Source of the DNA: Caldilineales bacterium
Lineage (GTDB): Bacteria; Chloroflexota; Anaerolineae; JAAEKA01
Assembly: GCA_025055015.1 (NCBI GenBank)
Contig: JANWYQ010000055.1
Location: forward strand, 41,371-105,370
Length of the DNA stretch: 64,000 nucleotides
Reading direction: 5' to 3'
The notes beneath the pieces were generated by a model. That model was not told the origin of the DNA, did no database searches, and saw only the letters and a program-made list of their open reading frames with translations. This document shows positions 1-64,000 of the stretch, in pieces. Numbering within the stretch: the stretch's first letter is position 1; the number at the start of each line of letters is the position of its first letter. The position numbers and the translations under genes are program-made.

Positions 1-7
1 AGCCATC

Positions 8-3000
8 GTGCTCGATCCTTGGGGCCTGGGCGTGTGTGTGGTGCTACCTGAACAACAGCTTCCGGCCGTGCAAAGCCTTGCCGAGTCCTGGTGGGAGATC
101 GAGACGGACGGCACAATAGATAGGATCCCGGTGGACGCCCGCCGAGTGGACATGGACCTGAAGACCCGCCTCGCTTGTGGATTGCTGCGCAAGCCGGCGC
201 CCGAGTACAAGGTCCGGTTTTATCGTCGGGTCGGGCAAGCCGCCAGTGAATTGGTACGGGAGTGGGCGTACCGGGGCGTGGGTGCTACGCAGTCCTTCCT
301 GGCCTTCGATCCCCAGACCGGCGGCCTAATTCCACAGCCCAGGCACCTACCAGCGCGTTTGCTGTGGATCCTGTGTCCGCCGGATGGCATGGTGCAGTCC
401 GATCCGCCTGTTCCATCGTTGATCCGAGAAAAACTGCCGTCATTGCCTTGGGACTGGCATGCATGGCGCGGTTACGCACTCGACTTGCGAGGCGTGAGTA
501 CTCTCACGATACGGTCCAGCCTTGGCCAGACCTTAATCTCCGTGGTCGAAGCCCAGGCCGAGCCGACCGTTGAGCTGGTAAATGCTAAACAACTCGACTT
601 GCTAGAAGACCCGGTACCGGTTTTTGTGGGTACCCCGCCGAAGCTGCGGATTCGCGCCGCTGAAGGGGGTGCTTCGGAAGTCCGTCTGGCGCGCTGGCGC
701 CTGGAACTCAGTCATGAATGGGAGGCCGACCCAAAGCGTGATATCAGGACGCGCCTTAGCGAGCTGAGCGGTCTGGTCATGCAGCAAGATGGTTACATCG
801 AGCTGCCGCTCTCGCATCCGCAGTTGCTAGGCGCCGAGCCCGTGGGCCAGTACCGCCTTCGACTGCGGGGACCATTCGGCAGCTGCGCTGAACTTCGTTT
901 TCGGATTGTGCCCCATTTGCATGTAATAGGCCACGAAGACGTGTATCTGCCTGCACCGGACAATAGCTCGCCGATGGCACAGTTGCTCTTGGAGACGGAC
1001 GCCCATAGCCGGGTCGAGTTCATGGAGAACCACCCCGAAGCTCAGTTGCAGGAATTGGCATGTGACAGCCGGTCGCGCTGTTACGAGGTTCGGGTTCCCC
1101 CAGACTGCGCTGACGCACCCTTGCGCCTCGTGCACCAAGTGCGGGATGGCCACTCAGCCTACATACCCCTACGCATCCCGATCCGCCGGTTGCGTTGGTC
1201 GGTGATTCTACAGGCGGACTCCATTGCACAACCTGTCTGGAGGAGCAGTCCATCCACTATCTATCTGGCCGAGCTGGACCAGAGCCTGTCCCCCTATCTT
1301 TTTCTTGAGTTACCGGTTGTCGCAGGCAGCGACTTATCGGTGGAGCTACGTTTTCTCGGGGTGGACGACGAAGTTATTACGGAACTGAGTTCGCCGCGGC
1401 CATCTCGCCCCGCCCGTTTGCGACGATTCGATCTGCGATCGGTGCGCGATGCGTTACGCATGTCCTCATCCCCTGCGATTCGTGTCGATCTACACATCAA
1501 CGGCCTGCCCGTGCGCGATCCATTGACGTTGACGATCTTGACCATCCGGCGGAGTATCGCCGTGGAGTGGGCTGACGTTGTATTGCTTAAAAGCGATGGC
1601 AAACAGTCTGTTGAAGTTGCCTGGGAGCCGGAGATCTCGCTGCGTTGGCGCCAGGTTCGACTGTGGAGCCTGACCCGTCCCTGGACAGAGCCGATCACCG
1701 TGCCGATCCCCGATTCAGCGCGGGGCAAGCACACCTTCCCGCTCGAGGCCGATGCCCTGCCGCCCGGCCGCTATCTGATCGAGTTCTCGGTGAGCGATCC
1801 CTGGCTACCCGAGACTGCTCCAACCCGCCCACAGAGTGATGCGCCTAATGTGAAGTCTGTCGTGATCGGTTCTTTGGAGGAGCGTCTGGCAGAATTGGAG
1901 GCGGCGCGTCGGCAAGGGAAAGAGGTGTTTTCGTGTGCCTGTGAAAGCGCATTTTTATGGAAAGAATTGGGACGCGTTGATCGAGCGGAAGAGAGTTTGG
2001 AACACTGTTGGCAGAGCCGACGCTTGGCATCGTTGTCACAGCTTCTGACGCTAGCACAACAGTTCCGAGACCTACCCACCGGTCGGGCCTTTGGGCTTAG
2101 GCTTTATACTGGTGAACAGCTCCGAGAAGTGATAACGACTGCTCGGCACAAGGGCTTGTCACACTCAGTGCTTGGCGCTTACTTGAACGGTTTGCCTCCG
2201 CTGAGAAGACTGACGCCGGACGCACTGGAGGCATTGTTAGATGCTCCCGATGAGCGCTTGCGAACAGCAGCTGCAAGCCATTTGATTGAGGAAGGCTATG
2301 CCAGGGCTGTTCAGGCAGTACTGGAATGGGAGGCGTCCGGCAGGCTTTCCCGGCGCGACCTAGACGATCTGTTGAGCCGGAATTTGTCGCTTGCTGTCAA
2401 CTATCTCGCGAACAATCTACCTCCCGAAGAGCTCTTGCGCCTTCTAGACACGTCGGACAGAGCCGACGTCCGTCTAGCTCTAGCAGCAGAAATGACAAAG
2501 CGAGGACGTGTTGAGGGTGTTTTGGCGATAGCTCATCTTTACGCTAACAGAGCTATTTCAGCGGATCAAGCACTGGCAGCGATTCAACCTAGTGTACACT
2601 TTGCGGTGCGTTGTCTACATGAACACAAACCAGGTAGGGGTACCAGACGTCTACTCGATGCAATTCTGGACGCCTATCCGAAGGCCCTTCCAGTGGTGGA
2701 ACCTGGCGTATGGATGAAGTGCAACCTTGGTTGGGCTCGAATTGACTCCATTCAGAGCGCTCATGGCGAGATCATACCGTGGTTCTCCACCCATGAGGTG
2801 CCGAAAGGTGCTAGATTCTCCGTGACCTTTCATCCAGATACTGAGGCGATCTGCGCAGCCATAGACACACAACACAGACAGGTGTTCTTTCAAGGGCTCA
2901 GCACGGTCTACCTATGCAGAAAATGCAATCAGTACATTGCGTCGCGCTATGAGAGGATTACGGGCGAGCACGATAGAAGAGCGCACGGGGGCGTGCAGCC

Positions 3001-3073
3001 ACGGTTTGCAACTCTGTGTGTTCCGGTGCCATTGGTTGGAGGCTTAGAGTTCCGACACAAACCCCCGGCCTAG
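8..3073 (+). CDS. large hypothetical protein (approx 1021 aa, probably 5'-truncated by window edge); no recognisable catalytic motifs; candidate DruH-like partner of downstream helicase
   Basis: Long ORF on + strand ending 22 nt before the helicase gene. Reading frame is open back to nt 2, so the true start may lie upstream of the window. Repetitive beta-rich segments. C-terminal helical repeat region (LRTAAASHLIEEG..., LALAAEMTKRG...) and a terminal CxxC pair (CRKCNQY). Function is inferred only from synteny with the DEAH/DUF1998 helicase. Confidence 0.5.
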   Translation: MLDPWGLGVCVVLPEQQLPAVQSLAESWWEIETDGTIDRIPVDARRVDMDLKTRLACGLLRKPAPEYKVRFYRRVGQAASELVREWAYRGVGATQSFLAFDPQTGGLIPQPRHLPARLLWILCPPDGMVQSDPPVPSLIREKLPSLPWDWHAWRGYALDLRGVSTLTIRSSLGQTLISVVEAQAEPTVELVNAKQLDLLEDPVPVFVGTPPKLRIRAAEGGASEVRLARWRLELSHEWEADPKRDIRTRLSELSGLVMQQDGYIELPLSHPQLLGAEPVGQYRLRLRGPFGSCAELRFRIVPHLHVIGHEDVYLPAPDNSSPMAQLLLETDAHSRVEFMENHPEAQLQELACDSRSRCYEVRVPPDCADAPLRLVHQVRDGHSAYIPLRIPIRRLRWSVILQADSIAQPVWRSSPSTIYLAELDQSLSPYLFLELPVVAGSDLSVELRFLGVDDEVITELSSPRPSRPARLRRFDLRSVRDALRMSSSPAIRVDLHINGLPVRDPLTLTILTIRRSIAVEWADVVLLKSDGKQSVEVAWEPEISLRWRQVRLWSLTRPWTEPITVPIPDSARGKHTFPLEADALPPGRYLIEFSVSDPWLPETAPTRPQSDAPNVKSVVIGSLEERLAELEAARRQGKEVFSCACESAFLWKELGRVDRAEESLEHCWQSRRLASLSQLLTLAQQFRDLPTGRAFGLRLYTGEQLREVITTARHKGLSHSVLGAYLNGLPPLRRLTPDALEALLDAPDERLRTAAASHLIEEGYARAVQAVLEWEASGRLSRRDLDDLLSRNLSLAVNYLANNLPPEELLRLLDTSDRADVRLALAAEMTKRGRVEGVLAIAHLYANRAISADQALAAIQPSVHFAVRCLHEHKPGRGTRRLLDAILDAYPKALPVVEPGVWMKCNLGWARIDSIQSAHGEIIPWFSTHEVPKGARFSVTFHPDTEAICAAIDTQHRQVFFQGLSTVYLCRKCNQYIASRYERITGEHDRRAHGGVQPRFATLCVPVPLVGGLEFRHKPPA

Positions 3074-3094
3074 CCTGCGCGCTCGGAGGACATC

Positions 3095-6000
3095 ATGGCT
3101 CGACCTATCCACCCTCTCGATGCAACCCGCAAACTGAGCGAAGACTACGCGCGCTATCTGCGGACGATCTACTTCTTTCGTGATACCGAGCTACGCGCAC
3201 AGTTCGAAAAGGCATTGGATGCGCCCGACTTCCTAGTGCGCGGGCCGATCCTGGAAGCCGCCCCGCCCTTCCGCTTGGGACGCTCGATTCGTCAACTGAT
3301 CGAGGCCGGCGTGCTGCACCGCGACTTCCGACAGCTCTGTTCCGATGCATTGCCCTATGAGCGACCGCTTTACTTGCACCAGGAGGAGGCCATTGTCAAA
3401 GTGGTGGCGCACGGTCGCAACGTGGTCGTTGCCACCGGCACGGGCAGCGGCAAGACAGAGACCTTCCTGATCCCGATCTTCGATCATCTGCTGCGTCAGC
3501 GAGAGGCGGGCCTCTTGAAACAGCTCGGGGTGCGTGCGTTGCTGCTCTACCCTATGAACGCGCTGGCCAACGACCAGCTCAAGCGCCTGCGCCGACTGCT
3601 GGCCGCTTTCCCCGATATCACCTTCGGCCGTTATACGGGCGAGACACCCGAAGGCCAGCGTCAGGCCGAAGATCTGTTCCGCCGCCAGTTCCCAGCCGAG
3701 CGTCTCTTACCCAACGAGCGGATCAGCCGCGCGACGATGCGGGAAAGCCCGCCACACATCCTGATCACCAACTACGCGATGCTGGAATACCTGCTGCTCA
3801 GGCCCAGGGACAGCGAGTTCTTCGACGGCGAGACGGGGCGTTTCTGGCGCTTTATTGCACTGGACGAGGCGCACATCTACGACGGCGCCACCGGTATCGA
3901 GATCGCCATGCTGTTGCGTCGAGTAAAGGAGCGGGTCGTGCGCAGCGAGCCAGGACGTCTACGCTGCATCGCCACCAGTGCGACGCTGGGCCGCGGTCGC
4001 CAGGACTTCCCCGCGGTCGCAACCTTTGCGCGCGAGCTGTTCGGGGAGCGCTTCGAGTGGGTGGATGATGACCCGGTGCGCCAGGATGTGGTCGAGGGTC
4101 AACGGGAAGAGATGGCGCAGCTCACGGCGCCGTGGGGCGAAGGTTCGGGTGAGCTATATGCTGCGCTTGCGCAAGCAGTTGTGGCCGAGCAATCGCCGGC
4201 CGACCTAGCCTCTGCCGCTTTGCAAGCCGGTTTGCCCGGCGAGGTTGTTCAGGAGGCGGCCCATGCCGCAGCCCAGGCCAAGTCTCACGCTGCGTCTCCT
4301 GCTGAGCAATGGACGGCGGGGATCAATGCTTTCCTGTATGCGGCGTTACGCGGGGACGGCCGGTTACATCGGCTGCGCGCGGCGCTGCGAGAACCTCAGG
4401 ACCTCCGCAAGTTGGCCGGCAAGTTAGGCGCCGACGGGACGGATGCCGAGCCGCTGATCAACCTGGTGCAGCTGGCAGTGCGTGCCCGATCTGCGCCCGA
4501 CGCGATGTCGCTCCTACCAGCCCGTTACCATGTATTCGTCCGAGCGCTGGAGGGCGCGTTCGTGTGCCTGAACCGCCACCATTCCGCTCATGCGGAGGAA
4601 GGCAAGCCGCGCTTCTTTCTGACGCGTTTCGACAACTGCCCGCATTGTCAGCAGCGCGTCTTCGAGCTGGCCACCTGCCCGCGCTGCGGCGCTGCCTACA
4701 TCGTCGGCCGCGAAGAGACAGCGCGTCTGGCCGGCGGGGGCACAGTGCGCCTCTTGCTCCACCCTCATCCGGCCAGCGCAGAGACGGACGGCGGACATGC
4801 CTACTTCGTCTTGAATGGCGATGCGCTGCAACCGGACGAAGATGAGGCCGTCGTGACCCAGGCGGCGGTAGAGCTGCTGGGGACTGAACGGCTGGAGCCC
4901 TACACGCTCTGTCTGGGCTGCGGAGCCGTCTCGCCGGCCGAAGGCGGCGGGCCCCGGTGCATCTGCCGGCCGACGACGCCAAGGATCTCCTTGCGCAAGG
5001 TGGCGGTTGAGGAGCCGACCACGGCCGACGGCGCCACAGCCGCGCGCCGCTCCCGCCGTGAGGCCGGCATCCTGAGCTACTGCATCGGCTGTGGCGCGCG
5101 CAACCCCAATGGCGTCGTTTACCGGTTTCTCACCGGCCAGGATGCGCCGGTGAGTGTACTGGCGACGTCGCTCTATCAGGTGTTGCCGCCCGACCGGGGC
5201 GCGGACGCTGCGAAGCTGCCGGGACATGGCCGTAAGCTGTTGGTGTTCGCCGACAGCAGGCAGGACGCAGCCTTCTTTGCGCCCTACCTGGAACGCACCT
5301 ATCAGCAGATCTTGCGTCGGCGCCTGATCCTGAAGATCCTTGCGGAGGACCCGGAGGGTCGGAAAGGCCGGCTGCGGCTGGACGACCTGGCAGGCCGTCT
5401 GTTGCGCCAGGCCGAGGATGCAGCCCTGTTCACCGTCGAGCAGAGCTACGATGAGCGCCTGACCCTGGCGCGGCAGTGGCTGGCGCAGGAGTTTGTGGCC
5501 CTGGACTACCGTATTGGCCTGGAGGGCTTAGGCTTGCTGAGCTATCGGCTGGTACCGCCCGAGCTTTGGGAGCCGCCGCCGGTCCTGCTAGCGTCGCCAT
5601 GGAACCTAGGCCGGGAAGAGGCCTGGAACCTGCTAGTGCTACTGCTCAACACACTGCGTCAGCAGGGTGCAGTCACCTTCCCGCCCAACGTGGACGTGCG
5701 CGATCGAGAAGCGTTCGGGCCGCGCAACGTGGAGCTGTTTGTAGGCGAGGTGGCCGATGAGAGGCACGGTGTGTTGGGCTGGGCCCCCCGTCGAGGCAGC
5801 AACCGTCGCCTTGATTTTCTGACGCGCTTGTTACAGCGTCGTAACGGCCTGTCGGCGAAAGAGGCCCAGGCGATCGCTCAAAGGGCGCTTCAGGGGCTTT
5901 GGACCTACCTGACCAGCCCCAACTCGTGCTGGCGCAATCACCTGGTCGCCGAGTCCCGACCCCAGGTTGGCGTCGCCTGGCGCCTGAACTACCGCTTCTG

Positions 6001-8083
6001 GGAATGGGTCCCTGTGGAGGGAGCGGGTGTCCCCGTACACCGTTGCGACCACTGCGCCAACGTTTCTTATATCAACCTGGACGACCTATGTCCGCTCTAC
6101 GGTTGCAATGGCCGCCTGGTACCCATGGCTGCTGGGGACACAGCGTGGGATGACAACCATTACCGACACCTGTACCGTACCTTGGAGCCGATCTCGGTTG
6201 TAGCAGAGGAACACACGGCCCAGTGGAAGCCAGACGAGGCAGGTCGCGTGCAGGATCGCTTCATCCGCGGGCAGATCAACGTGCTCAGCTGCTCGACCAC
6301 CTTCGAGCTGGGCGTGGACGTGGGCGACCTGCAGGCGGTGCTGATGCGCAACGTACCCCCGACTACCGCCAACTACATCCAGCGGGCTGGCCGCGCAGGG
6401 CGACGAACGGACTCGGTCGCCTTCGTGCTCACCTACGCGCAGCGTCGCTCCCACGACCTCACCCATTTCAACAAACCGGAGAAGATGGTGGCCGGCCGTA
6501 TCCTGCCGCCGGCAGTGGCCGTCAGCAACGAGAAGATCGTGCGCCGCCATGTCCACTCGGTCTTCCTAGCGGCTTTCTTCCGTTGGGCGAAGGATCAGCA
6601 CCGAAGGGAATTTGGCTCGGCAGGCGCTTTCTTTGCACCGGAAGACGAAGGGCCTTCGGGCCTCGACTTGCTCGCCGAGTATATCCGCCTACGGCCCGCT
6701 TCGCTGCCGGAAGCGCTGCTACGGATCGTGCCCCAAGATTTGCACGATGTCCTCGATATCGGCCGCTGGGGGTGGTTACCGAGCCTTACCAACGACACGG
6801 GAACGGGCATCCTCGATCGGGCCGCTCAGGAAGTGAACAACGATCTAGCTCTGTACGCCCAACTCGAGCAAGAGGCCGTGCGTCAGCGGCGCTACAACCA
6901 AGCCGAACACTTCCAGCGCGTGGCAAAGACCGTGCGCGACCGGGAGTTGCTCGGCTTTCTGGGCAGCCGCAACGTCCTGCCCGCCTACGGCTTCCCCAGC
7001 GATGTCGTCGAACTGCGCACGGGCCACATCCCCTCGATCCCGGAAGCGCGCAGGATCGAGCTCCAGCGCGACCTGAAGATCGCCATCGCCGAATACGCGC
7101 CCGGCGGCGAGGTGGTGGCGGCCAAGCGCATCTGGACCAGCGGTGGCCTCTACCGGATGCCAGGCCGCGATTGGCAACCCATCCACTATGCCGTCTGCCC
7201 CGATTGTGGCCGCTTTCATCGCGGCGCGCAGGAGATCGAGGGGCCGTGCGTGATATGCGGCGCAAGCCTGCGCAGTTGGCGTAGTCCGCACGGTCAGTTC
7301 ATCAGCCCCGAGTTCGGCTTCGTTGCGGCTCGCGAGCCGCGCAAAACCGGCGAGAACCGGCCGCAGCGGCTTTATGCCTCGCGCGTCTACTTTACCGAAT
7401 ACGCGCCCGAAGGGGACGAGCCGAGTGCGCTGGAACCTGTGCCGGAGCTGTCTGGCCCGGCGATCCGCACAGCCCGGCGCTACTCCCGCTACGGCAAGCT
7501 GGCGGTGGTCAACAGCGGTTTTCTCAACGCCGGTTTTCGCGTCTGCTCGATCTGTGGGTGGGCTGAACCGATGACGCCAAGCCGGCGGCCGCGCTGCAAG
7601 CCGGCCCATCAGAACCCGCGCACCGGCCATGACTGCTCCGGCTCCATTGACACCTACCACCTGGGCCACGAGTTCATCACCGACGTGTTGGAGCTCCGCT
7701 TCAACGGCGCGTTGGCGCCGGCTGGGGACATGAGACTGTGGCTTTCGACCCTCTACGCATTGCTGGAAGGGGCCAGCGAGACGCTGGGCATCCCGCGCGA
7801 CGATCTGGACGGCACGCTTTACCCTTACGAGGGTGGCTTGCCGCCCGCGTTGGTGCTCTTCGACAACGTGCCCGGCGGCGCCGCGCATGTACGGCGGGTG
7901 GCGCAAGCCCTGCCGGCGGTGGTGCAGGCCGCATGGGAACGCGTGGCCGGCTGCGAGTGCGGCGAGGAGACCAGCTGTTATGAGTGCCTGCGCAACTTCT
8001 ACAACCAGTGGTGCCATGACCAGTTAAAGCGAGGTCTGGCACGGGACTTTCTCCGAATGGTTTTGGAAAACGCGACGCGTTGA
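3095..8083 (+). CDS. DEAH-box SF2 helicase with C-terminal DUF1998 (MrfA/DruE-like zinc-ribbon) domain, 1662 aa
   Basis: Walker A motif VVATGTGSGKTETF (approx nt 3425-3466). DEAH box in LDEAHIYDG (nt 3859-3885). Motif VI QRAGRAGRR (approx nt 6381-6407). Multiple CxxC...CxxC zinc-ribbon pairs: CPHCQQRV..CPRCG, CDHCANV..CPLYGC, CPDCGRF..CVICG. Terminal cluster CECGEETSCYECLRNFYNQWCHDQ (nt approx 7945-8015) typical of DUF1998. About 700 aa are inserted between the RecA1 and RecA2 halves. A GGAGGA RBS precedes the ATG. Confidence 0.85.
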   Translation: MARPIHPLDATRKLSEDYARYLRTIYFFRDTELRAQFEKALDAPDFLVRGPILEAAPPFRLGRSIRQLIEAGVLHRDFRQLCSDALPYERPLYLHQEEAIVKVVAHGRNVVVATGTGSGKTETFLIPIFDHLLRQREAGLLKQLGVRALLLYPMNALANDQLKRLRRLLAAFPDITFGRYTGETPEGQRQAEDLFRRQFPAERLLPNERISRATMRESPPHILITNYAMLEYLLLRPRDSEFFDGETGRFWRFIALDEAHIYDGATGIEIAMLLRRVKERVVRSEPGRLRCIATSATLGRGRQDFPAVATFARELFGERFEWVDDDPVRQDVVEGQREEMAQLTAPWGEGSGELYAALAQAVVAEQSPADLASAALQAGLPGEVVQEAAHAAAQAKSHAASPAEQWTAGINAFLYAALRGDGRLHRLRAALREPQDLRKLAGKLGADGTDAEPLINLVQLAVRARSAPDAMSLLPARYHVFVRALEGAFVCLNRHHSAHAEEGKPRFFLTRFDNCPHCQQRVFELATCPRCGAAYIVGREETARLAGGGTVRLLLHPHPASAETDGGHAYFVLNGDALQPDEDEAVVTQAAVELLGTERLEPYTLCLGCGAVSPAEGGGPRCICRPTTPRISLRKVAVEEPTTADGATAARRSRREAGILSYCIGCGARNPNGVVYRFLTGQDAPVSVLATSLYQVLPPDRGADAAKLPGHGRKLLVFADSRQDAAFFAPYLERTYQQILRRRLILKILAEDPEGRKGRLRLDDLAGRLLRQAEDAALFTVEQSYDERLTLARQWLAQEFVALDYRIGLEGLGLLSYRLVPPELWEPPPVLLASPWNLGREEAWNLLVLLLNTLRQQGAVTFPPNVDVRDREAFGPRNVELFVGEVADERHGVLGWAPRRGSNRRLDFLTRLLQRRNGLSAKEAQAIAQRALQGLWTYLTSPNSCWRNHLVAESRPQVGVAWRLNYRFWEWVPVEGAGVPVHRCDHCANVSYINLDDLCPLYGCNGRLVPMAAGDTAWDDNHYRHLYRTLEPISVVAEEHTAQWKPDEAGRVQDRFIRGQINVLSCSTTFELGVDVGDLQAVLMRNVPPTTANYIQRAGRAGRRTDSVAFVLTYAQRRSHDLTHFNKPEKMVAGRILPPAVAVSNEKIVRRHVHSVFLAAFFRWAKDQHRREFGSAGAFFAPEDEGPSGLDLLAEYIRLRPASLPEALLRIVPQDLHDVLDIGRWGWLPSLTNDTGTGILDRAAQEVNNDLALYAQLEQEAVRQRRYNQAEHFQRVAKTVRDRELLGFLGSRNVLPAYGFPSDVVELRTGHIPSIPEARRIELQRDLKIAIAEYAPGGEVVAAKRIWTSGGLYRMPGRDWQPIHYAVCPDCGRFHRGAQEIEGPCVICGASLRSWRSPHGQFISPEFGFVAAREPRKTGENRPQRLYASRVYFTEYAPEGDEPSALEPVPELSGPAIRTARRYSRYGKLAVVNSGFLNAGFRVCSICGWAEPMTPSRRPRCKPAHQNPRTGHDCSGSIDTYHLGHEFITDVLELRFNGALAPAGDMRLWLSTLYALLEGASETLGIPRDDLDGTLYPYEGGLPPALVLFDNVPGGAAHVRRVAQALPAVVQAAWERVAGCECGEETSCYECLRNFYNQWCHDQLKRGLARDFLRMVLENATR

Positions 8084-8211
8084 TCGCCGGCTGAGGGGGC
8101 CGAGACGCCCCAGGCGGAATGACCAGCGCACGGGTTCGAGCCTGTACAGCTTGCGGTTGTCGTACGAGCCTGATCCGCCACCCCACGCACCGGTAATACC
8201 ACGATACCGCC

Positions 8212-9267
8212 ATGCCGACTACCTCTCCACCCCAACACGAACTCACTACTCCCTCTCCTCTCCTCGATCCCACCGGCCGGCTCGTGCAGGTGGGTTGGGC
8301 CAGGGCGCCGTTGCTGGACTGCAACTTGGAACAGGTCCGCTTCTACCCGCGGTTGTTTCGCTTCTTACAGCGTTTTCGTATCAAGCGCTGGGACTACTAC
8401 GGCGTCACCACTCCGGAGCGCTTCTTCTCCGCAACCCTGGCCGACTTGGGCTACGCCGGACAGGCGTTCGTCTACACTGTGGACTTCACCACCGGCGCCT
8501 ACCACGAGGAGACCATCACCCTTCCCCTGGGACGGGGGATTGTCCTGCCGCGCAACAGCACGGCCGGCGACAGTTACTTCTCCGACGGCAAAACGGCGCT
8601 CCGCTTCGAGGTGCGAGAGGATGAGCGTCGCCTGAGCGTGACCTGGCCCCGCTTCGGCGGCCAACCGCTTAGCGCCGAGATCGTCCTGGCCACGCCGCCT
8701 GCCCACCAGTCCACCGTGGTGGTCATCCCCATCGGACGCCGTCGCTTCTACTACAACCGCAAGATGAACTGCCTCCCGGCGCGCGGCTGGCTGCAGATCG
8801 GCTCGGAGCGCAGCGAGCTCAGTCCGGACACTTGCTTGGGCAACCTGGACTGGGGCCGAGGCGTCTGGGAGTACCGCTCTTTCTGGGTGTGGGCTAGCGC
8901 CTCCGGCTTTCTGCCCGACGGCCGCACCGTAGGGTTGAACCTGGGCTTCGGCTTTGGCGACACGTCGGCGGCCACCGAGAACACCCTGATCCTCAACGGC
9001 CGCATCCACAAGCTGGGGCAGGTGGACTTCTCCTACGACCCGGCCGATTTCCGCCGTGCGTGGCGCATGACGGCCCCGGACGGGCGGCTGGACGTGGAGT
9101 TCGTTCCCTTCGTCGAACGCGTAGCCCGCACTAACCTGCTGGTGATCACCAGCGAGGTACACCAGCTGTTCGGTCGCTACCGCGGCCGGGTCGTCGCCGA
9201 CGACGGAGAGGTCATCCCCCTCATGGGCCTCATCGGCTTCGCCGAGGAGCATCGCGCGCGCTGGTGA
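8212..9267 (+). CDS. conserved hypothetical protein (possibly DUF2804-like), 351 aa
   Basis: Clean ORF with no TM or catalytic motif recognised. The family assignment is from memory of a KRWDYYGV-type motif and is weak. Confidence 0.45.
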   Translation: MPTTSPPQHELTTPSPLLDPTGRLVQVGWARAPLLDCNLEQVRFYPRLFRFLQRFRIKRWDYYGVTTPERFFSATLADLGYAGQAFVYTVDFTTGAYHEETITLPLGRGIVLPRNSTAGDSYFSDGKTALRFEVREDERRLSVTWPRFGGQPLSAEIVLATPPAHQSTVVVIPIGRRRFYYNRKMNCLPARGWLQIGSERSELSPDTCLGNLDWGRGVWEYRSFWVWASASGFLPDGRTVGLNLGFGFGDTSAATENTLILNGRIHKLGQVDFSYDPADFRRAWRMTAPDGRLDVEFVPFVERVARTNLLVITSEVHQLFGRYRGRVVADDGEVIPLMGLIGFAEEHRARW

Positions 9268-9455
9268 CGAGGGGTGCTGGGCATGTGCGCGCTCGAGGAA
9301 CCACGTGGCGGCTACCGTATGCGTGAACGATGGCCACGCATCCCTGAGCAGCATCTGAAGAAGGTCGGGTCGGGGTTCGAACCGGACGCTAGAGCCAGGC
9401 GGGACGCCCTCTTGATCCGGGGGATGAGGGCACCTTCTCCGGCCGCTTCAGAATC

Positions 9456-9483
9456 TTGACAAATCGGATGTCCAGAATAGAAT
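9456..9483 (+). promoter_or_regulatory. sigma70-like promoter of the lysine cluster (TTGACA-16 nt-TAGAAT)
   Basis: TTGACA at 9456-9461 and TAGAAT at 9478-9483, with a 16-nt spacer, about 30 nt upstream of the leader ORF. Confidence 0.55.
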
Positions 9484-9514
9484 GCAGGCCACGTTGCAGT
9501 GTAGACGTTTGCCT

Positions 9515-9595
9515 ATGACCTGCGCTTCCATCTTCGCCAAGTCCAAGTCCAAGCAGCCGTCCCAGGCCTGGGATGGCTTGTTGAGCTTGGGCTGA
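9515..9595 (+). CDS. lysine-operon leader peptide (MTCASIFAKSKSKQPSQAWDGLLSLG, three AAG Lys codons)
   Basis: ATG at 9515 and TGA at 9593-9595. Lys codons in the KSKSK stretch. The ORF lies between the promoter and an intrinsic terminator upstream of lysW. Thermus thermophilus is known to regulate its AAA lysine cluster through a Lys-rich leader peptide. Confidence 0.6.
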   Translation: MTCASIFAKSKSKQPSQAWDGLLSLG

Positions 9596-9620
9596 GCGCG
9601 GTCCACCCACCCAAGTTTGC

Positions 9621-9662
9621 AAGTCCTGCCAGGCCTGGCGCCTCGGCAGGACTTTTTGTTTG
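9621..9662 (+). terminator. intrinsic terminator / attenuator hairpin (GTCCTGCC-loop-GGCAGGAC followed by TTTTTGTTT)
   Basis: Perfect 8-bp GC-rich stem at 9623-9630 pairing with 9645-9652, followed by a T-run. The hairpin lies 80 nt upstream of the lysW ATG. Confidence 0.7.
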
Positions 9663-9743
9663 CCTATACGGCGGCAATGCGGCCCCTCCTCGCCCGCCCG
9701 GCGAGCCAGGGCCGCTTTTTTATCCCCCACCCAGGAGTGCATC

Positions 9744-9914
9744 ATGACCTACCAAACCAACTGTCCCGAGTGCGACGCCGTCCTTACCCTCACCGACCCC
9801 CTCCAGGGCGAAATCGTGCCCTGCCCCGACTGCGGTGTGGAGCTGGAGGTGGTGTCCGTAAGCCCGCTGACCCTGGACCTGGCGCCCGAGGAAGAGGAGG
9901 ACTGGGGCGAATGA
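9744..9914 (+). CDS. lysW: alpha-aminoadipate/glutamate carrier protein LysW (56 aa)
   Basis: N-terminal Zn-ribbon CPECDA..CPDCG. Acidic C-terminal tail EEEEDWGE characteristic of LysW. AGGAG RBS. Stop overlaps the lysX start (ATGA). Confidence 0.9.
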
Positions 9915-10777
9915 CGCGCGTGGCCGTCCTCGTTTCCCGCATACGCGTCGAGGAGAAGCTGCTGCTGGCCAGCCTGGAGGCGGCCGGCGCGCAGGTGCAG
10001 GTGGTCAACGACGGGGAGCTGGTCTTCCGCCTGGGTGACGGCGTCACCCGGCTGGAGGCTGACGTGGCGCTGGAGCGCTCGGTGAGCACGGCGCGTGGGC
10101 TCTACGCTCTGCGCCTGCTGGAGGCCGCGGGCATGCCCACGGTCAACACCTACACGGTGGCCTCCACCTGCGCGGACAAGCTGCTGACCACCGCTGCGCT
10201 GACCGAGGCCGGCATACCCCAGCCGCAGGCGCGCGTCGCCTTCACGCCGGAGGCCGCTCTCCAAGCCATCGAGGAGCTGGGCTATCCGGTGGTGCTCAAG
10301 CCGGTGGTGGGCTCGTGGGGCCGGCTGCTCGCCCGGGTCAACGACCGAGACGCGGCCGAGGCGATCCTGGAGCATAAGGAGGTGCTGGGCTCCTACCTGC
10401 ACAGCATCGTCTACGTGCAGGAGTACATCGCCAAGCCGGGCCGCGACGTCCGCGCCTTCGTGGTGGGCGACGAGACTGTGGCGGCCATCTACCGTCGCTC
10501 CGACCACTGGATCACCAACACCGCTCGCGGGGGCCAGGCCGGCAACTGCCCGGTGACGCCGGAGATCAACGACCTGTGCCGCCGCGCCGCGCGTGCGGTG
10601 GGCGCAGGCGAAGCCGGCGCAGTGCTGGCCGTTGACCTGCTGGAGGACCCCGACCGCGGGCTGCTGGTCAACGAGGTTAACCACACCATGGAGTTCCGCA
10701 ACAGCATCGAGCCCACCGGCGTGGACATTCCGGGGCTGGTGGCGAGGTATGTGCTGGCGCGGGCGGGTGGCCGCTGA
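9911..10777 (+). CDS. lysX: LysX, alpha-aminoadipate--LysW ligase (RimK-type ATP-grasp)
   Basis: ATP-grasp fold motifs. Immediately follows lysW with an ATGA overlap. Confidence 0.85.
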
Positions 10778-10892
10778 TCGGTAACCGATGACCGGTGACC
10801 GGTAGCTCGTAAGCCGCAACCCTCTGCGCGAAGAGACGACCGCTCACTGATCACCGATTACCGCTCACTGATCACCGTTCACCGTTCACCGA
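10776..10892. repeat. heptanucleotide tandem repeat array (GGTAACC/GGTGACC units), then reverse-complement array (CTGATCA/CCGTTCA units) giving an imperfect inverted repeat
   Basis: 7-nt periodicity visible in cggtaac cgatgac cggtgac cggtagc ... ccgctca ctgatca ccgatta ccgctca ctgatca ccgttca ccgttca. Located in the lysX-lysY intergenic region. Confidence 0.8.
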
Positions 10893-10899
10893 GACAACC

Positions 10900-11973
10900 A
10901 TGACCGTACGAGCATCCATCGTCGGCGCGTCGGGCTACGGCGGCGGCGAGCTGCTGCGGCTGCTGCTGGCCCACCCCCACGTGGAGGTCGCCCAGGTGAC
11001 CTCGGAGTCCAACGCCGGCAACTACGTGCACAGCGTGCACCCCAACCTGCGGCCCGGCCTGGCCATGCGGCGGTATGCGGGCTACGCCAGCGGCCAGGGG
11101 CTGCGCTTCACCAGCATCGCCGAGCTGCAGCCGTGCGACGTGCTCTTCCTGGCCCTGCCCCACGGCGAGGCGCAGCGTCGCATCGAGCACTTCGCCGGCC
11201 TAGCCGAGCGCATCGTGGACCTGTCGGCCGACTTCCGGCTGCGGGACCCGGCCGCCTACCGCCAGCGCTACGGCGAGCCCCACCTTGCGCCGGCTTGGCT
11301 GGAGCGCTTCGTCTACGGCCTGCCGGAGCTGAACCGGGAGGCCATCCGCCAAACCCGCTACTGCAGCGGCGTGGGCTGCAACGCCACGGCCTCCATCCTG
11401 GCCCTGCTGCCGCTGCAGCGGGCCGGCCTCCTGCGCGCGGACCGGCCCATCGTGGTGGACGTCAAGGCCGGCTCCTCCGAGGGCGGCGCATCGCCCAGCC
11501 TGGCCTCGCACCACCCGGAGCGCAGCGGCGCAGTGCGCTCCTTTGCGCCCACCGGCCACCGCCACGAGGCCGAGGTGATCCAGGCCCTGGGCCGGGAGGA
11601 CATCTACCTCTCGGTGACGTCCATCGAGCTGGTGCGCGGGGTGTTAGCCACGGCCCATTGCTGGGTGGAGCCTGGGCTGACCGACAAGGACCTGTGGCGC
11701 GCCTACCGCGCCGCCTACGGCCAGGAACCCTTCGTGCGCATCGTGCACGAGCGGACCGGCGTCTATCGCCATCCGGAGCCCAAGCTGCTGGCCGGCACCA
11801 ACCTGGCCGACGTCGGCTGGGACCTGGACCCGGCCACCGGCCGGCTGGTGGCCCTGGCCGCGATTGACAACCTGGGCAAGGGCGCAGCCGGCAGCGCCGT
11901 GCAGTGCATGAACCTGATGCTCGGCCTCGACGAGACGGCTGGGCTGGAGTTTGTCGGGTTACATCCGGTGTGA
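10900..11973 (+). CDS. lysY: LysY / ArgC-type N-acyl-gamma-aminoadipyl(glutamyl)-phosphate reductase
   Basis: N-terminal Rossmann motif VGASGYGGGELLRLL. Catalytic Cys region SGVGCNATA. Length 357 aa. Confidence 0.85.
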   Translation: MTVRASIVGASGYGGGELLRLLLAHPHVEVAQVTSESNAGNYVHSVHPNLRPGLAMRRYAGYASGQGLRFTSIAELQPCDVLFLALPHGEAQRRIEHFAGLAERIVDLSADFRLRDPAAYRQRYGEPHLAPAWLERFVYGLPELNREAIRQTRYCSGVGCNATASILALLPLQRAGLLRADRPIVVDVKAGSSEGGASPSLASHHPERSGAVRSFAPTGHRHEAEVIQALGREDIYLSVTSIELVRGVLATAHCWVEPGLTDKDLWRAYRAAYGQEPFVRIVHERTGVYRHPEPKLLAGTNLADVGWDLDPATGRLVALAAIDNLGKGAAGSAVQCMNLMLGLDETAGLEFVGLHPV

Positions 11974-12055
11974 TCAGTAACCGGTGAACGGTAACCGGTA
12001 AGCAGTGACCGGACTGCCAACCACCGTTTGCCGTTTACCGATCACCGTTTATCGG
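11972..12055. repeat. heptanucleotide tandem repeat array (GAACGGT/AACCGGT forward, then CACCGTT/TGCCGTT reverse orientation)
   Basis: tgatcagtaaccggtgaacggtaaccggtaagcagtgacc...ccaccgtttgccgtttaccgatcaccgtttatcgg. Same unit family as 10776-10892 and 52779-52880. Located in the lysY-lysZ spacer. Confidence 0.8.
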
Positions 12056-12067
12056 CATGGAGTAGAC

Positions 12068-12883
12068 ATGAACCCACTCGTCATCAAGGCCGGCGGCGGC
12101 GCGGGCGTGGACGTGGACGCGATCTGCCGGGACGTGGCAGCGCTGGCAGCGGCCGGGCAGCCGCTGGTGCTGGTGCACGGCACGTCGGCCGCCGCGGACG
12201 CGCTGGCGCAGCGAGCCGGCGTGCCTGTGCGCACCCTGACCTCCCCCTCCGGCCACGTCAGCCGGTACACCGACCCGGAAACGCTGGAGATCTACGTGGC
12301 CGCAGCGGCCGGCCAGGTGAACAAGCGCATCGTGGCCACCCTGCAGGGGCTGGGCTGCAACGCGGTGGGCCTGTCGGGCGTGGACGGCCGCCTGCTGCTG
12401 GCCGAGCGCAAGGACGCCGTGCGCGCGGTGGAGGCCGGCCGGCAGCGCATCGTGCGGGACGACTACACCGGCCGGCTGGTGTCGGTCAACGCGGACCTGC
12501 TGCGGCTGCTGCTGGCCGCGGGCTACACGCCGGTGGTCGCGCCCCTGGCTTTGGGCACGCAGGCTGAGCGGCTCAACGTGGACGGCGACCGTGCGGCGGC
12601 GCTGGTGGCCGTGGGCCTGGCGGCCGCCAAGCTGGTCATTCTCACCAACGTGCCAGGCCTGCTGGCCAGCTTTCCCGACGAGGCCAGCCTGGTGCGCCAT
12701 GTGCCGGCCGACCGTCTGGACTGGGCCGAGGGCCTGGCCCAAGGGCGCATGAAGAAGAAGGTGCTGGCCGCGCGCGAGGCCCTGGCCGGCGGCGTCCCCA
12801 CCGTCATCCTGGCCGACTCGCGCGTGCCTCAGCCGGTGCAGGCGGCGCTGGCGGGCAGCGGGACGTGGATCGGTGAACGGTAA
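12068..12883 (+). CDS. lysZ: LysZ / ArgB-type amino-acid kinase
   Basis: Begins MNPLVIKAGGGAG (amino-acid kinase family N-terminus). Confidence 0.8.
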   Translation: MNPLVIKAGGGAGVDVDAICRDVAALAAAGQPLVLVHGTSAAADALAQRAGVPVRTLTSPSGHVSRYTDPETLEIYVAAAAGQVNKRIVATLQGLGCNAVGLSGVDGRLLLAERKDAVRAVEAGRQRIVRDDYTGRLVSVNADLLRLLLAAGYTPVVAPLALGTQAERLNVDGDRAAALVAVGLAAAKLVILTNVPGLLASFPDEASLVRHVPADRLDWAEGLAQGRMKKKVLAAREALAGGVPTVILADSRVPQPVQAALAGSGTWIGER

Positions 12884-14065
12884 ATGGACCCCACAGCCAT
12901 CATATCCATCGAGTCCGCCCACACCTCCGGCGTTTACCCGAAGCGGCCGGTGGCCATCGTGCGCGGGCAGGGCGCGCGGGTGTGGGACGCCGAGGGCAAC
13001 GAGTACGTTGACTGCGTGGGCGGCCAGGGCGCAGCCAACCTGGGCCACGCCCACCCGGCCATCGTGGCCGCCGTCACCCAGCAGGCCGCGCAGCTCATCT
13101 CCTGCCCGGAGATCTTCCACAACGACCGCCGGGCGGAGCTGTTGGCAGCCCTGGCCCAGGCCGCGCCGGCCGGCCTGCAGCGAGCCTTCCTGTGCAACTC
13201 CGGCGCCGAGGCGGTGGAGGCGGCCATCAAGTTCGCCTGGCTGAGCACCGGCCGTCGGCAGATCGTAGCCTGTCAACGGGGCTTCCACGGCCGCACCCTG
13301 GGCGCACTGTCTGCCACCTGGGAGCCCAAGTACCGCGAGCCTTTCGAGCCGCTGGTGCCCGGCTTTCGCCACGTGCCCTACAACGACGTGGACGCGCTGG
13401 AGCAGGCCGTGGACGACCAGACCGCTGCGGTGCTGCTGGAGGTGGTGCAGGGCGAGGGCGGGGTGCGGCCCGGCGATCCGGCCTTCCTGCTGGCCGCGCA
13501 GCGCCTCTGCCGCGAGCGGGGCGCGCTGCTGATCGTGGACGAGGTGCAGACCGGCTACGGTCGCACCGGTCGTCTCTTCGCCTGTCAGCACTACGGCCTG
13601 GAGCCCGACCTGATGCCCATCGCCAAGTCCATGGCCGGCGGCCTGCCCATGGGCGCGTGTCTGATCGGACCTCGGGTGGGCGAGCTGGCCAAGCTGACCC
13701 ACGGCAGCACCTTCGGCGGCAACCCATTGGCCTGTGCAGCGGCCCTGGCTACGCTGCACGTCATGGCTGCCGAGGACCTGCCCGGCCGGGCAGCCCGCCT
13801 GGGCGCCTGGCTGCTGGAGCGCCTGCGGGCCATCCGCTCGCCGCTGATCCGCGAGGTGCGCGGCCTGGGCCTGCTGGTGGGCATCGAGCTCAAGGTCAAG
13901 GTCACGCCGATTTTGCAGCGGCTGCAGGCGCGCGGCGTCCTGGCTCTGCCCGCCGGCGCCGCCGTTCTCCGCCTCCTGCCGCCCTTGGTCATCGAGCAGG
14001 AGGACCTGGAGCGCGTGGCGCAGGCGATTGAGGCGGAGCTGGGACGAGGCACGAGCAACGAGTAA
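12884..14065 (+). CDS. lysJ: LysJ / ArgD-type class-III aminotransferase (acetylornithine/LysW-gamma-lysine aminotransferase)
   Basis: PLP aminotransferase class III motifs: LIVDEVQTGYGRTG and the PLP-lysine region PDLMPIAKSMAGG. Stop/start overlap with lysZ (TAAATG). Confidence 0.85.
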   Translation: MDPTAIISIESAHTSGVYPKRPVAIVRGQGARVWDAEGNEYVDCVGGQGAANLGHAHPAIVAAVTQQAAQLISCPEIFHNDRRAELLAALAQAAPAGLQRAFLCNSGAEAVEAAIKFAWLSTGRRQIVACQRGFHGRTLGALSATWEPKYREPFEPLVPGFRHVPYNDVDALEQAVDDQTAAVLLEVVQGEGGVRPGDPAFLLAAQRLCRERGALLIVDEVQTGYGRTGRLFACQHYGLEPDLMPIAKSMAGGLPMGACLIGPRVGELAKLTHGSTFGGNPLACAAALATLHVMAAEDLPGRAARLGAWLLERLRAIRSPLIREVRGLGLLVGIELKVKVTPILQRLQARGVLALPAGAAVLRLLPPLVIEQEDLERVAQAIEAELGRGTSNE

Positions 14066-14255
14066 CGCTTGCATCTGCGCTGCGCTCTGTCGCCAGTGCA
14101 GATGTACATAACCCGGATCCGTCCCACCACTTCCGGTGACGCATCACCTACGACGCACCACACGGTCCCGAACACTGGGCAACCCGGAGACGGCCACCAC
14201 CACTCCGGCTGCGCGGGACGCCTCACTCGTTACGCATCAGTTCCCGGAGCCCCCT

Positions 14256-15407
14256 ATGTCCCTGGAAAACTACAACATCATCGAGTCGACCCTCCGCGAG
14301 GGTGAACAGTTCGTCGGCGCGCAGTTCACGCGCGAGCAGAAGATCCGCATTGCCCAGGCGCTGGACGGCCTCGGCGTGGAGTACCTGGAGCTCACGTCGC
14401 CGTTGGCCTCGCCCGGCAGCCTGGAGGACATCAAGGCCATCGTTGGCCTGGGCCTTCATGCCCGCATCCTCACCCACATCCGCTGCCACAAGGAAGACGC
14501 CAAGGTGGCGCTGGACACCGGCGTGGACGGCATTGACGTGGTGATCGGCACCTCGTCGCAGCTGCGCCAGTTCAGCCACGGCAAGAGCATTGACGAGATC
14601 ATTGACCTGGCGGCTGAGGTGTTGACCTTCATCCGCAGCCAGGCGCCGGGCATTGAGCTGCGCTTCAGCACCGAGGACTCCTTTCGCAGCGAGGAGAAGG
14701 ACCTGCTGCGAGTCTACCTGGCCGTGGACCGGCTGGGGGTGGTCAACCGCCTGGGCATCGCCGACACTGTGGGCATTGCCACGCCCAGCCAGGTGCTGCG
14801 CCTGGTGAGCACCCTGCGCCGGCTCACCACCGCCGACATCGAGTTCCACGGCCACAACGACTCCGGCTGCGCGGTGGCCAACGCCTTCGCCGCGCTGGAG
14901 GGCGGCGCGACGCATGTGGACACCAGCGTGCTGGGCATCGGCGAGCGCAACGGCATCACCCCCCTGGGCGCGTTCATCGCCCGCATGTACACCTACGACC
15001 GCGAGACGGTGAAGCGCAAATATCGTCTGGATCGCCTGCGCCGGGTGGAGCTGATGGTGGCCGAGATGGTGGGCGTGGACATCCCCTTCAACAACCCCAT
15101 CACCGGCTTCTGCGCCTTTACCCACAAGGCCGGCATCCACGCCAAGGCCATCCTCAACAAGCCGGAGACCTACGAGGCCCTGGATCCCACCGACTTCGGC
15201 CTGACCCGCTACATCTCCATCGCCCATCGCCTGACCGGCTGGAACGCGGTCAAGGCTCGCGCCGAGCAGCTCGGCCTGAGCCTCACCGACGAGCAGATCA
15301 AGTCCCTCACCCAGCACATCAAGGCCCTGGCCGACGAAAAGCCGCTAGGGCTGGACGATGTGGATGAGCTGTTGCACACGTGGGGGAATGGAGTGGGTGG
15401 TAACTGA
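14256..15407 (+). CDS. homocitrate synthase (LeuA/NifV family)
   Basis: [15 protein letters not shown] motif near the N-terminus and HxH metal site HGHNDSG. Positioned directly before homoaconitase in the lysine cluster. Confidence 0.85.
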
Positions 15408-15417
15408 GGAGTACGCC

Positions 15418-17526
15418 ATGCCTTACACCTTCGCCGAAAAAGCCTTGGCCCGCGCGGCCGGTTTGCGCAGCGCCGTGGTCGGGCAGATCGTAGACGTCAC
15501 CCCTGACGTGGCCCTCAGCCATGACAACACGGCTGCCATCGCCCGCATCTTCCGATCGCTAGGCGCAGAGCGGGTCAAACATCCGGAGCGGCTGGCCATT
15601 ACCCTGGACCACGCGGTGCCCGCGCCCACCACGCTCCACGCCACCAACCACGCGGAGGTGCGTCGCTTCGTGGCCGAGCAAGGCATCCGCCATTTCTTCG
15701 AGGCCGGCCGCGGCATCTGCCACCAGGTGCTCAGCGAGGAGGCGCTGGTGCTGCCCGGCCAGACGGTCCTGGGCGCGGACAGCCACACCACGCACTTCGG
15801 CTGGCTGGGCGCCTTCGGCGCGGGCATCGGCCGCAGCGAGATGGCAGCCATCTGGGCCACCGGCCAGCTCTGGCTGCGGGTGCCGGAGACCATCCGCGTT
15901 GACCTGGTGGGTGAGCTGCCGCCGGGCGTCACCGCCAAGGACCTGAGCCTGGTGGTGTTGCAGATGCTGGGCGAGGAGGCCGGCATCTACCGCGCCTTGG
16001 AGTTCGGCGGGCCCGGCCTGGCCACCCTAAGCCTGGAGAGCCGCATGGTGATCCCCAACATGATGGCCGAGGCTGGGGCGAAGAGCGCGTACCTGCCGCC
16101 GGACGAGGCGGTGTTTCGGTGGTTGGCGGAGCGGCTGGTGCGGAGGCGGGAGGGGAAAAGGAGGGAAAGGAGGGAAAGGAGGGAGCTGGGGGAGCTAGGG
16201 GAACCAGAGGAACTGGGGGAGGTGGTGGAGCGGCTGAGGGCGATGGCGCTGTACCCTGACCCGGACGCGACCTACGTGGCGCGCTACGAGGTGAACCTGT
16301 CGGCCCTGGAGCCGGTGGTGGCGTGTCCCCATCATCCGGCCAACGTGGCGCCGCTGTCGCAGGTGGCAGGGACGCGGGTGGACCAGGCCTTCCTGGGCAC
16401 CTGCACCAACGGCCGGCTGGAGGACCTGGCCGAGGCTGCGGCGGTGCTGCGGGCCCCCGACGGCCGGGTGCGGCGGGTGGCGCCCGGCACGCGGCTGCTG
16501 GTGATCCCCGCCTCCAGCGAAGTGCTTCAGGCTGCGCTGGCCGCGGGCTACCTCGAGACCTTCCTGCAGGCCGGAGCCATGATCGGCACCCCCGGCTGCG
16601 GTCCCTGCATGGGCAACCACATGGGCATCCCCGCGCCGGGCGAGGTGACTATTAGCAGCGCCACCCGCAACTGCCGCGGGCGCATGGGCACGGCCGAGAG
16701 CGAGGTCTACCTGGCCAGCCCGGCAGTGGTGGCGGCGTCGGCGGTCTTGGGCCGTATTGCGGATCCGCGGGAGGTCATCGGAGACGGGAAGGAGGAGAGG
16801 AAGGAGCGTAGGGCGAGGAGGGACAAGGCGGAGACGCAGAGGTGGTGGAGGGTTGTGCACGAGATACCGGAGGTGGCAGCAGTCCCGCAGGCGGCGCTCG
16901 CCGGAGGTCGGCCGGCAGGCAGGCGGCAGGCAGCAGACGGTCCGGGGTTAGCGGATCCCGCTGACGGGGCCGGCGCTCCACCCCACCACCCAACCAATTT
17001 ACCGATCCACCAACCTACCGACCACCTCTCCCCCTCTGCCTTCTCCGGCCGCGCCTGGAAGTACGGCGACAACGTCAATACCGACGTGATCTTCCCCGGC
17101 AAGTACACCTACACCCTGCGCGAGCCCAGCGAGTGGGCGAAGCACGCGCTGGAGGACCTAGACCCGACCTTTGCGGCCAACGTGCAGCCTGGCGATATCA
17201 TCGTGGCCGGCCGCAACTGGGGCTGTGGCTCCAGCCGTGAGCAGGCCGTGGGCGCGCTCAAGGCTGCCGGCGTGCGCGCCATCGTGGCCGCCAGCTTTGC
17301 CCGCATCTACTTCCGCAACGCGGTCAACAACGGCATCCTGCCCATCGTCTGCCCCGAGGCCGTGGCCGCCATCCAGCCCGGCGAGACCGTCACCGTGGAC
17401 CCGGAGCGCTGCATCGTGCGCTGCGCAGCCGGCGACTTCCCCTTCCCTCCCCTGTCCGACTCGCTGAGAGCCATCGTGGCGGCGGGGGGATTGGTGGAGA
17501 TGTTGAGAGCAACACGTAATGCGTAA
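15418..17526 (+). CDS. homoaconitase with fused large (LeuC-like) and small (LeuD-like) subunits joined by low-complexity linkers
   Basis: Aconitase-family Fe-S ligand motifs GADSHT, GTCTNGR and GCGPCMG in the first 480 aa. A LeuD-like swivel domain at the C-terminus ([16 protein letters not shown]...[14 protein letters not shown]). Two purine-rich insert-encoded linkers (nt 16141-16235 and 16780-17040). No stop codon between the two domains. Confidence 0.8.
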
Positions 17527-17731
17527 CCCGCAGCTGGTGTGGCGCAGGTGTTAGGGATGGTAGGAGCTCCGTTGACGCGGGTTCGATCGCCGGGCTAGCG
17601 TGGTGCAGGTGAAAGTTGGCCGTTCTCGTCCGCCGCTAGGACGGTCAGCTCCAGCATTGGGAAAGGGTAGCCAGCCCGATTGCGCAGATGCCGGATCAGG
17701 ATGCCCGTGTCCAACAGATATGCCGGCATGT

Positions 17732-17989
17732 TCACACGCCTTCTGCCCGATCCCACTCCAGCCGAGCGCGCCCCTCAGCGATCCACCGATCAATAGCGGG
17801 GCCATCGGCCAGCTCCGGATGGTCTGCATCCTGCCAGGCGCCGGCGCTGGCCTCCAAGGCAGCTTCCACCTGGATGCGCCGTAGCTCGCGCTCGACAGCC
17901 TCGGCGATAAATCGAGCCCGCTGCCGCGGCGGCACGAGATCGCGCAAGGCCCTGGCTACGTCTGCCGGCAGCAACACGTTCACACGCAT
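17732..17989 (-). CDS. ribbon-helix-helix (CopG/antitoxin-like) protein, 86 aa
   Basis: MRVNVLLPADVARALRDLV...RFIAEAVERELRR is an RHH signature. C-terminal GAWQDADHPELADGPAIDRWI tail resembles VapB/antitoxin C-termini. A paralog lies at 51599-51931. No adjacent toxin gene recognised. Confidence 0.6.
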   Translation of the reverse strand: MRVNVLLPADVARALRDLVPPRQRARFIAEAVERELRRIQVEAALEASAGAWQDADHPELADGPAIDRWIAEGRARLEWDRAEGV

Positions 17990-18234
17990 GGGAGGTGATG
18001 AATTGGTCACGGCGCACTCCGTAGGCACAGAAGTTTGTGCTTTCATTCTAAACACATCGAGGAGAGTGTCAAGAGCCGATAGCTGTAACACACGTAACGC
18101 GTAGTGTGTAATCCAAAGCTTGTGCAAGGTGTCTGCTCACTTCCGCCCAAGAGTTACGTCTTACCTGTGGCGCACGACTCGTTATGCCCCCGACAAGTCC
18201 TGCCACACTGCACTTGTCCCACGAGGAACCTCCC

Positions 18235-19287
18235 ATGCCCACTATCTGTCTCATCCCCGGCGACGGCGTCGGCCAGGAGGTGATCCCGGCCGCAGCGCGA
18301 GTGTTGACGACGGTCGCGCCTGACTTGGCCTTTGTGGAGGCCGAGGCCGGCTGGGCGTGCTTCCTGCGCTGCGGCACGGCCCTGCCCGACGAGACCCTGG
18401 CCGCCGTAGCCGCTGCGGACGCCACCCTCTTCGGCGCCACCCAGTCGCCTAGCACGCCGGTGGAGGGCTACCGCAGCCCCATCCTGGCCCTGCGCCAGCA
18501 CTTCGACCTCTACGCTAACTTGCGGCCTACCTGGACGATGCTGCCCGGCCAACCGGCTCTTGACCTCCTCCTCGTCCGCGAGAACACCGAGTGTCTCTAC
18601 GTCGGCCGCGAGCGCCGGGAGGGCGATGCGGCCATCGCCGAGCGCGTCATCACCCGCCGCGCCAGCCAACGCATTGCCCACGTCGCCTTCCAGCACGCGC
18701 GGCGGCGCGCGCAACAACCCTCCGCCTCATTGGCCACTGACAGTTTACCATTGACCATTGGCCAGTCCGCCGTCACCGTCGTTCACAAAGCTAACGTCCT
18801 CAAGCTCACCGACGGCCTGTTCCGAGAGGCGTGCCTGGAGGTGGCTCAAGCGTACCCCGACGTGCGGGTCAACGAGATGCTGGTGGACGCGGCCGCCATG
18901 TGGCTGGTGAAGAACCCCGGCCGCTTCGACGTGATCGTCACCACCAACCTTTTCGGCGACATCCTCTCCGACCTGGCCGCCGGGCTGGTGGGCGGGCTGG
19001 GCGTGGCGCCCTCGGCCAACGTGGGCGCGGGCCGGGTGGCCGTCTTCGAGCCGGTGCACGGCAGCGCGCCCGATATCGCCGGCCAGGGGATCGCCAACCC
19101 GGTGGGCGCCATCCTCAGCGCAGCGATGCTCCTGGACCACATCGGCCGGCCGGAGGCTGCGCGCCGGGTGCGCAGCGCTGTGGCCGAGACGCTGGCCTGT
19201 GGTACAATAACCCCCGACCTAGGCGGCGCGGCCTCCACCGACGAGGTGACGGCGGCGGTCGTCAGACACGCCAGCGCCCAGCGTTAG
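18235..19287 (+). CDS. homoisocitrate dehydrogenase (isocitrate/isopropylmalate dehydrogenase family)
   Basis: Begins [32 protein letters not shown] signature of beta-decarboxylating dehydrogenases. GAGGAA RBS. Confidence 0.85.
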
Positions 19288-19360
19288 TGGCCCAGGTTGC
19301 GCCAGCTGAGCGGTAGGCTGTTGGCGCCAAGCCGTAGCCACTAGGCTCCGGAGGTGAGCT

Positions 19361-20602
19361 TTGAAGCAGGAAACGGCGAGCCGGTTCTTCGGCATTTCCC
19401 CCTCGGCCGGTGAAGGGATTGAGCCGGCGCGCGACCGGCGCTTGCTGTGGGATGTGCCTGACCGGCGGCTCGACGAGACCTCCGCTGCGGCGGTAGACGG
19501 CCTCGATCTGCTCCGCAGTCTGCTGGAGATCCCCTCCCTCTCCGGCCAGGAGGCGGCTGCAGCGGCCTTCCTGGCGGACTGGATGGGCCGGCATGGACTG
19601 CGCGCCTTCGTGGACGCCGTGGGCAACGCTGTGGGCATCGTGGACGGCGGGCCGGCCGCCGACGGCTCGCCGCCGCAGGACGTTGTACTGCTGGGTCACA
19701 TTGACACCGTGGGCGGCCACGTTCCGGTGCGGGTCGAGGAGGGCAAGCTGTACGGCCGTGGGGCGGTGGACGCCAAGGGGCCGCTGGCCGCCTTCGCCGT
19801 GGCCGCAGCGCTGGTCGGGCCGCGGCCTGGCTGGCTCATCGTGGTCATCGCTGCGGTGGAGGAGGAGGCGGCTACGTCCCGGGGCGCGCGCCACGCCGCG
19901 GCGCAGTACCGCCCTGCATACTGCGTGATCGGCGAGCCCAGCGGCTGGAGCCGGGTCACCCTAGGCTACAAGGGTCGGCTGCTGGCCCATGTCGCCGTGC
20001 GCCAGCCCATGTCCCACACCGCCGGACCGGCCCCCTCGGCCTGCGAGCTGGCCGTGGACCTGTGGAACCGGGTGCGCAGCCGGGTGGCCGAGCTCAACGC
20101 CGGCCGCGACAAGCCGTGGGACCAGGTGCTGGCCTCGCTGCGCAGCTTCAGCTCCGACAGCGACGGCCTGACCGAGACGGCGCAGATGATGCTCGGCTTC
20201 CGCCTGCCCCCGGACATCGGGCCGGAGGCGCTGCAGGCGGAGCTGCAGGCGCTGGCCGGCCCGGCCGAGCTAGCCTTCGAGGGCGCCGAGGTCGCCTATC
20301 GCGCCGACAAGAACAACGCCCTGGTGCGCGCCTTCCTGGCCGCCATTCGGGCCCAAGGCGGACAGCCGGGCTTCGTGCTGAAAACCGGCACCTCCGACAT
20401 GAACGTGGTGGGGCCCATCTGGCGGTGCCCCATCGTGGCCTACGGGCCGGGCGACAGCAGCCTGGACCACACCCCCCACGAACACGTGGCCATCGAGGAG
20501 TGGCAGCGGGGCGTGGCCGTGCTGGTGGACATGTTGCAGCGAGTGACGGCCGGCCAAGCTGCCGCCGATGAGGCTGTGGTGGGTCAGGCGGCGGCCGAGT
20601 AG
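19361..20602 (+). CDS. lysK: LysK ([LysW]-lysine hydrolase, ArgE/M20 family); start codon uncertain
   Basis: M20 peptidase metal-binding motifs: LLGHIDTV and GRGAVDAKG. Lies at the end of the AAA cluster. Confidence 0.75.
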   Translation: MKQETASRFFGISPSAGEGIEPARDRRLLWDVPDRRLDETSAAAVDGLDLLRSLLEIPSLSGQEAAAAAFLADWMGRHGLRAFVDAVGNAVGIVDGGPAADGSPPQDVVLLGHIDTVGGHVPVRVEEGKLYGRGAVDAKGPLAAFAVAAALVGPRPGWLIVVIAAVEEEAATSRGARHAAAQYRPAYCVIGEPSGWSRVTLGYKGRLLAHVAVRQPMSHTAGPAPSACELAVDLWNRVRSRVAELNAGRDKPWDQVLASLRSFSSDSDGLTETAQMMLGFRLPPDIGPEALQAELQALAGPAELAFEGAEVAYRADKNNALVRAFLAAIRAQGGQPGFVLKTGTSDMNVVGPIWRCPIVAYGPGDSSLDHTPHEHVAIEEWQRGVAVLVDMLQRVTAGQAAADEAVVGQAAAE

Positions 20603-20647
20603 GCCACGGCAGCTAGGCTCCCGGCGTCACTTCCTAGGAGACTGCCT

Positions 20648-21817
20648 ATGCTGCAGGCAGCGCAAGGGATCAAGGACCTTCTGGTGCAGTGGCGACGGCA
20701 GATCCATCGCTGGCCGGAGCTTGGCTTCGAGGTGTATCGCACGGCCGACCTGGTGGCGCGCACCCTGGTCGAGCTGGGGGTTGAGGTGCGCGTCGGCGTG
20801 GGCAAGACAGGGGTGGTCGGCTACCTGGGCGACGGCGACGGCCCGGTGATCGCCCTTCGCGCGGACATGGATGCTCTGCCCATCCAGGAGGAGAACGACG
20901 TCGAGTACGCGTCCCGCGTGCCCGGCTACATGCACGCCTGCGGCCACGACGCGCACACGGCCATGCTGCTAGGCGTGGCGGCGCTGCTCAGCCGAGAGCA
21001 GATCCCCGGCCAGGTGCGCCTGCTCTTCCAGCCCTCCGAGGAAGCTAGCGACGAGGAAGGCCTCAGCGGCGCGCCGCGCATGATCGCCGACGGCGCACTG
21101 GAGGGAGTGGACGCGGTCATCGCCCTCCACGTCAACGGAACCCTAGAGACCGGCCACATCAAGGCCGACGAGGGCTGGGTAGACGCAGCCATAGACACCT
21201 TCAAGGTCTACATCACGGGCCGGGGCGGCCATTGTGCCTATCCCCACCGGGCGGTGGATCCCATCTGGCTGACGGCCCAGGTGCTTAACGCCCTCTACGC
21301 CATCCCCTCCCGGCGGCTGGACCCCCTGCAGCCGGCCATCCTCTCCGTCGGCGTGGTGCGGGGCGGCACCGCGGAGAACATCATCCCCGGCGCCGTGTAC
21401 CTGGAGGGCACCCTGCGCAGCTACGACGACGACGTGCGCGAGCAGCTCGTTCGTGAGCTGGAGCAGGCGCTGCAGATCGCGCGCGCCCTCGGCGGCGACT
21501 ACGAGCTCCAGGTGCTGCGCGGCTATCCGGCCAACTACAACGACCCGGTGGTGGCGTCATGGCTGCGCCAGGTGGCTGCCAACCTGTTGGGCCCCAACCG
21601 ACTGGCGACAGGCCAGCGCAGCATGGGCGCAGAGGACTTCAGCTATATGTCGCGGCTGGTGCGCGGGGCCATGTTCGAGCTGGGCGCCATGCCTCCCGGC
21701 GGCCCTCCTCGCCACCTGCACACCCCTACGTTCGACATTGATGAGGACGCGTTGCCCCTTGGAACGGCTATCCTGGCCGAGACCGCCCTGCGCTTTGTGC
21801 GCCGGCAGTTGATCTAA
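20648..21817 (+). CDS. M20D-family amidohydrolase (N-acyl-L-amino-acid amidohydrolase / hippuricase-like)
   Basis: MHACGHDAHT motif and overall similarity to the second M20D at 56662-57870. Confidence 0.8.
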   Translation: MLQAAQGIKDLLVQWRRQIHRWPELGFEVYRTADLVARTLVELGVEVRVGVGKTGVVGYLGDGDGPVIALRADMDALPIQEENDVEYASRVPGYMHACGHDAHTAMLLGVAALLSREQIPGQVRLLFQPSEEASDEEGLSGAPRMIADGALEGVDAVIALHVNGTLETGHIKADEGWVDAAIDTFKVYITGRGGHCAYPHRAVDPIWLTAQVLNALYAIPSRRLDPLQPAILSVGVVRGGTAENIIPGAVYLEGTLRSYDDDVREQLVRELEQALQIARALGGDYELQVLRGYPANYNDPVVASWLRQVAANLLGPNRLATGQRSMGAEDFSYMSRLVRGAMFELGAMPPGGPPRHLHTPTFDIDEDALPLGTAILAETALRFVRRQLI

Positions 21818-21836
21818 CCGAACCGAGCGAAACCGT

Positions 21837-22499
21837 ATGCATCCCACTGCGCTTTTGTTCGACATGGACGGCCTGATGTTCGACACCGAGCGGCTCGTGC
21901 TGGCCGCGTGGCGCCAGGCCGTGGTCGAGGCCGGCTACCCGGCCCGGGACGAGGTCTTTCTGGAGTGCGTCGGCCGCAACGCCGAGGCCACCGACCAGGT
22001 AGTGCGCGCCGCCTACGGCCCCGATTTTCCCCTGGAGACGGTCAATCGGCGCACCAACCAGGTCATCTGGCAGCGGATCAACCGGGAAGGGGTGCCCCTC
22101 AAGCCCGGCTTGCTCCCGCTCCTGGACTACCTAGAGGCGCAGGGCGTTCCGAGAGCGGTGGCCAGCTCCACCGAGCGCCCCATCGTTGAGCGGCTTCTGG
22201 CGCAGACGGGCCTGCGGTCGCGCTTTGCGGCGGTGGTGGGCGGGGACGAGGTGCCGCGCAGCAAGCCGGCCCCCGACATCTTCCTGCTGGCGGCCCAGCG
22301 GCTAGGCGTGGAGCCGGCCCGTTGCCTGGTGCTGGAAGATTCGGAGCCGGGCGCGCGGGCGGGGCTGGCTGCGGGCATGGCGGTGGTCGTGGTTCCCGAC
22401 CTCAAGCCGCCCTCGGCCGAGGTTGTGCGGCAAGTGGTGGCCGTGTTGCCCAGCCTCGAAGCCGTGTTGGTTTGGCTGGCTCAGGATGGGCACGATTAG
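21837..22499 (+). CDS. HAD-IA family hydrolase (beta-phosphoglucomutase-like)
   Basis: N-terminal DxD motif LLFDMDGLMFDTE and downstream HAD motifs. Confidence 0.8.
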   Translation: MHPTALLFDMDGLMFDTERLVLAAWRQAVVEAGYPARDEVFLECVGRNAEATDQVVRAAYGPDFPLETVNRRTNQVIWQRINREGVPLKPGLLPLLDYLEAQGVPRAVASSTERPIVERLLAQTGLRSRFAAVVGGDEVPRSKPAPDIFLLAAQRLGVEPARCLVLEDSEPGARAGLAAGMAVVVVPDLKPPSAEVVRQVVAVLPSLEAVLVWLAQDGHD

Positions 22500-22538
22500 T
22501 TTTTCGGAACCTTCGAAGTTGCCGGGAACCTCGCAACC

Positions 22539-24719
<2,181 letters not shown>

Positions 24720-24737
24720 ACAGATCCTCCGAGCAGT

Positions 24738-25400
24738 TCAGGAGCCGGTCGTTTGTTCCAGGGTAAACTCGATCTTTCCCTTGAGCGCGCCGGTGGGGCA
24801 GACGCCGACGCAGTTGCCGCAGAAGACGCACGTGGTGTCGGGCATGTCCTCGCCGAAGAAGGTGGCCACATGGCTACCTAGCCCCCGGCCGCCCCAGGTC
24901 AGGGCGTAGGTGTACTGCACGTCGTCCGCGCACACCTGGATGCAGCGCCAGCACATGACGCACTGGGAGTAGTCCCGCACGTAGAAGGGGTTGTCGTCCA
25001 GCAGGGGAAACTGGCGGCGTCGGCCGCCGGCGAAGCGCGCCGGGTCGGCGCCATAGCGCTCGAGGTATGCCAGGATCTCCGGCGCCTCGCGCAGGTCCAC
25101 GGTGGAGGCCAGCAGCTCCAAGATGACCCGCCGCGCCGTGCGCACCCGCTCGTTGTCCGTATGCACCACCATCCCCGGCCGCACCGGCACCACGCAGGCC
25201 GGCTGCAGCGTGCGCATCCCCTCCACCTCCACGGTGCACAGCCGGCAGACCGCGTTGGGGGTCAAGTTGGGATGGTAGCAGATGGTAGGGATCTCCACCC
25301 CGGCGCAGCGGGCAGCCCCGAGCAGGGTGGTCCCTGCGGGCACGGTGACGCTTTGGCCGTCGAGGGTGAGGGTGACGGACGAGAGGTTGGGGGTGACCAT
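24738..25400 (-). CDS. formate dehydrogenase alpha N-terminal 2Fe-2S/4Fe-4S ferredoxin-like part (NuoG-like), encoded as a separate ORF
   Basis: 2Fe-2S motif [15 protein letters not shown], then the cysteine clusters CVMCWRC and [12 protein letters not shown]. Separated from the downstream MopB ORF by a single in-frame TGA and 18 nt that contain GGAGGA-tctgt-ATG. Confidence 0.8.
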
Positions 25401-25565
25401 GGCCTGGCTCCGTTGCCGCGGACGACGGTGTTTGTGAGGGAGGTGTGTCGCGCTTGCGCAGCACAAGTATACGCCAAAAGAAAGCCATAGCCAAACCGGA
25501 GCGCTGTGGCCCATGGCGCAATGGAGATCTTCTCCCCCCCTCACTCCCGCTTTGGTTCGCTTGGG

Positions 25566-26573
25566 CTATCGCTGAGGCTCCAGCGCTGCCGCTAAGGCCT
25601 CGTCCCAGTACAGCTGCTGGCCGTCCTGCACCAGCAGCACCCCCGCTTGGCGAGCGGCTTCGATCGCCCCTTGTGTGATCTTCTCTCCGGCTGCCGTGGG
25701 AACAGCTACCAACCCTGCCTTGCGCAGCAGCGCCGCCCGCCGCGCCGCGCGCTCGACGTCGTTGCGGTCAACCACCACCGAGGCCTCCACAGCCAGCAAG
25801 ACGGACGCGGCGTCGCCGCGCTCAGGCAGGCGTCCGCGCACGACTGCGTCCAGCAGCATAACCTCCTGCAGCTCGTCGCGGTCGAGGCGGTCTTCCAGCT
25901 CGACCTCCAGTTCCTGTAGCGAGAGCGCGCGCGTGCGACGCAGGATACGCCCGAAGTAGGCAGGTGCCTTGTCTCGGAATTGCCGCTCCAACCGCTCCCC
26001 TTGGAGAACGGCCAGGCTGATCTTCATCTCGCGCTGCTCGGCGGTCAGCTGGAGGATAGCCTCCTCGGTGCGCTTTTGGGCTTCGGCCAGCTCTTCGACG
26101 CGCTGCTCGGTGCGCTTTTGGGCTTCGGCCAGCTCTTCGACGCGCTGCTCGGTGCGCTTTTGGGCTTCGGCCAGCTCCGCTACCACCGTTTCCAGCCGCG
26201 TTAGCCGTGCCTCGCTCTGCCGTTGCGCCTCGGCCAACTCCGCTACCACCGTTTCCAGCCGTGTTAGCCGTGCCTCGCTCTGCCGTTGCGCCTCGGCCAG
26301 GTCTTCGACGCGCTGCTCGGTGCGCTTTTGGGCCTCGGCCAGGTCTTCGACGCGCTGCTCGGTGCGCTTCTGGGCTTCGGCCAGCTCTTCGACGCGCTGC
26401 TCGGTGCGCTTCTGCGCCTCGGCCAGCTCTTGGACCACTGCCCGCAGCTGGTTGAAATCCTCTCGCTGAACGGCGAACTCCGCGGCGAAGTCGCGGCGCA
26501 AGGCCTCCGCCAGCTTCAGCATGGGGACCTGGAGATCGCGCGGTAGCTCGTCAATAACTTGTAGGTACGTCAT
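25566..26573 (-). CDS. coiled-coil repeat protein (14-aa repeats [14 protein letters not shown]) with a C-terminal possible PD-(D/E)XK-like domain
   Basis: At least 8 tandem 14/21-aa repeats encoded by 42-bp tandem DNA repeats (nt approx 26030-26440). C-terminus contains D...EVMLLD...E-like acidic/hydrophobic pattern. Confidence 0.6.
26030..26440. repeat. 42-bp tandem repeat array inside the coiled-coil gene
   Basis: Unit cgctgctcggtgcgcttttgggcttcggccagctcttcgacg repeated with minor variants. Confidence 0.8.
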
Positions 26574-26634
26574 GGCGCTCTCCTAACCGCGGACATTATA
26601 CCCCACGTCGGCGTAGATCAGAAAACTACGGCCG

Positions 26635-27525
26635 TCAATATCCCGACTCCATGTCAATTAAGCCCTTCTCCTTGGCCGTGTGCAGTGCCCAACGGTAGAA
26701 GTAGTACGAGCCGACCAGCAGGACCAAAGTGAACCCGGCCAGGATGGCCAGCAGGTGAGCGTTGGACAGGTGGGCGAAGGTCTGGAACCCGACTGCGCCG
26801 GGGCCTAGCAGCGCACGCCGCGCCGCCTCCAGCCAGTAGGTGACGGGCAGCAGGAACCCCAGGGGACGCAGCCACGAGGGGAGGACCTCCAACGGAAAGA
26901 TGGCGCCGCTGAAGAGGTACATGGCGCCTGACACCGCGTCGCCCACCGACCAGAAGTGCCGCGCCATGGTCATGGTCCACGCGCCCATGATCAGGCCGAG
27001 GCCGGCCAGGGCAGCTACGCCCAGGGCTGTGCTGGCGACAAACAGAGGCCAGTCCACCGTGGCCAGCCGGATGGGCAGCTTGAAGACCACCATGCCGAAG
27101 CCGATAACGATGACCACCGAGATGGTGCCGATGAGCAGCCGCGCCACGCCTCGGCCGAACAGGTAGGCGTAGCCGTTGATGGGCGCCGTGTACAGGTGTT
27201 TGGCCACGCGATAGTGCTCGCGGTCGTCAATGATGGCCCAGCTGACGCCGGTGATCACCTGGCCCACCAAGATGTACAGTGCGTTGCCCAGGTAGATGTA
27301 GGCGAAAATCGGCTCGGCGTAGGCGCCGGCGGTGATCACCCCGTACATCACCACGATGATCAGCACGCTGGCCAGCGGCCGCGCCAGGGAGTACACGGCG
27401 AACAAGAAGGGATCCGCCCAGTTGGACTCGATCTGCCAGCCCAGCCAGGCGGCTACCAGAAAACTGCGCAGCCCATCGTTGCTGCGCACCAGGCGGGAGT
27501 CGAACACGCGTTGCACGAGAGCCAT
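26635..27525 (-). CDS. ABC-2 type transporter permease
   Basis: Six hydrophobic segments. Adjacent to a second permease and an ABC ATPase. Confidence 0.7.
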   Translation of the reverse strand: MALVQRVFDSRLVRSNDGLRSFLVAAWLGWQIESNWADPFLFAVYSLARPLASVLIIVVMYGVITAGAYAEPIFAYIYLGNALYILVGQVITGVSWAIIDDREHYRVAKHLYTAPINGYAYLFGRGVARLLIGTISVVIVIGFGMVVFKLPIRLATVDWPLFVASTALGVAALAGLGLIMGAWTMTMARHFWSVGDAVSGAMYLFSGAIFPLEVLPSWLRPLGFLLPVTYWLEAARRALLGPGAVGFQTFAHLSNAHLLAILAGFTLVLLVGSYYFYRWALHTAKEKGLIDMESGY

Positions 27526-27528
27526 GGC

Positions 27529-28380
27529 CTACCGCCGCCGCTCGATCAGCCGTCCCTCACGACGGCCGATCTCCTCCAGCTTGGCCAGCGCCCACCAAGC
27601 CAGGGCAATAAACACCACCGCCAACACCACCTGGATCGCCAGCTCCACGGGCACCGACAGGAAGCCCAGGGCGGGATCGCCGGAGAACACTAGCTGGCGC
27701 ATGGCATCTAGCCCCAAGGTGAGTGGAATGACCGACGCCAGGGTAGCCACGATCCCGCCCAGGGCCTTCACGGGGAAGTAGAAGCCGGAGGCCAGGTAGA
27801 TGGGCTCCTGCAACAGGTTGGACAGGTGCCATGCCTCGCGTCCGGCGGCCAGGAAGACCGACGCAAACAACATGCCCATGCCGTACAGGGCGGCCATGGT
27901 GGCCGCAAAGACCGCCGCCAGCAGCAGGGGATCGGCGATCTGGTAGCTGACGCCGAACAGCACCGTGCACACCACCAGGATCACCGCCGCGCGAGTGGCG
28001 GTCATCACCAGGCCCCCCACCGCCATGCCCAGTAGGATGGCCATCAGAGGGCCGGGCGCCAGCACGTAGATCTCCAGGTTCCCCTGGTCCTTGTCCCAGT
28101 AGAGCTGGCTCGCCATGTTCCACAGCACGTTGAGCCAGAAGGCGGTCATCACCCCGCCCAGCACGGCGAACCCAGTGTACTCCGGCGGCGCCTGGATGGC
28201 GCGGTAGATGTAGACGTAGCCCGCTACCGACAACATCGGGAGCACCGTCTCGAAGATCAGCCAGCTTCGCTCGCGCAGGGTGCCCACGATGCGGGGGTAG
28301 GCGCGCGCCCAGGTCGTGGCCCAGAACAGGGCCAGGCCGGTGGCTTTCGTGACCCGAGGTTCTGCGGTGTTCGTGGTCAT
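27529..28380 (-). CDS. ABC-2 type transporter permease
   Basis: Polytopic membrane protein. Start overlaps the upstream ATPase stop. Confidence 0.7.
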   Translation of the reverse strand: MTTNTAEPRVTKATGLALFWATTWARAYPRIVGTLRERSWLIFETVLPMLSVAGYVYIYRAIQAPPEYTGFAVLGGVMTAFWLNVLWNMASQLYWDKDQGNLEIYVLAPGPLMAILLGMAVGGLVMTATRAAVILVVCTVLFGVSYQIADPLLLAAVFAATMAALYGMGMLFASVFLAAGREAWHLSNLLQEPIYLASGFYFPVKALGGIVATLASVIPLTLGLDAMRQLVFSGDPALGFLSVPVELAIQVVLAVVFIALAWWALAKLEEIGRREGRLIERRR

Positions 28381-29411
28381 AGGCTTCCGTTCAACCGCTC
28401 GGAGGTGTCCACGTCCAGGCCGCGGCCCACCAGGTCAATGAACACGTCCTCCAGGGTGGGCTCCCGCTTCTCCAGCGCAATCAGCCCGGACCCGCGCCGC
28501 GTGAGGTGGTCCAGCACGCCACCCAGGGCGTCCTCGGCCTCCAGGATCAGCTTGAGCTCCGTGGCGCCGTCGGTCTCGCGCACCGTTACCTGGCGCACGC
28601 CGGGCACCGCCTCGATCATGTCCTCGCGGCGCATCGGCCGCTGGCCCAGGGGGATCACCCGCAGGGTAAACACCGTCTCCCGCCGCAGCCGGCGCTTGAG
28701 GTTGGCCGGGGTGTCCAGCGCCAACAGCCGTCCCTTGTCAATGATGGCCAGCCGATCGCACAGCTCGTCGGCCTCGGCCATGTAGTGGGTGGTGAGCAAC
28801 AGCGTGCGGTCCGGGTGCTGCTCCATCCACGCGCGCACGAAGTCGCGCACCTGTCGCGCTGCGGTCACGTCCAGGCCGAGGGTTGGCTCGTCTAGGAAGA
28901 CCACGTCTGGGTCGCTGATGAACCCGCGCACGAAGTTCATCTTCTGGCGCAGGCCGGTGGAGAGGTCGGAGATCTTGGTGCGGCGGCGGTCGCTTAGGCC
29001 CACCACCTCCAACAGCTCGCCGATGCGCTGCTTGGCCACCTTGGTCTCCAGGCCGTAGAAGCGGGCGAACATCCACAGGTTCTCCTCGACGGTGAGCAGG
29101 CCGTAGCCGCTGGTCTCGCCGCCGCTGACCATGCTGATGCGTCGGCGGATTTCCTGCGCGTCGCGCGTCACGTCGAGCCCTTCCACCAGCGCCGTGCCGG
29201 AGGTAGGCAGCAGCAGAGTGGTGAGGATTTTGATCAGGGTGGTCTTGCCGGCACCGTTTGGACCTAGGAGGCCGAAAAGCTCCCCGCGCTCGACCCTGAG
29301 GTTCACCCCCTGCAGCGCAACGATCTGTTTGGGGTCTCCCTTGTGCTTGGGCCCACGCAGCTTGTAGACCCGGCCCAAGTTTTGGGTAAGGATGGCTGGC
29401 ACATCCGACAT
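28377..29411 (-). CDS. ABC transporter ATP-binding protein
   Basis: Walker A GPNGAGKTT, ABC signature LSTGLRQK, Walker B VVFLDEPT. Confidence 0.85.
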   Translation of the reverse strand: MSDVPAILTQNLGRVYKLRGPKHKGDPKQIVALQGVNLRVERGELFGLLGPNGAGKTTLIKILTTLLLPTSGTALVEGLDVTRDAQEIRRRISMVSGGETSGYGLLTVEENLWMFARFYGLETKVAKQRIGELLEVVGLSDRRRTKISDLSTGLRQKMNFVRGFISDPDVVFLDEPTLGLDVTAARQVRDFVRAWMEQHPDRTLLLTTHYMAEADELCDRLAIIDKGRLLALDTPANLKRRLRRETVFTLRVIPLGQRPMRREDMIEAVPGVRQVTVRETDGATELKLILEAEDALGGVLDHLTRRGSGLIALEKREPTLEDVFIDLVGRGLDVDTSERLNGSL

Positions 29412-29725
29412 AGCACTGGTCCTCCGGATAGTCTCCACAGTTTCCGGGAAGCGCTTTGTTTCGCGGAAACATGGTGAGCCGGGGCGGAGTGTAGCACGTC
29501 TGTTCGCGAACGACAAACGGCAGCCGTGTTGGCGTCGGTGGTTCTGCTCTTGCCGTCTGCGAGGGTATTTGACGCCCCAGGGGGCCGGCGTATAATGGGT
29601 TTGCTCCAGCGTACGCAGCGGGGGGCTGTTGGTACCCTGGAACGAAACTCAAGCTTACTGCGTCAGCGAAACATCTGAAGCGCTGGGCTGACGGCAGTCA
29701 ATTCGTGCTCTCTGGAGGTGTGACA

Positions 29726-30949
29726 ATGCAGCGGAAACAGCTGTGGCTGGTCGTGACGACCTTGTTGCTGGCGCTCGTCGTGGCCGTTCCGGCCTTCGCC
29801 GTTGGCAGTGGTCCCGTGGCGCCCCTGCTCGGCGTCGACTCGCCCTCGGCCATCGCCGGTCGCTATATCGTCGTCCTGAAGCCCGGCACGACGCCGGCCG
29901 ACGTGGAGGCGGCTATCGCCGATGCGGAGGCGGCGGCGGGCCGTGGTGTGCTGGATGCTCTCGCCGACGGCCCGCGGGGCGTCCTGGTTCACTATCGTTA
30001 CTCGGCAGCCCTCAACGGCTTTGCGGCGACCCTGCCGCCTCGCGCAGTGGAGGCGCTGCGCCGCAACCCTAACGTGGACTACATCGAAGCCGACCAGGTG
30101 GTGAGCATTGACACCACGCAAAGCCCGGCCACTTGGGGCATTGACCGCATCGACCAGCGCAACCTGCCCCTCAGCAACTCCTTCACCTACAACGCCACCG
30201 GCGCCGGCGTGCGCGCCTACATCATTGACACCGGCATCCGGGTCACCCATACCGAGTTCGGCGGCCGCGCCTCCATCGGCACCGACACCGTGGGCGACGG
30301 CCAGAACGGCAACGACTGCAACGGCCATGGCACCCACGTGGCGGGCACCGTGGGCGGCACCACCTACGGCGTGGCCAAGCAGGTGCAGCTCATTGCGGTG
30401 CGTGTGCTCAACTGCAGCGGCTCTGGCAGCACCTCCGGCGTCATCGCCGGTGTGGACTGGGTGACGGCCAACGCTGTTAAGCCGGCGGTGGCTAACATGA
30501 GCCTGGGCGGCGCTGCCTCCACCTCCCTGGACAACGCCGTGACCAACTCCATCAACAGCGGCGTGACTTACGCCATCGCCGCCGGCAACAGCAACCGCGA
30601 CGCCTGCAAGTTCTCCCCGGCGCGCGTGGCGGACGCCCTCACTGTGGGCGCCACCACCAACACCGACGCTCGCGCGTCCTACTCCAACTTCGGCTCCTGT
30701 CTGGACCTGTTCGCGCCCGGCTCCTCCATTACCTCAGCCTGGCACACCAACGACACCGCTACCAACACCATCAGCGGCACCTCCATGGCCGCGCCGCACG
30801 TGGCCGGCGTGGCGGCCCAGTACCTACAGACCAACCCCACGGCCTCGCCGGCTACGGTGCGCAACGCCATCGTCAACAACGCCACCACCGGCGTGGTGGG
30901 GAACCCGGGCCGGAACTCCCCCAACCGGCTGCTGTTCACCAACTACTGA
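29726..30949 (+). CDS. secreted S8 subtilisin-like serine protease (proteinase K-like) with I9 propeptide
   Basis: Signal peptide. Catalytic triad contexts Asp YIIDTGI, His [10 protein letters not shown], Ser [21 protein letters not shown]. Confidence 0.9.
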
Positions 30950-31085
30950 GCCCATCACAGACTGCGACGGACGGGCCAAGGTCAGTGGGTGGCCGTCCGT
31001 AGGTAAGTGCAAAAGAACAGGTCCCTGGCGCCACCAGGGACCTGCTCTTTCCTAGCGAGAAGCCTCGGGACGACGCTTGGCGAGC

Positions 31086-31574
31086 CTACGGCGTCACCCC
31101 CAACGCGTCAGCCAGCTCGGCCAGCGCAGCCTTCTCGGCGTCGCTGACGCGCACGGCGCCGATGCCCAGAAAGCCGCCCTCCTTGGTGGCGTTGGCCACG
31201 TCCACGGCCAGCTGGTAGAACCACTGCTTGAGGCCGGTGGCCTCCTCGGCGCTGGCCTTCTCGTCCAGCAGCGCTGCTGCGCCTCGCACCGCGTCCATGA
31301 GCTCGGCCTTGATCCCCTCCGGATCCCTGGCTGTGAGCTTGAGTTGTGCTTCTTTAGCGGTCTCCTTGTTGGTCAGATCGCCAATCAGCGCGCTAAGCAG
31401 CTCGTTGTCGGTGCCGCTTTGGGCGACAGCGGCGATGCCCTTCCCCAGCGCCATCGACTCGCCGATGGAGCCCAGCAGGCTGGGGCTAGCTGCGGCAACG
31501 TACATGCCGACAGCCAACGGCGCCTGAAGCAGGCGGCTCCACTCCTCAGGGGCGAAATCGGCCTTGGTGGTCAT
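31086..31574 (-). CDS. hypothetical protein (162 aa)
   Basis: ORF with AGGAG RBS. No recognised family. Confidence 0.4.
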   Translation of the reverse strand: MTTKADFAPEEWSRLLQAPLAVGMYVAAASPSLLGSIGESMALGKGIAAVAQSGTDNELLSALIGDLTNKETAKEAQLKLTARDPEGIKAELMDAVRGAAALLDEKASAEEATGLKQWFYQLAVDVANATKEGGFLGIGAVRVSDAEKAALAELADALGVTP

Positions 31575-31736
31575 GGTATGCTCCTTCCTAAAACCTTGCA
31601 GATGAGGTGCGGGCAGCTTTCCGGGCTGCTCACCTAGCCCAGACGAAATCACGAGGCCGCCGCCTTGTCTGTAAGGCCTCTTCCGACTTGACGTTATGCC
31701 GGCTCCATTGCTTGCGACGCAAGGCGCCGCCCAAGG

Positions 31737-33119
31737 TCACGCGGTTCTTCGGCGAGGGATCATGCGCATGCCGTATTTTGGCGTCAAGGTGATCAACGGA
31801 TGTGGCTCTACCCGGTGGCCGGGAGCCAGGTCGAGCGCCAGCCGCTGGACCACGGTGGCCAGGATCAGTAGCCCCTCGGTCATGGCGAACTGGTCGCCGA
31901 TGCACTTGCGGGGACCAGCGCTGAAGGGGATGAAGGCAAAGCGATGCCGACCCTCGCTGTGGGCTTCGTCGAAACGGTCGGGCCAGAAGCGCTCCGGCTC
32001 CTCCCAGTAGCGGGGGTTGTGGTGCAGCACGTAGATGTTGATGTGGACGATGGTGCCGCCGGGGATGGCGTAGCCACCCAACATGTCCGCCTCGATGGAG
32101 CGGCGGGCGATGCTCCAGGCCGGCGGGTAGAGGCGCAGCGCCTCCTGGAAGACGTAGCGCGCAAAGGTCAAGCGGGGCAGGTCGTCGAAGGTCGGGGGCC
32201 GGCCCGCCAGCACTTGGTCTACCTCGGCGTAGAGCCGCTCCGCCTCCTCGGGGTGCTGCGAGAGCAAATAGAAGGTCCAGGTCAGCGCGTTGGCGGTGGT
32301 CTCGTGGCCGGCCAACAGGATGGTCATCACCTCGTCCCGCAGCTGTTGGTCGGTCATGCCTTCGCCGGTCTCCTCGTCCACCGCCTCCATCAGCAAGGAG
32401 AGGAGATCGTCCGGCGCAGCCGCCGCGCCCTGCCGCCGCCGCGTCGCGATGATCTCCTGCACCACCGCGTCCATGCTGCGCACTGCCTGTTTAAACTGGC
32501 GGTTGCTGCGGGTGGGAAGCTGCGGCAGGAGCAGGGAGAGGAAGTTCTTGAACCCAAAGTGGGCGTTAGCCTGGCGGAAGGCGCGGCCGAACTCGTTGGC
32601 CTCGTCCCCCAGGTCGAAGCTGAGCAGCGCGCGGCCGACGATGGTTAAGGTCAGCCGCGCCATCTCCTGGTCCAGCGCAATGGCCTCGCCCCGCTGGATG
32701 GCCGGCTCCCACGTCTCCAGGGCGGCAAGGGTGGCCTCCACCATCATGTCGGCCAGGGCGGCGATGCGTTGGCGGTGGAACGCGGGCTGCATCAGCCGCC
32801 GCTGGCGCAGCCAGAAGTCGCCGTCGCTGGTCAGCAGGCCGTTGCCCACCAGCGGCCGCAGGAGCTGGTAGTCCATGGTCTGCTTGCTGTAGTTGCGGCT
32901 GTTGGTCTGGAGGACGTGCTGGATGTCCTGCGGGCTGTGCAGGACGATCCCCTCCTCCCCCATGACCTTCATGCGCGCCACATCGCCGAACTCCTGGGCC
33001 ACCCGCAGGCCAAAGCCCAACGGATCGCGCTGCATGTCGAACAGGCTGCCGATGTAGGGCAGGCCCGGCACCGCCGGCACGCGGCGTAGGTCGGCAAGAG
33101 AAACGCTGGAGACGCCCAT
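31737..33119 (-). CDS. cytochrome P450
   Basis: Heme-binding loop FIPFSAGPRKCIGDQFA. I-helix LLAGHETTA. ExxR. Confidence 0.9.
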   Translation of the reverse strand: MGVSSVSLADLRRVPAVPGLPYIGSLFDMQRDPLGFGLRVAQEFGDVARMKVMGEEGIVLHSPQDIQHVLQTNSRNYSKQTMDYQLLRPLVGNGLLTSDGDFWLRQRRLMQPAFHRQRIAALADMMVEATLAALETWEPAIQRGEAIALDQEMARLTLTIVGRALLSFDLGDEANEFGRAFRQANAHFGFKNFLSLLLPQLPTRSNRQFKQAVRSMDAVVQEIIATRRRQGAAAAPDDLLSLLMEAVDEETGEGMTDQQLRDEVMTILLAGHETTANALTWTFYLLSQHPEEAERLYAEVDQVLAGRPPTFDDLPRLTFARYVFQEALRLYPPAWSIARRSIEADMLGGYAIPGGTIVHINIYVLHHNPRYWEEPERFWPDRFDEAHSEGRHRFAFIPFSAGPRKCIGDQFAMTEGLLILATVVQRLALDLAPGHRVEPHPLITLTPKYGMRMIPRRRTA

Positions 33120-33212
33120 TGCTACTCACTCCTTTTCAAGATCACCCATCGCTGTCGCACGATGCCCTGGTGTTCACCAACTCAAGCCTCTGCGCCGGTC
33201 AAGGTTTCTCCC

Positions 33213-34298
33213 TCACAAGTCGCTCAAGTCATCCAGCCGCGGCGGGCGGTCGCAGGTGCTGCCGAGGACGACGTGCTGGCCGCAACGCGCCGACTCCAGG
33301 ATGGCGTGCATGGCGTCCAACACGTGGTAGGCCATCTGGCCGTTAGCGCGGTGGGGCCGGCCGCCGCGAATGGCTGCCGCCATTTCGGCCACGCCGATGC
33401 CGCGGCTTTGATCTCGCCGGCCCGCCACCAGCGGCGCCTCCTCCCAGGCCTGGGTGGACGTCCGCCAGAGCTGCACGGGTCCGTCGAAGAAGTTGGGGTC
33501 TGGACAGAGCAGGGTGCCCTCGCTGCCGTAGACCTCGATGCGGGGCAGGGTGCTGGCCCAAACGTCGAAGCTGGTGATGAGGGTGGCGATGGGCCCGGCC
33601 GCGAACTCCAACAGGCCGGCCACGTGGGTGGGGGTCTGCACGACGATGCGCTGCCCGCGCTTGGGCTGGCTGCCGATGACGCGCTCCGGGAAGGAGATGC
33701 GCGCGGCGCCGGCTACCCGGCGGATTGGCCCCAGCAGGTGGATCAGCGCAGTCAGGTAGTAGGGCGCCATGTCAAACAGCGGACCGCCGCCGTGCTGGTA
33801 GAAGAACTCCGGGTCGGGGTGCCATCCCTCCGGCCCGTGGCCCATCATGAAGGCCGTGGCGCCCACCGGCTGGCCGATGGCGCCGTCGTCCAGGAGCTGG
33901 CGACAGGTTTGCAGGCCGGCGCCCAGAAAGGTGTCGGGCGCGGCGCCCACCCGCAGTCCGCGCTCGGCGGCCAGCGCCAGCAGCGCTGCGCCGTCCGCGC
34001 GCTCGATGGCCAGGGGTTTCTCGTTGTACACCGACTTGCCGGCCAGCAGGGCGGCGCGCGCCACCTCCGCGTGGGCGCTGGGCACCGTCAGGTTCAGCAC
34101 GATCTCCACCGCAGGGTCGGCCAGCAGCGCGTCCACGGTCAAGGCGCGCACGCCGAACTTGCGCGCCTGAGCCTCGGCGCGCGCCATGTCAATGTCCGCG
34201 CAGGCCACCACCCGCACCCCGCGGAACTGGCCCAGCACCTCCATGTAGGTGCCGCTGATGTTGCCGCAGCCCACAACGCCAATCCCGGTCGGCTTCAT
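33213..34298 (-). CDS. Gfo/Idh/MocA family oxidoreductase
   Basis: N-terminal Rossmann motif [16 protein letters not shown]. Confidence 0.8.
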
Positions 34299-34302
34299 GG
34301 CC

Positions 34303-35049
34303 TCACCTCCCCACCAGTCCGCTCAGGTAGCGGTAGCTGCGCTCGACGGCCGTCATCATGTCGGTGGCGCAGCGATCCAGCTCCACAATCAGCCACGCCG
34401 GATGCCCGTCGGCGGCCGCCAGCACGGCCGGAAAATCCATCACGCCGTCGCCCACGGCCACCATGGGGTCGTCCGGGGTGCCGGGGCCGTCCTTGATGTG
34501 CAGCAGCGCTGCGCGTGGGCCCAGGTCCCGCAGCAGCGCCGCCGGGTCAACGCCGCCGACGCGCGCCCAGTAGGTGTCCACCTCCAACATCACCGCCGGG
34601 TCCAGGCGCTCTAGCAGGTGGTAGAGGGCCGGCCGCCCGGCCACCGGCTGCAGCTCGAAGGCGTGGTTGTGGTAGAAGAGCTGGACGCCGTAGGCCGCGG
34701 CCAGCCGTGCGGCCTCGTTTAAGGCCTCCGCGGCGCGCGCGATGCCGTCCAGCGACTGGAAGAGCTCCGGCGGCTGCCAAGGGACCACGGCGCGGGCGCA
34801 GCCCAGCAGCGCCAAGGTGTCGAACACCTCGGCTTGGTTCTCGCGGGTGGGCATCGGCACGTGCGCGCTGCAGACGGTCAGGCCCAGGGCGCGAAACAGG
34901 CGCGCTGCGGCTTCGGGCGTCGAACCGGGGAAGCCGGCCGTCTCCACCCCCTGGTAGCCCATGGCGGCGATCCGACGAACGACACCAGTGAAATCGGCGG
35001 GCAGGATGTCCCGCACGGAGTACAGCTGCACAGCGATTGGTAGGGGCAT
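34303..35049 (-). CDS. sugar phosphate isomerase/epimerase (xylose-isomerase-like TIM barrel)
   Basis: [13 protein letters not shown]-terminus typical of this family. Adjacent to a Gfo/Idh/MocA gene. Confidence 0.7.
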
Positions 35050-35374
35050 AGGGCACACGTCCTCTCGTGAAAAGATACGCCCGAATTGTAAACGGGTCTT
35101 GTGCCCTTTGCAACTATTGCAGTGCGCTCCCGTTGGCGGGCAGGATATCCCGCTCACCTTTCTGAGCAGCACGGACCGGCAACGAGGCCGACGTCTTGGC
35201 GTGTTCTGGAGCGCTCCCCCATCTGGTGACCATGCTCACCGATCCTGCGTTAGACTTGCGCTAGAGTTGTCGCAGAAAGATTGACAACACCTGGACAGGT
35301 TTGCTATACTGAGGTTGGCGACACAGCGCAGAGAACGACGTGCTGGTTGATGAAGCGAAAGAGGAGGTCGGACT

Positions 35375-36529
35375 ATGAAGGCGAATGTGCGACTCGGACG
35401 CATCTGGAACATACCGATCGGGCTCAACTACAGCTGGTTCTTGATCTTTGGCCTGGCTACCTGGTCCCTGGCGCTGGGGATTTTCCCGGCGGCTGCACCG
35501 GCGCTGAGCCCCGCAGCCTATTGGCTGATGGGCGCGCTGACCAGCGTGCTCTTCTTCGGTTCAGTGCTGGCCCACGAGCTAGGGCATGCGTTGATGGCTC
35601 TGCGCCACCGCGTGCCGGTGCGGGCCATCACCTTGTTCTTCTTCGGGGGCGTGGCCGAGATCGCGCGCGAGCCACGGTCGGCGGGCGCCGAGTTCCGCAT
35701 CGCCATCGCCGGCCCGCTGGTGAGCGTGATGCTGGCTGCGCTCTTCGGCGCCCTGGCCCTGCTGGCAGGCCCCAACCCCTACATCGCTGAGCCCGCAGCC
35801 TGGCTGGCGCGCATCAACCTGGTGCTGGCAGCCTTCAACATGCTACCCGGTTTCCCCCTGGACGGCGGTCGCGTCTTCCGGGCAGTGGTGTGGCAGCTGA
35901 CCGGCAGCGAGCTGCGAGCCACCCAGGTGTCCACGGCCGTGGGCCAGCTGGTGGCCGCCGGCTTCGTCGGCATCGGCGTCCTCAGCGCGCTGACGGGCAA
36001 CGTGTTCAACGGCCTGTGGCTGATCTTCCTGGGCCTGTTCCTGAACGGCGCCGCCGCTGCCAGCCGTCAGCAGGCGGAGATGCGCCAGGCGCTGAACGGG
36101 CTAACGGTGGGCCAGCTCATGAACCGCACGGTGCTGCGGGTGCCCAGCTGGGTGACCGCCGGCGACCTGCTGACGCCGGCCACCATCAGCCAGGGCCACC
36201 GCAGCTTCCTGGTGGAGGACTTCGGCCAGGTGCGCGGGCTGCTGAGCCTGGCCGACGCCCACCGCTGGCCGCGGTTGGGCTGGCGTCGCATGAAGGTGGG
36301 GGAGCTCATGACGCCCCACGCCGACCTAGCGGTGGTCACCCCCGACACCGACATCTTGGCGGCGCTGCAGACGCTGGAGGAGCGCGGCCTGCCCCTGCTG
36401 TTGGTGGTGGACCCCTACACCGGCCAGGTGATCGGCACCCTCTCCAGCGAGCAGATCCTCAACTACCTGCGCTGGCAATCTTTCTTGCCCGGTCGTCCCG
36501 GTCGCGCTAGCTCGCAGCCGGTGGCGTGA
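35375..36529 (+). CDS. site-2 protease family (M50) metalloprotease with C-terminal CBS pair
   Basis: HELGHALM HExxH motif in a TM helix. LDG motif. Two CBS domains at the C-terminus. GAGGAGG RBS. Confidence 0.85.
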   Translation: MKANVRLGRIWNIPIGLNYSWFLIFGLATWSLALGIFPAAAPALSPAAYWLMGALTSVLFFGSVLAHELGHALMALRHRVPVRAITLFFFGGVAEIAREPRSAGAEFRIAIAGPLVSVMLAALFGALALLAGPNPYIAEPAAWLARINLVLAAFNMLPGFPLDGGRVFRAVVWQLTGSELRATQVSTAVGQLVAAGFVGIGVLSALTGNVFNGLWLIFLGLFLNGAAAASRQQAEMRQALNGLTVGQLMNRTVLRVPSWVTAGDLLTPATISQGHRSFLVEDFGQVRGLLSLADAHRWPRLGWRRMKVGELMTPHADLAVVTPDTDILAALQTLEERGLPLLLVVDPYTGQVIGTLSSEQILNYLRWQSFLPGRPGRASSQPVA

Positions 36530-36673
36530 CCCGAAGCTGCGCCAGACGACCCGTTTCAGGCCCGGCGCTCGCTCAAGAGCGTCGGGCCTTTGTGTTGGGG
36601 GGCACACAGTTTTGCTCTGACGCCCTTTTCATGGCATCATGCGCGGGCACAGCTTACGGTCGAAAGGTCGTCC

Positions 36674-38347
36674 ATGTCCGTTGTCCATCGCGTGGTGCGC
36701 CGCCCTGACACCACCCTGGTGACCTTCGGCGGCGCTCCCGAGCACACCTACAAGCTGAGCCAGCGCCAGGTCACCCAGGTGGAGCAGCAGGCCGGCCGCG
36801 CCTTGGAGTTCCTGTCGGAGCGGGAGCTGGCGGCCACCATGCAGTACCTGGGCATTCGCTCCCTGCCCCTGAGCTCCGCCGACCAGGCCACCTTGGCGGC
36901 CATCCGCCAGCAGGCGACGCCGGTGGCCCCTCCCCTCGTCCAGCCGTCGGCTGCGGTGCCCCCGGTTCCGCCGGCCGCCGAGCCGCCGGAGTACCCCTAC
37001 GTCGAGGAGCCTGCCGGTGCGCGCTGGCCTCTGATCTTCGGCCTGCTGGCCTTGGGCATCGTGCTGCTGGGCGCCGTGCTGGCGTTCATCTTCCTGAGCC
37101 GCACCGGCGGGCTGGCGCGCGCCACGCCGACGCCCCTGCCTGGCGAGCCGCGCGCGATCGCCCAGCGCACGACCACGGCCTTCGCCGGCCCTAGCGACGT
37201 GTACCCGGCCGTAGGCGAGCTGCGCGCGGGCGAGGAGGCAGCCATCCTGGGTGTGTCGGCCGATCGCAGCTGGTGGCTGGTCCAGCTCCCGGCTGCGGCA
37301 GGTGGCCAAGGGTGGGTGTCTGCTGCGGCAGTGCGCGCGGAGAACGCAGACAACGTGCCCATCGTGCCGCCGCCGCCCCTGCCCACCGCCACGCCGACGC
37401 TCACCCCCACCGCCACGCCCACCCCGCAGCCCACCCTGGCGCCGCCGGTGGCGGCTGTTGACGGCCCCAGCCAGGCGCCCGCCGGCCAGCCGTTGCTCTT
37501 CAGCGGCCGCCGCTCGGCTGCTGCGCCGGGGGCCATCATCGTGCGCTACGACTGGGACTTCGGCGACGGCAGCGTCGCCAGCGGCCCCGAGGTCACCAAG
37601 GTCTACGATCGGCCGGGCGTGTATACCGTGCGTCTCACGGTCCTCGACGACCGCGGGCAGCAAGGACAGGCCGCCCTTCAAGTGGTGGTGCAACCGCCTA
37701 CCCCTGTGCCGCCGCCCACGGCCATCATCAGCGGCCCGGCCCAGGTGACCGCCGGCGAGCGGGTCGTCTTCGACGGCGGCGCGTCTACCGGGGTCAACCC
37801 CATCGTCGGCTACTTCTGGGAGTTCGGCGACGGCCAGGTGGCCAGCGGCATGCGGGTAGAGCACGTCTTTGACCTGCCCGGCACCTACACCGTCGTGTTG
37901 ACGGTGCAGGACTCGGCGGGCGCTACGGGGGTGGCCGGCCTGGTGGTGCGGGTGAGCCCGCCTCCCACCCCCACGCCCACTGCGACGCCTCTGCCTACGC
38001 CCACGCCGACCCCATCGCCGGCTGGCCTGGAGAACGTGAGCTGGGTGCTGCTCGACACCCTGCCCGGCAGCACCATCACGGCGCTCTTCCGAGGCGGCCA
38101 AGTGAGCGGCTTCGCCGGCTGCAACAACTACATCGGCAGCTACCAGGTGGACGGCGACCGGCTAAGCATCTCCGGCCTGGTGGCGGGCCAGCAAAGCTGC
38201 GCCGCCGAGCTCCTGGAGCAGGAGCAACGCTACTTGCTGCAGCTCGGCAGCGCCCAGCGCTACGAGCTCCAGAACGGCCAGCTGGTGATCTTCATCGCCG
38301 GGCCGATCCAGCCTAACACCCTGACCTACGTCCCGGCTCCCCGCTGA
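36674..38347 (+). CDS. membrane-anchored surface protein with SH3b, two PKD domains and a C-terminal META/HslJ-like (DUF306) domain
   Basis: TM segment PLIFGLLALGIVLLGAV. SH3b-like segment with WWLVQ. Two WDFGDG PKD motifs. C-terminal FAGCNNYIGSYQVDGDRL typical of the META domain. Confidence 0.7.
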   Translation: MSVVHRVVRRPDTTLVTFGGAPEHTYKLSQRQVTQVEQQAGRALEFLSERELAATMQYLGIRSLPLSSADQATLAAIRQQATPVAPPLVQPSAAVPPVPPAAEPPEYPYVEEPAGARWPLIFGLLALGIVLLGAVLAFIFLSRTGGLARATPTPLPGEPRAIAQRTTTAFAGPSDVYPAVGELRAGEEAAILGVSADRSWWLVQLPAAAGGQGWVSAAAVRAENADNVPIVPPPPLPTATPTLTPTATPTPQPTLAPPVAAVDGPSQAPAGQPLLFSGRRSAAAPGAIIVRYDWDFGDGSVASGPEVTKVYDRPGVYTVRLTVLDDRGQQGQAALQVVVQPPTPVPPPTAIISGPAQVTAGERVVFDGGASTGVNPIVGYFWEFGDGQVASGMRVEHVFDLPGTYTVVLTVQDSAGATGVAGLVVRVSPPPTPTPTATPLPTPTPTPSPAGLENVSWVLLDTLPGSTITALFRGGQVSGFAGCNNYIGSYQVDGDRLSISGLVAGQQSCAAELLEQEQRYLLQLGSAQRYELQNGQLVIFIAGPIQPNTLTYVPAPR

Positions 38348-38370
38348 CTGCGCCTCTGAGGTGGCCCAAC

Positions 38371-38835
38371 ATGCGCCGATGGATCCTTGCATTGCTGATG
38401 GTGGGCCTGGCTGCTGGCCTGTTACCCCAGCCGGCAGCGGCTCAGGCTGCCACCGTGCCCCACTTGGTGCAACCCAACGAGACCCTGTCGAGCATTGCCC
38501 GCCGCTACTGTACCACATGGCAGGAGGTCTACAGCCTCAACCGCCACATCATCGGTCCCAGCCCTGATTACCTGCGCTTCGGCATCGTGATCCAGGTGCC
38601 CAACCGGTGTGGCGGCAGCCCCCCTTCCGGCGGTGTGTACGACCGCGGTCCGCGGCCCCATGCCCAGGGAACGCGGGTGGGCAACGTCTATACTGTGGCG
38701 CCGGGCGACACGCTGTTCTCCATCGGCCAGCGGTTCGGCGTAGCGGTGGCGACCCTGGCCGCGGCCAACGGCATCCCCAATCCTTGGCGCATCGTAGCCG
38801 GCCAACGGCTGACTATCCCCGGCCTGTCCGGTTGA
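38371..38835 (+). CDS. secreted protein with two LysM domains
   Basis: Signal peptide. LysM motifs YTVAPGDTLFSI and HLVQPNETLSSIA. Confidence 0.8.
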   Translation: MRRWILALLMVGLAAGLLPQPAAAQAATVPHLVQPNETLSSIARRYCTTWQEVYSLNRHIIGPSPDYLRFGIVIQVPNRCGGSPPSGGVYDRGPRPHAQGTRVGNVYTVAPGDTLFSIGQRFGVAVATLAAANGIPNPWRIVAGQRLTIPGLSG

Positions 38836-38851
38836 CCTGTGGGAGACACCG

Positions 38852-40156
38852 ATGATCTATACGCTGTTGCATCGCGCCCCCTTGCTGGAGACAGTGGAGG
38901 CCCTGCGCAGCGGGCGCCTCGGCCTGCACGCCTACGTTGACCAGGTGTGCGACCGCATTGACCAGGTGGAGCCGACGTTGCAGACCTTGCTGCCAGAGCC
39001 CGACCGCCGCCGCCGGCTGCACGCCGAGGCGGATCGCCTGTCCGCCGCCTACCCTAACCCGGCCCGTCGGCCGCCGCTGTTCGGGGCCCTAGTGGGGGTC
39101 AAGGACGTCATCCACGTGGATGGCTTCGTCACCCGCGCCGGCACGGCTGTGCCGCCCGAGGCCTTCGCCGGCCCCGAGGCGACGTGCATTCGCCAGCTGC
39201 GCTCAGCCGGCGCGCTGGTGCTGGGCAAGACCGTCACCACCGAGTTCGCCTACTTCGAGCCGGGGCCGACGCGCAACCCGCATAACCCGGCCCACACGCC
39301 GGGCGGCTCCAGCAGCGGCTCGGCCGCGGCGGTGGCCGCCGGCTTAGCCACCCTGGCCCTAGGCACGCAGACCATGGGCTCGGTGATCCGGCCGGCGGCC
39401 TTCTGCGGCGTGGTCGGCTTCAAGCCCAGCCTGGGGCGGATCGAGACCCAGGGGCTGGTCTACTTCTCCCGCGCCATGGACCACGTGGGGCTGTTCACCC
39501 AAGACGTGGCCGGGATGGCGCTGGCTGCTGGGGTTCTCTGTCGGGGGTGGCGCGGCCTGCCGGCCCAGAGGCGGCTACCGGCAGTCGGCGTGCCCGTGGG
39601 GCCCTACCTGGAGCAGGCCGAGCCGGCGGCGCTGGCCGCGTTCTGGGCGCAGGTTGAGCGGCTGGCCGCCGGCGGCGTGACCGTGCGCGAGGTGCCGGCG
39701 CTGGCGGACATCGCGCAGATCGCCCGGCGGCATCGCACCCTGGTGTTTGCCGAGTTCGCCCAGGAACACGGCGCTCTCTACGACCGCTACCGCTCGCTGT
39801 ACCGGCCGCGCACCGCGGAGATCGTGGAGCTGGGCCGCCGCGTCACCCCTATGGAGCTGGCCGAGGCGCGAGCGAGCGCCAGCAAGCTGCGCCACGAGAT
39901 AGAGCTACTGATGAGCCGCACGGGCGTTGATCTGTGGGCAACGCCGGCCGCGCGCGGGCCGGCGCCTCTTGGCTTGGAGAGCACCGGCGACCCGGCCATG
40001 AACCTGCCCTGGACCCATGCCGGCTTGCCGGCTATCACCTTGCCCGCCGGCCGCGCCGAGAACGGCCTGCCGCTGGGGCTGCAGCTGGTAGCGCGCTTCG
40101 GGGAGGACGAGGCGCTGTTGGGATGGGCCCAGGAGCTAGCGGGGCTGCTAGCCTGA
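38852..40156 (+). CDS. amidase-signature family amidase
   Basis: GGSSSGSAAAVAAG amidase signature and the catalytic Ser-cisSer-Lys context. Confidence 0.85.
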   Translation: MIYTLLHRAPLLETVEALRSGRLGLHAYVDQVCDRIDQVEPTLQTLLPEPDRRRRLHAEADRLSAAYPNPARRPPLFGALVGVKDVIHVDGFVTRAGTAVPPEAFAGPEATCIRQLRSAGALVLGKTVTTEFAYFEPGPTRNPHNPAHTPGGSSSGSAAAVAAGLATLALGTQTMGSVIRPAAFCGVVGFKPSLGRIETQGLVYFSRAMDHVGLFTQDVAGMALAAGVLCRGWRGLPAQRRLPAVGVPVGPYLEQAEPAALAAFWAQVERLAAGGVTVREVPALADIAQIARRHRTLVFAEFAQEHGALYDRYRSLYRPRTAEIVELGRRVTPMELAEARASASKLRHEIELLMSRTGVDLWATPAARGPAPLGLESTGDPAMNLPWTHAGLPAITLPAGRAENGLPLGLQLVARFGEDEALLGWAQELAGLLA

Positions 40157-40369
40157 GCGCGCACGAGGTGCGGCTGTCACGGGGCTTGGGTTGATCGAGG
40201 GGCCCGTAAGGCTCGGTTGCGAGCTGCGACAGGCCCAGCCGCCGGGGCCTCGATAGGCTTTGCCTGCGTCAGAGTTGACAAATGAAGGCCCCTTGCAGTA
40301 AAAAAAGCGCGTCAATCGCGCGTTCTCGTGCTTGTCGTTTTCACCCAGATAGGCAACCGGAGGAGACCC

Positions 40370-41539
40370 ATGGCACTCAGCTCGGCAACCATCGCTGACC
40401 GCCCCGTTGCGGGCACCACCTGGCTCTACAGTCGGCAGTTTGACCTGCGCTACATCTCTCTGAGCGTCATCTTGGTGGCAGCGCCCTACACCGTCTATCT
40501 GCTGCTGCGCAGCGCCGGCCTCTTCCTCCAGCCCATCGCGGCAGGCTTAGGCACCACGGTGGATGACCTCAGCCGTAACTTCGTGAACGCCACGGTCGCC
40601 CTGTTGGTAGGCGGGCCCCACATGTACGCCACCTGGACCCGCACCGGCCTGGACCACGACTTCGCCGCCAAGCACCGCGCCTTCCTGCTCTCAAGCCTGA
40701 TCATCCCCGCGATCGTGGTTACGCTGGCCCTCTCCAACCTCACCCTGCTGCTCACCATCTTCTTTTTCTGGGCCTCCATCCACGTCCTTCACCAGATCAT
40801 CTACATCACCTCTCTCTACAACGAGCGGCAAAGGGCGGCGGCGGCCGTCAACCTCTCCCTCTTCTCGCGGCTGTCTGACTACGCAGTGATCCTGACGGCG
40901 CTCTACCCCCTCGCCGCGTGGAAGATCGCCAACAACCGGTTCACCATTGGCCACAACAACCTGAGCGACATGGTGGCGCAGATCCTGGGCCTCGTGGGGC
41001 TGCGGCCGGGGCCGTGGATGTGGATGCTGGCCGGCAGCGCGTTCGCCATCGCGCTCACCGTGTGGATCGCCAAGACCATCGCCGAGTACCGCGCCGGCGT
41101 GCTGCACAAGCCCAAGACCCTGTTCATTGCCGTGACGGTGGTGGCCTCGTTCTTTGTCCCCGCCTTGGGCAACCTGGACACTGCGTTCCAGGGCATGAAC
41201 GTGTGGCACTCCTTCCAGTACTTGGCCCTGACGTGGATGCTGGTGCACCTGCGCGCGCAGCGGGGCGAGCTGAAGAACTCCCCCTTCCTGCAGCGCCTGG
41301 CCACGGAGACCAAGGACGCCAAGCGCTATTACCTCTTCAACGTCGGCCTGACGGTGGCCACCGTGGTCCTGGCGCTGCTGATCTTCCTGGTGCTGTGGAA
41401 GGGCGCCGGCTACGCCTTCGACGCCGCCTTCGACCGCGGCTACTACATCGCCGTGCTCAGCTTCCTGTGGATGCACTACTACCAGGACCACTACCTCTTT
41501 GCGCACCCGGAGGTGATTACCAAAGGCGGCGTGGTGTGA
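40370..41539 (+). CDS. polytopic membrane protein of unknown function
   Basis: More than 8 hydrophobic helices. GGAGGA RBS. Confidence 0.5.
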   Translation: MALSSATIADRPVAGTTWLYSRQFDLRYISLSVILVAAPYTVYLLLRSAGLFLQPIAAGLGTTVDDLSRNFVNATVALLVGGPHMYATWTRTGLDHDFAAKHRAFLLSSLIIPAIVVTLALSNLTLLLTIFFFWASIHVLHQIIYITSLYNERQRAAAAVNLSLFSRLSDYAVILTALYPLAAWKIANNRFTIGHNNLSDMVAQILGLVGLRPGPWMWMLAGSAFAIALTVWIAKTIAEYRAGVLHKPKTLFIAVTVVASFFVPALGNLDTAFQGMNVWHSFQYLALTWMLVHLRAQRGELKNSPFLQRLATETKDAKRYYLFNVGLTVATVVLALLIFLVLWKGAGYAFDAAFDRGYYIAVLSFLWMHYYQDHYLFAHPEVITKGGVV

Positions 41540-41681
41540 GATGGCTTTAGCCGCTGCGCCTGCCGAGATCTCGAAGAGCCTCGCCGCCGGGGCCCAGGCC
41601 ACCAGGGCATCGTCGTCCGGTGCGCCTACTGGGGCCTCGGCGGCGTTGTTCTGCGCACCGCTCGCCGCGGCGAATACTTCC

Positions 41682-42548
41682 CTACAACAGCTCACGCAGC
41701 GCCACCCAGTCACCCGTCTCCCCCTCGACGCCCACCCCGCGCACGGCCACCCCACCTGCGTCCAGGGCATCGAGCGCCTCGACCGTGTCCGCCCAGCGCC
41801 AGCCGAAGAGCGCGGCCACGGCTCGCTCCGGCGACGCGCCCACCGAGCGCAGGTAGAGCTCGGCCAGCCGACGCCGCGCGTCGGCCTGGCGGATGGGCCG
41901 GGCCAGCTCCGGCAGGTCGGGGTAGAAGCGATGCACCAGGTCGTAGACGAAGGCGTAGCGCCACGCGCCGGCCTCCGCCACCCCTACCGGCAGGATCTTG
42001 AAGTCGGCCTGCAACAGCTCCAGCGCACGCGCAAAGCGGGCGTCGCTCTCCCGGCTGCCCAGGTGGGCCAGCCGGCGCAGGCTGACCGTGTCCAGCGGCC
42101 CCTCGGTCAGCAGCGTCTCGTACACGGCCTTGGCCTCGAAGGGCAGGCGGCCCTCTCGGTATTGCACCAGGTAATCCCGCTCTGGCTCGCCGTAGTTCTC
42201 CGACAGGGCGTAGAAGTAGGGGACCACGTCTAGCGCAATGAAGGTGGCCTTGCGGCGCAGCACCTTGGCGTAGTACCAGCGCCGCGCGCCCAGCAGCTCG
42301 TCCTTCCAGCCCCAGGTGATGTGGCCAGGGTCGTCGTGCTCGCTGGGCACCGGCCGGTCGCCGGCCACCGCCACCCACAGGCTGGGCAGGACCACGTCCT
42401 TGACCGGCCAGAAGTGCACGAAGCCCCGGCGGTTGACGAAAGCGATGGCCTGCTCGCGGGTCGCAACGCGGAGGTCGGGGCGCAGGCAGAAGGCCTCGGC
42501 GCGGTAGGCGGATAGGCGGGCGCGGGAGAGGGAGGGGGTGGTAGCCAT
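41682..42548 (-). CDS. conserved hypothetical protein
   Basis: ORF with a plausible ATG. No confident family assignment; possibly a winged-helix type protein. Confidence 0.4.
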   Translation of the reverse strand: MATTPSLSRARLSAYRAEAFCLRPDLRVATREQAIAFVNRRGFVHFWPVKDVVLPSLWVAVAGDRPVPSEHDDPGHITWGWKDELLGARRWYYAKVLRRKATFIALDVVPYFYALSENYGEPERDYLVQYREGRLPFEAKAVYETLLTEGPLDTVSLRRLAHLGSRESDARFARALELLQADFKILPVGVAEAGAWRYAFVYDLVHRFYPDLPELARPIRQADARRRLAELYLRSVGASPERAVAALFGWRWADTVEALDALDAGGVAVRGVGVEGETGDWVALRELL

Positions 42549-42801
42549 GGGGAAAGCAATCGGCAACGGGTGATGGGATAGCTCGTCACCTCGATTGTAG
42601 GTTGGAGGCGCTTGGGTGGCAAACGCGCAAGGGGGACAGCGGCTGTCCAGGGGCCGGTGTTGGGCGCCTCCCCTCGGGCGACCGGTCCAGCGCGGCTCAG
42701 AGCTCAACTCCCATTGGCAACCCGTTACGCGATTTGCGGCCGTTGTGTTACAATAGCAGCAGCCGCCACGCTGAGGATCAGCAGGTCTGCGAGGTGAACG
42801 C

Positions 42802-43552
42802 CATGAGTGTCCGACTCAAGTCCCCCCGAGCCAGCAAGGACGCAGTAATCTACCCAGAAAGCGACGGCAAGCCCATGGCCGAGTCCGACTTGCACCGCGA
42901 GATCATGGTCTACATCATCCACCTCTTGCAGCGGTGGTTCAAGGGGCAGCAGGTGTACGTCAGCGGCAACCTGTTACTCTATTACGAGGAGGGCAACCCG
43001 CGCAAGGTGGTGGCCCCTGACTGCTTCGTGGTGTGGGGCGTGCCCCCGCACCGCCGGCCGATCTACAAGCTGTGGGAGGAGGGCAAGGCGCCGGGCGTGG
43101 TGTTCGAGGTCACCTCCAAGAGCACCCGACACGAGGACTGGGTCACCAAGATGCACCTGTACGCGCGGCTGGGCGTGCAGGAGTACTACCTTTACGACCC
43201 CACGGGCGACTACTTGCGGCCCACGCTGCAGGCGTTCGTGCTGGAGGGCAAGCACTTTGTGCCCATGCCGCCGGCCAACCGGGGGACCCAGGTGGGTGAG
43301 CTCTCCCTGGCGCCGGCTGCCGACGAGCCGCCGGAGTACGTCAGCCCGTTGCTCGGCCTGCGCCTGGCCTTGAACGAGGACGGGTGGCTGGTGTTCTACG
43401 ACGAGGCCACGGGCCAACGGCTGCTCAGCGACGAGGAGGCGCGCAGGCAGGCCGAGGAGGAGCGGGCCCGCGCAGAAGCAGCTAGATCGCAGGCCGAGCA
43501 AGAGAACGCCCGCCTGCGCGCTGAGCTGGCCCGCCTGCGCGGCGAGGCATAA
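42802..43552 (+). CDS. Uma2-family (DUF820) putative PD-(D/E)XK endonuclease with C-terminal coiled-coil tail
   Basis: Characteristic YPESDGKPMAES...E...NLLLYYEEG...PDCFVV...FEVTSKST motifs of Uma2/DUF820. Located 23 nt upstream of the PHP-UvrD gene on the same strand. Confidence 0.8.
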
Positions 43553-43575
43553 GATCGTCCCGGCGGCTTTCCCCC

Positions 43576-47388
<3,813 letters not shown>

Positions 47389-47692
47389 GGCAGGCTGCAG
47401 GCATGGAGAGTCAGAGCTGCAGGAGGATGGAGCCCTCCGGCGGTTGCTGCCACCACGCACCTCGCAGTCCAGCTGGACAGCCAGACTGATTCGCCAATCT
47501 CCAAGAACCGGCGCAGCTTGATAGCCCGGTTCTGCGCAACCGAGGTGGCCGCCGTTAGCGCAGGTGTCGCGTCTTTGCAGGAATGCTCGCTTGACTTGTT
47601 GGCGTGCAACGCTCGTCTGGGAGCGGGCCTCGGCGCCAACGCTGTGAAGCACTTCGATCTCGGGTGCTCGCACCTACCGGATAGGAGGTCCG

Positions 47693-48232
47693 ATGTATCA
47701 GGATAACCGCAAGCCCCTCAGCCGCCCGGGCCGCGCAGCGCTGGTGCTCTTGGCCCTGCTCTTGCTGTGGCCGATGGTCGCAGCCTGTGGCGCTCCGGCC
47801 GCGCCTGAGGCCACCGCAGACCGAACAGGAACGGCGGCGGCTTCGGCGCTCAGCGCCACCGCCACTCCCGCCGGAAAGCCTACCGCCACTGCCACCCGCC
47901 GCGCCACCCGAACGCCGACCCCAGCGCTGCGGCCTGCTCCCACGCGCGCCAGCAGCCTGCCCACGGTCCGCTACCAGGACCTGCCGCCGGAGGCTAAACG
48001 CACCATCGCCCTCATCGAGCAGGGCGGCCCCTTCCCCTTTGAGCGCGATGGCATCGTCTTCCAGAACCGCGAGGGGCTGCTGCCCCCCAAGCCGCGCGGG
48101 TACTATCGCGAGTACACGGTGATCACCCCAGGAAGCCGCGACCGCGGGCCGCGACGCATCGTAGCCGGCGCCGGTGGCGAGCTCTACTACACGGAAGATC
48201 ACTACCAGAGTTTTCGCGAAGTCGTCCGGTAG
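47693..48232 (+). CDS. secreted guanyl-specific ribonuclease (barnase/RNase Sa-N1 family) with lipoprotein-like signal peptide
   Basis: Signal peptide LLLLWPMVAACG. C-terminal RNase domain: LPPEAKRTIALIEQGGPFPF...YREYTV.TPG...RG.RRIV...GE.YYTEDHY.SF. AGGAGG RBS. Confidence 0.75.
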   Translation: MYQDNRKPLSRPGRAALVLLALLLLWPMVAACGAPAAPEATADRTGTAAASALSATATPAGKPTATATRRATRTPTPALRPAPTRASSLPTVRYQDLPPEAKRTIALIEQGGPFPFERDGIVFQNREGLLPPKPRGYYREYTVITPGSRDRGPRRIVAGAGGELYYTEDHYQSFREVVR

Positions 48233-48296
48233 TTCGGCAGCCTGCGCCGGACCCTCCGGCTGTTTGACCGAGGTCACCACTGCGAAAGAGTCTCCC

Positions 48297-48734
48297 ATGC
48301 CTAAGTTACATGCCCTGTTCGACGGCCAAACGCCGCCCGGCCTCTACCGCGTGCCCGCAACGACTCCACCGGAGCGCCTTCGGCGGCAGGCCGAGGCCCG
48401 CGGCTGGCGCTTCTTCTACGTGGACGGATCGTCGGTCGCCGACAAGCCCTCCTTCATCCGCACGGTCGGCGACGCCATGGCCTTCCCCGCCTACTCCGCC
48501 CTGAACTGGGACGCGTTCGAGGAGTCGCTGCGCGACCTGACCTGGGCGCCGGCCGCCGGCTACCTGGTGCTTTTCGACGAGCCCGACCAGTTTGCCGCCC
48601 GCAATCCCCAGCAATGGGCCACCGCGCGCGCCATCCTAGAGGACGCAGTGGCCTTCTGGCGCGCGCAGGGCACGCCGATGGTGGTGCTCTTCCGCCGCGC
48701 CGGCCGCGCCCTGCCCGATGTTCCCTGGCTGTAG
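48297..48734 (+). CDS. barstar-like ribonuclease inhibitor
   Basis: AFPAYSALNWDAFEESLRDL matches the barstar family core. Directly downstream of the RNase. Confidence 0.7.
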   Translation: MPKLHALFDGQTPPGLYRVPATTPPERLRRQAEARGWRFFYVDGSSVADKPSFIRTVGDAMAFPAYSALNWDAFEESLRDLTWAPAAGYLVLFDEPDQFAARNPQQWATARAILEDAVAFWRAQGTPMVVLFRRAGRALPDVPWL

Positions 48735-48878
48735 TCCGGCGGTCTGAAGCTGTCTGGGCCGTCTTTGCGCTTATGCGGCGTGCCTTTCCCCGTGTTCACC
48801 GGCTCAAGCTTCCACGCTGAGCACGTTCCTTGCCCTGCCCAAAGCCTAAACCAAATCTCACGTCGGAGGTTCTCGTCC

Positions 48879-49424
48879 ATGCGTCTTATCCCGCGCAAGA
48901 TCTTCCTGACCCGTGGCGTTGGCATCCACAAGGAGAAGCTCTCCAGCTTCGAGCTGGCGCTGCGGGACGCCGGCATTGCCGAGTTCAACTTGGTGCGCGT
49001 CTCCTCCATCTTCCCGCCCAACTGCAAGATCGTGACCCGTGAGGAGGGCATGAAGCTGTTGCAGCCGGGCGAGATCGTCTTCGCCGTCATCGCCGAGATG
49101 GCCACCAACGAGCCGGGCCGCCGCATCGCCGCGGCCATCGGCGTGGCCCGGCCGGCTGACCGCGACAAGTACGGCTATCTGTCGGAACATCACACCTTTG
49201 GCCAAACGGAGCAAGAAGCCGCGGACTACGCCGAGGACCTGGCCGCCACCATGCTCGCCACCACCCTGGGCATCCCCTTCGACGCCGACAAGGACTACAA
49301 CGAGCGCAAGGAGCAGTATCTGATGGGCGGCGAGATCGTGGACACCACCAGCATCTCCATCGGCGTCAATGCAGCCTCCGGCGGCGTCTGGACCACGGTG
49401 GTGGCTGCGGCGATCCTAATCTGA
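48879..49424 (+). CDS. pdaD: pyruvoyl-dependent arginine decarboxylase
   Basis: PdaD family sequence with the conserved Ser-Ser self-cleavage region VSSIFPP. GGAGGT RBS. Confidence 0.8.
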   Translation: MRLIPRKIFLTRGVGIHKEKLSSFELALRDAGIAEFNLVRVSSIFPPNCKIVTREEGMKLLQPGEIVFAVIAEMATNEPGRRIAAAIGVARPADRDKYGYLSEHHTFGQTEQEAADYAEDLAATMLATTLGIPFDADKDYNERKEQYLMGGEIVDTTSISIGVNAASGGVWTTVVAAAILI

Positions 49425-49452
49425 CAGGCAAGGGGCGCCAACCGTTGGATGG

Positions 49453-50373
49453 TTGGCGCCCTTCCTCCACACGCCCATGACCCCCGACAACTTCCTGGGG
49501 CTTCCCGAGCCCTACAGCGACTTCGACCGCGCCGGGGTGCTGGTGTTGCCCATCCCCTTCGAGGCCACGGTGAGCTACGGCCGCGGCGCGGCCGGCGGGC
49601 CGGCGGCCATTGTGGCCGCCTCGCAGCAGGTGGAGCTCTACGACCGCGAGTTCGACCAGGAGCCGGCGCTGGCCTTCGGGGTCCACACCCTGCCGCCCCT
49701 GGCCCTGCCTGCGGACCCGGCGGCGGCCGTAGAGGGCATCGCCCTGGCCGTGGCCAGCCTGGCTCGCACCGGCAAGCTGGTAGTCGGCCTAGGCGGCGAG
49801 CACACGGTGAGCGTCGGCTTCGGCCGCGGGCTGTTGGCGGCGCTGGAGGGGCCCCTCACCGTGGTGCAGCTCGACGCGCACAGCGACCTGCGGGACCGGT
49901 ACGACGGCACCCCCTACAGCCACGCCTGCGTCGCCCGGCGCCTGCTGGAGGAGCCGGGCATCGAGCAGATCCTGCAGCTGGGCGTGCGCTCGGTCTGCCC
50001 GGAGGAGGTGGCCCTGGCGCGCAGCCGGCCGGAGCAGGTGCGGGTGTGGTACGCGGAGGAGGTCCACGCCGGCGGCTGGCAAGCGGAGCTGATCCGGCGG
50101 GTGCGCGGCCGCCGCGTCTACCTGACCCTGGACGTGGACGGGCTGGACCCCAGCGTGATCCTGGCCACGGGCACGCCGGAGCCGGACGGCCTGAGCTGGC
50201 AAGAGGCGTTGGCCGTGCTGCGCACCGTGGCCGAACACGCCGAGATCGTCGGCCTGGACTGCGTGGAGCTGGCGCCGGCGCCCGGCCTCCACGCCTCTGA
50301 CTACGCCGCGGCCAAGCTGGTGTACAAGGTCATGGCTTACGCCATGTTGCTGGGGCGCCGGGGACGCAGATGA
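49453..50373 (+). CDS. speB: agmatinase (arginase/ureohydrolase family)
   Basis: Mn-binding motifs GGEHTV, DAHSD, LTLDVDGLDP. Confidence 0.85.
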   Translation: MAPFLHTPMTPDNFLGLPEPYSDFDRAGVLVLPIPFEATVSYGRGAAGGPAAIVAASQQVELYDREFDQEPALAFGVHTLPPLALPADPAAAVEGIALAVASLARTGKLVVGLGGEHTVSVGFGRGLLAALEGPLTVVQLDAHSDLRDRYDGTPYSHACVARRLLEEPGIEQILQLGVRSVCPEEVALARSRPEQVRVWYAEEVHAGGWQAELIRRVRGRRVYLTLDVDGLDPSVILATGTPEPDGLSWQEALAVLRTVAEHAEIVGLDCVELAPAPGLHASDYAAAKLVYKVMAYAMLLGRRGRR

Positions 50374-50426
50374 ACGCAGATGCTGCGGATCGGAAGGGAT
50401 GGCTGACTCGCTAGAAAGGAATATCC

Positions 50427-51407
50427 ATGGAACACGCTGCCAGCGTTAAGGCTTTCATCAAGCATCACTTCCGCCACTTCAACGCCGCGGCCCTAGTGGA
50501 CGCAGCCGAGGGCTACGTGCAGTTCCTGCGCCGCGGGGGCCAGATGCTGATCGCCATGGCCGGCGCCATGAGCACCGCCGAGCTGGGCCTCTCCCTGGCC
50601 GAGATGATCCGCCAGGGCAAGGTGCATGCCATCAGCTGCACCGGCGCCAACCTAGAGGAGGACATCTACAACCTGGTGGCCCACAACCACTACGTGCGCA
50701 TCCCGAACTGGCGCGACCTGACCCCCCAGGACGAGCAGGCGCTCTTGGCGCGGCACCTCAACCGGGTCACCGACACCTGCATCCCTGAGGAGGAGGCCAT
50801 CCGCCGCATCGAGAGCGCACTGCTGGACGAGTGGACCCGGGCCGACCAGGCGGGCGAGCGCTACTTTCCTCACGAGTTCTTCTACCGCATTCTGCGCAGC
50901 GGCCGCCTGGAGCCCTTCTACCAGATTGACCCGCGCGACAGCTGGATGGTGGCGGCCTGCGAGCGAAACCTGCCCATCTTCGTGCCCGGCTGGGAGGACT
51001 CCACCTGCGGCAACATCTACGCCGCGCACTGCATCGAGGGCACCATTCGCAACGTGCACACCGTGCGCACCGGCATCGAGGCCATGATGGCCCTGGCCGG
51101 CTGGTACAGCGAGGTGTCGCGCACCAACCCCCTGGGCTTCTTCCAGATCGGCGGCGGCATCGCCGGCGACTTCCCCATCTGTGTGGTGCCCATGCTGCGC
51201 CAGGACCTGCAGATGCGGGAGATCCCCCTCTGGGCCTACTTCTGCCAGATCAGCGACTCCACCACCAGCTACGGCTCCTACTCCGGCGCGGTGCCCAACG
51301 AGAAGATCACCTGGGAGAAGCTGGACATCTCCACCCCCAAGTTCCTCATCGAGTCGGACGCCACCATCGTCGCCCCCCTGATCTTCGCCTACGTGCTGGC
51401 AAGCTGA
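50427..51407 (+). CDS. deoxyhypusine synthase-like protein (bacterial DHS/homospermidine-synthase-like)
   Basis: DHS family N-terminal region. Clustered with pdaD and agmatinase. Confidence 0.7.
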   Translation: MEHAASVKAFIKHHFRHFNAAALVDAAEGYVQFLRRGGQMLIAMAGAMSTAELGLSLAEMIRQGKVHAISCTGANLEEDIYNLVAHNHYVRIPNWRDLTPQDEQALLARHLNRVTDTCIPEEEAIRRIESALLDEWTRADQAGERYFPHEFFYRILRSGRLEPFYQIDPRDSWMVAACERNLPIFVPGWEDSTCGNIYAAHCIEGTIRNVHTVRTGIEAMMALAGWYSEVSRTNPLGFFQIGGGIAGDFPICVVPMLRQDLQMREIPLWAYFCQISDSTTSYGSYSGAVPNEKITWEKLDISTPKFLIESDATIVAPLIFAYVLAS

Positions 51408-51416
51408 TCGCACCAA

Positions 51417-51560
51417 GACCGGACCAGCCTACGCGACCGGCCAGGCTGGTCCAGTCTCTCACAGTCGCCGATGGGACTGGACCAGCCCAGGGACGAGAGA
51501 GGCTGGTCCAGTCTCTCACAGCCGCCGACAGGACTGGAGCAGCCTCCGAACCCGGCTGCC
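51417..51560. repeat. two tandem approx 60-bp palindromic units (GGCTGGTCCAGTCTCTCACAG.CGCCGA..GGACTGGA.CAGCC)
   Basis: Direct repeat of a unit that itself contains an inverted repeat (GGCTGGTCCAGTC / GACTGGACCAGCC). Located after the DHS-like gene. Confidence 0.75.
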
Positions 51561-51598
51561 GCAGGTGCCGAATCGGCACGGTTGTGTCTAGCGTGAGG

Positions 51599-51931
51599 TC
51601 AGCCGTGCTCCACCGGACCTTCCGATACCCCGTCGAGGGAGGGCAGCATCCACGTGGAGCGCAGCCGACGCACGAAGCGGTCAATGTCCTCTTCGGTCGC
51701 TAGCTCCGGATCGTCTGCATCGGACCAGGCGCCGCTGGACTTTTCAAGGGCCTTGAGCGGTCGTTCCCGACGAAGCGCGCGCTCGGTTGCTTCCACGATG
51801 AAGCTGTTCCGCTCCCGCGGTGGTACAAGCGACTCCATCATCTCCAGGAGAGGCTCGGGAAACGCTACGTTGATTCTTCGTCGGCTGACCGATGGTGCTG
51901 TCATCGTTGCGCCTTCGTGTTCTTCCGTCAC
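51599..51931 (-). CDS. ribbon-helix-helix antitoxin-like protein, paralog of 17732-17989 (alternative start at 51904)
   Basis: RRINVAFPEPLLEMMESLVPPRERNSFIVEATERALRRE and a C-terminal SGAWSDADDPELA...IDRFVRRLR tail align with the first paralog. Confidence 0.6.
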   Translation of the reverse strand: MTEEHEGATMTAPSVSRRRINVAFPEPLLEMMESLVPPRERNSFIVEATERALRRERPLKALEKSSGAWSDADDPELATEEDIDRFVRRLRSTWMLPSLDGVSEGPVEHG

Positions 51932-53259
51932 CAGCTTCCCATCTTCGTCATTCGCTGCACCTCGATAGCAAACACCACGCGCGGGGCCTGCATCAGCGCC
52001 TCCACCATGGCGTCCACCCGTTCGGCCGGCACGTAGCGCGCCACGATGCGCTGTGTGATAGGCCGCGCCGCCTCCCCCTCGGCCACCACGTGGGCCAGGC
52101 CGCGGCCCGTCACCCCGCGGTAGGGCGGCTGGTCGCGGTCAATCGCAAACCCGACCTTGGGGTGGCCGCGCATGTTGCGTGCCTTGACCCGGTCGGCCGT
52201 GGTGCTCACCAGCAGGCGGCCCTCCTCGAACAGGTACCACACCGGCGTCACCTGGGGATAGCCGTCGCTGCCCAGGGTGCCCAGGCGCATCAGCAGGCCG
52301 GGCTCGTTCAGAAACGCCACCACGGCGTCGTCCAGGGCGATAGGGGGGTGTTCGTCGTGCATGGGAGATGTCTCCAAGGGGGCGTGAGCGGTCCCCGGGA
52401 TGGCGTCGGCCCGCTCGATGGCCAGCCACTGGGCCAGGTCCGCGGGCAGGTCCACGTCCAACCCCAGCCGCGGGGAGCGGACGATGTGGCAAGCCAGGCC
52501 GCGCTCGCGCGCCTGGGCGCAGTGGCGCTGAAAGCTGCCGGGGCCGAACGCATAGCGCAGCGCGCCCGGCGGCCGCACCAACAGCGCGTTGGTGCCCTGC
52601 TCCTGGCCGTCCGGCGCAACAACCACCGCGGCCGGCGCGTAGAGCAGCTGGCTGGCCCGCCACAGCCGCTCCACGTCGGCCAGGGTGAGCAGCGGCAGGT
52701 CGGCCGGCAGGATCAACACCGCGCTGGCTCCGCGCGCCGCAGCAAAGGCCGTGGCCTGCTCCAGCGCGGCGTTGAGGGGGTGATCGGTGGACGGTGAACC
52801 GTGAACGGTGAACGGTGGACGGTGATCAGTAATCGGTGAACGGTGAACGGTGATCGGTGGACGGTGAACGGTAAACGATGAGCCCTGATCGCTCTTCTGC
52901 GGAGCTCGCCTCCCTACCTGCGACCGCCCCGACAACGCTCTCGAGGAACCTCTGTGCCTCTGGGCCTGTGCGTTGAACGTCCGCCCCTCCAGGTGCGAAC
53001 CCGCCTCCGCAGGTACGGGCGACGCCGCCTCGGCCAGGGGCAGCAGACCGTAGGCCGCGGCCAGGTCCAGCGCCGCGGGGTCGGGGCTGACTACGATGCC
53101 GACCGCGCCAAGCCGGCTCTGCGCCTGGCGGACGACCTCCAGGCTGCTCTGTAGCAGGCGCAGGGCCAGCGCCTGGCGCTCCTCGGCCGACAGGACCTCA
53201 GCCAGCCGGCTCTTGGCCTCGGCCAGCCGCTTGACCGGGACGAGGATGTACAGCGTCAC
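51928..53259 (-). CDS. cofC: 2-phospho-L-lactate guanylyltransferase CofC fused to a C-terminal PPOX-class F420-binding split-barrel domain; carries an in-frame heptamer-repeat insertion
   Basis: GTG start overlapping the cupin stop (GTGA). LYILVPVKRLAEAKSRL and LILPADLPLL...GTNALL...FGPGSF...LDVDLPADL are CofC motifs. The heptamer-repeat-encoded HRPPITVHRSPITDHRPPFTVHGSPSTD segment lies between them. C-terminal YPQVTPVWYLFEEGRLLV...PRVVFAIEV is PPOX/F420-dependent-enzyme-like. Possible internal restart at MHDEHPP with a GGAGA RBS. Confidence 0.7.
   Translation of the reverse strand: MTLYILVPVKRLAEAKSRLAEVLSAEERQALALRLLQSSLEVVRQAQSRLGAVGIVVSPDPAALDLAAAYGLLPLAEAASPVPAEAGSHLEGRTFNAQAQRHRGSSRALSGRSQVGRRAPQKSDQGSSFTVHRPPITVHRSPITDHRPPFTVHGSPSTDHPLNAALEQATAFAAARGASAVLILPADLPLLTLADVERLWRASQLLYAPAAVVVAPDGQEQGTNALLVRPPGALRYAFGPGSFQRHCAQARERGLACHIVRSPRLGLDVDLPADLAQWLAIERADAIPGTAHAPLETSPMHDEHPPIALDDAVVAFLNEPGLLMRLGTLGSDGYPQVTPVWYLFEEGRLLVSTTADRVKARNMRGHPKVGFAIDRDQPPYRGVTGRGLAHVVAEGEAARPITQRIVARYVPAERVDAMVEALMQAPRVVFAIEVQRMTKMGSW
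52779..52880. repeat. about 14 tandem heptanucleotide units (GGTGAAC/GGTGGAC/GGTGATC) inside the cofC coding frame
   Basis: ggtggac ggtgaac cgtgaac ggtgaac ggtggac ggtgatc agtaatc ggtgaac ggtgaac ggtgatc ggtggac ggtgaac ggtaaac. Shares TGATCAGTAA.CGGTGAACGGT with the locus at 11972. Confidence 0.85.
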
Positions 53260-53647
53260 GCCGGCTCCCACCGGCCCGGCACGAAGTAGGCCTCGTCCTC
53301 GCCGGGCCACGGGGGCATAGTGATAGCCACGGCCGTCAGCGGCTCCGGCCCGAAGGAGCGAAACTGAAAATGCGTGCCCAGCGGGATGGTGATGCACACG
53401 CCGGCTGACACCGGCGTGATCTCCTCGCGCTCGCCCTGCCGCCGCCACATCTCCCCCCGGCCGCCCAGGAAGAACCAGATCTCCTCCACCGTGCGATGGG
53501 CCACGGCGCGGGAGGTGCGGCCCGGCGCCAGCGCGAAGTGGGCCATGCTGCCGCCGGGCAGGGCTAGCAGCACCCGCACGTCGGAGCCGTCGGGGGCTAC
53601 TACGTCAGGGGCAGCCGGCAGGTGTTTAGTAGCAAAGGGAACGGACA
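53256..53647 (-). CDS. cupin-domain protein
   Basis: Two-motif cupin pattern (G.H...E and G...P.G..H.F.N). 130 aa. Sits between cofD and cofC. Confidence 0.65.
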
Positions 53648-53659
53648 TAGGCAACGCTC

Positions 53660-54679
53660 TCAGCAGTCGCCGCGCCTCAGGGCCCAGGCAAAAGCCAGCA
53701 CCGCCTCGGCCAGGCGCTCCTTGTCGGCGGCGCTGCGCATGATGGTGTCGGTCACCAGGGGCTTCACCCCCAGCGCGGCCACGGCGTCCGCCAGGTCTGC
53801 GTCGGCCGTGTCCAGCACGAAGCCGTCCAGCCGCAGCCGCTGGGCCAGGTGCGCTGCCACCGACGTGGCCGAGACGTCCACGCCCAGCTCGGCCATGATC
53901 TTGGCTGCCGGCCCCTTGAGCGCCTGGCCGCCCACGATGGGGGAGACGGCCACCACCGGCCCGGCGAAGGCCCGCAGCCGCTCCCCCAGGCCGGGCAGCA
54001 GCAGGATAGGGTCCAGGCTCAGGTAGGGGTTGCTGGGGCAGAGCACCACGGCGTCCGCTGCGTCCAGGGCGGCCAGCACCTGGGGCGTCGGCCGGGCGGC
54101 CTCTAGCCCCTCGTAGCGCAAGCTCAGCACGCGCGGCTCGCAGCGCCGGCGCACGAAGTAGTGCTGGAAGGGCAGCGTCCCCTCGTCGGTGTGGACCACG
54201 GTGCGCACCGGCCGGTCGGACATGGGCAGGATGGCGGCGGCGATGCCCAGGGCAGTGCGCAGGCGCTCGGTGACCTCGGTCAGCGACCGGCCTTCCCGCA
54301 GCCACCGAGTGCGCAGGAGGTTGGTGGCCAGGTCGCCGTCGCCCAGGCGGAACCACGTCTCGCCGCCGTAGCGGGCCATCATGGCCAGCGCGCGAAAGGT
54401 CTCGTCGGCCAGGCCCCAGCCCTGCTCCGGGTGGTTGAGTCCCGCCAGGTTGTACATCACCGTGTCCAGGTCGGGACAGACGGTCAAGCCCCAGTGCTCG
54501 AAGTCGTCGCCGGTGTTGACCACCACGGCCAGGCGGCCGCCCAGCCGGCGATACAGGCCGTAGGCCAGCTTGGCGCCGCCCACGCCGCCGGCCAGGGCTA
54601 CGACCAACGGCTGGCCGGCCGGCGGCAGGGCATGACCCCGTTGGGCGGCGGCGGTGAGGGGGCTCGGGGGCTCGGTCAC
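53660..54679 (-). CDS. cofD: 2-phospho-L-lactate transferase CofD
   Basis: LVVALAGGVGGAKLAYGL N-terminus. PSNPYLSLDPIL motif. CofD/UPF0052 length. Confidence 0.85.
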   Translation of the reverse strand: MTEPPSPLTAAAQRGHALPPAGQPLVVALAGGVGGAKLAYGLYRRLGGRLAVVVNTGDDFEHWGLTVCPDLDTVMYNLAGLNHPEQGWGLADETFRALAMMARYGGETWFRLGDGDLATNLLRTRWLREGRSLTEVTERLRTALGIAAAILPMSDRPVRTVVHTDEGTLPFQHYFVRRRCEPRVLSLRYEGLEAARPTPQVLAALDAADAVVLCPSNPYLSLDPILLLPGLGERLRAFAGPVVAVSPIVGGQALKGPAAKIMAELGVDVSATSVAAHLAQRLRLDGFVLDTADADLADAVAALGVKPLVTDTIMRSAADKERLAEAVLAFAWALRRGDC

Positions 54680-54682
54680 TGG

Positions 54683-55747
54683 CTACAGCTCCACCAGGCA
54701 GCCGACGCCCGGCACGTCGGTGGCCACCAGCCACCCCTCCTCGAAGCGGAAGCTGGGCACGCTGGGGTCGCCGATCAGGTCGAAGTGGCCGTCCAGGTCG
54801 CCGTAGCGCACGTTAGGGCTGCTGAGGGCAAAGCCCAGGCCCGCGGCGATGAGCAGGGCCGGCTCGTTCAGGCAGCCCACCATGGTGGCCATGCGCGCCG
54901 CGCGGGCGATGGCGTCCATCTGTCGCGCGTTGATCAGGCCGCCGCAGGTGGCCAGCTTGACGCTGATGCCGTGGGCCGCGCGCGTGGTGGCTACGGCCAG
55001 GGCCGACGCGGGGCCGACCACGCTCTGGCTGGCGAGGATGGGCACCGGGCTGAGCTCCGTCACCTGGCGGAGGGCATCTAGGTTGCCCGCCGGCGTGGGC
55101 TGCTCCAGGAACTCGATCGTGCCCTCCAGCGCACGGGCCACGTCCAGCGCCTCGCGCACGGTGTAGCCCTGGTCGGCGTCCAGCCGAAGGGTCAGGTTGG
55201 GCAGCGCGTCGCGGACGGCCCGCACCCGGCGCACGTCCTCCTCGGCGCTCAGGCCGCCCTTGATCTTCAGGATGCGGAAGCCCTGTCGGGCCCGCTCTTG
55301 CGCCAGCTCCACCGTCTCCCGAACCGGCGCGATGCCCACGGTGACCGAGGTCTGGATGCGGTAGCGATAGCCGCCCAGCAGCCGGTGAAGCGGCAGGCCG
55401 GCGGCCAGCCCCAGCAGGTCGTGGAAGGCGACGTCGAACGCGCACTGGGCCGAGGGCGTATCGCGGGTAAGGGTAGACAGCTCTGCCAGCGCGTACTCGG
55501 TGTTGAGGGGGTTGAGGTCCACCGCCATGGCGGCGCACTGGCGGCAGACCCGCGTCACTTGGTCCAGCGTCTCGCCGGTCAGCGAGGTGTCGAAGGCGGC
55601 GCATCCCCAGGCGCTGCGGCCATCGCTCAGGTCCATGCGCACGAACACCGCAGCAGCCTTGGCCACCTCCGGCTCCTCGTAGGCGACGCGGTAGGGGACC
55701 TTCAGCTTGAACTCTACGGGTGTGACTTCGACGTGGGTGATCTGCAT
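54683..55747 (-). CDS. enolase-superfamily enzyme (mandelate racemase / muconate lactonizing / dipeptide-epimerase-like)
   Basis: KIKGG...LRLDADQG...ILASQ metal-ligand pattern of the MR/MLE subgroup. Confidence 0.8.
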   Translation of the reverse strand: MQITHVEVTPVEFKLKVPYRVAYEEPEVAKAAAVFVRMDLSDGRSAWGCAAFDTSLTGETLDQVTRVCRQCAAMAVDLNPLNTEYALAELSTLTRDTPSAQCAFDVAFHDLLGLAAGLPLHRLLGGYRYRIQTSVTVGIAPVRETVELAQERARQGFRILKIKGGLSAEEDVRRVRAVRDALPNLTLRLDADQGYTVREALDVARALEGTIEFLEQPTPAGNLDALRQVTELSPVPILASQSVVGPASALAVATTRAAHGISVKLATCGGLINARQMDAIARAARMATMVGCLNEPALLIAAGLGFALSSPNVRYGDLDGHFDLIGDPSVPSFRFEEGWLVATDVPGVGCLVEL

Positions 55748-55756
55748 AGGCGCACC

Positions 55757-56011
55757 TCAAGGGTTGCGATTTTGGATCAGGCGTCCGACGCGGGGTACCC
55801 GGTTGAACACTGAGGCATCGTGGGGCGCCTTGCGCAGCGAGCGGGTCAGGTCGAGGCCGGCGTAGTGCATGTTGCGGTGCATGCCGTCTCGCCACAAGGG
55901 GGAGTTGGTGACGTCGTAGACCACGCCGTCGTAGGCGATGTAGGCCGGCCGGCCCCGTTCGCCGTTGTACTGCCGCAGCTCGGCCTCGGTGAACCAGCGC
56001 TCCTCCGCCAT
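55757..56011 (-). CDS. cytochrome b5-like heme/steroid-binding domain protein
   Basis: FTEAELRQYNGERGRPAYIAYDGVVYDVT is typical of Cyt-b5/MAPR domains. Confidence 0.65.
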   Translation of the reverse strand: MAEERWFTEAELRQYNGERGRPAYIAYDGVVYDVTNSPLWRDGMHRNMHYAGLDLTRSLRKAPHDASVFNRVPRVGRLIQNRNP

Positions 56012-56541
56012 CAGGCCGCGCTCCCACCGGTCAGCTCGGCCAGGTGCTCGTAGTCGTGCTCGATCAAGCCCTCCAGGAAGCGGGCCACGCTTACGCTGCC
56101 GCCCGCCACCGGGTGCTCCTGGAAGACCTGCTCCGGGGTGGCCCAGCCCAGGTTCCAGAGCAGCTCCTCGCGGATCAGCGCTAGGTCCCGGATCACCTCG
56201 TCCCAGGACCAGTCGCGCTTGCGCAGGTACTCCCGCCGGTTCCAGGCGTCCACCTCCTCCTCGCCGTGCAACCACTCGATGCGGTCGGCGTGGCCGTTGA
56301 TCAGGTGCTGGATCAGGGTGATGTAGCGGTTCTCCCAGCTGGCGATATGGCCCACGATGTCCTTGGGGGACCAGCCGTCGTCGCGCGCCGGCCGGCTGCG
56401 CTGCGCTTCGGGCAGGTCGCGGGCGACGGCCAGCAGCGCGTTGCGGGCCTCGATCAGACGCTGGACCAGGGCGTTCTTGTCGGAAGGGTTCACGTCCATC
56501 GCTCGGTTCACGCTCTCGAAACTGGTCAACCGCCGGCGCAC
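56011..56541 (-). CDS. ClbS/DfsB-like four-helix-bundle protein (DinB-like); start uncertain
   Basis: HIASWENRYI...DAWN pattern recalled from DUF1706/ClbS. Low certainty. Confidence 0.45.
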   Translation of the reverse strand: MRRRLTSFESVNRAMDVNPSDKNALVQRLIEARNALLAVARDLPEAQRSRPARDDGWSPKDIVGHIASWENRYITLIQHLINGHADRIEWLHGEEEVDAWNRREYLRKRDWSWDEVIRDLALIREELLWNLGWATPEQVFQEHPVAGGSVSVARFLEGLIEHDYEHLAELTGGSAA

Positions 56542-56661
56542 CGATGCTACGCCCGCAGACGTTCCGCCCGGCCCTGAAGGCCGTCCGGCAACTCCACAGC
56601 GTCCCCTCCCCGGCTGCTCGGCCCTCTGTCGTTGTCCAACAGCGGGCGCGCCGTGGCGCTC

Positions 56662-57870
56662 TCACGGCTGCGCCTTGTGGCCGTCCTCGTGGCTGAGATA
56701 GCTGGCGGCGATGGCGGCCAGGATGGCCGCGCCCAGGGGCAGGGCGGCCTCGTCGATGTTGAAGCGGGGGCTGTGGTGGGGCTCGCCCCGCTCCAGGCCG
56801 GCCGGCTGCGCGCCCAGCACGAAGTAGCAGCCGGGCACTCGCTTCAAGAACTCGGCCATGTCCTCGGCCGCCAGGATCAGCGTGCCTTCCCCGACGGCGT
56901 CCTCGCCCAGGATCGCCGCGGCCACGCGGCGCAGCCGCTCGGTGGGCTCGGGATGGTTTGCCAGCGGCGGCACGTGCTCGCTGAAGCGCAGGGTGTAGCC
57001 GGCGCCGTGGGCTGCGGTCACCCCCTGCAACACCGTGTGCATGTGGCGGATGACCTCTGCGCGCACGGCCTCGTCGAACGCGCGCAGGGTGCCGCTCATC
57101 TGCACCCGCTCGGCCACCACGTTGAACGCGCCGCCGGTGTGCAGGGTGCCGATGGTCACCACGGCCGGCTGCAGGGGGTCCAGGCTGCGGCTGATCACCG
57201 ACTGGAGCTGCACAATGGCGTAGGCGGCCACCACTACGGCGTCCACGCCGGTGTGGGGCAGGGCGCCGTGGGTGCCGCGGCCCACGATCTCGATGTCGAA
57301 GCGGTCGGCCGAGGCCCATTGAGGGCCGCTTCTAACCACGGCCTTGCCCACGGGAAGCTGGCTCCACAGGTGCAGGCCGAAGGCTACGTCGGGCCGCGGG
57401 TCGGCCAGCGCGCCGTCGGCGATCATCGCCTGTGCGCCGGCGCCTACCTCCTCGGCCGGCTGGAAGACGAACTTGACGCGGCCGGCCAGCTCCTGCTGGC
57501 GCTCGGCCAGCAGCGTCGCCACCCCTAGGCCGATGGCGGTGTGGCCGTCGTGGCCGCACGCGTGCATCCGGCCGGGCGCCTTCGACGCGAAGGGCAGCCC
57601 CGTCTCCTCGTGCACCGGCAGCGCGTCCATGTCGAAGCGCAGCATCACCGTTGGGCCGTCCGCAACGCCCTCCAACACGCCCACCACGCCGGTGCGGCCG
57701 ACGCCGGTGCGCACCTCCAGGCCCAGGCCGGCCAGGTGGGCCGCCACGATGCCCGCGGTGCGGCGCTCTTCGAAGGCCAGCTCCGGGTGCTGATGCAGGT
57801 CGCGACGCCAGGCCGTCAGCTGGGCCTGCAGCGCACGAGCGCGGCTGAGAAAGGCGGGAAAGTCGCTCAT
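56662..57870 (-). CDS. M20D-family amidohydrolase
   Basis: MHACGHDGHT, paralogous to 20648-21817. Confidence 0.8.
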   Translation of the reverse strand: MSDFPAFLSRARALQAQLTAWRRDLHQHPELAFEERRTAGIVAAHLAGLGLEVRTGVGRTGVVGVLEGVADGPTVMLRFDMDALPVHEETGLPFASKAPGRMHACGHDGHTAIGLGVATLLAERQQELAGRVKFVFQPAEEVGAGAQAMIADGALADPRPDVAFGLHLWSQLPVGKAVVRSGPQWASADRFDIEIVGRGTHGALPHTGVDAVVVAAYAIVQLQSVISRSLDPLQPAVVTIGTLHTGGAFNVVAERVQMSGTLRAFDEAVRAEVIRHMHTVLQGVTAAHGAGYTLRFSEHVPPLANHPEPTERLRRVAAAILGEDAVGEGTLILAAEDMAEFLKRVPGCYFVLGAQPAGLERGEPHHSPRFNIDEAALPLGAAILAAIAASYLSHEDGHKAQP

Positions 57871-57871
57871 G

Positions 57872-58981
57872 TCAGGCCTCCTGGGGCACGGATCGGCGAT
57901 CCAACAGGGCCAAGTTGCGCCGGGCGTGGTGGTAACCGCGCATGACGAACTCCGGCCAGCGGCCGCGATCCACCCACAGCTCGTAGAAGCGGATCCCCTG
58001 GCTCTCGTGGAAGTCCACGGGGTGGAGAAGGAGGCTGCGATTCTGGACAAGCCGCCACTGCATGCGCGCCGCCTCGAGGCGCTGGCTGCGGCGAGCCTGC
58101 CGGCTCAGGGCCAAGGGGTTGAGGCGTCCCCAGCCCGTCAGCTCCTGACCCCGCAGGTCGGGCGGGAGGAGCACGTTGATACCGATGACGAAGTCCACCT
58201 CCGGGTGGTAGCGCACCAGCGGCTCAACCGGCAAGGGGTTGGCCACTGCGCCGTCGCAGCAGAGCGAGCCCTGGATCTCCACCGGCTGGGTGATGCCCGG
58301 CAGGGTGACTGCCAAGCGGGCCAGCCGGCTCAGCCGCACCTCTGGCGTGGGCCGGCTGCCGAGGTAGAGCACCCGGTTGTTCTCCACGTCCCAGGCGTGG
58401 GTGTAGAAGGGGGTTGCCAGGTCCCCCAACACGACGCCGTCCAGCCGCCGGTGGTAGAGGTACTCCACCACCTCCGCGTTCAACAGGCCGGGGAAGTGGC
58501 GGCCGAGGGTCAAGGGCAGCTTGGCCAGCGCCGACCAGTCGGGCTCGATGTAGTCCTGCTGTCGCCAGCTGAAGATGAACTCCAGAGCCTCCTGGACGCT
58601 CAGGCCGGCGGCGACGGGCGCCAGGAACAGGGCCGAGCCCGAACAGGCGGAGATGGCTGCGATCTCCAGGCCCGCCTCTTGGCAAGCGCGCATCACGCCC
58701 AGCGCGCTGATCGCCGCGCCGCTGCCGCCCGTGGCCACGATGCCCACCCGTTTGCCCTGGAGACAGCGAACGGTGAAGGGGCGCCACGGCGCAAACAGGT
58801 CGGTCTCCAGGGTGGGCTCGCGGTCCACCAGGGGGAGGGGGAGCAGCCCGCGGCGCAGGGTTCGCAGCGACGACACGCCGGCCCGGAGCCCCTCGGCCGC
58901 TGCCTCCACCTGGTGCGATGTGCGGCCGGCCCACCGCCGAACCTCCTTGCTCAGCTGCGAGTCGAGAGCTCGCGCCACCAT
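57872..58981 (-). CDS. patatin-like phospholipase
   Basis: GGSGAAIS oxyanion motif, GxSxG (CSGSA), and the Asp-Gly DGA context. Confidence 0.8.
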   Translation of the reverse strand: MVARALDSQLSKEVRRWAGRTSHQVEAAAEGLRAGVSSLRTLRRGLLPLPLVDREPTLETDLFAPWRPFTVRCLQGKRVGIVATGGSGAAISALGVMRACQEAGLEIAAISACSGSALFLAPVAAGLSVQEALEFIFSWRQQDYIEPDWSALAKLPLTLGRHFPGLLNAEVVEYLYHRRLDGVVLGDLATPFYTHAWDVENNRVLYLGSRPTPEVRLSRLARLAVTLPGITQPVEIQGSLCCDGAVANPLPVEPLVRYHPEVDFVIGINVLLPPDLRGQELTGWGRLNPLALSRQARRSQRLEAARMQWRLVQNRSLLLHPVDFHESQGIRFYELWVDRGRWPEFVMRGYHHARRNLALLDRRSVPQEA

Positions 58982-58995
58982 AGGTCCTCCATCGC

Positions 58996-59496
58996 TTAGC
59001 CGCCGTACGACCAGGGCGTGCTGGCCAGGTTGAGGGAGCGCGCGTCGGGGCGGCGCACGCCGCCGCCCACCACCTCCGCCACGAAGAGCGCATGGTCGCC
59101 GCCGGCGTTGGCTTCCTCCACCACCTGACATTCCAACCAAGCCACGGTGTCCAACAGCAGCGGCGCGCCGGTGCGCAGGCCCGGCTCCCATGGGTAGCCC
59201 GCCAGGTCGCTGCCGACGGCGGTGGTCACCCGGCGGAAGAACGCGCTGGCCAGCTCCTCCTGCCCCGCGCCGACGATGTTCAGGGCGAACCGGCCGACTT
59301 CCCGCAGCACCTGGACCATCTGGCCGTCCTTGCGCACGGCGATGGCCACCCGCTTGGGCTGCAGGCTGACCTGGGTCACCCAGCTGATGATGCCGCCATG
59401 CACCTCGTCGCCCTGGCGGCAGGTGAGGACGTGCAGACCGTACTGGAACAGGCGAAGGGCCGCCCGTGGATTGGCTATGGCTTCGGTAGAGGGCAT
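58996..59496 (-). CDS. flavin reductase-like FMN-binding split-barrel protein
   Basis: VTQVSLQPKRVAIAV...DHALFVAEVV pattern of the flavin reductase family. Confidence 0.7.
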   Translation of the reverse strand: MPSTEAIANPRAALRLFQYGLHVLTCRQGDEVHGGIISWVTQVSLQPKRVAIAVRKDGQMVQVLREVGRFALNIVGAGQEELASAFFRRVTTAVGSDLAGYPWEPGLRTGAPLLLDTVAWLECQVVEEANAGGDHALFVAEVVGGGVRRPDARSLNLASTPWSYGG

Positions 59497-59587
59497 GAAC
59501 TTCTCGGAACGACGGTGTGGGTGATCTTCAGCCTTGGCAGAGGCTCCCGTTGAGGCCCTTTCGGCCGGTGGAGCCGAAGGCGACGGC

Positions 59588-60712
59588 TCACCACAGGCCG
59601 GGGACCTCTGAGCTGGTGAGCGCTGCCAGGATCTCCTCGCGCCACTGGGGCAGCAGGTCGGCGGCCGCACGCACCATGCCCCAGCAGCCGGCCATCATCT
59701 GGTCGCCGTAGGGCACGGCGAAGTAGATGGGCAACCGGCTGCGGGCCAGCATGGCTCGCCGCGGGCCCGTGACCGCCACGAAGGACATTGGCACGGCCGT
59801 CCCGTCCAACACCAGCGCGCCGTGGCCGTGCTCGGCGAACACGGCCTGGTGGGTGATGGAGCCGTCGGCCAGACGGCCCAGCCACGCCTCCAACTGGTCG
59901 GGGCTCAGGAGGCCGGTGTGGTGCTCGAAGAGGCGCACAATCTCGCCGCCCCGGTACTGGAAGGCCAGGCAGTGGAAGTTGCCCACGTTCACCACCAGCG
60001 CGTCGGGCTGGCCGGCTACCTGGGGGTCCTGCAGCGCGCCCAGCACCGCCGCCGGCGCCGTGTCCATGACCAACACGTGCTCGGCGGCCTCCCGGGCCGT
60101 GGACACCGCCGCCTGCAGGCGAGTCATGATGGGGGGCACGGCGTCGGCCGGGAAGGCGAAGGCGGTCAGCCGACGGTCCTCGGCCAGCCGACGGGCCAGA
60201 TAGTCCAGGCGAAACTGGCGGTCGCTGACGTCCGGCGGCGCGTTGCCGTGGTCGAACACAGCCACAGCCAGCACCTCCGGCGCCAAAGCCACGCCGAAAG
60301 CGGTAAAGGCCTGGCGAATGGCGGCAAAATCGAAGTCGCGCATGGTGACGTGGGCTACGTCAGGCCGCGCGGCTAGCTGAGCCGCCTCCTCCGGGCTGAC
60401 GATCACCATCCCCATCTCACGCTGCAGGAGGTCCAGGTCGTCGTTGAAGCTACGCGCAGCGTCCGGCGTGGCAAAGAGGGGCAGGCCGGCGCGACGATGG
60501 TCCTCGGCGGCCCACGCGCTGGGGCCGCCCCCCATGGTGACGCCGGTGAGCACCAGCGGCCGGCCGGCCTGGGTCGCGCGGCGGATCTGCGCCGCGACGG
60601 CCAGCGTGGGGGAGGGCATCACCAGCTTCAGACAGTTCTCCGGCGCGCGACGGCTGTCGAACAACAGGATGTCCTGGGTGCCGGTCCCGACATCTACGGC
60701 GAGGAGCTGCAT
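59588..60712 (-). CDS. DUF1786 family protein (pyruvate-formate-lyase-activating-enzyme-related, unknown function)
   Basis: N-terminus MQLLAVDVGTGTQDILLFD characteristic of DUF1786. Confidence 0.65.
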   Translation of the reverse strand: MQLLAVDVGTGTQDILLFDSRRAPENCLKLVMPSPTLAVAAQIRRATQAGRPLVLTGVTMGGGPSAWAAEDHRRAGLPLFATPDAARSFNDDLDLLQREMGMVIVSPEEAAQLAARPDVAHVTMRDFDFAAIRQAFTAFGVALAPEVLAVAVFDHGNAPPDVSDRQFRLDYLARRLAEDRRLTAFAFPADAVPPIMTRLQAAVSTAREAAEHVLVMDTAPAAVLGALQDPQVAGQPDALVVNVGNFHCLAFQYRGGEIVRLFEHHTGLLSPDQLEAWLGRLADGSITHQAVFAEHGHGALVLDGTAVPMSFVAVTGPRRAMLARSRLPIYFAVPYGDQMMAGCWGMVRAAADLLPQWREEILAALTSSEVPGLW

Positions 60713-60739
60713 GGGCGTGTACCTCCAAGCACACGGGCA

Positions 60740-60870
60740 TTATACTCTAGCACCGAGCTTTCCCGGAAAACTCCGAAGTTTCCCGGAATGCTCAGGAACG
60801 CATATAATAGGCGTGACTTCCACGCTTGTGCTCTGTTGTTTCTTGTGTCTGCATCCGGTGGAAGGAGGAC
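60740..60870. promoter_or_regulatory. divergent intergenic region with direct repeat TTTCCCGGAA x2 (spaced 10 nt) and a CATATAAT -10-like box upstream of nfeD
   Basis: tttcccggaaaactccgaagtttcccggaa, then gcatataatagg, then GGAAGGAGGA RBS and the GTG start of nfeD. Confidence 0.4.
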
Positions 60871-60873
60871 CCC

Positions 60874-61446
60874 GTGGACGGGTTATTCGGCGGTTCCATC
60901 ACGTTGAACTGCATTTACTTTGCCTTGACCGTCGCGGGCGTGGTGTTTGCCTTGTTGACCCTGCTGGTGGGTGAGCTGTTCGGGGATGTTGACGGGGGCG
61001 GAGACTTCGACGCGGGAGATGGAGCAACGGACGGCGACCTGGTCATCTTCAGCCCCATCACGCTGGCCACCTTTGTGACGGCCTTCGGCGCGGCCGGCCT
61101 GATCAGCACCCTGGGGTTCAACGTAGACGCGCGCACCAGCCTGGTGATCGCCTTCGGCGCGGCTATGGCGCTGAGCCTGCTGGTGGCGGCGGTGTACAGC
61201 AAGATTCTCACTGAGATGCAGAGCAGCACCAACATTCGCCCGGCCGACATGGTGGGCAAGGTGGGCCAGGTGACGGTGACCGTGCCCGCCGACGGCCTGG
61301 GCGAGGCGATCATTGAGATCTCAGGCGAGCGCTACATCAAGGCTGCCCGCTCCTTCGACAACGCCCCGATCCCCCGGGGCGCCACGGTGGTGGTGAGGGA
61401 GGTGGTGGGCGGCGTGTTGGTGGTCGAGCCTCGCCATTCCGGCTAG
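60874..61446 (+). CDS. nfeD: NfeD-like membrane protein (OB-fold partner of flotillin)
   Basis: N-terminal TM helices. C-terminal OB beta-barrel GKVGQVTV...AIIEISGERY...RGATVVVREVVGGVLVVEP. Confidence 0.8.
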   Translation: MDGLFGGSITLNCIYFALTVAGVVFALLTLLVGELFGDVDGGGDFDAGDGATDGDLVIFSPITLATFVTAFGAAGLISTLGFNVDARTSLVIAFGAAMALSLLVAAVYSKILTEMQSSTNIRPADMVGKVGQVTVTVPADGLGEAIIEISGERYIKAARSFDNAPIPRGATVVVREVVGGVLVVEPRHSG

Positions 61447-61464
61447 CACGTCAGGAGGTTCCCC

Positions 61465-62928
61465 ATGCCTGAGCTGGCAACCCTTGCCTGTGTCATCGTC
61501 GCCGTGCCCGTGGTGTTGATCGCCATGGCCATCGTTTTCGCCAAGCGCTACTTCAAGGTCGGCCCCAACGAGGTGCTGGTGATCTCCGGCGGCCGGCGTC
61601 GCAGGGATGGCCAGGCCTACCGCATCGTGCGCGGGGGCGGCACCTTCGTTTTGCCGGTGTTCGAGCGGGTGGACCGGCTCTCCATGGAGGTGATGACCAT
61701 TGACGTGGTCACCCACCGGGTGTACACCGTGCAGGGTGTGCCCATCACCGTGGACGGCGTGGCCCAGGTGTCCATTGACCCCAGCGACTCCGCCATCCGC
61801 ACGGCCGCCCAGCTCTTCCTCTCCAAGACCGAGGACGAGATCCGCAACGTGGCCCTGCAGACCCTGGAGGGCCACCTGCGGGCCATCCTGGGCACCTTGA
61901 CGGTGGAGGAGGTGTACCGCGACCGCGACGCCTTCGCCCAGCGGGTGCAAGAGGTGTCCTCCGGCGACATGGCGGCCATGGGCCTGCGCATCATCTCCTT
62001 CACCATCAAGGACATCCAGGACGACCAGGGCTACCTGGATGCGCTGGGCCAGAAGCGCACCGCCGAGGTGAAGCGCGACGCGGCCATCGGCCAGGCCGAG
62101 GCCGCGCGCGACGCCACCATCAAGAGCGCCGAGGCGCGCCAGGCGGGCGAGACGGCCAAGTTCCTGGCGGAGGCCCGCATCGCCGAGTCCCAGAAGAACT
62201 ACGCCGTCCAGAAGGCGGCCTTTGACCTGGAGACCAACCAGCGCCGCGCCGAGGCCGACCTGGCCTACAAGCTGCAGGAGGCCAAGACCAGCCAGCTGGT
62301 GAAGGAGCAGGAGATCCAGATCGAGGTGGTGGCCAAGCAGAAGCAGATCGAGGTGCAGGAGCAGGAGGTCCGCCGCCGCGAGAAGGAACTGGAGGCCACC
62401 GTGCGCAAGCCGGCCGAGGCAGAGCGCTACCGCATCGAGACCCTGGCCGACGCCGAGCGGTTCAAGCGGCTGGCGGAGGCCCAGGGCCAGGCCGCAGCCA
62501 CCCAGGCCATCGGCGAGGGCGAAGCGGCGGCCATCCGCGCTCGCGGCCTGGCCGAGGCGGAGGTGATCAAGGCCAAGGGCCTGGCCGAGGCGGAGATCAT
62601 CCGTGCCCAGGGCTTCGCCGAGGCCGAGGCCATGGAGAAGAAGGCGGCGGCCTGGAAGCAGTACAACCAGGCGGCCGTGATCCAGCAGCTCATCGAGGCC
62701 CTGCCGCAGGTGGCAGCGGCCATCGCCCAGCCGTTGGCCCAGACCGATCGCATCGTGGTGATCAGCAGCGGCGACGGCGCCGGAGCCGGCGCGTCCAAGG
62801 TGACGGCCGACATTGCCAACATCGTGGCGCAGGTGCCGGCTACGGTGGAAGCCCTCACAGGCGTGGACCTGGTGAAGGCCATCTCGGAGCTGCCGGGGTT
62901 GGGCCAGGTGGTGCGCAGCGAGCCGTGA
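61465..62928 (+). CDS. flotillin-like SPFH/band-7 protein
   Basis: N-terminal TM segment. SPFH domain. Long Ala/Glu coiled coil (EAEAARDATI...) typical of FloT/YqiK. Confidence 0.85.
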   Translation: MPELATLACVIVAVPVVLIAMAIVFAKRYFKVGPNEVLVISGGRRRRDGQAYRIVRGGGTFVLPVFERVDRLSMEVMTIDVVTHRVYTVQGVPITVDGVAQVSIDPSDSAIRTAAQLFLSKTEDEIRNVALQTLEGHLRAILGTLTVEEVYRDRDAFAQRVQEVSSGDMAAMGLRIISFTIKDIQDDQGYLDALGQKRTAEVKRDAAIGQAEAARDATIKSAEARQAGETAKFLAEARIAESQKNYAVQKAAFDLETNQRRAEADLAYKLQEAKTSQLVKEQEIQIEVVAKQKQIEVQEQEVRRREKELEATVRKPAEAERYRIETLADAERFKRLAEAQGQAAATQAIGEGEAAAIRARGLAEAEVIKAKGLAEAEIIRAQGFAEAEAMEKKAAAWKQYNQAAVIQQLIEALPQVAAAIAQPLAQTDRIVVISSGDGAGAGASKVTADIANIVAQVPATVEALTGVDLVKAISELPGLGQVVRSEP

Positions 62929-63863
62929 GCGCGTCCCGCCCTCCGTTGAGCCGCCGGCAGGCCTGGTGGCTGGCCATTCGCCCTCGCACCCTGCCGGCGG
63001 CCGTCGGTCCCATCCTGGTGGGCGCGGCGCTGGCCATCGCCGCAGGCGCCTTTCGGCCCCTGGTGGCGCTGGTGGCGCTGGCCGTGGCCCTGCTGCTGCA
63101 GATCGCCAGCAACCTAGCCAACGACTACTACGACTTCGTCAAGGGGTACGACCAGGCCGACCGCAAGGGGCCCCTGCGAGTGGCCGCCAGCGGTCTGTTG
63201 CCGCTGAACGAGCTGCGGCGGGGGCTGTTGCTGGTGCTGGCGCTGGCCGCGCTGCTGGGCAGCTATCTCATCTACGTGGGGGGCTGGCCGATCCTGCTGT
63301 TGGGCGCTGCAGCGCTGTTGGCGGCCGTGATCTACAGCGGCGGCCCCTTCCCGCTGGCTGCCCACGGCCTGGGAGACCTGTTTGTGTTCCTCTTCTTCGG
63401 GCTGGCCGCTGTCGTGGGGACGTTCTATCTGCAGGCGGGGACGGCGCCCTCGCCCGTGTGGCTGGTCGCTGTAGCGCCGGGCGCGCTGGTGACGGCCATC
63501 CTGGTGGTGAACAACCTGCGGGACATGGAGAGCGACCGGCGAGTGGGCAAGCGCACCCTGGCCGTGCGCTTGGGCGCGCAGGGCACCCGGCGGGAGTACG
63601 ACTTGCTGCTGTTGGCTGCCTACGCCGTCCCCGTGGCGATGCTGGCGCTGGAGTTGGCCAGGGATGGCGGCGGCGCGGCCGGCCTGCGCTGGCTGCTGCC
63701 GTGGCTGACCCTGCCGCAAGCCCTGCGCCTGCGCCAAGCCTTGACGGCCTGCACCGACGGTCCCGCCATGAACCGGGCCTTGGCCGGCACTGCGCGGCTC
63801 AGCCTGATCTTCAGCGTGCTGTTGGCCGTGGCCATTGCTCTGCCTGCCCTCTGGGCTGTTTGA
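62925..63863 (+). CDS. menA: 1,4-dihydroxy-2-naphthoate polyprenyltransferase (UbiA family)
   Basis: NDYYDFVKGYD Asp-rich motif and a second motif NNLRDMESDRRVGKRTLAVRLG. Polytopic. Confidence 0.85.
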   Translation: MSASRPPLSRRQAWWLAIRPRTLPAAVGPILVGAALAIAAGAFRPLVALVALAVALLLQIASNLANDYYDFVKGYDQADRKGPLRVAASGLLPLNELRRGLLLVLALAALLGSYLIYVGGWPILLLGAAALLAAVIYSGGPFPLAAHGLGDLFVFLFFGLAAVVGTFYLQAGTAPSPVWLVAVAPGALVTAILVVNNLRDMESDRRVGKRTLAVRLGAQGTRREYDLLLLAAYAVPVAMLALELARDGGGAAGLRWLLPWLTLPQALRLRQALTACTDGPAMNRALAGTARLSLIFSVLLAVAIALPALWAV

Positions 63864-64000
63864 CTTTCCCCTGCGCTGGGGGTATACTGAAGTAGCCTGC
63901 AGCCACCGGTCGCCGACTTGTCAAAGCCACTGTTGCTTGAGCCTGTCAAAGCCTCCGTGCCCTCGACATGCTCAGCCGGCTTCAACAAGCTCAGCCGGCG

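What the first reader, a model, noticed from the sequence alone, without database searches (positions are those of the whole stretch)
8..8083. Candidate anti-phage system: large unknown protein + DEAH helicase fused to DUF1998 (Druantia type III-like DruH/DruE architecture)
The 1662-aa protein has SF2 helicase motifs: Walker A ATGTGSGKT, a DEAH box, and motif VI QRAGRAGRR. Its RecA2 half is displaced about 700 aa by an insertion rich in CxxC zinc ribbons. It ends with the four-Cys CECGEETSCYECL...WCHDQ module that defines DUF1998 (MrfA/DrmB/DruE).

It is immediately preceded on the same strand by a 1000+ aa protein with no recognisable domains. A large domain-less protein (DruH) followed by a helicase plus DUF1998 protein of more than 1600 aa (DruE) is the published gene composition of Druantia type III. 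Housekeeping MrfA/SftH repair helicases are only about 750-800 aa and pair with an exonuclease, not a 1000-aa unknown.

The locus sits at the edge of the window next to a biosynthetic operon, so it could be an accessory island. If it is not Druantia, the size and the zinc-ribbon-rich insertion would make it an undescribed helicase-based system.
Basis: partly seen in the sequence, partly recalled or inferred. Interest (0 to 1): 0.8.

Follow-up and report, generated by a model that had tools for sequence, protein, structure and literature searches.

The report
Compact Druantia type III phage-defence gene pair
This is a two-gene anti-phage cassette of the already described Druantia type III kind (a fast-evolving DruH-like partner plus a compact DruE helicase) in a Chloroflexota genome; it is an ordinary member of that kind, and the only gap is that current DruH search models do not recognise its partner protein.

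Summary
Window 3095-8083 encodes a 1662-aa YprA-family DEAH helicase with the MZB/DUF1998 zinc module. It matches the PADLOC DruE models (E = 3e-196). Window 2-3073 is the last 1023 aa of a 1275-aa protein that has no Pfam, NCBIfam, PADLOC or PDB sequence match.

In 67 of about 78 fetched loci with usable upstream sequence, spread over several bacterial phyla and Methanosarcinales archaea, a related helicase follows a homologue of this large protein on the same strand. No third gene is conserved. Recurrent neighbours are defence genes, and close relatives sit in different flanks.

The partner family is homologous to the actinobacterial partner (hhalign E = 3e-65). A partner of that size and gene order is the DruH shown to defend Mycobacterium smegmatis; I infer that the actinobacterial loci belong to that type. 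The family is remotely related to E. coli DruH (93.5% probability, E = 2e-7, signal in the N-terminal domain). Predicted structures show the DruH plan: N-terminal helical domain, about six Ig-like domains, C-terminal helical domain.

The helicase lacks the PLD nuclease of subtype III-A, so this is the compact "III-B" subtype. It is a new member of a known kind.

In passing: relatives of the partner carry RNA-polymerase alpha-CTD, sigma-70 or S1 modules.

The parts
2..3073 (+). DruH-like partner gene: the last 1023 codons (aa 253-1275 of 1275) plus the stop codon. The first 252 codons lie upstream of the window.
   Evidence: Translation. Full-length P0001 is 100% identical. L001 overlaps with 0 mismatches. 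hhalign to actinobacterial DruH gives E = 3.2e-65, and to E. coli-type DruH 93.5% probability, E = 2.3e-7.
2..1867 (+). Array of about six Ig-like beta-sandwich domains in the partner (fragment aa 1-622).
1874..2674 (+). C-terminal helical-repeat (TPR-like) domain of the partner (fragment aa 625-891).
2699..3070 (+). Clade-specific terminal beta module with a C2H2-type zinc motif. C-x2-C-x14-H-x4-H lies at nt 2915-2986 (full-length C1224, C1227, H1242, H1247).
   Evidence: These residues are nearly invariant in alignments A2 and A5. The model shows strands plus helix 983-995. Most distant relatives do not align here.
3085..3089 (+). Shine-Dalgarno GGAGG, 5 nt before the druE ATG. The partner's stop codon is at 3071-3073, leaving a 21-nt spacer.
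   Evidence: Sequence read directly.
3095..8083 (+). druE: compact YprA-family DEAH helicase, 1662 aa, with no C-terminal nuclease domain.
   Evidence: PADLOC DruE1 3.3e-196 and DruE3 4.6e-184. Pfam DEAD, Helicase_C and MZB. PDB E. coli-type DruE 9tu7 at 1e-82.
3377..4003 (+). RecA1 (aa 95-303), with Walker A GSGKT at nt 3443-3457 and DEAH at nt 3863-3874.
   Evidence: Pfam PF00270 at 3.6e-21. Motif residues are invariant.
4004..6199 (+). Insertion of about 730 aa between RecA1 and RecA2, carrying conserved CxxC pairs.
   Evidence: Gap between the Pfam DEAD and Helicase_C hits. Invariant Cys pairs. The lineage-wide BrxA-like, zinc beta-barrel and MarR-like inserts are described in PMC12458937. 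The folds were not modelled here.
6200..6406 (+). RecA2 core (aa 1036-1104), with motif VI QRAGRAGRR at nt 6380-6406.
   Evidence: Pfam PF00271 at 1.7e-10. Invariant residues.
7754..7990 (+). MZB/DUF1998 four-Cys zinc module (aa 1554-1632; C1620, C1622, C1628, C1631).
   Evidence: Pfam PF09369 at 1.3e-14. C1622, C1628 and C1631 are invariant and C1620 nearly invariant.

Best explanation
This is a two-gene, co-transcribed anti-phage cassette of the compact Druantia type III kind (III-B), carried as an accessory insert in a Caldilineales (Chloroflexota) genome.

Shown here:
- The genes are co-oriented, 21 nt apart, with a strong ribosome-binding site before druE.
- DruE is an intact SF2 YprA-family helicase with the DUF1998 zinc module and no nuclease domain.
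- The partner belongs to a fast-evolving family that is always upstream of this helicase clade and co-diverges with it.
- The partner has the DruH body plan: helical N-domain, about six Ig-like domains, helical C-domain.

Inferred from work on E. coli, P. aeruginosa and M. smegmatis DruHE:
- DruE loads on exposed single-stranded DNA or ssDNA-dsDNA junctions of replicating phage DNA and unwinds 3'-to-5' using ATP.
- The DruH-like protein is the infection sensor and ssDNA-engaging component. It reads phage proteins or DNA ends through its Ig array and terminal module.
- The partner possibly also nicks or trims DNA.
- Because DruE here has no PLD or Vsr nuclease, DNA damage must come from the partner or from host nucleases. 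Alternatively, defence works by blocking phage genome circularisation and replication, as reported for the M. smegmatis system.
For: DruE identity:
- PADLOC, Pfam and PDB matches.
- The PADLOC score pattern (DruE1 653 bits, DruE3 613 bits) is the same as for compact helicases of Mycobacterium, Micromonospora, Fervidibacillus and Anaerolineae.
- It is 33-66% identical over full length to that clade, against 28% to E. coli III-A DruE and 26% to E. coli ArmC.

Pairing:
- A large same-strand ORF lies directly upstream in nearly all of 80 loci.
- 67 of these fall into one BLAST-linked family with P0001.
- No third gene is conserved: at most 7 of 65 loci share any neighbour.

Partner = DruH-like:
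- hhalign A2 vs actinobacterial partners: E = 3.2e-65 over 771 columns.
- hhalign A2 vs E. coli-type DruH: probability 93.5%, E = 2.3e-7, collinear over 724 columns.
- Reversed-alignment controls give P about 0.5. The N-terminal domain alone gives 81%, E = 1.2e-5.
- Models with pLDDT 86.7 and 82.1 show a helical N-domain, about six Ig-like domains and a helical C-domain. Cryo-EM shows the same plan for DruH (10.64898/2026.05.13.724313 section 7; 10.64898/2026.05.12.722862 section 9).

Co-divergence, with the partner about twice as divergent: DruE 88/79/66/53/40% against partner 64/57/40/30/25%. PMC13192584 reports the same for DruH as the sensor.

Accessory status:
- GC is 0.58 (partner) and 0.65 (druE) against 0.69 for the rest of the window. 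GC3 is 0.62 and 0.77 against 0.82-0.91.
- A HigB-like toxin lies upstream.
- Close relatives sit in unrelated flanks.
- Relatives neighbour HmaA, GajB-like, type I R-M, BrxC, Mokosh-like and NERD-UvrD genes.

Experimental precedent: the M. smegmatis DruH (1132 aa) and compact DruE pair protects against phages (PMC13316683).
Against: - No DruH sequence model recognises the partner: PADLOC DruH3 models and NCBIfam give nothing, and precomputed Pfam is '-' where true DruH carries PF27205/PF27201.
- A profile of the family does not hit the solved E. coli DruH 9tud.
- The remote homology signal is confined to the N-terminal domain. The Ig array alone gives E = 0.049, and the C-terminal domains are unrelated.
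- In the hhalign alignment, E. coli DruH R35 and E75 (nearly invariant and invariant in III-A; my guess at the equivalents of P. aeruginosa R22 and E64) pair with non-conserved positions.
- The ssDNA/ATP pocket residues of E. coli DruH lie in regions with no detectable similarity.
- Fold searches found only generic Ig and TPR matches, because 9tud is not in the fold libraries.
- In this window the flanks are a toxin gene and housekeeping lysine/arginine biosynthesis genes, not a defence island.
- No experiment exists for any Chloroflexota member.
- That the actinobacterial loci used here belong to the M. smegmatis type is inferred from size, gene order and taxonomy. It was not shown by sequence.
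Confidence: 0.85

Rival explanations
1. It is a separate two-gene helicase system whose large partner only resembles DruH in layout (convergent helical/Ig/helical scaffold). On this reading 'III-B' systems, including this one, are not Druantia III in the sense of shared ancestry of both genes, and may work differently.
For: No DruH HMM, NCBIfam or Pfam model hits the partner. The C-terminal domains are unrelated and the Ig array is not significant on its own. The helicase is only 28% identical to III-A DruE, barely closer than to ARMADA ArmC at 26%. DruE here lacks the PLD nuclease.
Against: hhalign gives 93.5% probability, E = 2.3e-7, collinear over 724 columns, with clean reversed controls. 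The N-domain alone is significant and shares the motifs YxxxLxx(H/E)GG(I/L)P and G-x-W. Gene order, partner size and domain order are the same.
Confidence: 0.1
2. It belongs to another YprA-centred defence class of the same lineage, described by Bell et al. in 2025. The candidates are ARMADA and the Chloroflexota-restricted TALON system. PADLOC 2.0 has no models for those classes, so their helicases would also hit DruE models.
For: The host is Chloroflexota. A relative of the helicase (L084, 44% identity) sits next to a NERD-UvrD_C gene and a partner homologue that ends in S1 (OB-fold) domains. The partner's C-domain is TPR-like, which recalls TALON's TPR-CSD protein.
Against: The window and its 5' extension hold no BrxHII/SNF2 helicase, PglX methyltransferase, NERD nuclease, TATA-binding-protein gene or CSD. 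The helicase groups at 37-44% full-length identity with actinobacterial, Bacillota and archaeal compact DruE, a widespread clade with at least 580 loci, whereas TALON is 'extremely rare'.
Confidence: 0.04
3. It is a housekeeping MrfA/YprA/SftH-type DNA-repair helicase with an accessory protein.
For: It shares the YprA core and the MZB domain. In M. smegmatis, SftH can replace DruE in the cassette (PMC13316683).
Against: The helicase is 1662 aa with the defence-lineage inserts. NCBIfam repair models score far below their cut-offs. No MrfB exonuclease is nearby. Distribution is patchy across phyla, flanks vary and relatives have defence-gene neighbours. Composition is atypical for the genome.
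Confidence: 0.01

Closest known systems
Druantia type III-B / actinobacterial DruH-DruE (M. smegmatis MSMEG_1253-1254; PMC13316683; 'type III-like branch' of Bell et al., PMC12458937)
   Same: Two genes only, with the partner first. The partner is about 1100-1300 aa with no annotated domain. DruE is compact, about 1550-1670 aa, ends at DUF1998 and has no PLD. DruE is 40-41% identical to Mycobacterium sp. and Micromonospora homologues. The partners are homologous (E = 3.2e-65). PADLOC score patterns are identical.
   Different: The host phylum is Chloroflexota. The partner's last roughly 380 aa (TPR-like domain plus a C2H2 zinc/beta module) show no similarity to the actinobacterial C-terminus. 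There is no experiment for this clade.
Druantia type III-A (E. coli EDL933/ATCC 8739 and P. aeruginosa DruH-DruE; PDB 9tu7 DruE, 9tud DruH)
   Same: Same gene order and two-gene composition. The DruE core shares RecA1, zinc-rich inserts, RecA2, OB-CON and DUF1998. The partner has a helical N-domain, about six Ig-like domains and a helical C-domain. There is remote N-domain homology.
   Different: III-A DruE is about 2100 aa with two C-terminal PLD-like domains, and is only 28% identical. III-A DruH hits PADLOC DruH3 and carries the NCBI name STY4851/ECs_5259 and precomputed Pfam PF27205/PF27201; this partner hits none of them. The reported functional residues of DruH are not traceable here.
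ARMADA and TALON (YprA-lineage defence systems, PMC12458937)
   Same: The helicase comes from the same ARMADA-BRIGADE-TALON-Druantia lineage, with a long zinc-rich insert between RecA1 and RecA2. TALON is also mainly found in Chloroflexota.
   Different: The locus has no SNF2/BrxHII helicase, PglX methylase, GajB-like helicase, NERD nuclease, TPR-CSD or TBP genes. The helicase is 26% identical to E. coli ArmC.
MrfAB / YprAB and SftH repair helicases; DISARM DrmAB
   Same: SF2 core plus an OB-CON-DUF1998 canopy. Likely 3'-to-5' translocation on ssDNA.
   Different: The repair helicases are about 750-800 aa, lack the inserts and pair with the MrfB exonuclease. DISARM splits the canopy into DrmB and adds a methylase, DrmD and DrmC. 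PADLOC DrmA hits here are weak and local (1e-16).

Membership tests
Druantia (any type) | A DruE signature protein: a large YprA-family SF2 helicase with DEAD/DEAH RecA1, RecA2 and the four-Cys DUF1998/MZB module, matching DruE profiles. | tested here: met
   PADLOC DruE1 at 3.3e-196, DruE3 at 4.6e-184, with DruE2 and DruE4 also hit. Pfam DEAD, Helicase_C and MZB. No single DruE model is matched end to end: 653 bits, against 2180 bits for a true III-A member.
Druantia (any type) | Lineage-specific inserts between RecA1 and RecA2 (BrxA-like, zinc-binding beta-barrel, MarR-like) and zinc modules in the OB region. | tested here: inconclusive
   A 730-aa insert with invariant CxxC pairs is present, along with further pairs at aa 1368-1388 and 1484-1514. 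The folds of the inserts were not modelled.
Druantia type III | Exactly two conserved genes, with the large partner (DruH) directly upstream of druE on the same strand, and no DruA-D or DruM/F/G. | tested here: met
   21-nt spacer with a ribosome-binding site. The pairing holds in 67 of about 78 loci with usable upstream sequence. No third gene is conserved. The partner has no PADLOC hit to other Dru proteins.
Druantia type III | The partner is a member of the DruH sequence family (PADLOC DruH3; NCBI name STY4851/ECs_5259; Pfam PF27205/PF27201, YjiT family). | tested here: not met
   0 PADLOC hits at E <= 10 for the window protein, and 0 DruH hits (0 hits at all for most) in 13 further partner proteins from relatives scanned at E <= 0.1-1. 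No NCBIfam hit. Precomputed Pfam is '-'. The positive control, E. coli DruH, hits 10 DruH3 models.
Druantia type III | The partner is homologous to DruH at profile level and has its architecture: N-terminal helical domain, six Ig-like domains, C-terminal helical domain. | tested here: met
   hhalign 93.5%, E = 2.3e-7 over 724 columns. Reversed controls give P about 0.5. The N-domain alone gives 81%, E = 1.2e-5. Models have pLDDT 86.7 and 82.1 and show that domain order. Homology is probable, not certain. Direct superposition on 9tud was not possible.
Druantia type III-A | DruE carries two C-terminal PLD-like nuclease domains (about 2100 aa). | tested here: not met
   The protein ends 30 aa after the MZB module. 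No PLD Pfam hit.
Druantia type III-B | Compact DruE without a PLD, paired only with a DruH-type partner, on a distinct helicase branch that includes actinobacterial systems. | tested here: met
   1662 aa with no nuclease domain. It groups with actinobacterial, Bacillota and archaeal compact helicases at 33-44% identity (up to 66% within Chloroflexota), against 26-28% to III-A DruE and ArmC. The PADLOC pattern is the same. Placement against the published representative GIH50614.1 was not possible.
Druantia type III | Protects cells against phage; both genes and the helicase motifs are required. | not testable with these tools
   Shown only for the E. coli, P. aeruginosa and M. smegmatis systems.
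MrfAB/YprAB repair module | A helicase of about 750-800 aa without inserts, with an adjacent MrfB-type exonuclease. | tested here: not met
   1662 aa. TIGR03817 scores 113 bits against a cut-off of 874. The neighbours are a HigB-like toxin gene and DUF2804/lysX-type genes.
ARMADA | A YprA helicase together with a BrxHII/SNF2-like helicase and a PglX-like methyltransferase (plus a GajB-like helicase in type II). | tested here: not met
   None of these lies within 1.7 kb upstream or 6 kb downstream. For contrast, see the E. coli array.
TALON | A YprA helicase with a NERD nuclease, a TPR-CSD protein and a TATA-binding-protein homologue. | tested here: not met
   These genes are absent from the window locus. 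The partner's C-domain is TPR-like but it has no CSD or S1. One relative's locus (L084) does have NERD-UvrD_C and an S1-tailed partner.

The most novel reading that the evidence does not exclude
The DruH-like partner may be a modular sensor: a conserved core of about 900 aa (helical N-domain plus Ig array) carrying exchangeable terminal modules. In this window the module is a TPR-like domain plus a C2H2 zinc/beta module. In relatives it is one to six copies of the RNA-polymerase alpha C-terminal domain plus sigma-70 region 4, or sigma-70 regions 1.2-2, or four ribosomal-S1 domains.

These could be integrated decoys of host transcription and translation parts that phage takeover proteins bind or modify. 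Attack on the decoy would then license the DruE helicase, by analogy with plant NLR integrated decoys. The plainer reading is that they are extra nucleic-acid-binding modules.
Probability: 0.15. Interest if true: 0.7.

Novelty: new member of a known kind. Interest (0 to 1): 0.3.

Why it matters
For this locus the result is mostly tidying: it is a Druantia type III-B cassette in a phylum where none has been studied.

The practical point concerns detection. The partner family has 582 cluster representatives (50% identity) at E <= 0.001 in a library of 1.84 billion proteins. The paired helicase occurs at 580 or more loci among 185,579 species genomes. Yet the partner is invisible to the PADLOC 2.0, NCBIfam and Pfam DruH models. 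If a system call needs both genes, such systems would go uncalled, and Druantia III would be under-counted outside Proteobacteria.

The compact subtype has no nuclease in DruE. It is therefore a clean case for asking what the DruH-type partner contributes. That question is open, because the 2026 papers disagree: one reports ssDNA binding with no nuclease activity, another a 3'-5' exonuclease, and another a dimer-dependent nickase.

Tried and rejected
- Exact look-up of the DruE protein in the assembly index found nothing. The partner's full-length form did work.
- PADLOC, Pfam and NCBIfam scans on the partner and on 13 partner proteins from relatives gave no DruH hit.
- A PDB sequence search with the partner, and with a profile of its family, gave nothing, although DruH 9tud is in that file.
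- BLASTP of the partner against E. coli DruH gave E = 0.64.
- The AlphaFold-database fold libraries were not available.
- A profile search of the representative library failed because the profile exceeded 1200 positions. I used a single-sequence search instead.
- EDL933 accession NC_002655 is not in the E. coli collection. I took E. coli DruH, DruE and ArmC from plasmid pEC22-NDM-5 instead.
- No tRNA gene, Rfam family or convincing terminator marks island borders.
- I could not obtain the M. smegmatis MSMEG_1253/1254 sequences or the III-B and TALON representatives of Bell et al., so those links are inferred.
- I considered and rejected an MrfA-type repair module, ARMADA and TALON (see the membership tests).
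Full report
**1. What is in the sequence**

The window starts inside a long + strand ORF that runs to a TAG at 3071-3073. After a 21-nt spacer with GGAGG at 3085-3089, a second ORF runs from the ATG at 3095 to 8083 and encodes 1662 aa.

The first ORF is the last 1023 codons of a 1275-aa protein. P0001, from a Caldilineales (Chloroflexota) metagenome-assembled genome, is 100% identical. Contig L001 overlaps window 1-3298 without a mismatch and supplies the 5' end.

Upstream of the gene, on the other strand, lie a HigB-like toxin gene and a small ORF, then an esterase gene. Downstream of the helicase come DUF2804, a LysX-type ATP-grasp enzyme, a semialdehyde dehydrogenase, an amino-acid kinase and a class-III aminotransferase. 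These are housekeeping lysine/arginine biosynthesis genes.

The pair is compositionally atypical:

| Region | GC | GC3 |
|---|---|---|
| Partner gene | 0.58 | 0.62 |
| druE | 0.65 | 0.77 |
| Rest of window / neighbouring housekeeping genes | 0.69 | 0.82-0.91 |

**2. The helicase**

Pfam finds three domains:
- DEAD at aa 95-303
- Helicase_C at aa 1036-1104
- the MrfA zinc-binding domain (DUF1998) at aa 1554-1632

The 730-aa gap between the RecA halves holds conserved CxxC pairs.

PADLOC matches all DruE models, with DruE1 at 3.3e-196 and DruE3 at 4.6e-184. Repair-helicase models stay far below their cut-offs. The best solved relatives are two large helicases of about 2000 aa, 9tu7 and 9wae. 9tu7 is E. 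coli-type DruE, judging by its adjacent DruH entry 9tud. YprA (6znp) is far behind.

The protein stops 30 aa after the zinc module, so it has no PLD or Vsr nuclease domain.

The zinc-rich insertion is not new. [quoted passage not shown]

**3. The pairing is conserved, two-gene and accessory**

A scan of one genome per species found at least 580 loci with a relative of the helicase. I kept the best 80. They come from several bacterial phyla (Chloroflexota, Actinomycetota, Bacillota, Bacteroidota and others) and from Methanosarcinales archaea.

In nearly all of them an ORF of about 1000-1500 aa ends at the helicase start on the same strand. Of these upstream proteins, 67 fall into one BLAST-linked family with P0001.

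No other neighbour is shared by more than 7 of 65 loci. The recurrent neighbours are defence genes: HmaA, GajB-like helicases, type I restriction-modification subunits, NERD-UvrD helicases, Mokosh-like proteins and BrxC.

Two close relatives (DruE 88% identical on the P0003 contig; partner P0007, 58% identical, with its adjacent helicase) carry the same pair in entirely different flanks.

The two proteins co-diverge, with the partner about twice as divergent:

| DruE identity (%) | 88 | 79 | 66 | 53 | 40 |
|---|---|---|---|---|---|
| Partner identity (%) | 64 | 57 | 40 | 30 | 25 |

This is the behaviour reported for DruH as the sensing component (PMC13192584).

**4. Is the partner DruH?**

By standard models, no.
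- E. coli DruH, taken from the Zorya II-Druantia III-ARMADA II array on plasmid pEC22-NDM-5, hits ten PADLOC DruH3 models.
- It also carries the NCBI name STY4851/ECs_5259 and precomputed Pfam PF27205/PF27201.
- The window protein and 13 partner proteins from relatives hit no DruH model.
- Pairwise BLASTP against E. coli DruH is at noise level.
- A family profile does not reach the solved DruH 9tud.

Profile-profile comparison gives a different answer:

| Comparison | Probability | E-value | Columns |
|---|---|---|---|
| Chloroflexota-type family (A2) vs actinobacterial partners (A3) | 100% | 3.2e-65 | 771 |
| A2 vs E. coli-type DruH family (A4) | 93.5% | 2.3e-7 | 724, collinear |
| A3 vs A4 | 68.6% | 4.6e-5 | 807 |
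| Reversed-alignment controls | 0.1-0.2% | P about 0.2-0.55 | - |
| N-terminal helical domain alone, A2 vs A4 | 81% | 1.2e-5 | 173 |
| Ig array alone, A2 vs A4 | 1.1% | 0.049 | 424 |
| C-terminal domains, any pair | <1% | 0.08-0.10 | - |

The N-terminal domains share the motifs Y-x3-L-x2-(H/E)-G-G-(I/L)-P and G-x-W.

AlphaFold models of the window fragment (pLDDT 86.7) and of a full-length relative, P0020 (pLDDT 82.1), show four parts:
- a helical N-domain
- about six Ig-like domains
- a small beta module with a conserved C-x2-C-x14-H-x4-H motif

The first three parts match the cryo-EM description of DruH. Fold searches returned only generic Ig, Fn3 and TPR matches. One of them is IL-27R alpha (7u7n), which Himpich et al. 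also report as a match for a DruH domain. 9tud did not appear among the listed matches and is probably not in the fold libraries.

I conclude that the partner is a probable remote homologue of DruH with the same body plan and a different C-terminal end.

**5. Which Druantia?**

Subtype III-A DruE is about 2100 aa and has two PLD-like domains. [quoted passage not shown] Bell et al. describe a distinct type III-like branch that most often has no nuclease domain.

The window helicase compares as follows:

| Compared with | Identity |
|---|---|
| Compact helicases of Mycobacterium sp., Micromonospora, Fervidibacillus and a Methanosarcinales archaeon | 37-42% over full length |
| E. coli III-A DruE | 28% |
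| E. coli ArmC (ARMADA II) | 26% |

All the compact helicases give the same PADLOC score pattern.

The M. smegmatis system is a DruH of 1132 aa plus a compact DruE with no canonical nuclease domain. It protects against mycobacteriophages by blocking genome circularisation and replication (PMC13316683).

The Mycobacterium sp. locus in my set has an 1134-aa partner. I infer it is of that type but could not check the M. smegmatis sequences.

I considered ARMADA, TALON and MrfAB and rejected them, because their defining partner genes are absent.

**6. Mechanism**

Shown:
- an operon-like two-gene unit
- an intact helicase
- a co-evolving, fast-diverging, Ig-rich partner

Inferred from the characterised systems:
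- DruE engages exposed ssDNA or junctions in phage replication intermediates and unwinds 3'-to-5'.
- The partner senses infection and engages ssDNA.

Whether the partner also cuts DNA is disputed even for E. coli and P. aeruginosa DruH. E. coli DruH R35 and E75 are my guess at the equivalents of the functional P. aeruginosa residues R22 and E64. They align with non-conserved positions here.

With no nuclease in DruE, the damaging step is unknown. It could lie in the partner or in host nucleases, or defence could work purely by unwinding or blocking replication.

**7. Verdict**

This is a new member of a known kind: Druantia III-B in Chloroflexota. Interest is modest.

The main useful by-product concerns detection. 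Current DruH models miss this partner family entirely. The family has 582 representatives at E <= 0.001.

A second by-product is that many relatives of the partner carry RNA-polymerase alpha-CTD, sigma-70 or S1 modules at one end.

Noticed in passing
Relatives of the partner: P0023 (= L011:5068-10014), P0202, P0205, P0211, P0224, P0250, P0253, P0287 and others: Relatives of the DruH-like partner carry extra terminal modules. These are one to six copies of the RNA-polymerase alpha C-terminal domain followed by sigma-70 region 4 at the N-terminus, or sigma-70 region 4 alone at the C-terminus. Among about 173 family representatives, 11 have alpha-CTD-like modules and 14 have region-4-like modules (Pfam; local HMMs). 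They could be extra DNA-binding modules or decoys for phage proteins that target RNA polymerase.
   Followed up: partly
P0024 (aa 1041-1170); P0025 = L084:7708-12555; L033:5947-10005: Other C-terminal swaps occur on the same core of about 900 aa. P0024 has sigma-70 regions 1.2 and 2. P0025 has four ribosomal-S1 RNA-binding domains. An archaeal (Methanosarcinales) relative has a weak Ribosomal_L13e-like tail.
   Followed up: partly
L084:1114-7577 (- strand); also L005:14246-15925, L012:14933-16591, L045:15395-17053, L074:15307-17040: A NERD-UvrD-type helicase/nuclease gene lies directly next to the compact DruE gene in about five loci. It overlaps the helicase gene by 4 nt in L084, and it lies just downstream on the same strand in four others, including a Mycobacterium. 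It might be an optional third component that supplies a nuclease, or a TALON-like hybrid. The window has no such gene.
   Followed up: partly
L088:15621-16760: In the closest relative's contig (DruE 88% identical), a gene with the DruA domain (PF14236, type I Druantia) lies 1.1 kb downstream of druE. It is followed by another gene that is cut by the contig end.
   Followed up: no
L001:1088-1517 (about 0.2-0.6 kb upstream of the partner's start; outside the window): A HigB-like toxin gene (98 aa) and a 37-aa ORF lie on the opposite strand directly upstream of the cassette. Promoter-like sites in the 190-nt divergent intergenic region are at L001 1584-1612 (+) and 1551-1524 (-).
   Followed up: no
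window 8212-14065: Directly downstream of the cassette lie a DUF2804 gene and a LysX/ArgC-like/amino-acid-kinase/aminotransferase cluster (lysine via the alpha-aminoadipate route, or arginine biosynthesis). GC3 is much higher here (0.82-0.91) than in the cassette.
   Followed up: partly
window 1-64000: There are no tRNA genes and no Rfam family at gathering threshold anywhere in the 64-kb window.
   Followed up: yes

Follow-up and report, generated by a model that had tools for sequence, protein, structure and literature searches.

We found that the lysine operon in the 64,000-nt stretch of Caldilineales bacterium DNA analysed here (the window) is preceded by a short leader element that is very probably a lysine-responsive, ribosome-mediated transcription attenuator of the trp/his type. 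Such an architecture had been proposed in the initial annotation of this DNA, and sequence analysis supported it with a promoter, a small open reading frame (ORF) carrying clustered Lys codons, an intrinsic terminator (T1), a covarying antiterminator and a matching geometry of these parts. The element occurs only once in the window. An independent sequencing run (L125) contains positions 9400-9760 with 100% identity, so the element is not an assembly artefact. Features described below lie on the forward strand unless stated otherwise.

Downstream of the element lies a complete alpha-aminoadipate (AAA) lysine pathway in the order lysW-lysX-lysY-lysZ-lysJ-hcs-homoaconitase. The first gene of the operon, lysW (9733-9914; Shine-Dalgarno (SD) sequence AGGAG at 9733-9737, ATG at 9744, stop codon at 9912-9914), was identified by matches above cut-off to Pfam PF21344 and NCBIfam TIGR01206, and overlaps the start of lysX at 9911. 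Matches above cut-off were likewise obtained for lysX (9911-10777), for the [LysW]-aminoadipate kinase gene lysZ (12005-12883), for the homocitrate synthase gene hcs, sixth in the operon (14136-15407), and for the hacA family in a fused homoaconitase (15358-17526), while lysY (10900-11973) and lysJ (12884-14065) make up the rest of this run. After a 0.66-kb insertion follow homoisocitrate dehydrogenase (18184-19287) and lysK (19361-20602), the latter matching [LysW]-lysine hydrolase above cut-off. Two small minus-strand ORFs at 17595-17989 gave no Pfam hits and were read, by inspection, as putative toxin-antitoxin genes.

The leader transcript would start from a sigma-70-type promoter at 9456-9483, which consists of a -35 box TTGACA (9456-9461), a 16-nt spacer and a -10 box TAGAAT (9478-9483). 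This TTGACA-16-TAGAAT arrangement had been annotated as near-consensus, and indeed 11 of 12 consensus positions are matched; one such promoter hit was found in 1.6 kb, compared to 0.2 expected from shuffles. In relatives the promoter box 'gaTTTGACAaatc..N17..TA(T/G/A)AAT' is kept, and its distance to the leader ATG is unchanged. Transcription is expected to begin near 9490, ~7 nt past TAGAAT. The leader ORF (9515-9595; ATG 9515-9517, TGA 9593-9595) has 26 codons plus the stop and encodes MTCASIFAKSKSKQPSQAWDGLLSLG. It contains the three AAG codons of the K-S-K-S-K run that had been noted previously, at 9539-9541, 9545-9547 and 9551-9553, and we refer to 9539-9553 as the regulatory Lys codons. 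AAG is the major Lys codon locally (83 AAG vs 14 AAA). Since Lys makes up 1.7% of residues in neighbouring genes, three Lys within five residues of a 26-aa peptide are expected only ~0.001 times at background frequency. The SD-equivalent of the window leader is a degenerate GUAGA at ~9502-9506, compared to GGAGA at 9-10 nt upstream in the closest relatives, and some relatives look nearly leaderless at this ORF. Although the SD is weak, we infer that the leader ORF is translated. A 118-aa antisense ORF at 9389-9745 was rejected as a gene: it drew no Pfam hit, its length does not exceed that of ORFs in dinucleotide shuffles (P = 0.11), and the frame is interrupted in L003, L004, L007 and L010.

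Folding of the leader, as had been suggested, revealed alternative pairings: three mutually exclusive helices are possible, namely hairpin 1:2, antiterminator 2:3 and terminator 3:4. Hairpin 1:2 (9535-9598), a putative protector or pause hairpin, holds the Lys codons in its 5′ arm (9540-9564) and has its 3′ arm at 9569-9593, with the leader stop codon (9593-9595) at the 3′ end of region 2. Its predicted energy is -40.7 kcal/mol (z = -6.0 vs shuffles), and across the family of homologous elements pairing reaches 91.5% in its helix 1 and 99.7% in its helix 2, with compensatory change in two pairs. Antiterminator 2:3 (9562-9638; -44.8 kcal/mol) joins region 2 (9562-9592) to region 3 (9609-9638), and the 5′ arm of T1 is part of region 3; the two structures share columns 120-126 of the family alignment (A3, 47 distinct sequences). 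The 2:3 core helix is 98.1% paired across the 47 sequences and shows compensatory change in three pairs and 11 cells.

Terminator T1 (3:4) occupies 9621-9661, with a stem at 9621-9654, a GC-rich core stem at 9623-9652 and then the U-tract TTTTTGTTT (UUUUUGUUU in the DNA) at 9653-9661. The stem is closed by A-U pairs 9621/9654 and 9622/9653, to which the tract contributes its first two U (9653-9654). The GC-rich hairpin and its U tail had been pointed out before, but at 8 bp its size was understated, as the stem comprises a 10-bp outer and a 4-bp inner part; its location about 80 nt before lysW holds, with 82 nt between the end of T1 and the ATG. T1 has a predicted energy of -21 to -24.5 kcal/mol and is 99.7% paired in the family, with compensatory change in five of eight pairs. 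A general terminator scan gave no hit at T1, presumably because its criteria do not fit an interrupted stem. Hairpin 1:2 and T1 taken together are 97.4% paired with seven compensatory pairs. For both this combination and the 2:3 core, 0 of 500 shuffles reached the observed percentage paired or the covariation score, in a pair-count shuffle that ignores kinship, and sliding the helix partners cut pairing to 14-60%.

Ribosome occupancy of the Lys codons or of the stop codon was simulated with constrained folds. Placing the ribosome on the Lys codons reduced the terminator pairs of the window from 12 to 0, and the minimum-energy fold of the window flipped from terminator to antiterminator once region 1 was removed. 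In truncated co-transcriptional folds of 14 homologues, 7-11 nt of the T1 5′ arm were sequestered in all 14. However, in 13 of the 14 the full-length minimum-energy fold retained the terminator even with region 1 masked, which makes the argument for the antiterminator a kinetic one outside the window. The folds agree with the geometry of the leader, in which region 2 would be released by a stall at the Lys codons and covered by a ribosome that has reached the stop codon.

Based on these features, we propose the following mechanism. Starting ~7 nt past TAGAAT, the polymerase would make the next ~150 nt while a ribosome reads the 26-codon leader. When Lys-tRNA is abundant, the ribosome would reach the TGA at 9593-9595 and cover region 2, T1 would form, and the transcript would stop before lysW. 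When Lys-tRNA is limiting, the ribosome would stall on the AAG codons at 9539-9553, holding region 1 and leaving region 2 free to pair with region 3. This pairing would sequester the 5′ arm of T1, and with T1 blocked the polymerase would continue into lysWXYZJ-hcs-hacAB. Without translation, 1:2 and 3:4 would both form and lead to termination. The dependence of read-through on lysine is predicted.

We then assessed conservation of the element. A total of 53 homologous elements, 47 of them distinct, were found in Chloroflexota genomes and metagenomes. The homologous leader ORF is present in 47/47, so that the small ORF and its invariant AAG codons are conserved upstream of lysW in relatives. 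Its start is an in-frame ATG in 35/47 and a conserved GTG or TTG, 21 nt before the first Lys codon, in the other 12/47; an in-frame stop follows 14-20 codons past the first Lys codon in every member. AAG is invariant at alignment columns 8-10 and 20-22, columns 26-28 read AAG in 41 and AAC in 6 sequences, and columns 29-31 read AAG in 46 and CAG in one, the window (9554-9556). At 74 loci we also counted amino acid runs in those small ORFs upstream of lysW that have a terminator behind them. Lys runs occurred in 20 loci on the sense strand and in one on the antisense strand. No other amino acid scored as high, despite the scarcity of Lys in these genomes, and this enrichment is what a codon sensor predicts.

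These data bear on the possibility that the leader is a translation-independent RNA switch, such as a riboswitch or a tRNA- or protein-binding leader, that directly senses lysine or a related signal and contains the small ORF only incidentally. The RNA is highly structured (the fold of 9490-9745 is much more stable than that of shuffles, z = -5.3), the helices show both conservation and covariation, the SD of the window is poor, and lysine riboswitches are common on lysine genes elsewhere. Against this, no Rfam family matched the window at gathering threshold, the L-box (RF00168) and the T-box (RF00230) included, and even at E ≤ 10 a search of 9000-10200 returned only chance matches to miRNA- and HBV-like hairpins. 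The element is neither an L-box nor a T-box, and the L-box was equally absent from 20 other Chloroflexota lysW loci. The leader shows a simple competition of three helices and no multi-stem aptamer. Moreover, the AAG triplet at columns 8-10 is invariant although it lies outside every predicted helix, start and stop codons remain in frame in 47/47 despite indels, with length changes within the ORF mostly in multiples of three, and the enrichment upstream of lysW is specific for Lys. We consider a translation-independent switch extremely improbable.

The promoter, ORF and T1 could instead constitute an independent small gene for a small protein or a ~165-nt sRNA, with lysW expressed from elsewhere or by unregulated read-through. 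A strong promoter and a strong terminator of its own would suit such a gene, and attenuated leader transcripts can moonlight as sRNAs, as for rnTrpL (PMC12612679). The C-terminal half of the peptide is also conserved (PS.AW[DE]G.L.LG), but the conserved residues coincide with paired RNA positions, so that this conservation is inseparable from the constraint on RNA structure. The position of the element speaks against independence: lysW lies directly downstream in 34/34 metagenomic hits with enough downstream DNA, and in L127 and L095 the U-tract of T1 abuts the lysW SD. No other promoter-like site was found between T1 and lysW in the window, where the 82-nt gap is mostly filled by a second hairpin (T2). 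In addition, a conserved 2:3 helix that competes with the terminator would serve no purpose in a separate gene, and we regard this reading as very improbable.

The window copy could also have decayed into a non-functional relic of the attenuator seen in the family and have lost its response to lysine. The window carries GUAGA in place of GGAGA, its CAG in place of the fourth AAG is unique among the 47 sequences and leaves it with three Lys codons, the fewest in the family, and the leader of a second attenuator (B) is deleted with its terminator T2 retained. On the other hand, all helices are intact, and a change in the T1 stem is compensated (GUCCUGCC/GGCAGGAC vs the family GCCCUGCC/GGCAGGGC). 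The window is also the clearest thermodynamic switch of all homologues, and the family model scores it at 106 bits. Two regulatory codons are enough in trp and in the Thermus leader, and the element is the sole route into a complete and intact lysine pathway operon. Decay of the window copy is accordingly judged very improbable.

Further inspection of the DNA between T1 and lysW identified T2, which was absent from the initial annotation, as an orphan terminator-like hairpin at 9679-9721 without a leader ORF. It consists of a stem-loop at 9679-9715 (GCGGCCC-CUC-CUCGCC-CGCCC-GGCGAG-CCA-GGGCCGC; predicted energy -26 to -29 kcal/mol) and U6 at 9716-9721. Most relatives carry two complete Lys-leader attenuators, A and B, in tandem before lysW, and the layouts among relatives comprise tandem A+B, A with an orphan T2, and A alone. 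The window T2 is similar to that of the B-type attenuators in L003, L011 and L006. The layout of an A leader plus an orphan T2 was also observed in L126 (whose LysW is 93% identical), L114, L119, L086, L004 and L117; T2 is missing in L127 and L095. We searched the window between T1 and T2 for a remnant of a B leader and found neither a Lys ORF nor a family-model hit. An ORF that runs from ATG 9677 through T2 was rejected as coding. Its motif GGCAAUGCGGCCC is conserved, but it lacks an SD and Lys codons, and its frame varies: it closes after 9 codons in L114 and shares the reading frame of lysW in L086 and L119, but not in the window. We give about even chances to T2 being the leftover of a duplicated, B-type Lys attenuator that now acts as an unregulated partial terminator. 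By its predicted structure T2 looks like an efficient terminator, and no antiterminator was identified for it; if T2 is efficient without one, induction would be blunted.

Alternatively, a single leader peptide might control T1 and T2 in series. In such a relay, stalling of the ribosome would leave T1 unformed and its G-rich 3′ arm (9637-9651) free to pair with the C-rich 5′ arm of T2 (9687-9698), so that antitermination would be passed on to T2, and a polymerase that leaks past a folded T1 would be stopped by an intact T2. The T1-T2 duplex reached -19 to -22 kcal/mol in five of seven sequences tested, which are too few for covariation. These energies are only 1-2 sd better than those of shuffles (-13 to -17), and the similarity of T1 and T2 alone could produce them. 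We consider the relay unlikely. If true, T2 would act as a proofreading terminator, reducing basal but not induced expression, and, more broadly, the tandem Lys-leader attenuators of Chloroflexota would be two-stage switches.

Leader-peptide attenuation has been documented mostly in Proteobacteria, in some Actinobacteria and, for lysine, in Thermus. Our finding would extend it to Chloroflexota, on the LysW-dependent alpha-aminoadipate pathway. No description of a Chloroflexota Lys leader was found in the searchable full-text literature and no Rfam family matches the element, which is apparently a conserved and undescribed family. As it numbers 53 members or more and its 'off' and 'on' structures are each supported by covariation, it is a candidate for a new curated family, and it would be useful for operon annotation in Chloroflexota metagenome-assembled genomes. 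The layouts of the relatives (A+B, A with orphan T2, A alone) provide a natural series on serial attenuators and dose-response.

In comparison to known systems, the element shares with the lysine riboswitch (L-box) a cis-acting 5′ leader and predicted premature termination of lysine genes when lysine is plentiful. The L-box differs in its five-stem aptamer, to which lysine binds directly, and in working without an ORF. The resemblance to the classical enterobacterial attenuators trpL, hisL, leuL, thrL, pheL and ilvL (Rfam RF00513, RF00514, RF00512, RF00506) includes the four-region 1:2 / 2:3 / 3:4 scheme, the regulatory codons in region 1, the stop codon before or within region 2 and a predicted ribosome-independent 'superattenuation'. 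The amino acid (Lys here), the phylum (Chloroflexota here) and the sequence differ, and none of the Rfam leader families matches. Tandem riboswitches and tandem T-boxes are known tandem cis-regulators. The two attenuators in series of most relatives are comparable to them and should sharpen the response, although the repeated unit is a leader-peptide attenuator, of which the window appears to retain only the second unit's terminator.

The closest functional parallel is the Lys leader-peptide attenuator on the AAA cluster of Thermus, which the initial annotation had invoked. A leader of the Thermus thermophilus type was reportedly the subject of an experimental paper by Tsubouchi and co-workers in J Biol Chem in 2005. 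We located such a leader in Thermus islandicus (L122, 6226-6369), where TTGACA-N17-TATACG is followed by the ORF MLAREKKLGRRGVG, which contains AAA AAA, and by a terminator immediately before hcs. In both elements a strong promoter leads into a short ORF with neighbouring Lys codons, an intrinsic terminator lies just ahead of the cluster's first gene, the cluster being of the LysW-type alpha-aminoadipate kind, and a stall on Lys codons would prevent termination. The proposal that the same logic operates here is supported for attenuation itself; it does not extend to homology or position, given that the Thermus element precedes hcs, with lysW mid-cluster, and the window element precedes lysW, with hcs sixth. 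The Thermus ORF has 14 codons with AAA AAA, compared to 26 codons with three spaced AAG in the window, and the peptides are unrelated (MLAREKKLGRRGVG vs ..AKSKSKQPSQAWDGLLSLG). Unlike the Thermus leader, the Chloroflexota element usually occurs twice in tandem, and in the window a leaderless terminator is added. The family model (R1) gave no hit on L122 6226-6369 at E ≤ 10. Since no homology between the two elements could be detected, attenuation of the AAA pathway by Lys codons seems to have evolved, or to have diverged past recognition, on at least two occasions.

Between a DUF2804 gene (stop codon at 9267) and lysW (ATG at 9744), we observed a promoter on the forward strand (TTGACA at 9456-9461, a 16-nt spacer and TAGAAT at 9478-9483), the one promoter-like site found in 8800-10400, where 0.2 are expected. 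On the same strand follow a 26-codon leader ORF, MTCASIFAKSKSKQPSQAWDGLLSLG, from ATG at 9515 to TGA at 9593-9595, with AAG lysine codons at 9539, 9545 and 9551, and a terminator, T1, with a GC-rich core (9623-9652) and the tail TTTTTGTTT (9653-9661), 82 nt 5' of lysW. All of these elements had been named in the initial annotation and are present in the sequence, although the hairpin is larger than the 8 bp stated there. A second, leaderless terminator-like hairpin, T2, was absent from that account; it occupies 9679-9715, with U6 at 9716-9721 (-26 to -29 kcal/mol), 17 nt past the T1 U-tract and 11 nt ahead of the lysW SD. The interval 9400-9760 is identical in an independent sequencing run. 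An antisense 118-aa ORF was rejected as a compositional artefact.

On the forward strand, lysW is the first gene past the leader and is followed by lysX, lysY, lysZ, lysJ, homocitrate synthase and a homoaconitase of 722 aa in which the large and small subunit domains are fused. As listed, the homocitrate synthase ORF (14136-15407) overlaps the homoaconitase ORF (15358-17526) by 50 nt, and the true homoaconitase start is probably further downstream. A 0.66-kb segment (17527-18183, minus strand) then breaks the cluster; beyond it lie homoisocitrate dehydrogenase and lysK, which complete the LysW-type alpha-aminoadipate pathway. This segment has 'TTACG..ACGTGT'-like motifs at both ends, a minus-strand promoter with the hexamers of the leader promoter (18072->18045, TTGACA-16-TAGAAT) and two small minus-strand ORFs (17989->17732, 85 aa; 17729->17595, 44 aa). 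By eye, they look like a ribbon-helix-helix antitoxin and the beginning of a PIN toxin; Pfam gave no match for either.

The RNA from 9490 to 9745 folds with z = -5.3, and three mutually exclusive helices are predicted. In hairpin 1:2 (9535-9598; -40.7 kcal/mol, z = -6.0) the lysine-codon stretch forms the 5' arm and the stop codon ends the 3' arm; helix 2:3 (9562-9638; -44.8 kcal/mol) is the antiterminator, and helix 3:4 (-24.5 kcal/mol) is T1. When region 1 is omitted, 2:3 becomes the minimum-energy fold and the terminator is lost. In constrained folds, for which ribosome-covered RNA was made unavailable for pairing, a ribosome stalled at a Lys codon left 0 of 12 terminator pairs and one at the stop codon left 12 of 12. 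The alternative pairings that the initial annotation proposed to look for are predicted as exclusive helices, with a classical switch in the constrained folds.

To collect related elements, we scanned species-representative genomes with LysX as anchor, which gave 80 loci, mostly Chloroflexota, with lysW adjoining in 73. The closest relatives carry a homologous small ORF, e.g. ..K[CS][SP]KSKKPSLA[CW](R)[DE]G.L.LG, and the leader promoter is conserved in relatives. A metagenome pattern scan added 41 further loci. A metagenomic contig, L129, was left out as chimeric at ~150-235, because poly-T and an Illumina-adapter-like ..GTGACTGGAGTTCAGACGTGTGCTCTTCCGATCT directly precede its T2-like hairpin. 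The covariance model R1, built from 14 elements (alignment A1), matches 53 elements with scores of 72-131 bits, and only one in the 64-kb window. A Lys-codon leader ORF is conserved in the 47 distinct members of this set, and lysW lies 150-500 nt downstream in all 34 metagenomic loci with enough downstream DNA.

Across the family alignment, hairpin 1:2 and the terminator are 97.4% paired, with compensatory changes at 7 pairs (95.9% paired on an unfitted MAFFT alignment). Neither the pairing nor the covariation score was matched in 500 column shuffles, and sliding the partners reduced pairing to 35-57%. The antiterminator helix was left out of the model used for alignment; pairing in its core reaches 98.1%, 3 pairs (11 cells) show compensatory changes, and again 0 of 500 shuffles matched its pairing or covariation score (slid controls, 14-60%). 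This core shares columns 120-126 of alignment A3 with the terminator 5' arm, so the two are mutually exclusive. We also performed co-transcriptional folds of 14 homologues, with each RNA cut before the terminator 3' arm. With the ribosome placed over the Lys codons, 7-11 nt of the terminator 5' arm were sequestered in all 14; with it at the stop codon this arm was largely free, and a few local pairs persisted in several homologues. In full-length RNA the terminator stays in the minimum-energy fold in 13 of 14, which means that the switch has to be a kinetic one, like that of known attenuators.

The window copy has its weak points: its SD-equivalent is GUAGA, compared with GGAGA in three relatives (L086, L114, L119), and its fourth Lys codon is CAG, unique within the family. 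That it is a decayed relic is nevertheless unlikely, because its helices are intact; its T1 stem departs from the family consensus by a compensated change.

Two leader codons are AAG throughout the family, and one of these lies in no helix; a further two are AAG in nearly all elements. An in-frame ATG is present in 35 of 47 elements and a conserved GTG/TTG 21 nt before the first Lys codon in the other 12; a stop lies 14-20 codons past the first Lys in all 47. A count of small ORFs followed by a terminator ahead of lysW, made in 74 loci, gave Lys runs in 20 loci in sense and 1 in antisense, the highest of all amino acids, and Lys makes up only 1.7% of residues in local proteins. Codon-level conservation and the simple architecture disfavour a translation-independent riboswitch, while the obligatory place ahead of lysW, the conserved antiterminator and the finding of no further promoter disfavour a stand-alone small gene or sRNA. 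Judged from sequence and modelled folds, ribosome-mediated lysine attenuation, the mechanism first proposed, is the best explanation of the switch folds, covariation and invariant AAG codons, and we consider it highly probable.

The system is unusual in two respects: relatives have the attenuator in tandem, and the window holds an orphan second terminator. In most relatives, two complete Lys-leader attenuators stand in series, type A and type B; the latter has a terminator of its own and the leader ..KRAKKQ..SLPDWRSG. Type B shares the type A layout (alignment A2), and 9 of its 12 constrained folds show the switch. R1 matches the B copies weakly, yet across its full length, which suggests an old duplication. 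In the window, T2 is similar to the B terminators of L003, L011 and L006, and the B leader is missing. An A leader with orphan T2 is also present in the closest relative (L126, LysW 93% identical), L114, L119 and L086, and recurs, apparently independently, in L004, L082, L096 and L117; in L127 (LysW 89% identical) and L095, T2 too has been lost. On the simplest reading, T2 would be a vestige that terminates constitutively with partial efficiency. A relay in which the T1 3' arm, once freed, pairs with the T2 5' arm is a possible way past it; in the window this pairing reaches -21 kcal/mol, only marginally better than shuffles, and may reflect mere T1/T2 similarity.

In L002 (567-725 plus ~150 nt upstream), an insertion of ~90 nt with its own hairpin and T-run interrupts the B-type leader ORF, as if a small mobile element or repeat had entered the leader peptide gene. 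In L003 and L011, inverted-repeat runs of the type 'CCAATAACCAAT / ATTGGTTATTGG' flank the B attenuator on either side, in the T1-leader B interval and past T2. In a Caldilineales MAG (L006, 983-1920), a LysE-family translocator gene (1123-1746, PF01810) sits between the A-type (983-1118) and B-type (~1787-1920) attenuators; given its place after the former, this exporter-family gene would appear to be turned on by lysine limitation. In more remote Chloroflexota (Ardenticatenaceae, Thermoflexus and others), lysW is likewise preceded by Lys-run small ORFs, each with a terminator after it, as two tandem units in L053, L069 and L074 and one in L079; their peptides differ (e.g. MSLISKCSKQEKKAIVS, ..DKKAKKHNPP) and they score only marginally with R1. 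In the enrichment test, Arg runs ranked second in frequency (16 loci). Small Arg-rich or mixed Arg/Lys ORFs (e.g. MKRARRLPKKPNEAFGLLRVGR) within 400 nt 5' of lysW in other lineages (L026, L046, L055 and L059) could be leaders of LysW/ArgW systems for arginine synthesis.

No Rfam family matches the leader region, no L-box was detected in 20 other Chloroflexota lysW loci, and we found no description of a Chloroflexota Lys-leader family in the literature searched. The window element belongs to a sizeable, apparently uncatalogued family. Thermus lysine clusters parallel the insertion within the window cluster, with toxin-antitoxin modules between lys genes (L122 7503-7923; L123 7137-7677, 10880-11542 and 12579-13210; L124 2154-2574 and 5716-6036), labelled HicA/HicB, NTP_transf_2/HEPN and RHH/PIN by precomputed Pfam. 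The comparison with Thermus made in the initial annotation holds for the presence of a Lys leader: a Thermus islandicus cluster has TTGACA-N17-TATACG and an ORF, MLAREKKLGRRGVG, with AAA AAA upstream of hcs, and its terminator abuts the hcs SD. This arrangement agrees with the attenuator of T. thermophilus that Tsubouchi et al. (2005) reportedly studied by experiment. Homology was not found; a search with R1 fails to pick up the Thermus leader, and peptide, codon choice and following gene all differ. Judging by these sequences, the Thermus and Chloroflexota leaders are functional analogues rather than demonstrable homologues.

Follow-up and report, generated by a model that had tools for sequence, protein, structure and literature searches.

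STRR-like heptamer arrays of a Caldilineales bacterium, stop-anchored in the lysine operon and in frame in enzyme genes

The window analyzed here, a stretch of 64,000 nucleotides from a Caldilineales bacterium (contig JANWYQ010000055.1), contains three arrays of tandem heptamers, two of which (loci 1 and 2) are the lysX/lysY and lysY/lysZ spacers of a LysW-type lysine operon. A promoter-like site was found upstream of lysW and no terminator-like site was detected between positions 9400 and 14300, so that loci 1 and 2 would both lie inside one inferred polycistronic transcript. The features of this region were the following:

9456..9483, + strand: candidate promoter upstream of lysW, TTGACA-16-TAGAAT, 11/12 matches
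9911..10777, + strand: lysX (RimK/LysX ATP-grasp), with its stop TGA (10775-10777) forming part of the opening unit of locus 1
10772..10813, + strand: locus 1, 5′ block, units CGCTGAT CGGTAAC CGATGAC CGGTGAC CGGTAGC TCGTAAG
10814..10838, + strand: locus 1, centre without repeats, corresponding to the loop region of the hairpin and lacking conservation at the other loci
10839..10894, + strand: locus 1, 3′ block, eight ACCGNTC-type units, the complement of GGTGAAC/GGTGATC/AGTGAGC
10900..11973, + strand: lysY (LysW-aminoadipyl-phosphate reductase), stop TGA at 11971-11973, C-terminus GLHPV-stop conserved in relatives
11967..12015, + strand: locus 2, 5′ block, units GGTGTGA TCAGTAA CCGGTGA ACGGTAA CCGGTAA GCAGTGA CCGGACT
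12023..12057, + strand: locus 2, 3′ block, units ACCGTTT GCCGTTT ACCGATC ACCGTTT ATCGGCA
12068..12883, + strand: lysZ (amino-acid kinase), downstream of locus 2

Every unit of the 5′ block of locus 1 contains a stop triplet in the register of the lysX stop (TGA, TAA, TGA, TGA, TAG and TAA), and no stops occur in the other six registers. The ATG of lysY lies 5 nt past the end of the 3′ block. At locus 2, the end of lysY doubles as the first unit, and the in-register stops are TGA, TAA, TGA, TAA, TAA and TGA; the 3′ block is followed by a Shine-Dalgarno-like GGAG and then by the ATG of lysZ at 12068, 10 nt past the block.

The three arrays were present where the earlier note had placed them (10776-10892, 11972-12055 and 52779-52880). 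Tandem Repeats Finder assigned a period of 7 to the segments 10766-10803, 10839-10892, 11977-12012, 12023-12051 and 52779-52881, the last of which (locus 3) had 14.7 copies, 79% matches and a score of 122, and it detected a 21-nt super-period with 90% matches in the 3′ block of locus 1. Three GGTRNNC units in a row were observed eight times in the window, all at the three loci, versus 0.00 expected from 100 dinucleotide shuffles. In a period-autocorrelation scan of the window, period-7 segments were found only at locus 1, at locus 3 and in one unrelated array (45241-45367), and there were none with periods of 5, 6 or 8. L120, an independent assembly of the same organism, differs by 12 mismatches in 16,316 nt and carries identical arrays, which excludes an assembly artefact. 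The interpretation of the three loci as heptamer tandem repeats of one unit family (GGTGAAC/GGTGATC/GGTAACC) is supported, and within the same 64 kb the window also holds CATTGAC and CCCGCTC heptamer arrays.

A longer stretch common to loci 2 and 3 had also been pointed out, and this was confirmed: the sequence GTGATCAGTAA[C/T]CGGTGAACGGT is identical at 22 of 23 positions, and the sequence common to the loci exceeds what independent slippage would give, as had been argued. Pairwise alignments revealed only heptamer-unit similarity among the three loci, with no conserved core or termini. The exclusion of CRISPR likewise held, because the 7-mers are contiguous and without spacers, whereas CRISPR repeats of 23–50 nt alternate with unique spacers of similar length. 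A search of the window with Rfam 15 gave no matches at the gathering score, and at E-values up to 1 the region 9400-12200 gave only chance-level matches to miRNA and HBV-epsilon hairpins.

Unlike the other two arrays, locus 3 is not a spacer but sits in frame within a minus-strand gene encoding a 443-aa cofC-PPOX protein, and a second in-frame array of the same class, with different units, was found in the homoisocitrate dehydrogenase gene. The features concerned were:

18728..18764, + strand: CATTGAC/CATTGGC heptamers in frame in homoisocitrate dehydrogenase, adding 17 aa
51928..53259, − strand: cofC-PPOX fusion gene, host of locus 3, identical to the NCBI protein of a ‘Caldilineales bacterium’ MAG
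52779..53022, − strand: entire extra segment of the cofC domain (aa 80–161), made up of the array and some 140 nt of G-rich, non-repeat sequence
52779..52883, − strand: locus 3, 15 heptamer units, GGTGAAC/GGTGATC/GGTGGAC on the + strand

Read from the minus strand, locus 3 gives the stop-free complement and encodes a peptide with a period of seven residues (FTVHRPP ITVHRSP ITDHRPP FTVHGSP). For the insert, structure prediction indicates a disordered loop, with a pLDDT of about 30 for residues 81–157 and above 85 on both sides. No reverse-complement block was found at locus 3, and its folding was no better than chance (z +0.6 for the array); a hidden second arm in the insert was considered and rejected, the fold of the whole insert having a z of +0.75. 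The closest relative carries six units of the same family at this site, and relatives L210 and L211 carry (TTACGAG)4 and an array with a 21-nt super-period, respectively. The array sites in homoisocitrate dehydrogenase and homoaconitase are also common to relatives. In the in-gene copies, stop triplets were less frequent on the sense strand than on the antisense strand (0.013 vs 0.033 per nt, p 0.014). For these copies the stop-free strand serves as sense, and in cofC, homoisocitrate dehydrogenase and homoaconitase alike they are found repeatedly at one and the same loop.

The distribution of such arrays was analyzed in 85 related lys loci, with named Anaerolineae or Chloroflexi among their sources. 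There were 4 period-7 arrays in the window, 6 in close relatives and 41 in 80 metagenome loci, about 6–7 per 100 kb, and none of these three sets contained arrays with periods of 5 or 6; 9-nt units were not enriched. Octamer arrays were found in the same contexts in some relatives. Where LysY identity was 64.5% or higher, the density reached 13–23 arrays per 100 kb; at lower identity it was 3.4 per 100 kb. Among 115 arrays, 76 different consensus units were counted, with several families within one genome; 65 of the arrays were intergenic and about 25 embedded in open frames, figures to be read as aggregate statistics only, since the automatic calls (open frame plus GC3) produce some false ‘coding’ assignments in high-GC DNA, for instance the L128 spacers.

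The comparison of orthologous spacers, raised in the earlier note, gave an unexpected answer. Arrays with the same forward-then-reverse architecture do occur in relatives; their units differ, or else the genes overlap and there is no spacer at all. Inverted blocks were built from GGTAATG (L121), GCGTAAC (L123), GGTGCGT (L128), GGATTAG (L143), TTGCTGA (L171) and the octamer GGTAGGTT (L137), while lysX and lysY overlap or lie at most 5 nt apart in most relatives. About 45 nt of core plus arm are common to the two spacers of L128. These results showed a fast turnover between relatives in the sequence of the units, in their number and in whether an array is there at all, whereas the architecture and the sites persist. 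No copy-number difference was found between the two strain-level assemblies, so slippage was not directly seen.

Furthermore, a relation to the upstream stop codon was observed. At both loci 1 and 2, 5/5 units repeat the stop of the upstream gene in register, and in 24 spacers the register of the gene's own stop contained a mean of 1.5 stops per 5 units versus 0.12 in the other registers (p 8e-4). A non-circular test of this phasing was provided by the C-terminus of LysY, GLHP[V/I]-stop, which is conserved with or without an array: 7 of the 8 stop-bearing arrays were phased on its stop (p 8.5e-6). The units also resemble the local gene end, as in the TAA stop with G.GTAA. (L123), GCGTGA with TGCGTGG (L128) and GATTAG with GATTGG (L130). 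It is therefore shown that the arrays of the lys operon begin with the upstream gene's stop codon, and because the first block repeats this stop in register, all three reading frames are closed within 21 nt.

The order of the two arms was also biased. The G-rich arm came first in 29 of the 34 inverted pairs of the clade, and in 12/12 pairs from unrelated phyla among the matches listed, a set obtained by scanning a genome collection with four consecutive GGTGNNC units, a permissive pattern that returns homogeneous heptamer microsatellites from many phyla. The same order was found with stop-less units such as GGTGGAC and GGTGGCC (L028, L048 and L065), so stop-codon logic alone is insufficient to account for it. 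In the chirality test, no arrays were identified in the sample in spacers between divergent genes, where no ORF reads in, so either selection for ORF termination or an intrinsic mechanism may underlie the order.

The forward and reverse-complement blocks described in the earlier note were real at loci 1 and 2. Its statement that each intergenic spacer can fold into a long imperfect hairpin applied to these two loci and failed for locus 3, which is coding and has a single orientation. The spacers of loci 1 and 2 form imperfect hairpins of about 30 bp (−38.4 kcal/mol, z −2.5, and −39.0 kcal/mol, z −4.5, respectively), and the lys spacers of many relatives fold well below shuffled controls, down to z −10.7. 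The stems begin 0–6 nt past the stop codon and finish before the Shine-Dalgarno-like GGAG. Nevertheless, selection acting specifically on the sense RNA was not apparent: G.U wobbles were not significantly favoured over A.C mismatches in the stems (30 vs 21, p 0.26), and permuting the unit order of the 3′ arm did not weaken the hairpins of the window, so that a unit-by-unit mirror image was not significant.

These data bear directly on the reading of the inverted arrays as selected intercistronic RNA stem-loops, comparable to REP elements or to the hairpin proposed for the hupS-hupL STRR, which would stabilise the upstream mRNA, allow differential lys expression or replace the translational coupling of lysX/lysY and lysY/lysZ. 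The strength of the spacer folds in the window and in many relatives argues for it, as does the position of the stems between stop codon and GGAG; hairpins lacking a terminator-like U-tract would sit inside the transcript. Stable hairpins also recur at the same junctions across many lineages, which could mean selection and not just tolerance, and the same roles have been proposed for the cyanobacterial STRR hairpins (PMC2670836). Against this, in most relatives the spacer is missing, the genes overlapping or lying at most 5 nt apart, which indicates that the hairpin is dispensable for the operon; G.U wobbles are not favoured over A.C mismatches, the unit order of the arms in the window is not optimised for pairing, and the same unit family occurs in the coding loop of cofC with no hairpin. 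On balance, a selected stem-loop is a rather unlikely explanation.

The two origins or functions put forward in the earlier note, a small non-autonomous element and a protein-binding array, fared worse. A MITE-like element with the heptamer blocks as terminal inverted repeats, inserting at gene junctions and into genes, would agree with the inverted-arm architecture, with the presence of one unit family at three places within 42 kb, two of them with the 22/23-nt stretch in common, with the core and arm common to the two L128 spacers, and with lineage-specific insertions at otherwise tight junctions. However, the three loci have no conserved core or termini, no target-site duplications were found when filled and empty lysX/lysY and lysY/lysZ junctions were compared, and orthologous sites carry unrelated units. 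Moreover, the arms are unequal in unit number and phased on the ancestral stop, while a pre-formed insert would fit this register in one case of seven; a mobile element is therefore very improbable. A platform for a nucleic-acid-binding protein with one heptamer per monomer, for example a cold-shock or S1-type protein exerting post-transcriptional control on the mRNA, would account for the strict 7-nt periodicity, 5-, 6- and 9-nt units not being enriched. Also in its favour, CspB reportedly binds direct repeats of heptamers with little sequence specificity, each heptamer taking up one protein, and TAACTGA repeats have been proposed as regulator sites (PMC4679880). The 76 different unit sequences at equivalent places in relatives, with several families per genome, argue against a sequence-specific binder; octamer arrays occupy the same contexts, some copies are translated inside enzymes and none of the loci is associated with a candidate protein, and a binding platform is accordingly very improbable.

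Several known repeat systems were compared with the arrays. Cyanobacteria have been known to carry short tandemly repeated repetitive (STRR) sequences since about 1990, the canonical units of STRR1-3 in heterocystous cyanobacteria being CCCCAGT, TTGGTCA and CAACAGT; no explanation of either their origin or their function is known. Both systems consist of tandem 7-bp units, mostly non-coding, which can form intercistronic hairpins, and the several unit families within the 64 kb of the window suggest a dispersal like that of STRRs. The present arrays differ in belonging to Caldilineales (Chloroflexota) with a 68% GC genome, in having units that change from genome to genome, with octamer versions in relatives, and in the stop phasing, the fixed G-rich-arm-first order and the recurrent in-frame protein-loop sites shown here; these last three features are not known to have been described for STRRs. 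Strict membership in STRR1-3 was rejected, given the Caldilineales host and the units GGTGAAC/GGTGATC/GGTAACC.

REP/BIME elements, the imperfect palindromes located between operon genes in enterobacteria, can form mRNA stem-loops that protect upstream segments, and REP units of about 35–40 nt have a conserved family sequence and are mobilised by RAYT transposases. The imperfect intercistronic palindromes are alike; the arrays of the window, unlike REP/BIME, are tandem 7-nt units, and no conserved palindrome sequence is common to the three loci. Rickettsia palindromic elements are discrete, conserved sequences of 100–150 nt found in frame in protein-coding genes and, as here, are repeated DNA tolerated in frame in conserved enzymes, adding a surface segment. 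The inserts described here are instead heptamer arrays of variable copy number, read in all three frames, which place different units in the same loop. No prior description of heptamer or heptanucleotide repeats in Chloroflexi was found in the literature searched.

The resemblance to cyanobacterial STRR heptamers suggested in the earlier note proved to be the right comparison, STRR hairpins having been described at hupS-hupL (PMC2670836). In that work, STRR function is described as unknown, and roles in transcript stability or translational coupling are proposed (PMC2670836). TAACTGA direct repeats of Beggiatoaceae, some Cyanobacteria and Bacteroidetes (MacGregor 2015, PMC4679880) are also intergenic heptamers, some of which overlap the end of the upstream ORF; their forward orientation gives stops, the reverse is translatable and in-ORF copies are reversed (PMC4679880). 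Nevertheless, that system has one unit across taxa, mostly in 2–6 copies just upstream of start codons, and a single inverted repeat in 170 sets (PMC4679880), whereas the present arrays have many units, inverted blocks and anchoring at the upstream stop. Membership in the TAACTGA type was rejected on account of the different units and this anchoring; the 3′ blocks lie 5 nt and 10 nt before start codons. Chloroflexi are absent from the TAACTGA repeat paper (PMC4679880).

The arrays are the Chloroflexota counterpart of the cyanobacterial STRR, a class abundant in the Caldilineales/Anaerolineae lineage, whose units measure 7 nt, or 8 nt in certain relatives; the phenomenon is thereby extended to a high-GC lineage. 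The account that we consider the more probable is that they arise by duplication of the stop-containing terminal heptamer of a gene and are filtered by reading frame, the hairpins being a consequence. Slipped-strand mispairing, the most likely generator, would tandemly duplicate this heptamer, and since the new copies lie beyond the stop, duplication costs nothing. Further slippage and mutation of the units, with an occasional transfer of sequence from one array to another, would then remodel the arrays; the 22/23 nt common to loci 2 and 3 across 40 kb, together with the 45 nt or so in the L128 spacers, point to copying between sites besides local generation. Selection would act mainly as a filter, barring stop-bearing units as sense in genes and keeping inserts in frame. 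The hairpins of the lys mRNA are probably only generic intercistronic stem-loops with no sequence-specific signal, which may shield the upstream part of the mRNA against degradation from the 3′ side or uncouple translation. Taken together, the arrays look like tolerated slippage products rather than a regulatory device. This duplication account does not explain where the complementary 3′ block comes from.

In this respect, a wider reading can be offered only tentatively, and we are inclined to doubt it: a directional mutational process, previously undescribed, might shape gene ends in Chloroflexota and other phyla, iterating the terminal stop heptamer and always adding the complementary block 3′. 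On this reading, the G-rich-arm-first order (29/34 in the clade, 12/12 in unrelated phyla among the matches listed) would suggest fold-back or template-switch copying of the new repeat strand and not random inversion, and the disordered loops with a 7-aa period would be seeded in enzymes, at fixed sites, by the same process.

For the STRR problem, the arrays provide three testable rules: they are anchored and phased on the stop, the G-rich block comes first, and they are translatable on one strand only. Tightly coupled junctions become structured spacers of 100 nt, and operon expression may change as a result. Within genes, hypervariable loops are created in the conserved enzymes CofC, homoisocitrate dehydrogenase and homoaconitase. 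Additionally, gene callers will misplace gene ends or split genes at such arrays.

The three arrays of GGTGAAC-family heptamers described in an earlier note were all found in place, at 10776-10892 (locus 1), 11972-12055 (locus 2) and 52779-52880 (locus 3). Tandem Repeats Finder recovered these period-7 repeats:

10766-10803, tandem repeat, period 7
10839-10892, tandem repeat, period 7
11977-12012, tandem repeat, period 7
12023-12051, tandem repeat, period 7
52779-52881, tandem repeat, period 7 (14.7 copies, score 122)

Runs of three consecutive GGTRNNC units occurred eight times in the window (GC 68%), every one at loci 1-3, versus 0.00 expected from shuffles, and an autocorrelation scan of the window detected segments of period 7 and none of periods 5, 6 or 8. 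The arrays were identical in L120, which was assembled independently from the same organism and showed 12 mismatches and no indels over 16.3 kb. Loci 1 and 2 occupy the lysX|lysY and lysY|lysZ spacers in a lysine operon of the LysW type (lysW, lysX, lysY, lysZ, lysJ and homocitrate synthase). As had been proposed, GGTGAAC-type units were followed there by complementary units, and each spacer folded into an imperfect hairpin of about 30 bp (z -2.5 and -4.5). The stretch common to loci 2 and 3 was also confirmed, at 22/23 nt.

The arrays are a clade-wide class rather than three isolated oddities. The lys operon was sampled in five closer relatives (LysY identity 81-90%) and 80 metagenome loci (58-83%). 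Period-7 arrays numbered 6-7 per 100 kb in each of the three sets (window, closer relatives and metagenome loci) and periods 5 and 6 zero in all three; among the metagenome loci period 8 was enriched too, at 3.6 arrays per 100 kb. Where LysY identity was 64.5% or higher, array density was 13-23 per 100 kb; at lower identity it was 3.4 per 100 kb. The 115 arrays gave 76 different consensus units and were AT-richer than their host genomes (GC 51% vs 65%). Some relatives had 8-nt units in place of heptamers, such as GGTAGGTT/CAATCTAC and GTTGGTTG/AACCAACC, with contexts and inverted architecture unchanged and some arrays exceeding 100 nt:

L137, 1923-2038
L140, 6556-6811
L184, 3631-3838 and 7472-7631
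L174, 9288-9683

The idea that every array lies in an intergenic spacer able to form a hairpin held for loci 1 and 2 but failed for locus 3, which is coding: its array lies in frame, on the minus strand, within a cofC-PPOX fusion gene, and neither the array nor the whole cofC insert folded as RNA beyond chance. The gene product matches an NCBI protein of a 'Caldilineales bacterium' MAG at 100% identity. Set against solved CofC/FbiD structures and 17 relatives of ~378 aa, it carries about 80 additional residues, with a conserved block on either side. The array encodes FTVHRPP ITVHRSP ITDHRPP FTVHGSP, and AlphaFold gave residues 81-157 a pLDDT of ~30, with both flanks above 85. Locus 3 has a single orientation and no hairpin because the GGTGAAC strand, with TGA in every unit, is unreadable as sense. 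A strand filter was observed among arrays in open frames, where stop triplets were rarer on the sense strand (0.013/nt) than on the antisense strand (0.033/nt; p 0.014) and the sense strand was C-rich in most. Further short-period arrays of the window also lay in frame inside genes:

18728-18764 (ORF 18112-19287), CATTGAC/CATTGGC heptamers, a second family, in homoisocitrate dehydrogenase (HICDH)
16157-16231 (ORF 15349-17526), period-9 arrays GGAGGGAAA and GGGAGCTGG, translated, in the homoaconitase gene
44878-44981, 45217-45367 and 46685-46755 (ORF 43525-47388, 1287 aa), arrays in a UvrD-like helicase

The 17 aa that the CATTGAC array adds to HICDH fall precisely where the Thermus thermophilus enzyme (structure 3asj) shows a gap. 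The helicase arrays lie in an N-terminal extension of ~620 aa and include CCCGCTC-type heptamers with a 21-nt super-period, encoding proline-rich PLPAPSS-like repeats immediately ahead of the helicase domain. Elsewhere, a minus-strand ORF (25566-26582, 338 aa) contained in-frame tandem repeats at 26064-26435, repeating every 42 and 63 nt with up to 94% identity.

The lysX and lysY genes of most relatives overlap or are separated by at most 5 nt; hence, the long spacers were added in particular lineages to a junction that was ancestrally tight. As to whether orthologous spacers lack arrays, relatives having spacers carried the same forward-then-reverse architecture with different units, and folds with z down to -10.7:

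L121, GGTAATG/GGTTAAT
L123, GCGTAAC/GAGTAAT
L128, GGTGCGT, in both spacers
L143, GGATTAG
L171, TTGCTGA
L137, GGTAGGTT, an octamer

The closest relative genome, GCA_034432445.1, retained locus 2 in shortened form and had 6 units of the window's family at the cofC site, where the window has 15; in other relatives the site carried (TTACGAG)4 or a G-rich array whose super-period is 21 nt. The HICDH and homoaconitase array sites were common to relatives too: at the HICDH site L121 had a longer, octamer-based insert and L128 another one, and the homoaconitase array was longer in L121 and absent from L127. These comparisons indicated that sites and architecture are kept, whereas the units turn over in both sequence and copy number. 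In L128, the homocitrate synthase and homoaconitase genes (13376-14574 and 14587-16234) were each called in two pieces; the homoaconitase break falls at an AGGGGTC heptamer array (15299-15405) and is either a frameshift from an array-length change or the product of misassembly there.

The arrays start at the stop codon of the upstream gene and repeat it in register. The lysX end reads CGCTGAT CGGTAAC CGATGAC CGGTGAC CGGTAGC TCGTAAG (TGA TAA TGA TGA TAG TAA) and the lysY end GGTGTGA TCAGTAA CCGGTGA ACGGTAA CCGGTAA GCAGTGA. Over 24 spacers, in-register stops averaged 1.5 per five units versus 0.12 in other registers (p 8e-4), a possibly circular test, since an ORF entering an array must end on the array's own stop. 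Phasing was therefore retested on lysY, where the C-terminus GLHP[V/I]* is conserved whether an array follows or not, and 7/8 stop-bearing arrays were phased on the ancestral stop (p 8.5e-6). Units resembled the local gene end: L123 combines a TAA stop with G.GTAA. units, GCGTGA precedes TGCGTGG in L128, and GATTAG precedes GATTGG in L130, another compared locus. The lysX ORF of L123 (9031-9960; array 9892-9989) passes through the first heptamer block and terminates within the second, so that the array lengthened the C-terminus (309 aa vs the usual ~288).

Unrelated phyla, too, had (GGTGAAC)n, (GGTGAGC)n, (GGTGGAC)n or (GGTGGCC)n arrays, each accompanied by a complementary block no more than 250 nt away:

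L020, L028, L053, L054, L065, L071, Gemmatimonadota/Gemmatimonadales MAGs
L048, Acidobacteriota MAG

In the unrelated-phyla set, chosen solely by the presence of a (GGTGNNC)4 array, 13/36 stop-bearing arrays among the matches listed begin at the stop codon of an ORF (100 codons or more) running in the same direction.

The best-supported reading is that arrays begin as a slippage duplication of the gene's terminal stop-containing heptamer and are later remodelled and filtered. Such a duplication would be neutral because the copies sit past the stop, and would place a stop in each of the three frames over a span of 21 nt. Slippage and mutation would then remodel the array, as would occasional copying from one array to another, of which the stretch common to loci 2 and 3 and a core shared between the L128 spacers are evidence; selection would act as a filter on orientation and frame. 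Anatomy, phasing, turnover and the strand filter are demonstrated by the comparisons above, whereas slippage as such, the source of the complementary block and any consequences of the hairpins in the mRNA are inferred. A small non-autonomous element, as suggested in the earlier note, fits poorly: loci 1-3 have no common conserved core and filled versus empty junctions revealed no target duplications, which speaks against a MITE. The variety among units likewise counts against the suggested protein-binding array as a sequence-specific site, and no Rfam family matched the arrays. Two tests for selection on sense-RNA structure gave negative results: G.U was not favoured over A.C among stem mismatches (30 vs 21, p 0.26) and permuting unit order in the 3' arm did not weaken the window hairpins; hence, the stems reflect array-level complementarity.

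The G-rich block came first in 31/34 lys-spacer hairpins (p 8e-7), in 29/34 inverted pairs overall and in 12/12 of the independent set from unrelated phyla (among the matches listed), an order invariant under reverse-complementing. Stop-codon logic explains this rule only partly, because stop-free units follow it too.

Cyanobacterial STRRs (short tandemly repeated repetitive sequences), to which the arrays had been likened, were indeed among the two closest known systems: both have 7-bp units and hairpins between genes, in the STRRs between hupS and hupL, with function unknown (PMC2670836). The second, the TAACTGA heptamer repeats known from Beggiatoaceae, Cyanobacteria and Bacteroidetes, shares with the arrays here an asymmetry in which the forward strand gives stops and the reverse is translatable (PMC4679880). 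Chloroflexi are unmentioned in both papers, and a search of the literature library pairing heptamer repeats with Chloroflexi terms found no paper. The arrays are repeat DNA without a demonstrated function, and ordinary in that sense; their informative side is the explicit rules on how such arrays begin and what constrains them.

Additionally, the lys operon had one strong promoter-like site, ahead of lysW, and internally nothing resembling a terminator. The lysW leader (9490-9743) was strongly structured (MFE -118.6 kcal/mol, z -5.6) and had no Rfam match. A short ORF (9515-9595) encodes a 26-aa peptide, MTCASIFAKSKSKQPSQAWDGLLSLG, whose K-S-K-S-K run is made by a CCAAGT x3 repeat, and two U-tract hairpins lie downstream. 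The leader resembles a lysine-sensing leader-peptide attenuator.

Follow-up and report, generated by a model that had tools for sequence, protein, structure and literature searches.

A translated heptanucleotide repeat array in a predicted disordered loop of a CofC-PPOX fusion protein from a Caldilineales bacterium

A tandem array of degenerate 7-nt units is embedded in the cofC gene of a Caldilineales bacterium, where it is translated in frame as part of a long segment that is extra relative to CofC proteins of known structure. We consider it probable that this array is a tolerated passenger: a dispersed heptamer family that has expanded in a permissive surface loop of CofC, with the reading frame kept by selection. 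In this work, repeat finding and RNA folding were combined with structure modelling and a comparison of orthologues to analyse the array within a 64-kb stretch of DNA, which is referred to below as the window and whose sequence represents a single MAG assembly.

Results

The host gene and its operon

The array lies in a gene on the minus strand of the window, the parts of which are as follows.

51928-53259, minus strand: cofC-PPOX fusion gene of 443 codons and a stop, starting with GTG
53023-53259, minus strand: N-terminal part of CofC (residues 1-79), which contains the VPVK..AKSRL motif; GC at codon positions 1/2/3 of 0.84/0.46/0.94, coding-type
52882-53022, minus strand: non-repeat part of the insert, SPVPAEAGSHLEG...QKSDQG, 141 nt, with no period-7 signal and of non-coding-like composition
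52779-52881, minus strand: heptamer array, 14 full units plus partials of the CGTTCAC type (Tandem Repeats Finder and unit listing)
52402-52776, minus strand: CofC C-terminal part, residues 162-286, with LNAAL, LILPADLPLL, GTNAL and DVDLPADL; confidently folded
51931-52347, minus strand: fused PPOX-class F420-dependent oxidoreductase domain (TIGR03618; PF01243)

The assignment of the gene as cofC in the original prediction agrees with the profile matches, with the correction that the protein is a CofC-PPOX fusion. TIGR03552 scores 157.2 bits (cutoff 105) and PF01983 scores 87.4 (cutoff 22), and each match falls into two stretches split by the insert. The gene is contained in a longer open reading frame, 51928-53448 on the minus strand; since the predicted protein is identical to a 443-aa NCBI protein (P0001) from a Caldilineales bacterium MAG, its start could be fixed at the GTG at 53259-53257. 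This GTG overlaps the TGA of an upstream cupin-like ORF as GTGA, and cofD is located just upstream of that ORF. The cofD operon context is intact, and from this arrangement cofC-PPOX appears to be translationally coupled in the operon. Some 70 homologues in MAGs of Caldilineales and Anaerolineae share the fusion, most of them with a length of 364-386 aa, and a metagenome scan added at least three further fused orthologues. A tblastn search found no second cofC within the 64-kb window, and a literature search on CofC fusions returned no relevant paper.

Anatomy of the heptamer array

Tandem Repeats Finder describes the array (52779-52881, 103 nt) as a period-7 repeat of 14.7 copies with 79% matches and a score of 122, with the consensus GGTGAAC on the plus strand, which reads CGTTCAC on the gene (minus) strand. 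Its self-identity is 0.78-0.84 at lags 7, 14, 21 and 28 (0.79 at lag 7) and 0.13-0.28 at lags other than multiples of 7, and the lag-7 value was reached by none of 5000 shuffles. The array is thus real, as first noticed from the letters alone, and it belongs to the heptanucleotide repeats when these are defined by at least three head-to-tail 7-nt copies beyond chance. On the gene strand, units 1-7 read CGTTTAC CGTTCAC CGTCCAC CGATCAC CGTTCAC CGTTCAC CGATTAC and units 8-14 read TGATCAC CGTCCAC CGTTCAC CGTTCAC GGTTCAC CGTCCAC CGATCAC, so that the longest stretch of identical neighbouring units is two. The unit family can be written NNT[T/C]AC[G/C], or TCACCGN in its sense form, and the variant units TTACTGA and TCACTGA are present in the array.

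The orientation of the array determines whether it can be read through. On the gene strand two of the three frames are open and the third has one stop, whereas the plus strand has a TGA in all three. The peptide encoded by the array is (S)SFTVHRPPITVHRSPITDHRPPFTVHGSPSTDH. The translation given in the original prediction, HRPPITVHRSPITDHRPPFTVHGSPSTD, occurs exactly in the ORF at 51928-53448 (minus strand), which stays open across the array, and it sits between VPVKRLAEAKSRL and LILPADLPLL; both the in-frame placement and the position between the N-terminal motif and the PADLPL motif were described correctly.

The rest of the insert

The 102 nt ascribed to the array in the original prediction are indeed extra sequence, but they make up only part of it: the whole segment that is extra with respect to CofC structures spans codons 80-161 (82 aa, 246 nt) and consists of 141 nt of unique sequence and the 103-nt array. 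With the boundary between the two parts placed at codon 128, and the unique part taken as codons 80-128, GC3 is 0.91-0.94 in the flanking CofC parts, 0.76 in the unique part and 0.52 in the array, and a CAI-like index is 0.64-0.66, 0.29 and 0.26, respectively. Both parts of the insert lack the coding signature of the flanks, and their composition looks non-coding.

At the 5' edge of the unique part, 24 nt of the neighbouring native sequence are duplicated imperfectly in tandem (AEAASPVP followed by AEAGSHLE). A period-7 signal is absent from the 141 nt (lag-7 identity 0.27), which rules out that this part is a decayed heptamer array. Comparison of the unique part with the window, with 80 loci and with the lys-operon spacers described below gave chance-level matches only (BLAST with word size 9 and Smith-Waterman), and no second copy of the insert was found in the window or the 80 loci. 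The insert is flanked neither by terminal inverted repeats nor by a target-site duplication, the only repeats detected being an internal 11-nt pair and the 24-nt local duplication. An origin as a mobile insertion (MITE, intron or intein) was dropped on this ground; an intron fold, an Rfam match and an additional Pfam domain were likewise not found, and an E-value scan of Rfam gave a chance snoRNA hit only. The insert has neither a significant RNA structure (fold z = +0.84) nor an inverted partner array, and no start codon follows the array downstream.

Integrity of the enzyme and predicted structure

Among 77 homologues 28 alignment columns do not vary, and the protein retains every one of them, including P185-A-D-L-P189, G222-T-N-A225, and D268 and D270 (the DxD of DVDLPADL). 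An AlphaFold2 model was built on the homologue alignment. In this model pLDDT exceeds 90 for residues 1-76, residues 160-286 and most of the PPOX domain, and ranges from 36 to 55 for residues 77-159, which have no predicted secondary structure. The insert is placed between a strand (residues 73-76) and a helix (residues 160-175) that begins with LNAAL. The modelling that had been proposed as a check of a surface-loop position thus points to a disordered loop between strand and helix.

Both halves of the protein match the CofC/FbiD guanylyltransferases (PDB 2i5e, 6bwg/6bwh, 7p97) in sequence and in predicted fold. Foldseek comparison of the model with 7p97 and 6bwg/6bwh gave target-normalised TM scores of 0.82-0.92, with alignments of about 280 columns for targets of 195-207 residues, which means that the insert is skipped; the sequence matches to the solved structures likewise span residues 3-77 and 160-280 and omit 78-159. 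The solved CofC/FbiD proteins have about 10 residues where the protein from the window has about 82, and they are without a fused PPOX domain. According to the model, the insert is a disordered loop that leaves the MobA-like CofC fold and the catalytic motifs intact.

The loop in orthologous proteins

Loop length was counted between the conserved residues E77 and L162 of P0001 in 72 fused homologues and in unfused CofC, and was distributed as follows.

Unfused CofC: 4-5 aa
Fused clade, main classes: 14 aa (n=15), 19 aa (n=20) and 26 aa (n=7)
Fused clade, few members each: 16-31 aa
Fused clade, single cases: 43, 45 and 64 aa
Protein from the window: 84 aa, the longest

The fused clade therefore ranges from 14 to 84 aa, with most orthologues at 14-26 aa. 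Relatives with a repeat-free segment of the same length, as expected for a divergent native linker, were not encountered.

The same heptamer family is present at the orthologous loop of relatives, in 4, 6 or 7 units as against 14 in the window. In the closest relative (L161, 74% identity outside the loop) the loop carries CGTTCAC CGATCAC CGATCAC, units identical to units of the window. Four loci (L003, L005, L006 and L008) have TCC followed by four GGTTACG/AGTTACG units. Seven units are found in L165 (GGTTACG AGTTACG AGTTACG GATCACG CATCACG GTTCACG TTTCAAG) and four in L166, and the two differ by an indel of exactly 21 nt (three units), with 95.2% identity in DNA and, outside the loop, 96% identity in protein. 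The units of the window are one base away from those of relatives, all falling within NNT[T/C]AC[G/C]. Two more distant fused orthologues carry other heptamers at the same loop, namely GCGGGTG in L163 and CCAAATC/GCACATC/CCCATCC in L164. No repeats were found in the 14-aa loop class. All 19 of the fused-clade orthologue DNAs examined are in frame. In the protein from the window, the xE[AP][AST] motif that is conserved in orthologues just before LNAAL is replaced by array sequence.

Since 4-7 heptamers of this family already occupy the site in relatives, the comparison is best read as a hypervariable loop with a long-resident array, which has expanded in the window. The original claim of an insertion accordingly holds in the sense that the sequence is extra with respect to orthologues (84 aa against 14-26 aa, and 4-5 aa in unfused CofC), but not in the sense of a new arrival. 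The array is the largest expansion known at this loop, and its length appears to shift in frame-keeping steps of three units. Given that unit sequence, unit number and peptide differ among proteins that are 87-96% identical elsewhere, the translated insert seems to evolve without detectable constraint.

Heptamer arrays elsewhere in the window

The following further arrays were identified in the window.

10775-10892, plus strand: arrays of the same heptamer family in the lysX-argC spacer (repeat finding, hairpin folding)
11971-12056, plus strand: inverted arrays of the same family in the spacer between argC and the next gene, forming a strong hairpin (z = -5.9)
18728-18764, plus strand: weak heptamer array (ACCATTG/ACAGTTT) in the homoisocitrate dehydrogenase (HICDH) gene

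In the lysX-argC spacer, an antisense-type array contains the TGA stop of lysX and is followed by a 34-nt spacer and then by eight sense-type units (TCACCGN/TCACTGA), which stop 7 nt short of the argC ATG; the paired arrays are complementary and fold as a hairpin (z = -2.5). Both lys-operon spacers share this layout of an antisense array with the upstream TGA, a short spacer and a sense array that stops a few bases short of the next start region, and their sense-type arrays are built of TCACCGN with TCACTGA and TTACCGC variants. A search for NYACYGN arrays in the window found four (10837-10892, 11974-12008, 12035-12055 and the cofC array) against 0.33 expected, and a further array of the same family lies at 10775-10803. 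The same unit family thus recurs at several places within 64 kb. In total, two of the heptamer loci in the window are intergenic and two are in genes.

The HICDH array falls exactly at a 17-aa insertion that is absent from the solved Thermus HICDH structures. Period-7 arrays of the window thus meet a loop insert in two genes, although the membership of the HICDH units in the same family is a reading of the sequence only. A search with the repeat-encoded peptide of cofC returned no candidates, and no paper combining the terms "heptanucleotide repeat" and "Chloroflexi" was found in the literature. Loci of other Anaerolineae MAGs contain period-7 arrays of several unit types, including four copies of CCACCGT.

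Discussion

A tolerated array in a permissive loop

The proposed course of events starts from a heptanucleotide family (NNT[T/C]AC[G/C]; TCACCGN) with arrays at scattered sites of this Caldilineales genome. One surface loop of CofC would already have housed a short array of this family before the fused CofC-PPOX subclade diversified. Such an array would grow and shrink by replication slippage or unequal recombination. Since a unit of 7 nt is not a multiple of 3, only frame-restoring changes would survive, typically of three units (21 nt or 7 aa), and arrays could persist in genes only in the stop-free strand orientation, at permissive sites and at frame-restoring lengths. In the lineage studied here the array would have reached 14 units, and the 141 nt of unique sequence would have been gained next to it on the 5' side, in part through local duplication. 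The predicted product is an 82-aa disordered loop rich in Ser, Pro, Arg and His between a beta-strand and the LNAAL helix. Relatives carry the array at the same disordered loop, and the enzyme therefore most likely tolerates the expansion; the CofC enzyme encoded in the window is most probably active. We infer that the repeat is neutral and plays no role by itself in the protein.

The original prediction had offered two possibilities, a tolerated repeat-encoded loop or an inactive cofC copy, and had called both unusual. The choice resolves towards toleration: the catalytic residues, the modelled fold and the apparent operon coupling are intact, and loops of 43-64 aa occur in other lineages. 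Inactivation of cofC by the insertion, which would make the gene a young pseudogene or its product a crippled enzyme, with F420 synthesized via another gene or F420 synthesis lost, is unlikely. It would explain why the insert is the largest at this site (84 aa against at most 64 aa elsewhere) and why the conserved xE[AP][AST] ahead of LNAAL has been displaced by array sequence, and the non-coding-like composition of the insert, which suggests recent arrival, is also compatible with an event that is very recent and possibly harmful. Yet all 443 codons form one open frame, uninterrupted by a frameshift or stop, all invariant residues are kept between flanks of strong coding signature, the fold is retained in the model, the genes of other lineages with 43-64-aa loops are otherwise conserved, the gene is apparently coupled translationally in the cofD operon, and the window contains no other cofC. 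A contingency locus, in which slippage by numbers of units other than multiples of three would toggle CofC-PPOX and hence F420 synthesis, appears highly improbable. A non-triplet tandem repeat within an ORF is the classical layout for phase variation, unit number does differ between close relatives, and a shift by one unit would throw the C-terminal half out of frame; against this, the units are degenerate (79% matches) with identical runs of at most two, much shorter than the tracts typical of phase variation, the frame is kept in all 19 orthologue DNAs of the fused clade that were examined, the difference between close relatives is exactly three units, and the host is a housekeeping cofactor enzyme of a free-living Chloroflexota organism rather than a surface or restriction gene.

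We regard a function of the array itself, either as a binding site for an RNA or DNA factor in the cofC mRNA or as a His/Pro-rich linker peptide, as quite unlikely. In the lys operon, arrays of the same family directly adjoin stops and starts and form hairpins, the array persists at the CofC loop across many species, and two reports propose regulatory roles for heptamers in other phyla (PMC4679880; bioRxiv 10.1101/2022.06.06.494920). The cofC insert, however, has no inverted partner, no significant RNA structure (z = +0.84) and no Rfam match, and the array is not followed by a start codon. Among close relatives its unit sequence, peptide and copy number vary freely, as expected where constraint is lacking, and the 14-aa class of orthologues is entirely free of repeats. 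A broader idea, for which we see very little probability, would make the TCACCGN arrays an active and functional system of cis-elements in filamentous Chloroflexota, comparable to the TAACTGA repeats known from Beggiatoaceae and cyanobacteria but GC-rich. The arrays would then be recognised by a dedicated factor or form operon-internal hairpins, and the long-lived cofC array, rather than being a passenger, would influence the translation of the F420 operon or the fate of its mRNA, or switch the operon by slippage. Least of all do we expect an assembly artefact produced by repeat-induced misjoining. Tandem and dispersed repeats can cause misassembly, the source is a MAG, and the exact protein is absent from the contig index; but the insert measures exactly 246 nt and is in frame, its flanks are colinear with the same gene, typical reads exceed the 103 nt of the array, and independent assemblies of relatives have arrays at the same site.

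If toleration is indeed the correct reading, the array provides a clean natural example of a non-triplet repeat with a long history inside the gene of an essential-type enzyme, and suggests that such persistence requires a disordered loop, a stop-free orientation and length steps of three units. For annotation, the insert should not be read as evidence of a pseudogene, and for protein engineering a highly permissive loop of CofC is marked; knowledge of F420 biosynthesis itself is unchanged by the array.

Relation to known heptanucleotide repeats

Heptamers are over-represented among bacterial simple sequence repeats (PMC4692102), for which slippage is the standard explanation (summarised in PMC4679880). 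The closest known counterpart is the TAACTGA family of direct repeats in Beggiatoaceae, cyanobacteria and some Bacteroidetes (MacGregor 2015, PMC4679880). These repeats are mostly intergenic, abutting stops and lying just upstream of starts; one orientation has stops in three frames, and the other is open and possible inside ORFs. Three reverse-oriented units (a direct repeat and one past a related 7-mer) occur in an RpoC-like ORF, where they encode a short peptide located in a variable surface loop (PMC4679880). With this precedent for heptamers in surface loops of ORFs, the case in the window is less unusual than originally claimed. The two families share their nature as dispersed tandem 7-nt repeats, the orientation rule and the proximity to stops and starts. 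They differ in that the unit of the window is GC-rich (TCACCGN or GTTCACC) and its phylum is Chloroflexota, that 14 units together with 141 nt of unique sequence lie in the middle of a metabolic enzyme, that the array can be traced through orthologues as a long-lived locus of variable length, and that the intergenic copies are inverted pairs forming hairpins. Dispersed heptanucleotide repeats, described earlier mainly from cyanobacteria, Beggiatoaceae and xanthomonads, are thereby extended to Chloroflexota. Only four points are new in this case: the phylum, a unit rich in GC, an insert of this size in a conserved metabolic enzyme, and the series of orthologues with its three-unit step between near-identical genes.

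Cyanobacteria reportedly also contain the STRR heptanucleotide repeats, said to have been described by Mazel et al. in 1990. G-rich heptamers (GGGAATC and GGGGAYT) are known from Xanthomonas and Nostoc (PMC4692102). Both groups resemble the repeats of the window as genome-wide heptamer arrays of variable copy number, and are commoner outside genes and rarer on the coding strand of ORFs. Units of the GGGAATC/GGGGAYT type can form G-quadruplexes and prefer four copies, whereas the unit of the window has no G-tracts and its cofC array is in a gene and translated. Heptanucleotide repeats are also found at the phase-variable contingency loci of the hmw genes of Haemophilus influenzae (PMC8262952). 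Like the cofC array, these are gene-associated non-triplet tandem repeats whose copy number would shift by slippage; contingency tracts, however, are long perfect runs in host-interaction genes with on/off states, whereas the cofC array is degenerate, in frame wherever it has been seen, and located in a cofactor-biosynthesis gene.

The CofC-PPOX fusion and its neighbourhood

The gene that carries the heptamer array within its CofC part encodes a two-domain protein, in which CofC is fused to a PPOX-class F420-dependent oxidoreductase domain (TIGR03618), and this architecture is shared by its homologues (P0002-P0072) across the Caldilineales/Anaerolineae clade. No description of the fusion was found in the literature searched. 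The features considered at this locus and its counterparts are as follows.

51928-53259, minus strand: cofC-PPOX, window
51599-51931, minus strand: 110-aa ORF just downstream of cofC-PPOX, window
about 1040-1140 and 1640-2640: locus L004, Caldilineales DTUCFX11, JAJTXO010000682.1
389-929: PemK-toxin gene and small partner ORF just upstream of cofC-PPOX, locus L163

In L004, the intact cofC-PPOX is preceded by a truncated second copy of the cofC 5' end (VTLHIGVPVKRLTESKSRLAPVLPADGRK*) and then by an unrelated small ORF, an arrangement which suggests that the gene start was duplicated by an insertion. The 110-aa ORF has no NCBIfam match; as read from its sequence, it is a candidate ribbon-helix-helix (antitoxin-type) protein.

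Heptamer arrays at other loci

Period-7 repeats also occur elsewhere in the window and in other Anaerolineae MAGs.

10775-10892: paired heptamer arrays, lysX-argC spacer
11971-12056: paired heptamer arrays, spacer from argC to the next gene
18184-19287, plus strand: homoisocitrate dehydrogenase (HICDH) gene
44878-44981, 45217-45367 and 46685-46755: repeat stretches
L038 498-585 and 4045-4084; L046 4050-4092; L003 3364-3407; L014 2572-2607: heptamer arrays, other MAGs

Each of the two spacers in the lysX-argC-next-gene operon is made up of a pair of heptamer arrays that are complementary to each other: the TGA stop of the upstream gene lies inside the antisense-type array, and the sense-type array (TCACCGN units) stops shortly 5' of the next start region. 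The paired arrays form hairpins, with z = -2.5 for the first spacer and z = -5.9 for the second, and may serve in regulation or processing within the operon. Compared with the solved Thermus enzymes (3asj and 1x0l), the HICDH product has a 17-aa insertion, with which a weak heptamer array (ACAGTTT ACCATTG ACCATTG, 18728-18764) coincides exactly.

Of all period-7/14/21 arrays in the window, the strongest (45217-45367, 151 nt, CCCGCTC/CCCCCTC units), flanked by purine-rich repeat arrays, is located within ORF 43576-47388, immediately 5' of the start of its UvrD-helicase domain (aa 603, about nt 45382); it represents either a Pro-rich N-terminal extension or a 5' leader. Since heptamer arrays, of several unit types (CTTCATC in about 11 copies, CCACCGT x4, GTTCATC and CAGTGAT), are also present in L038, L046, L003 and L014, period-7 arrays seem to be widespread in the class Anaerolineae.
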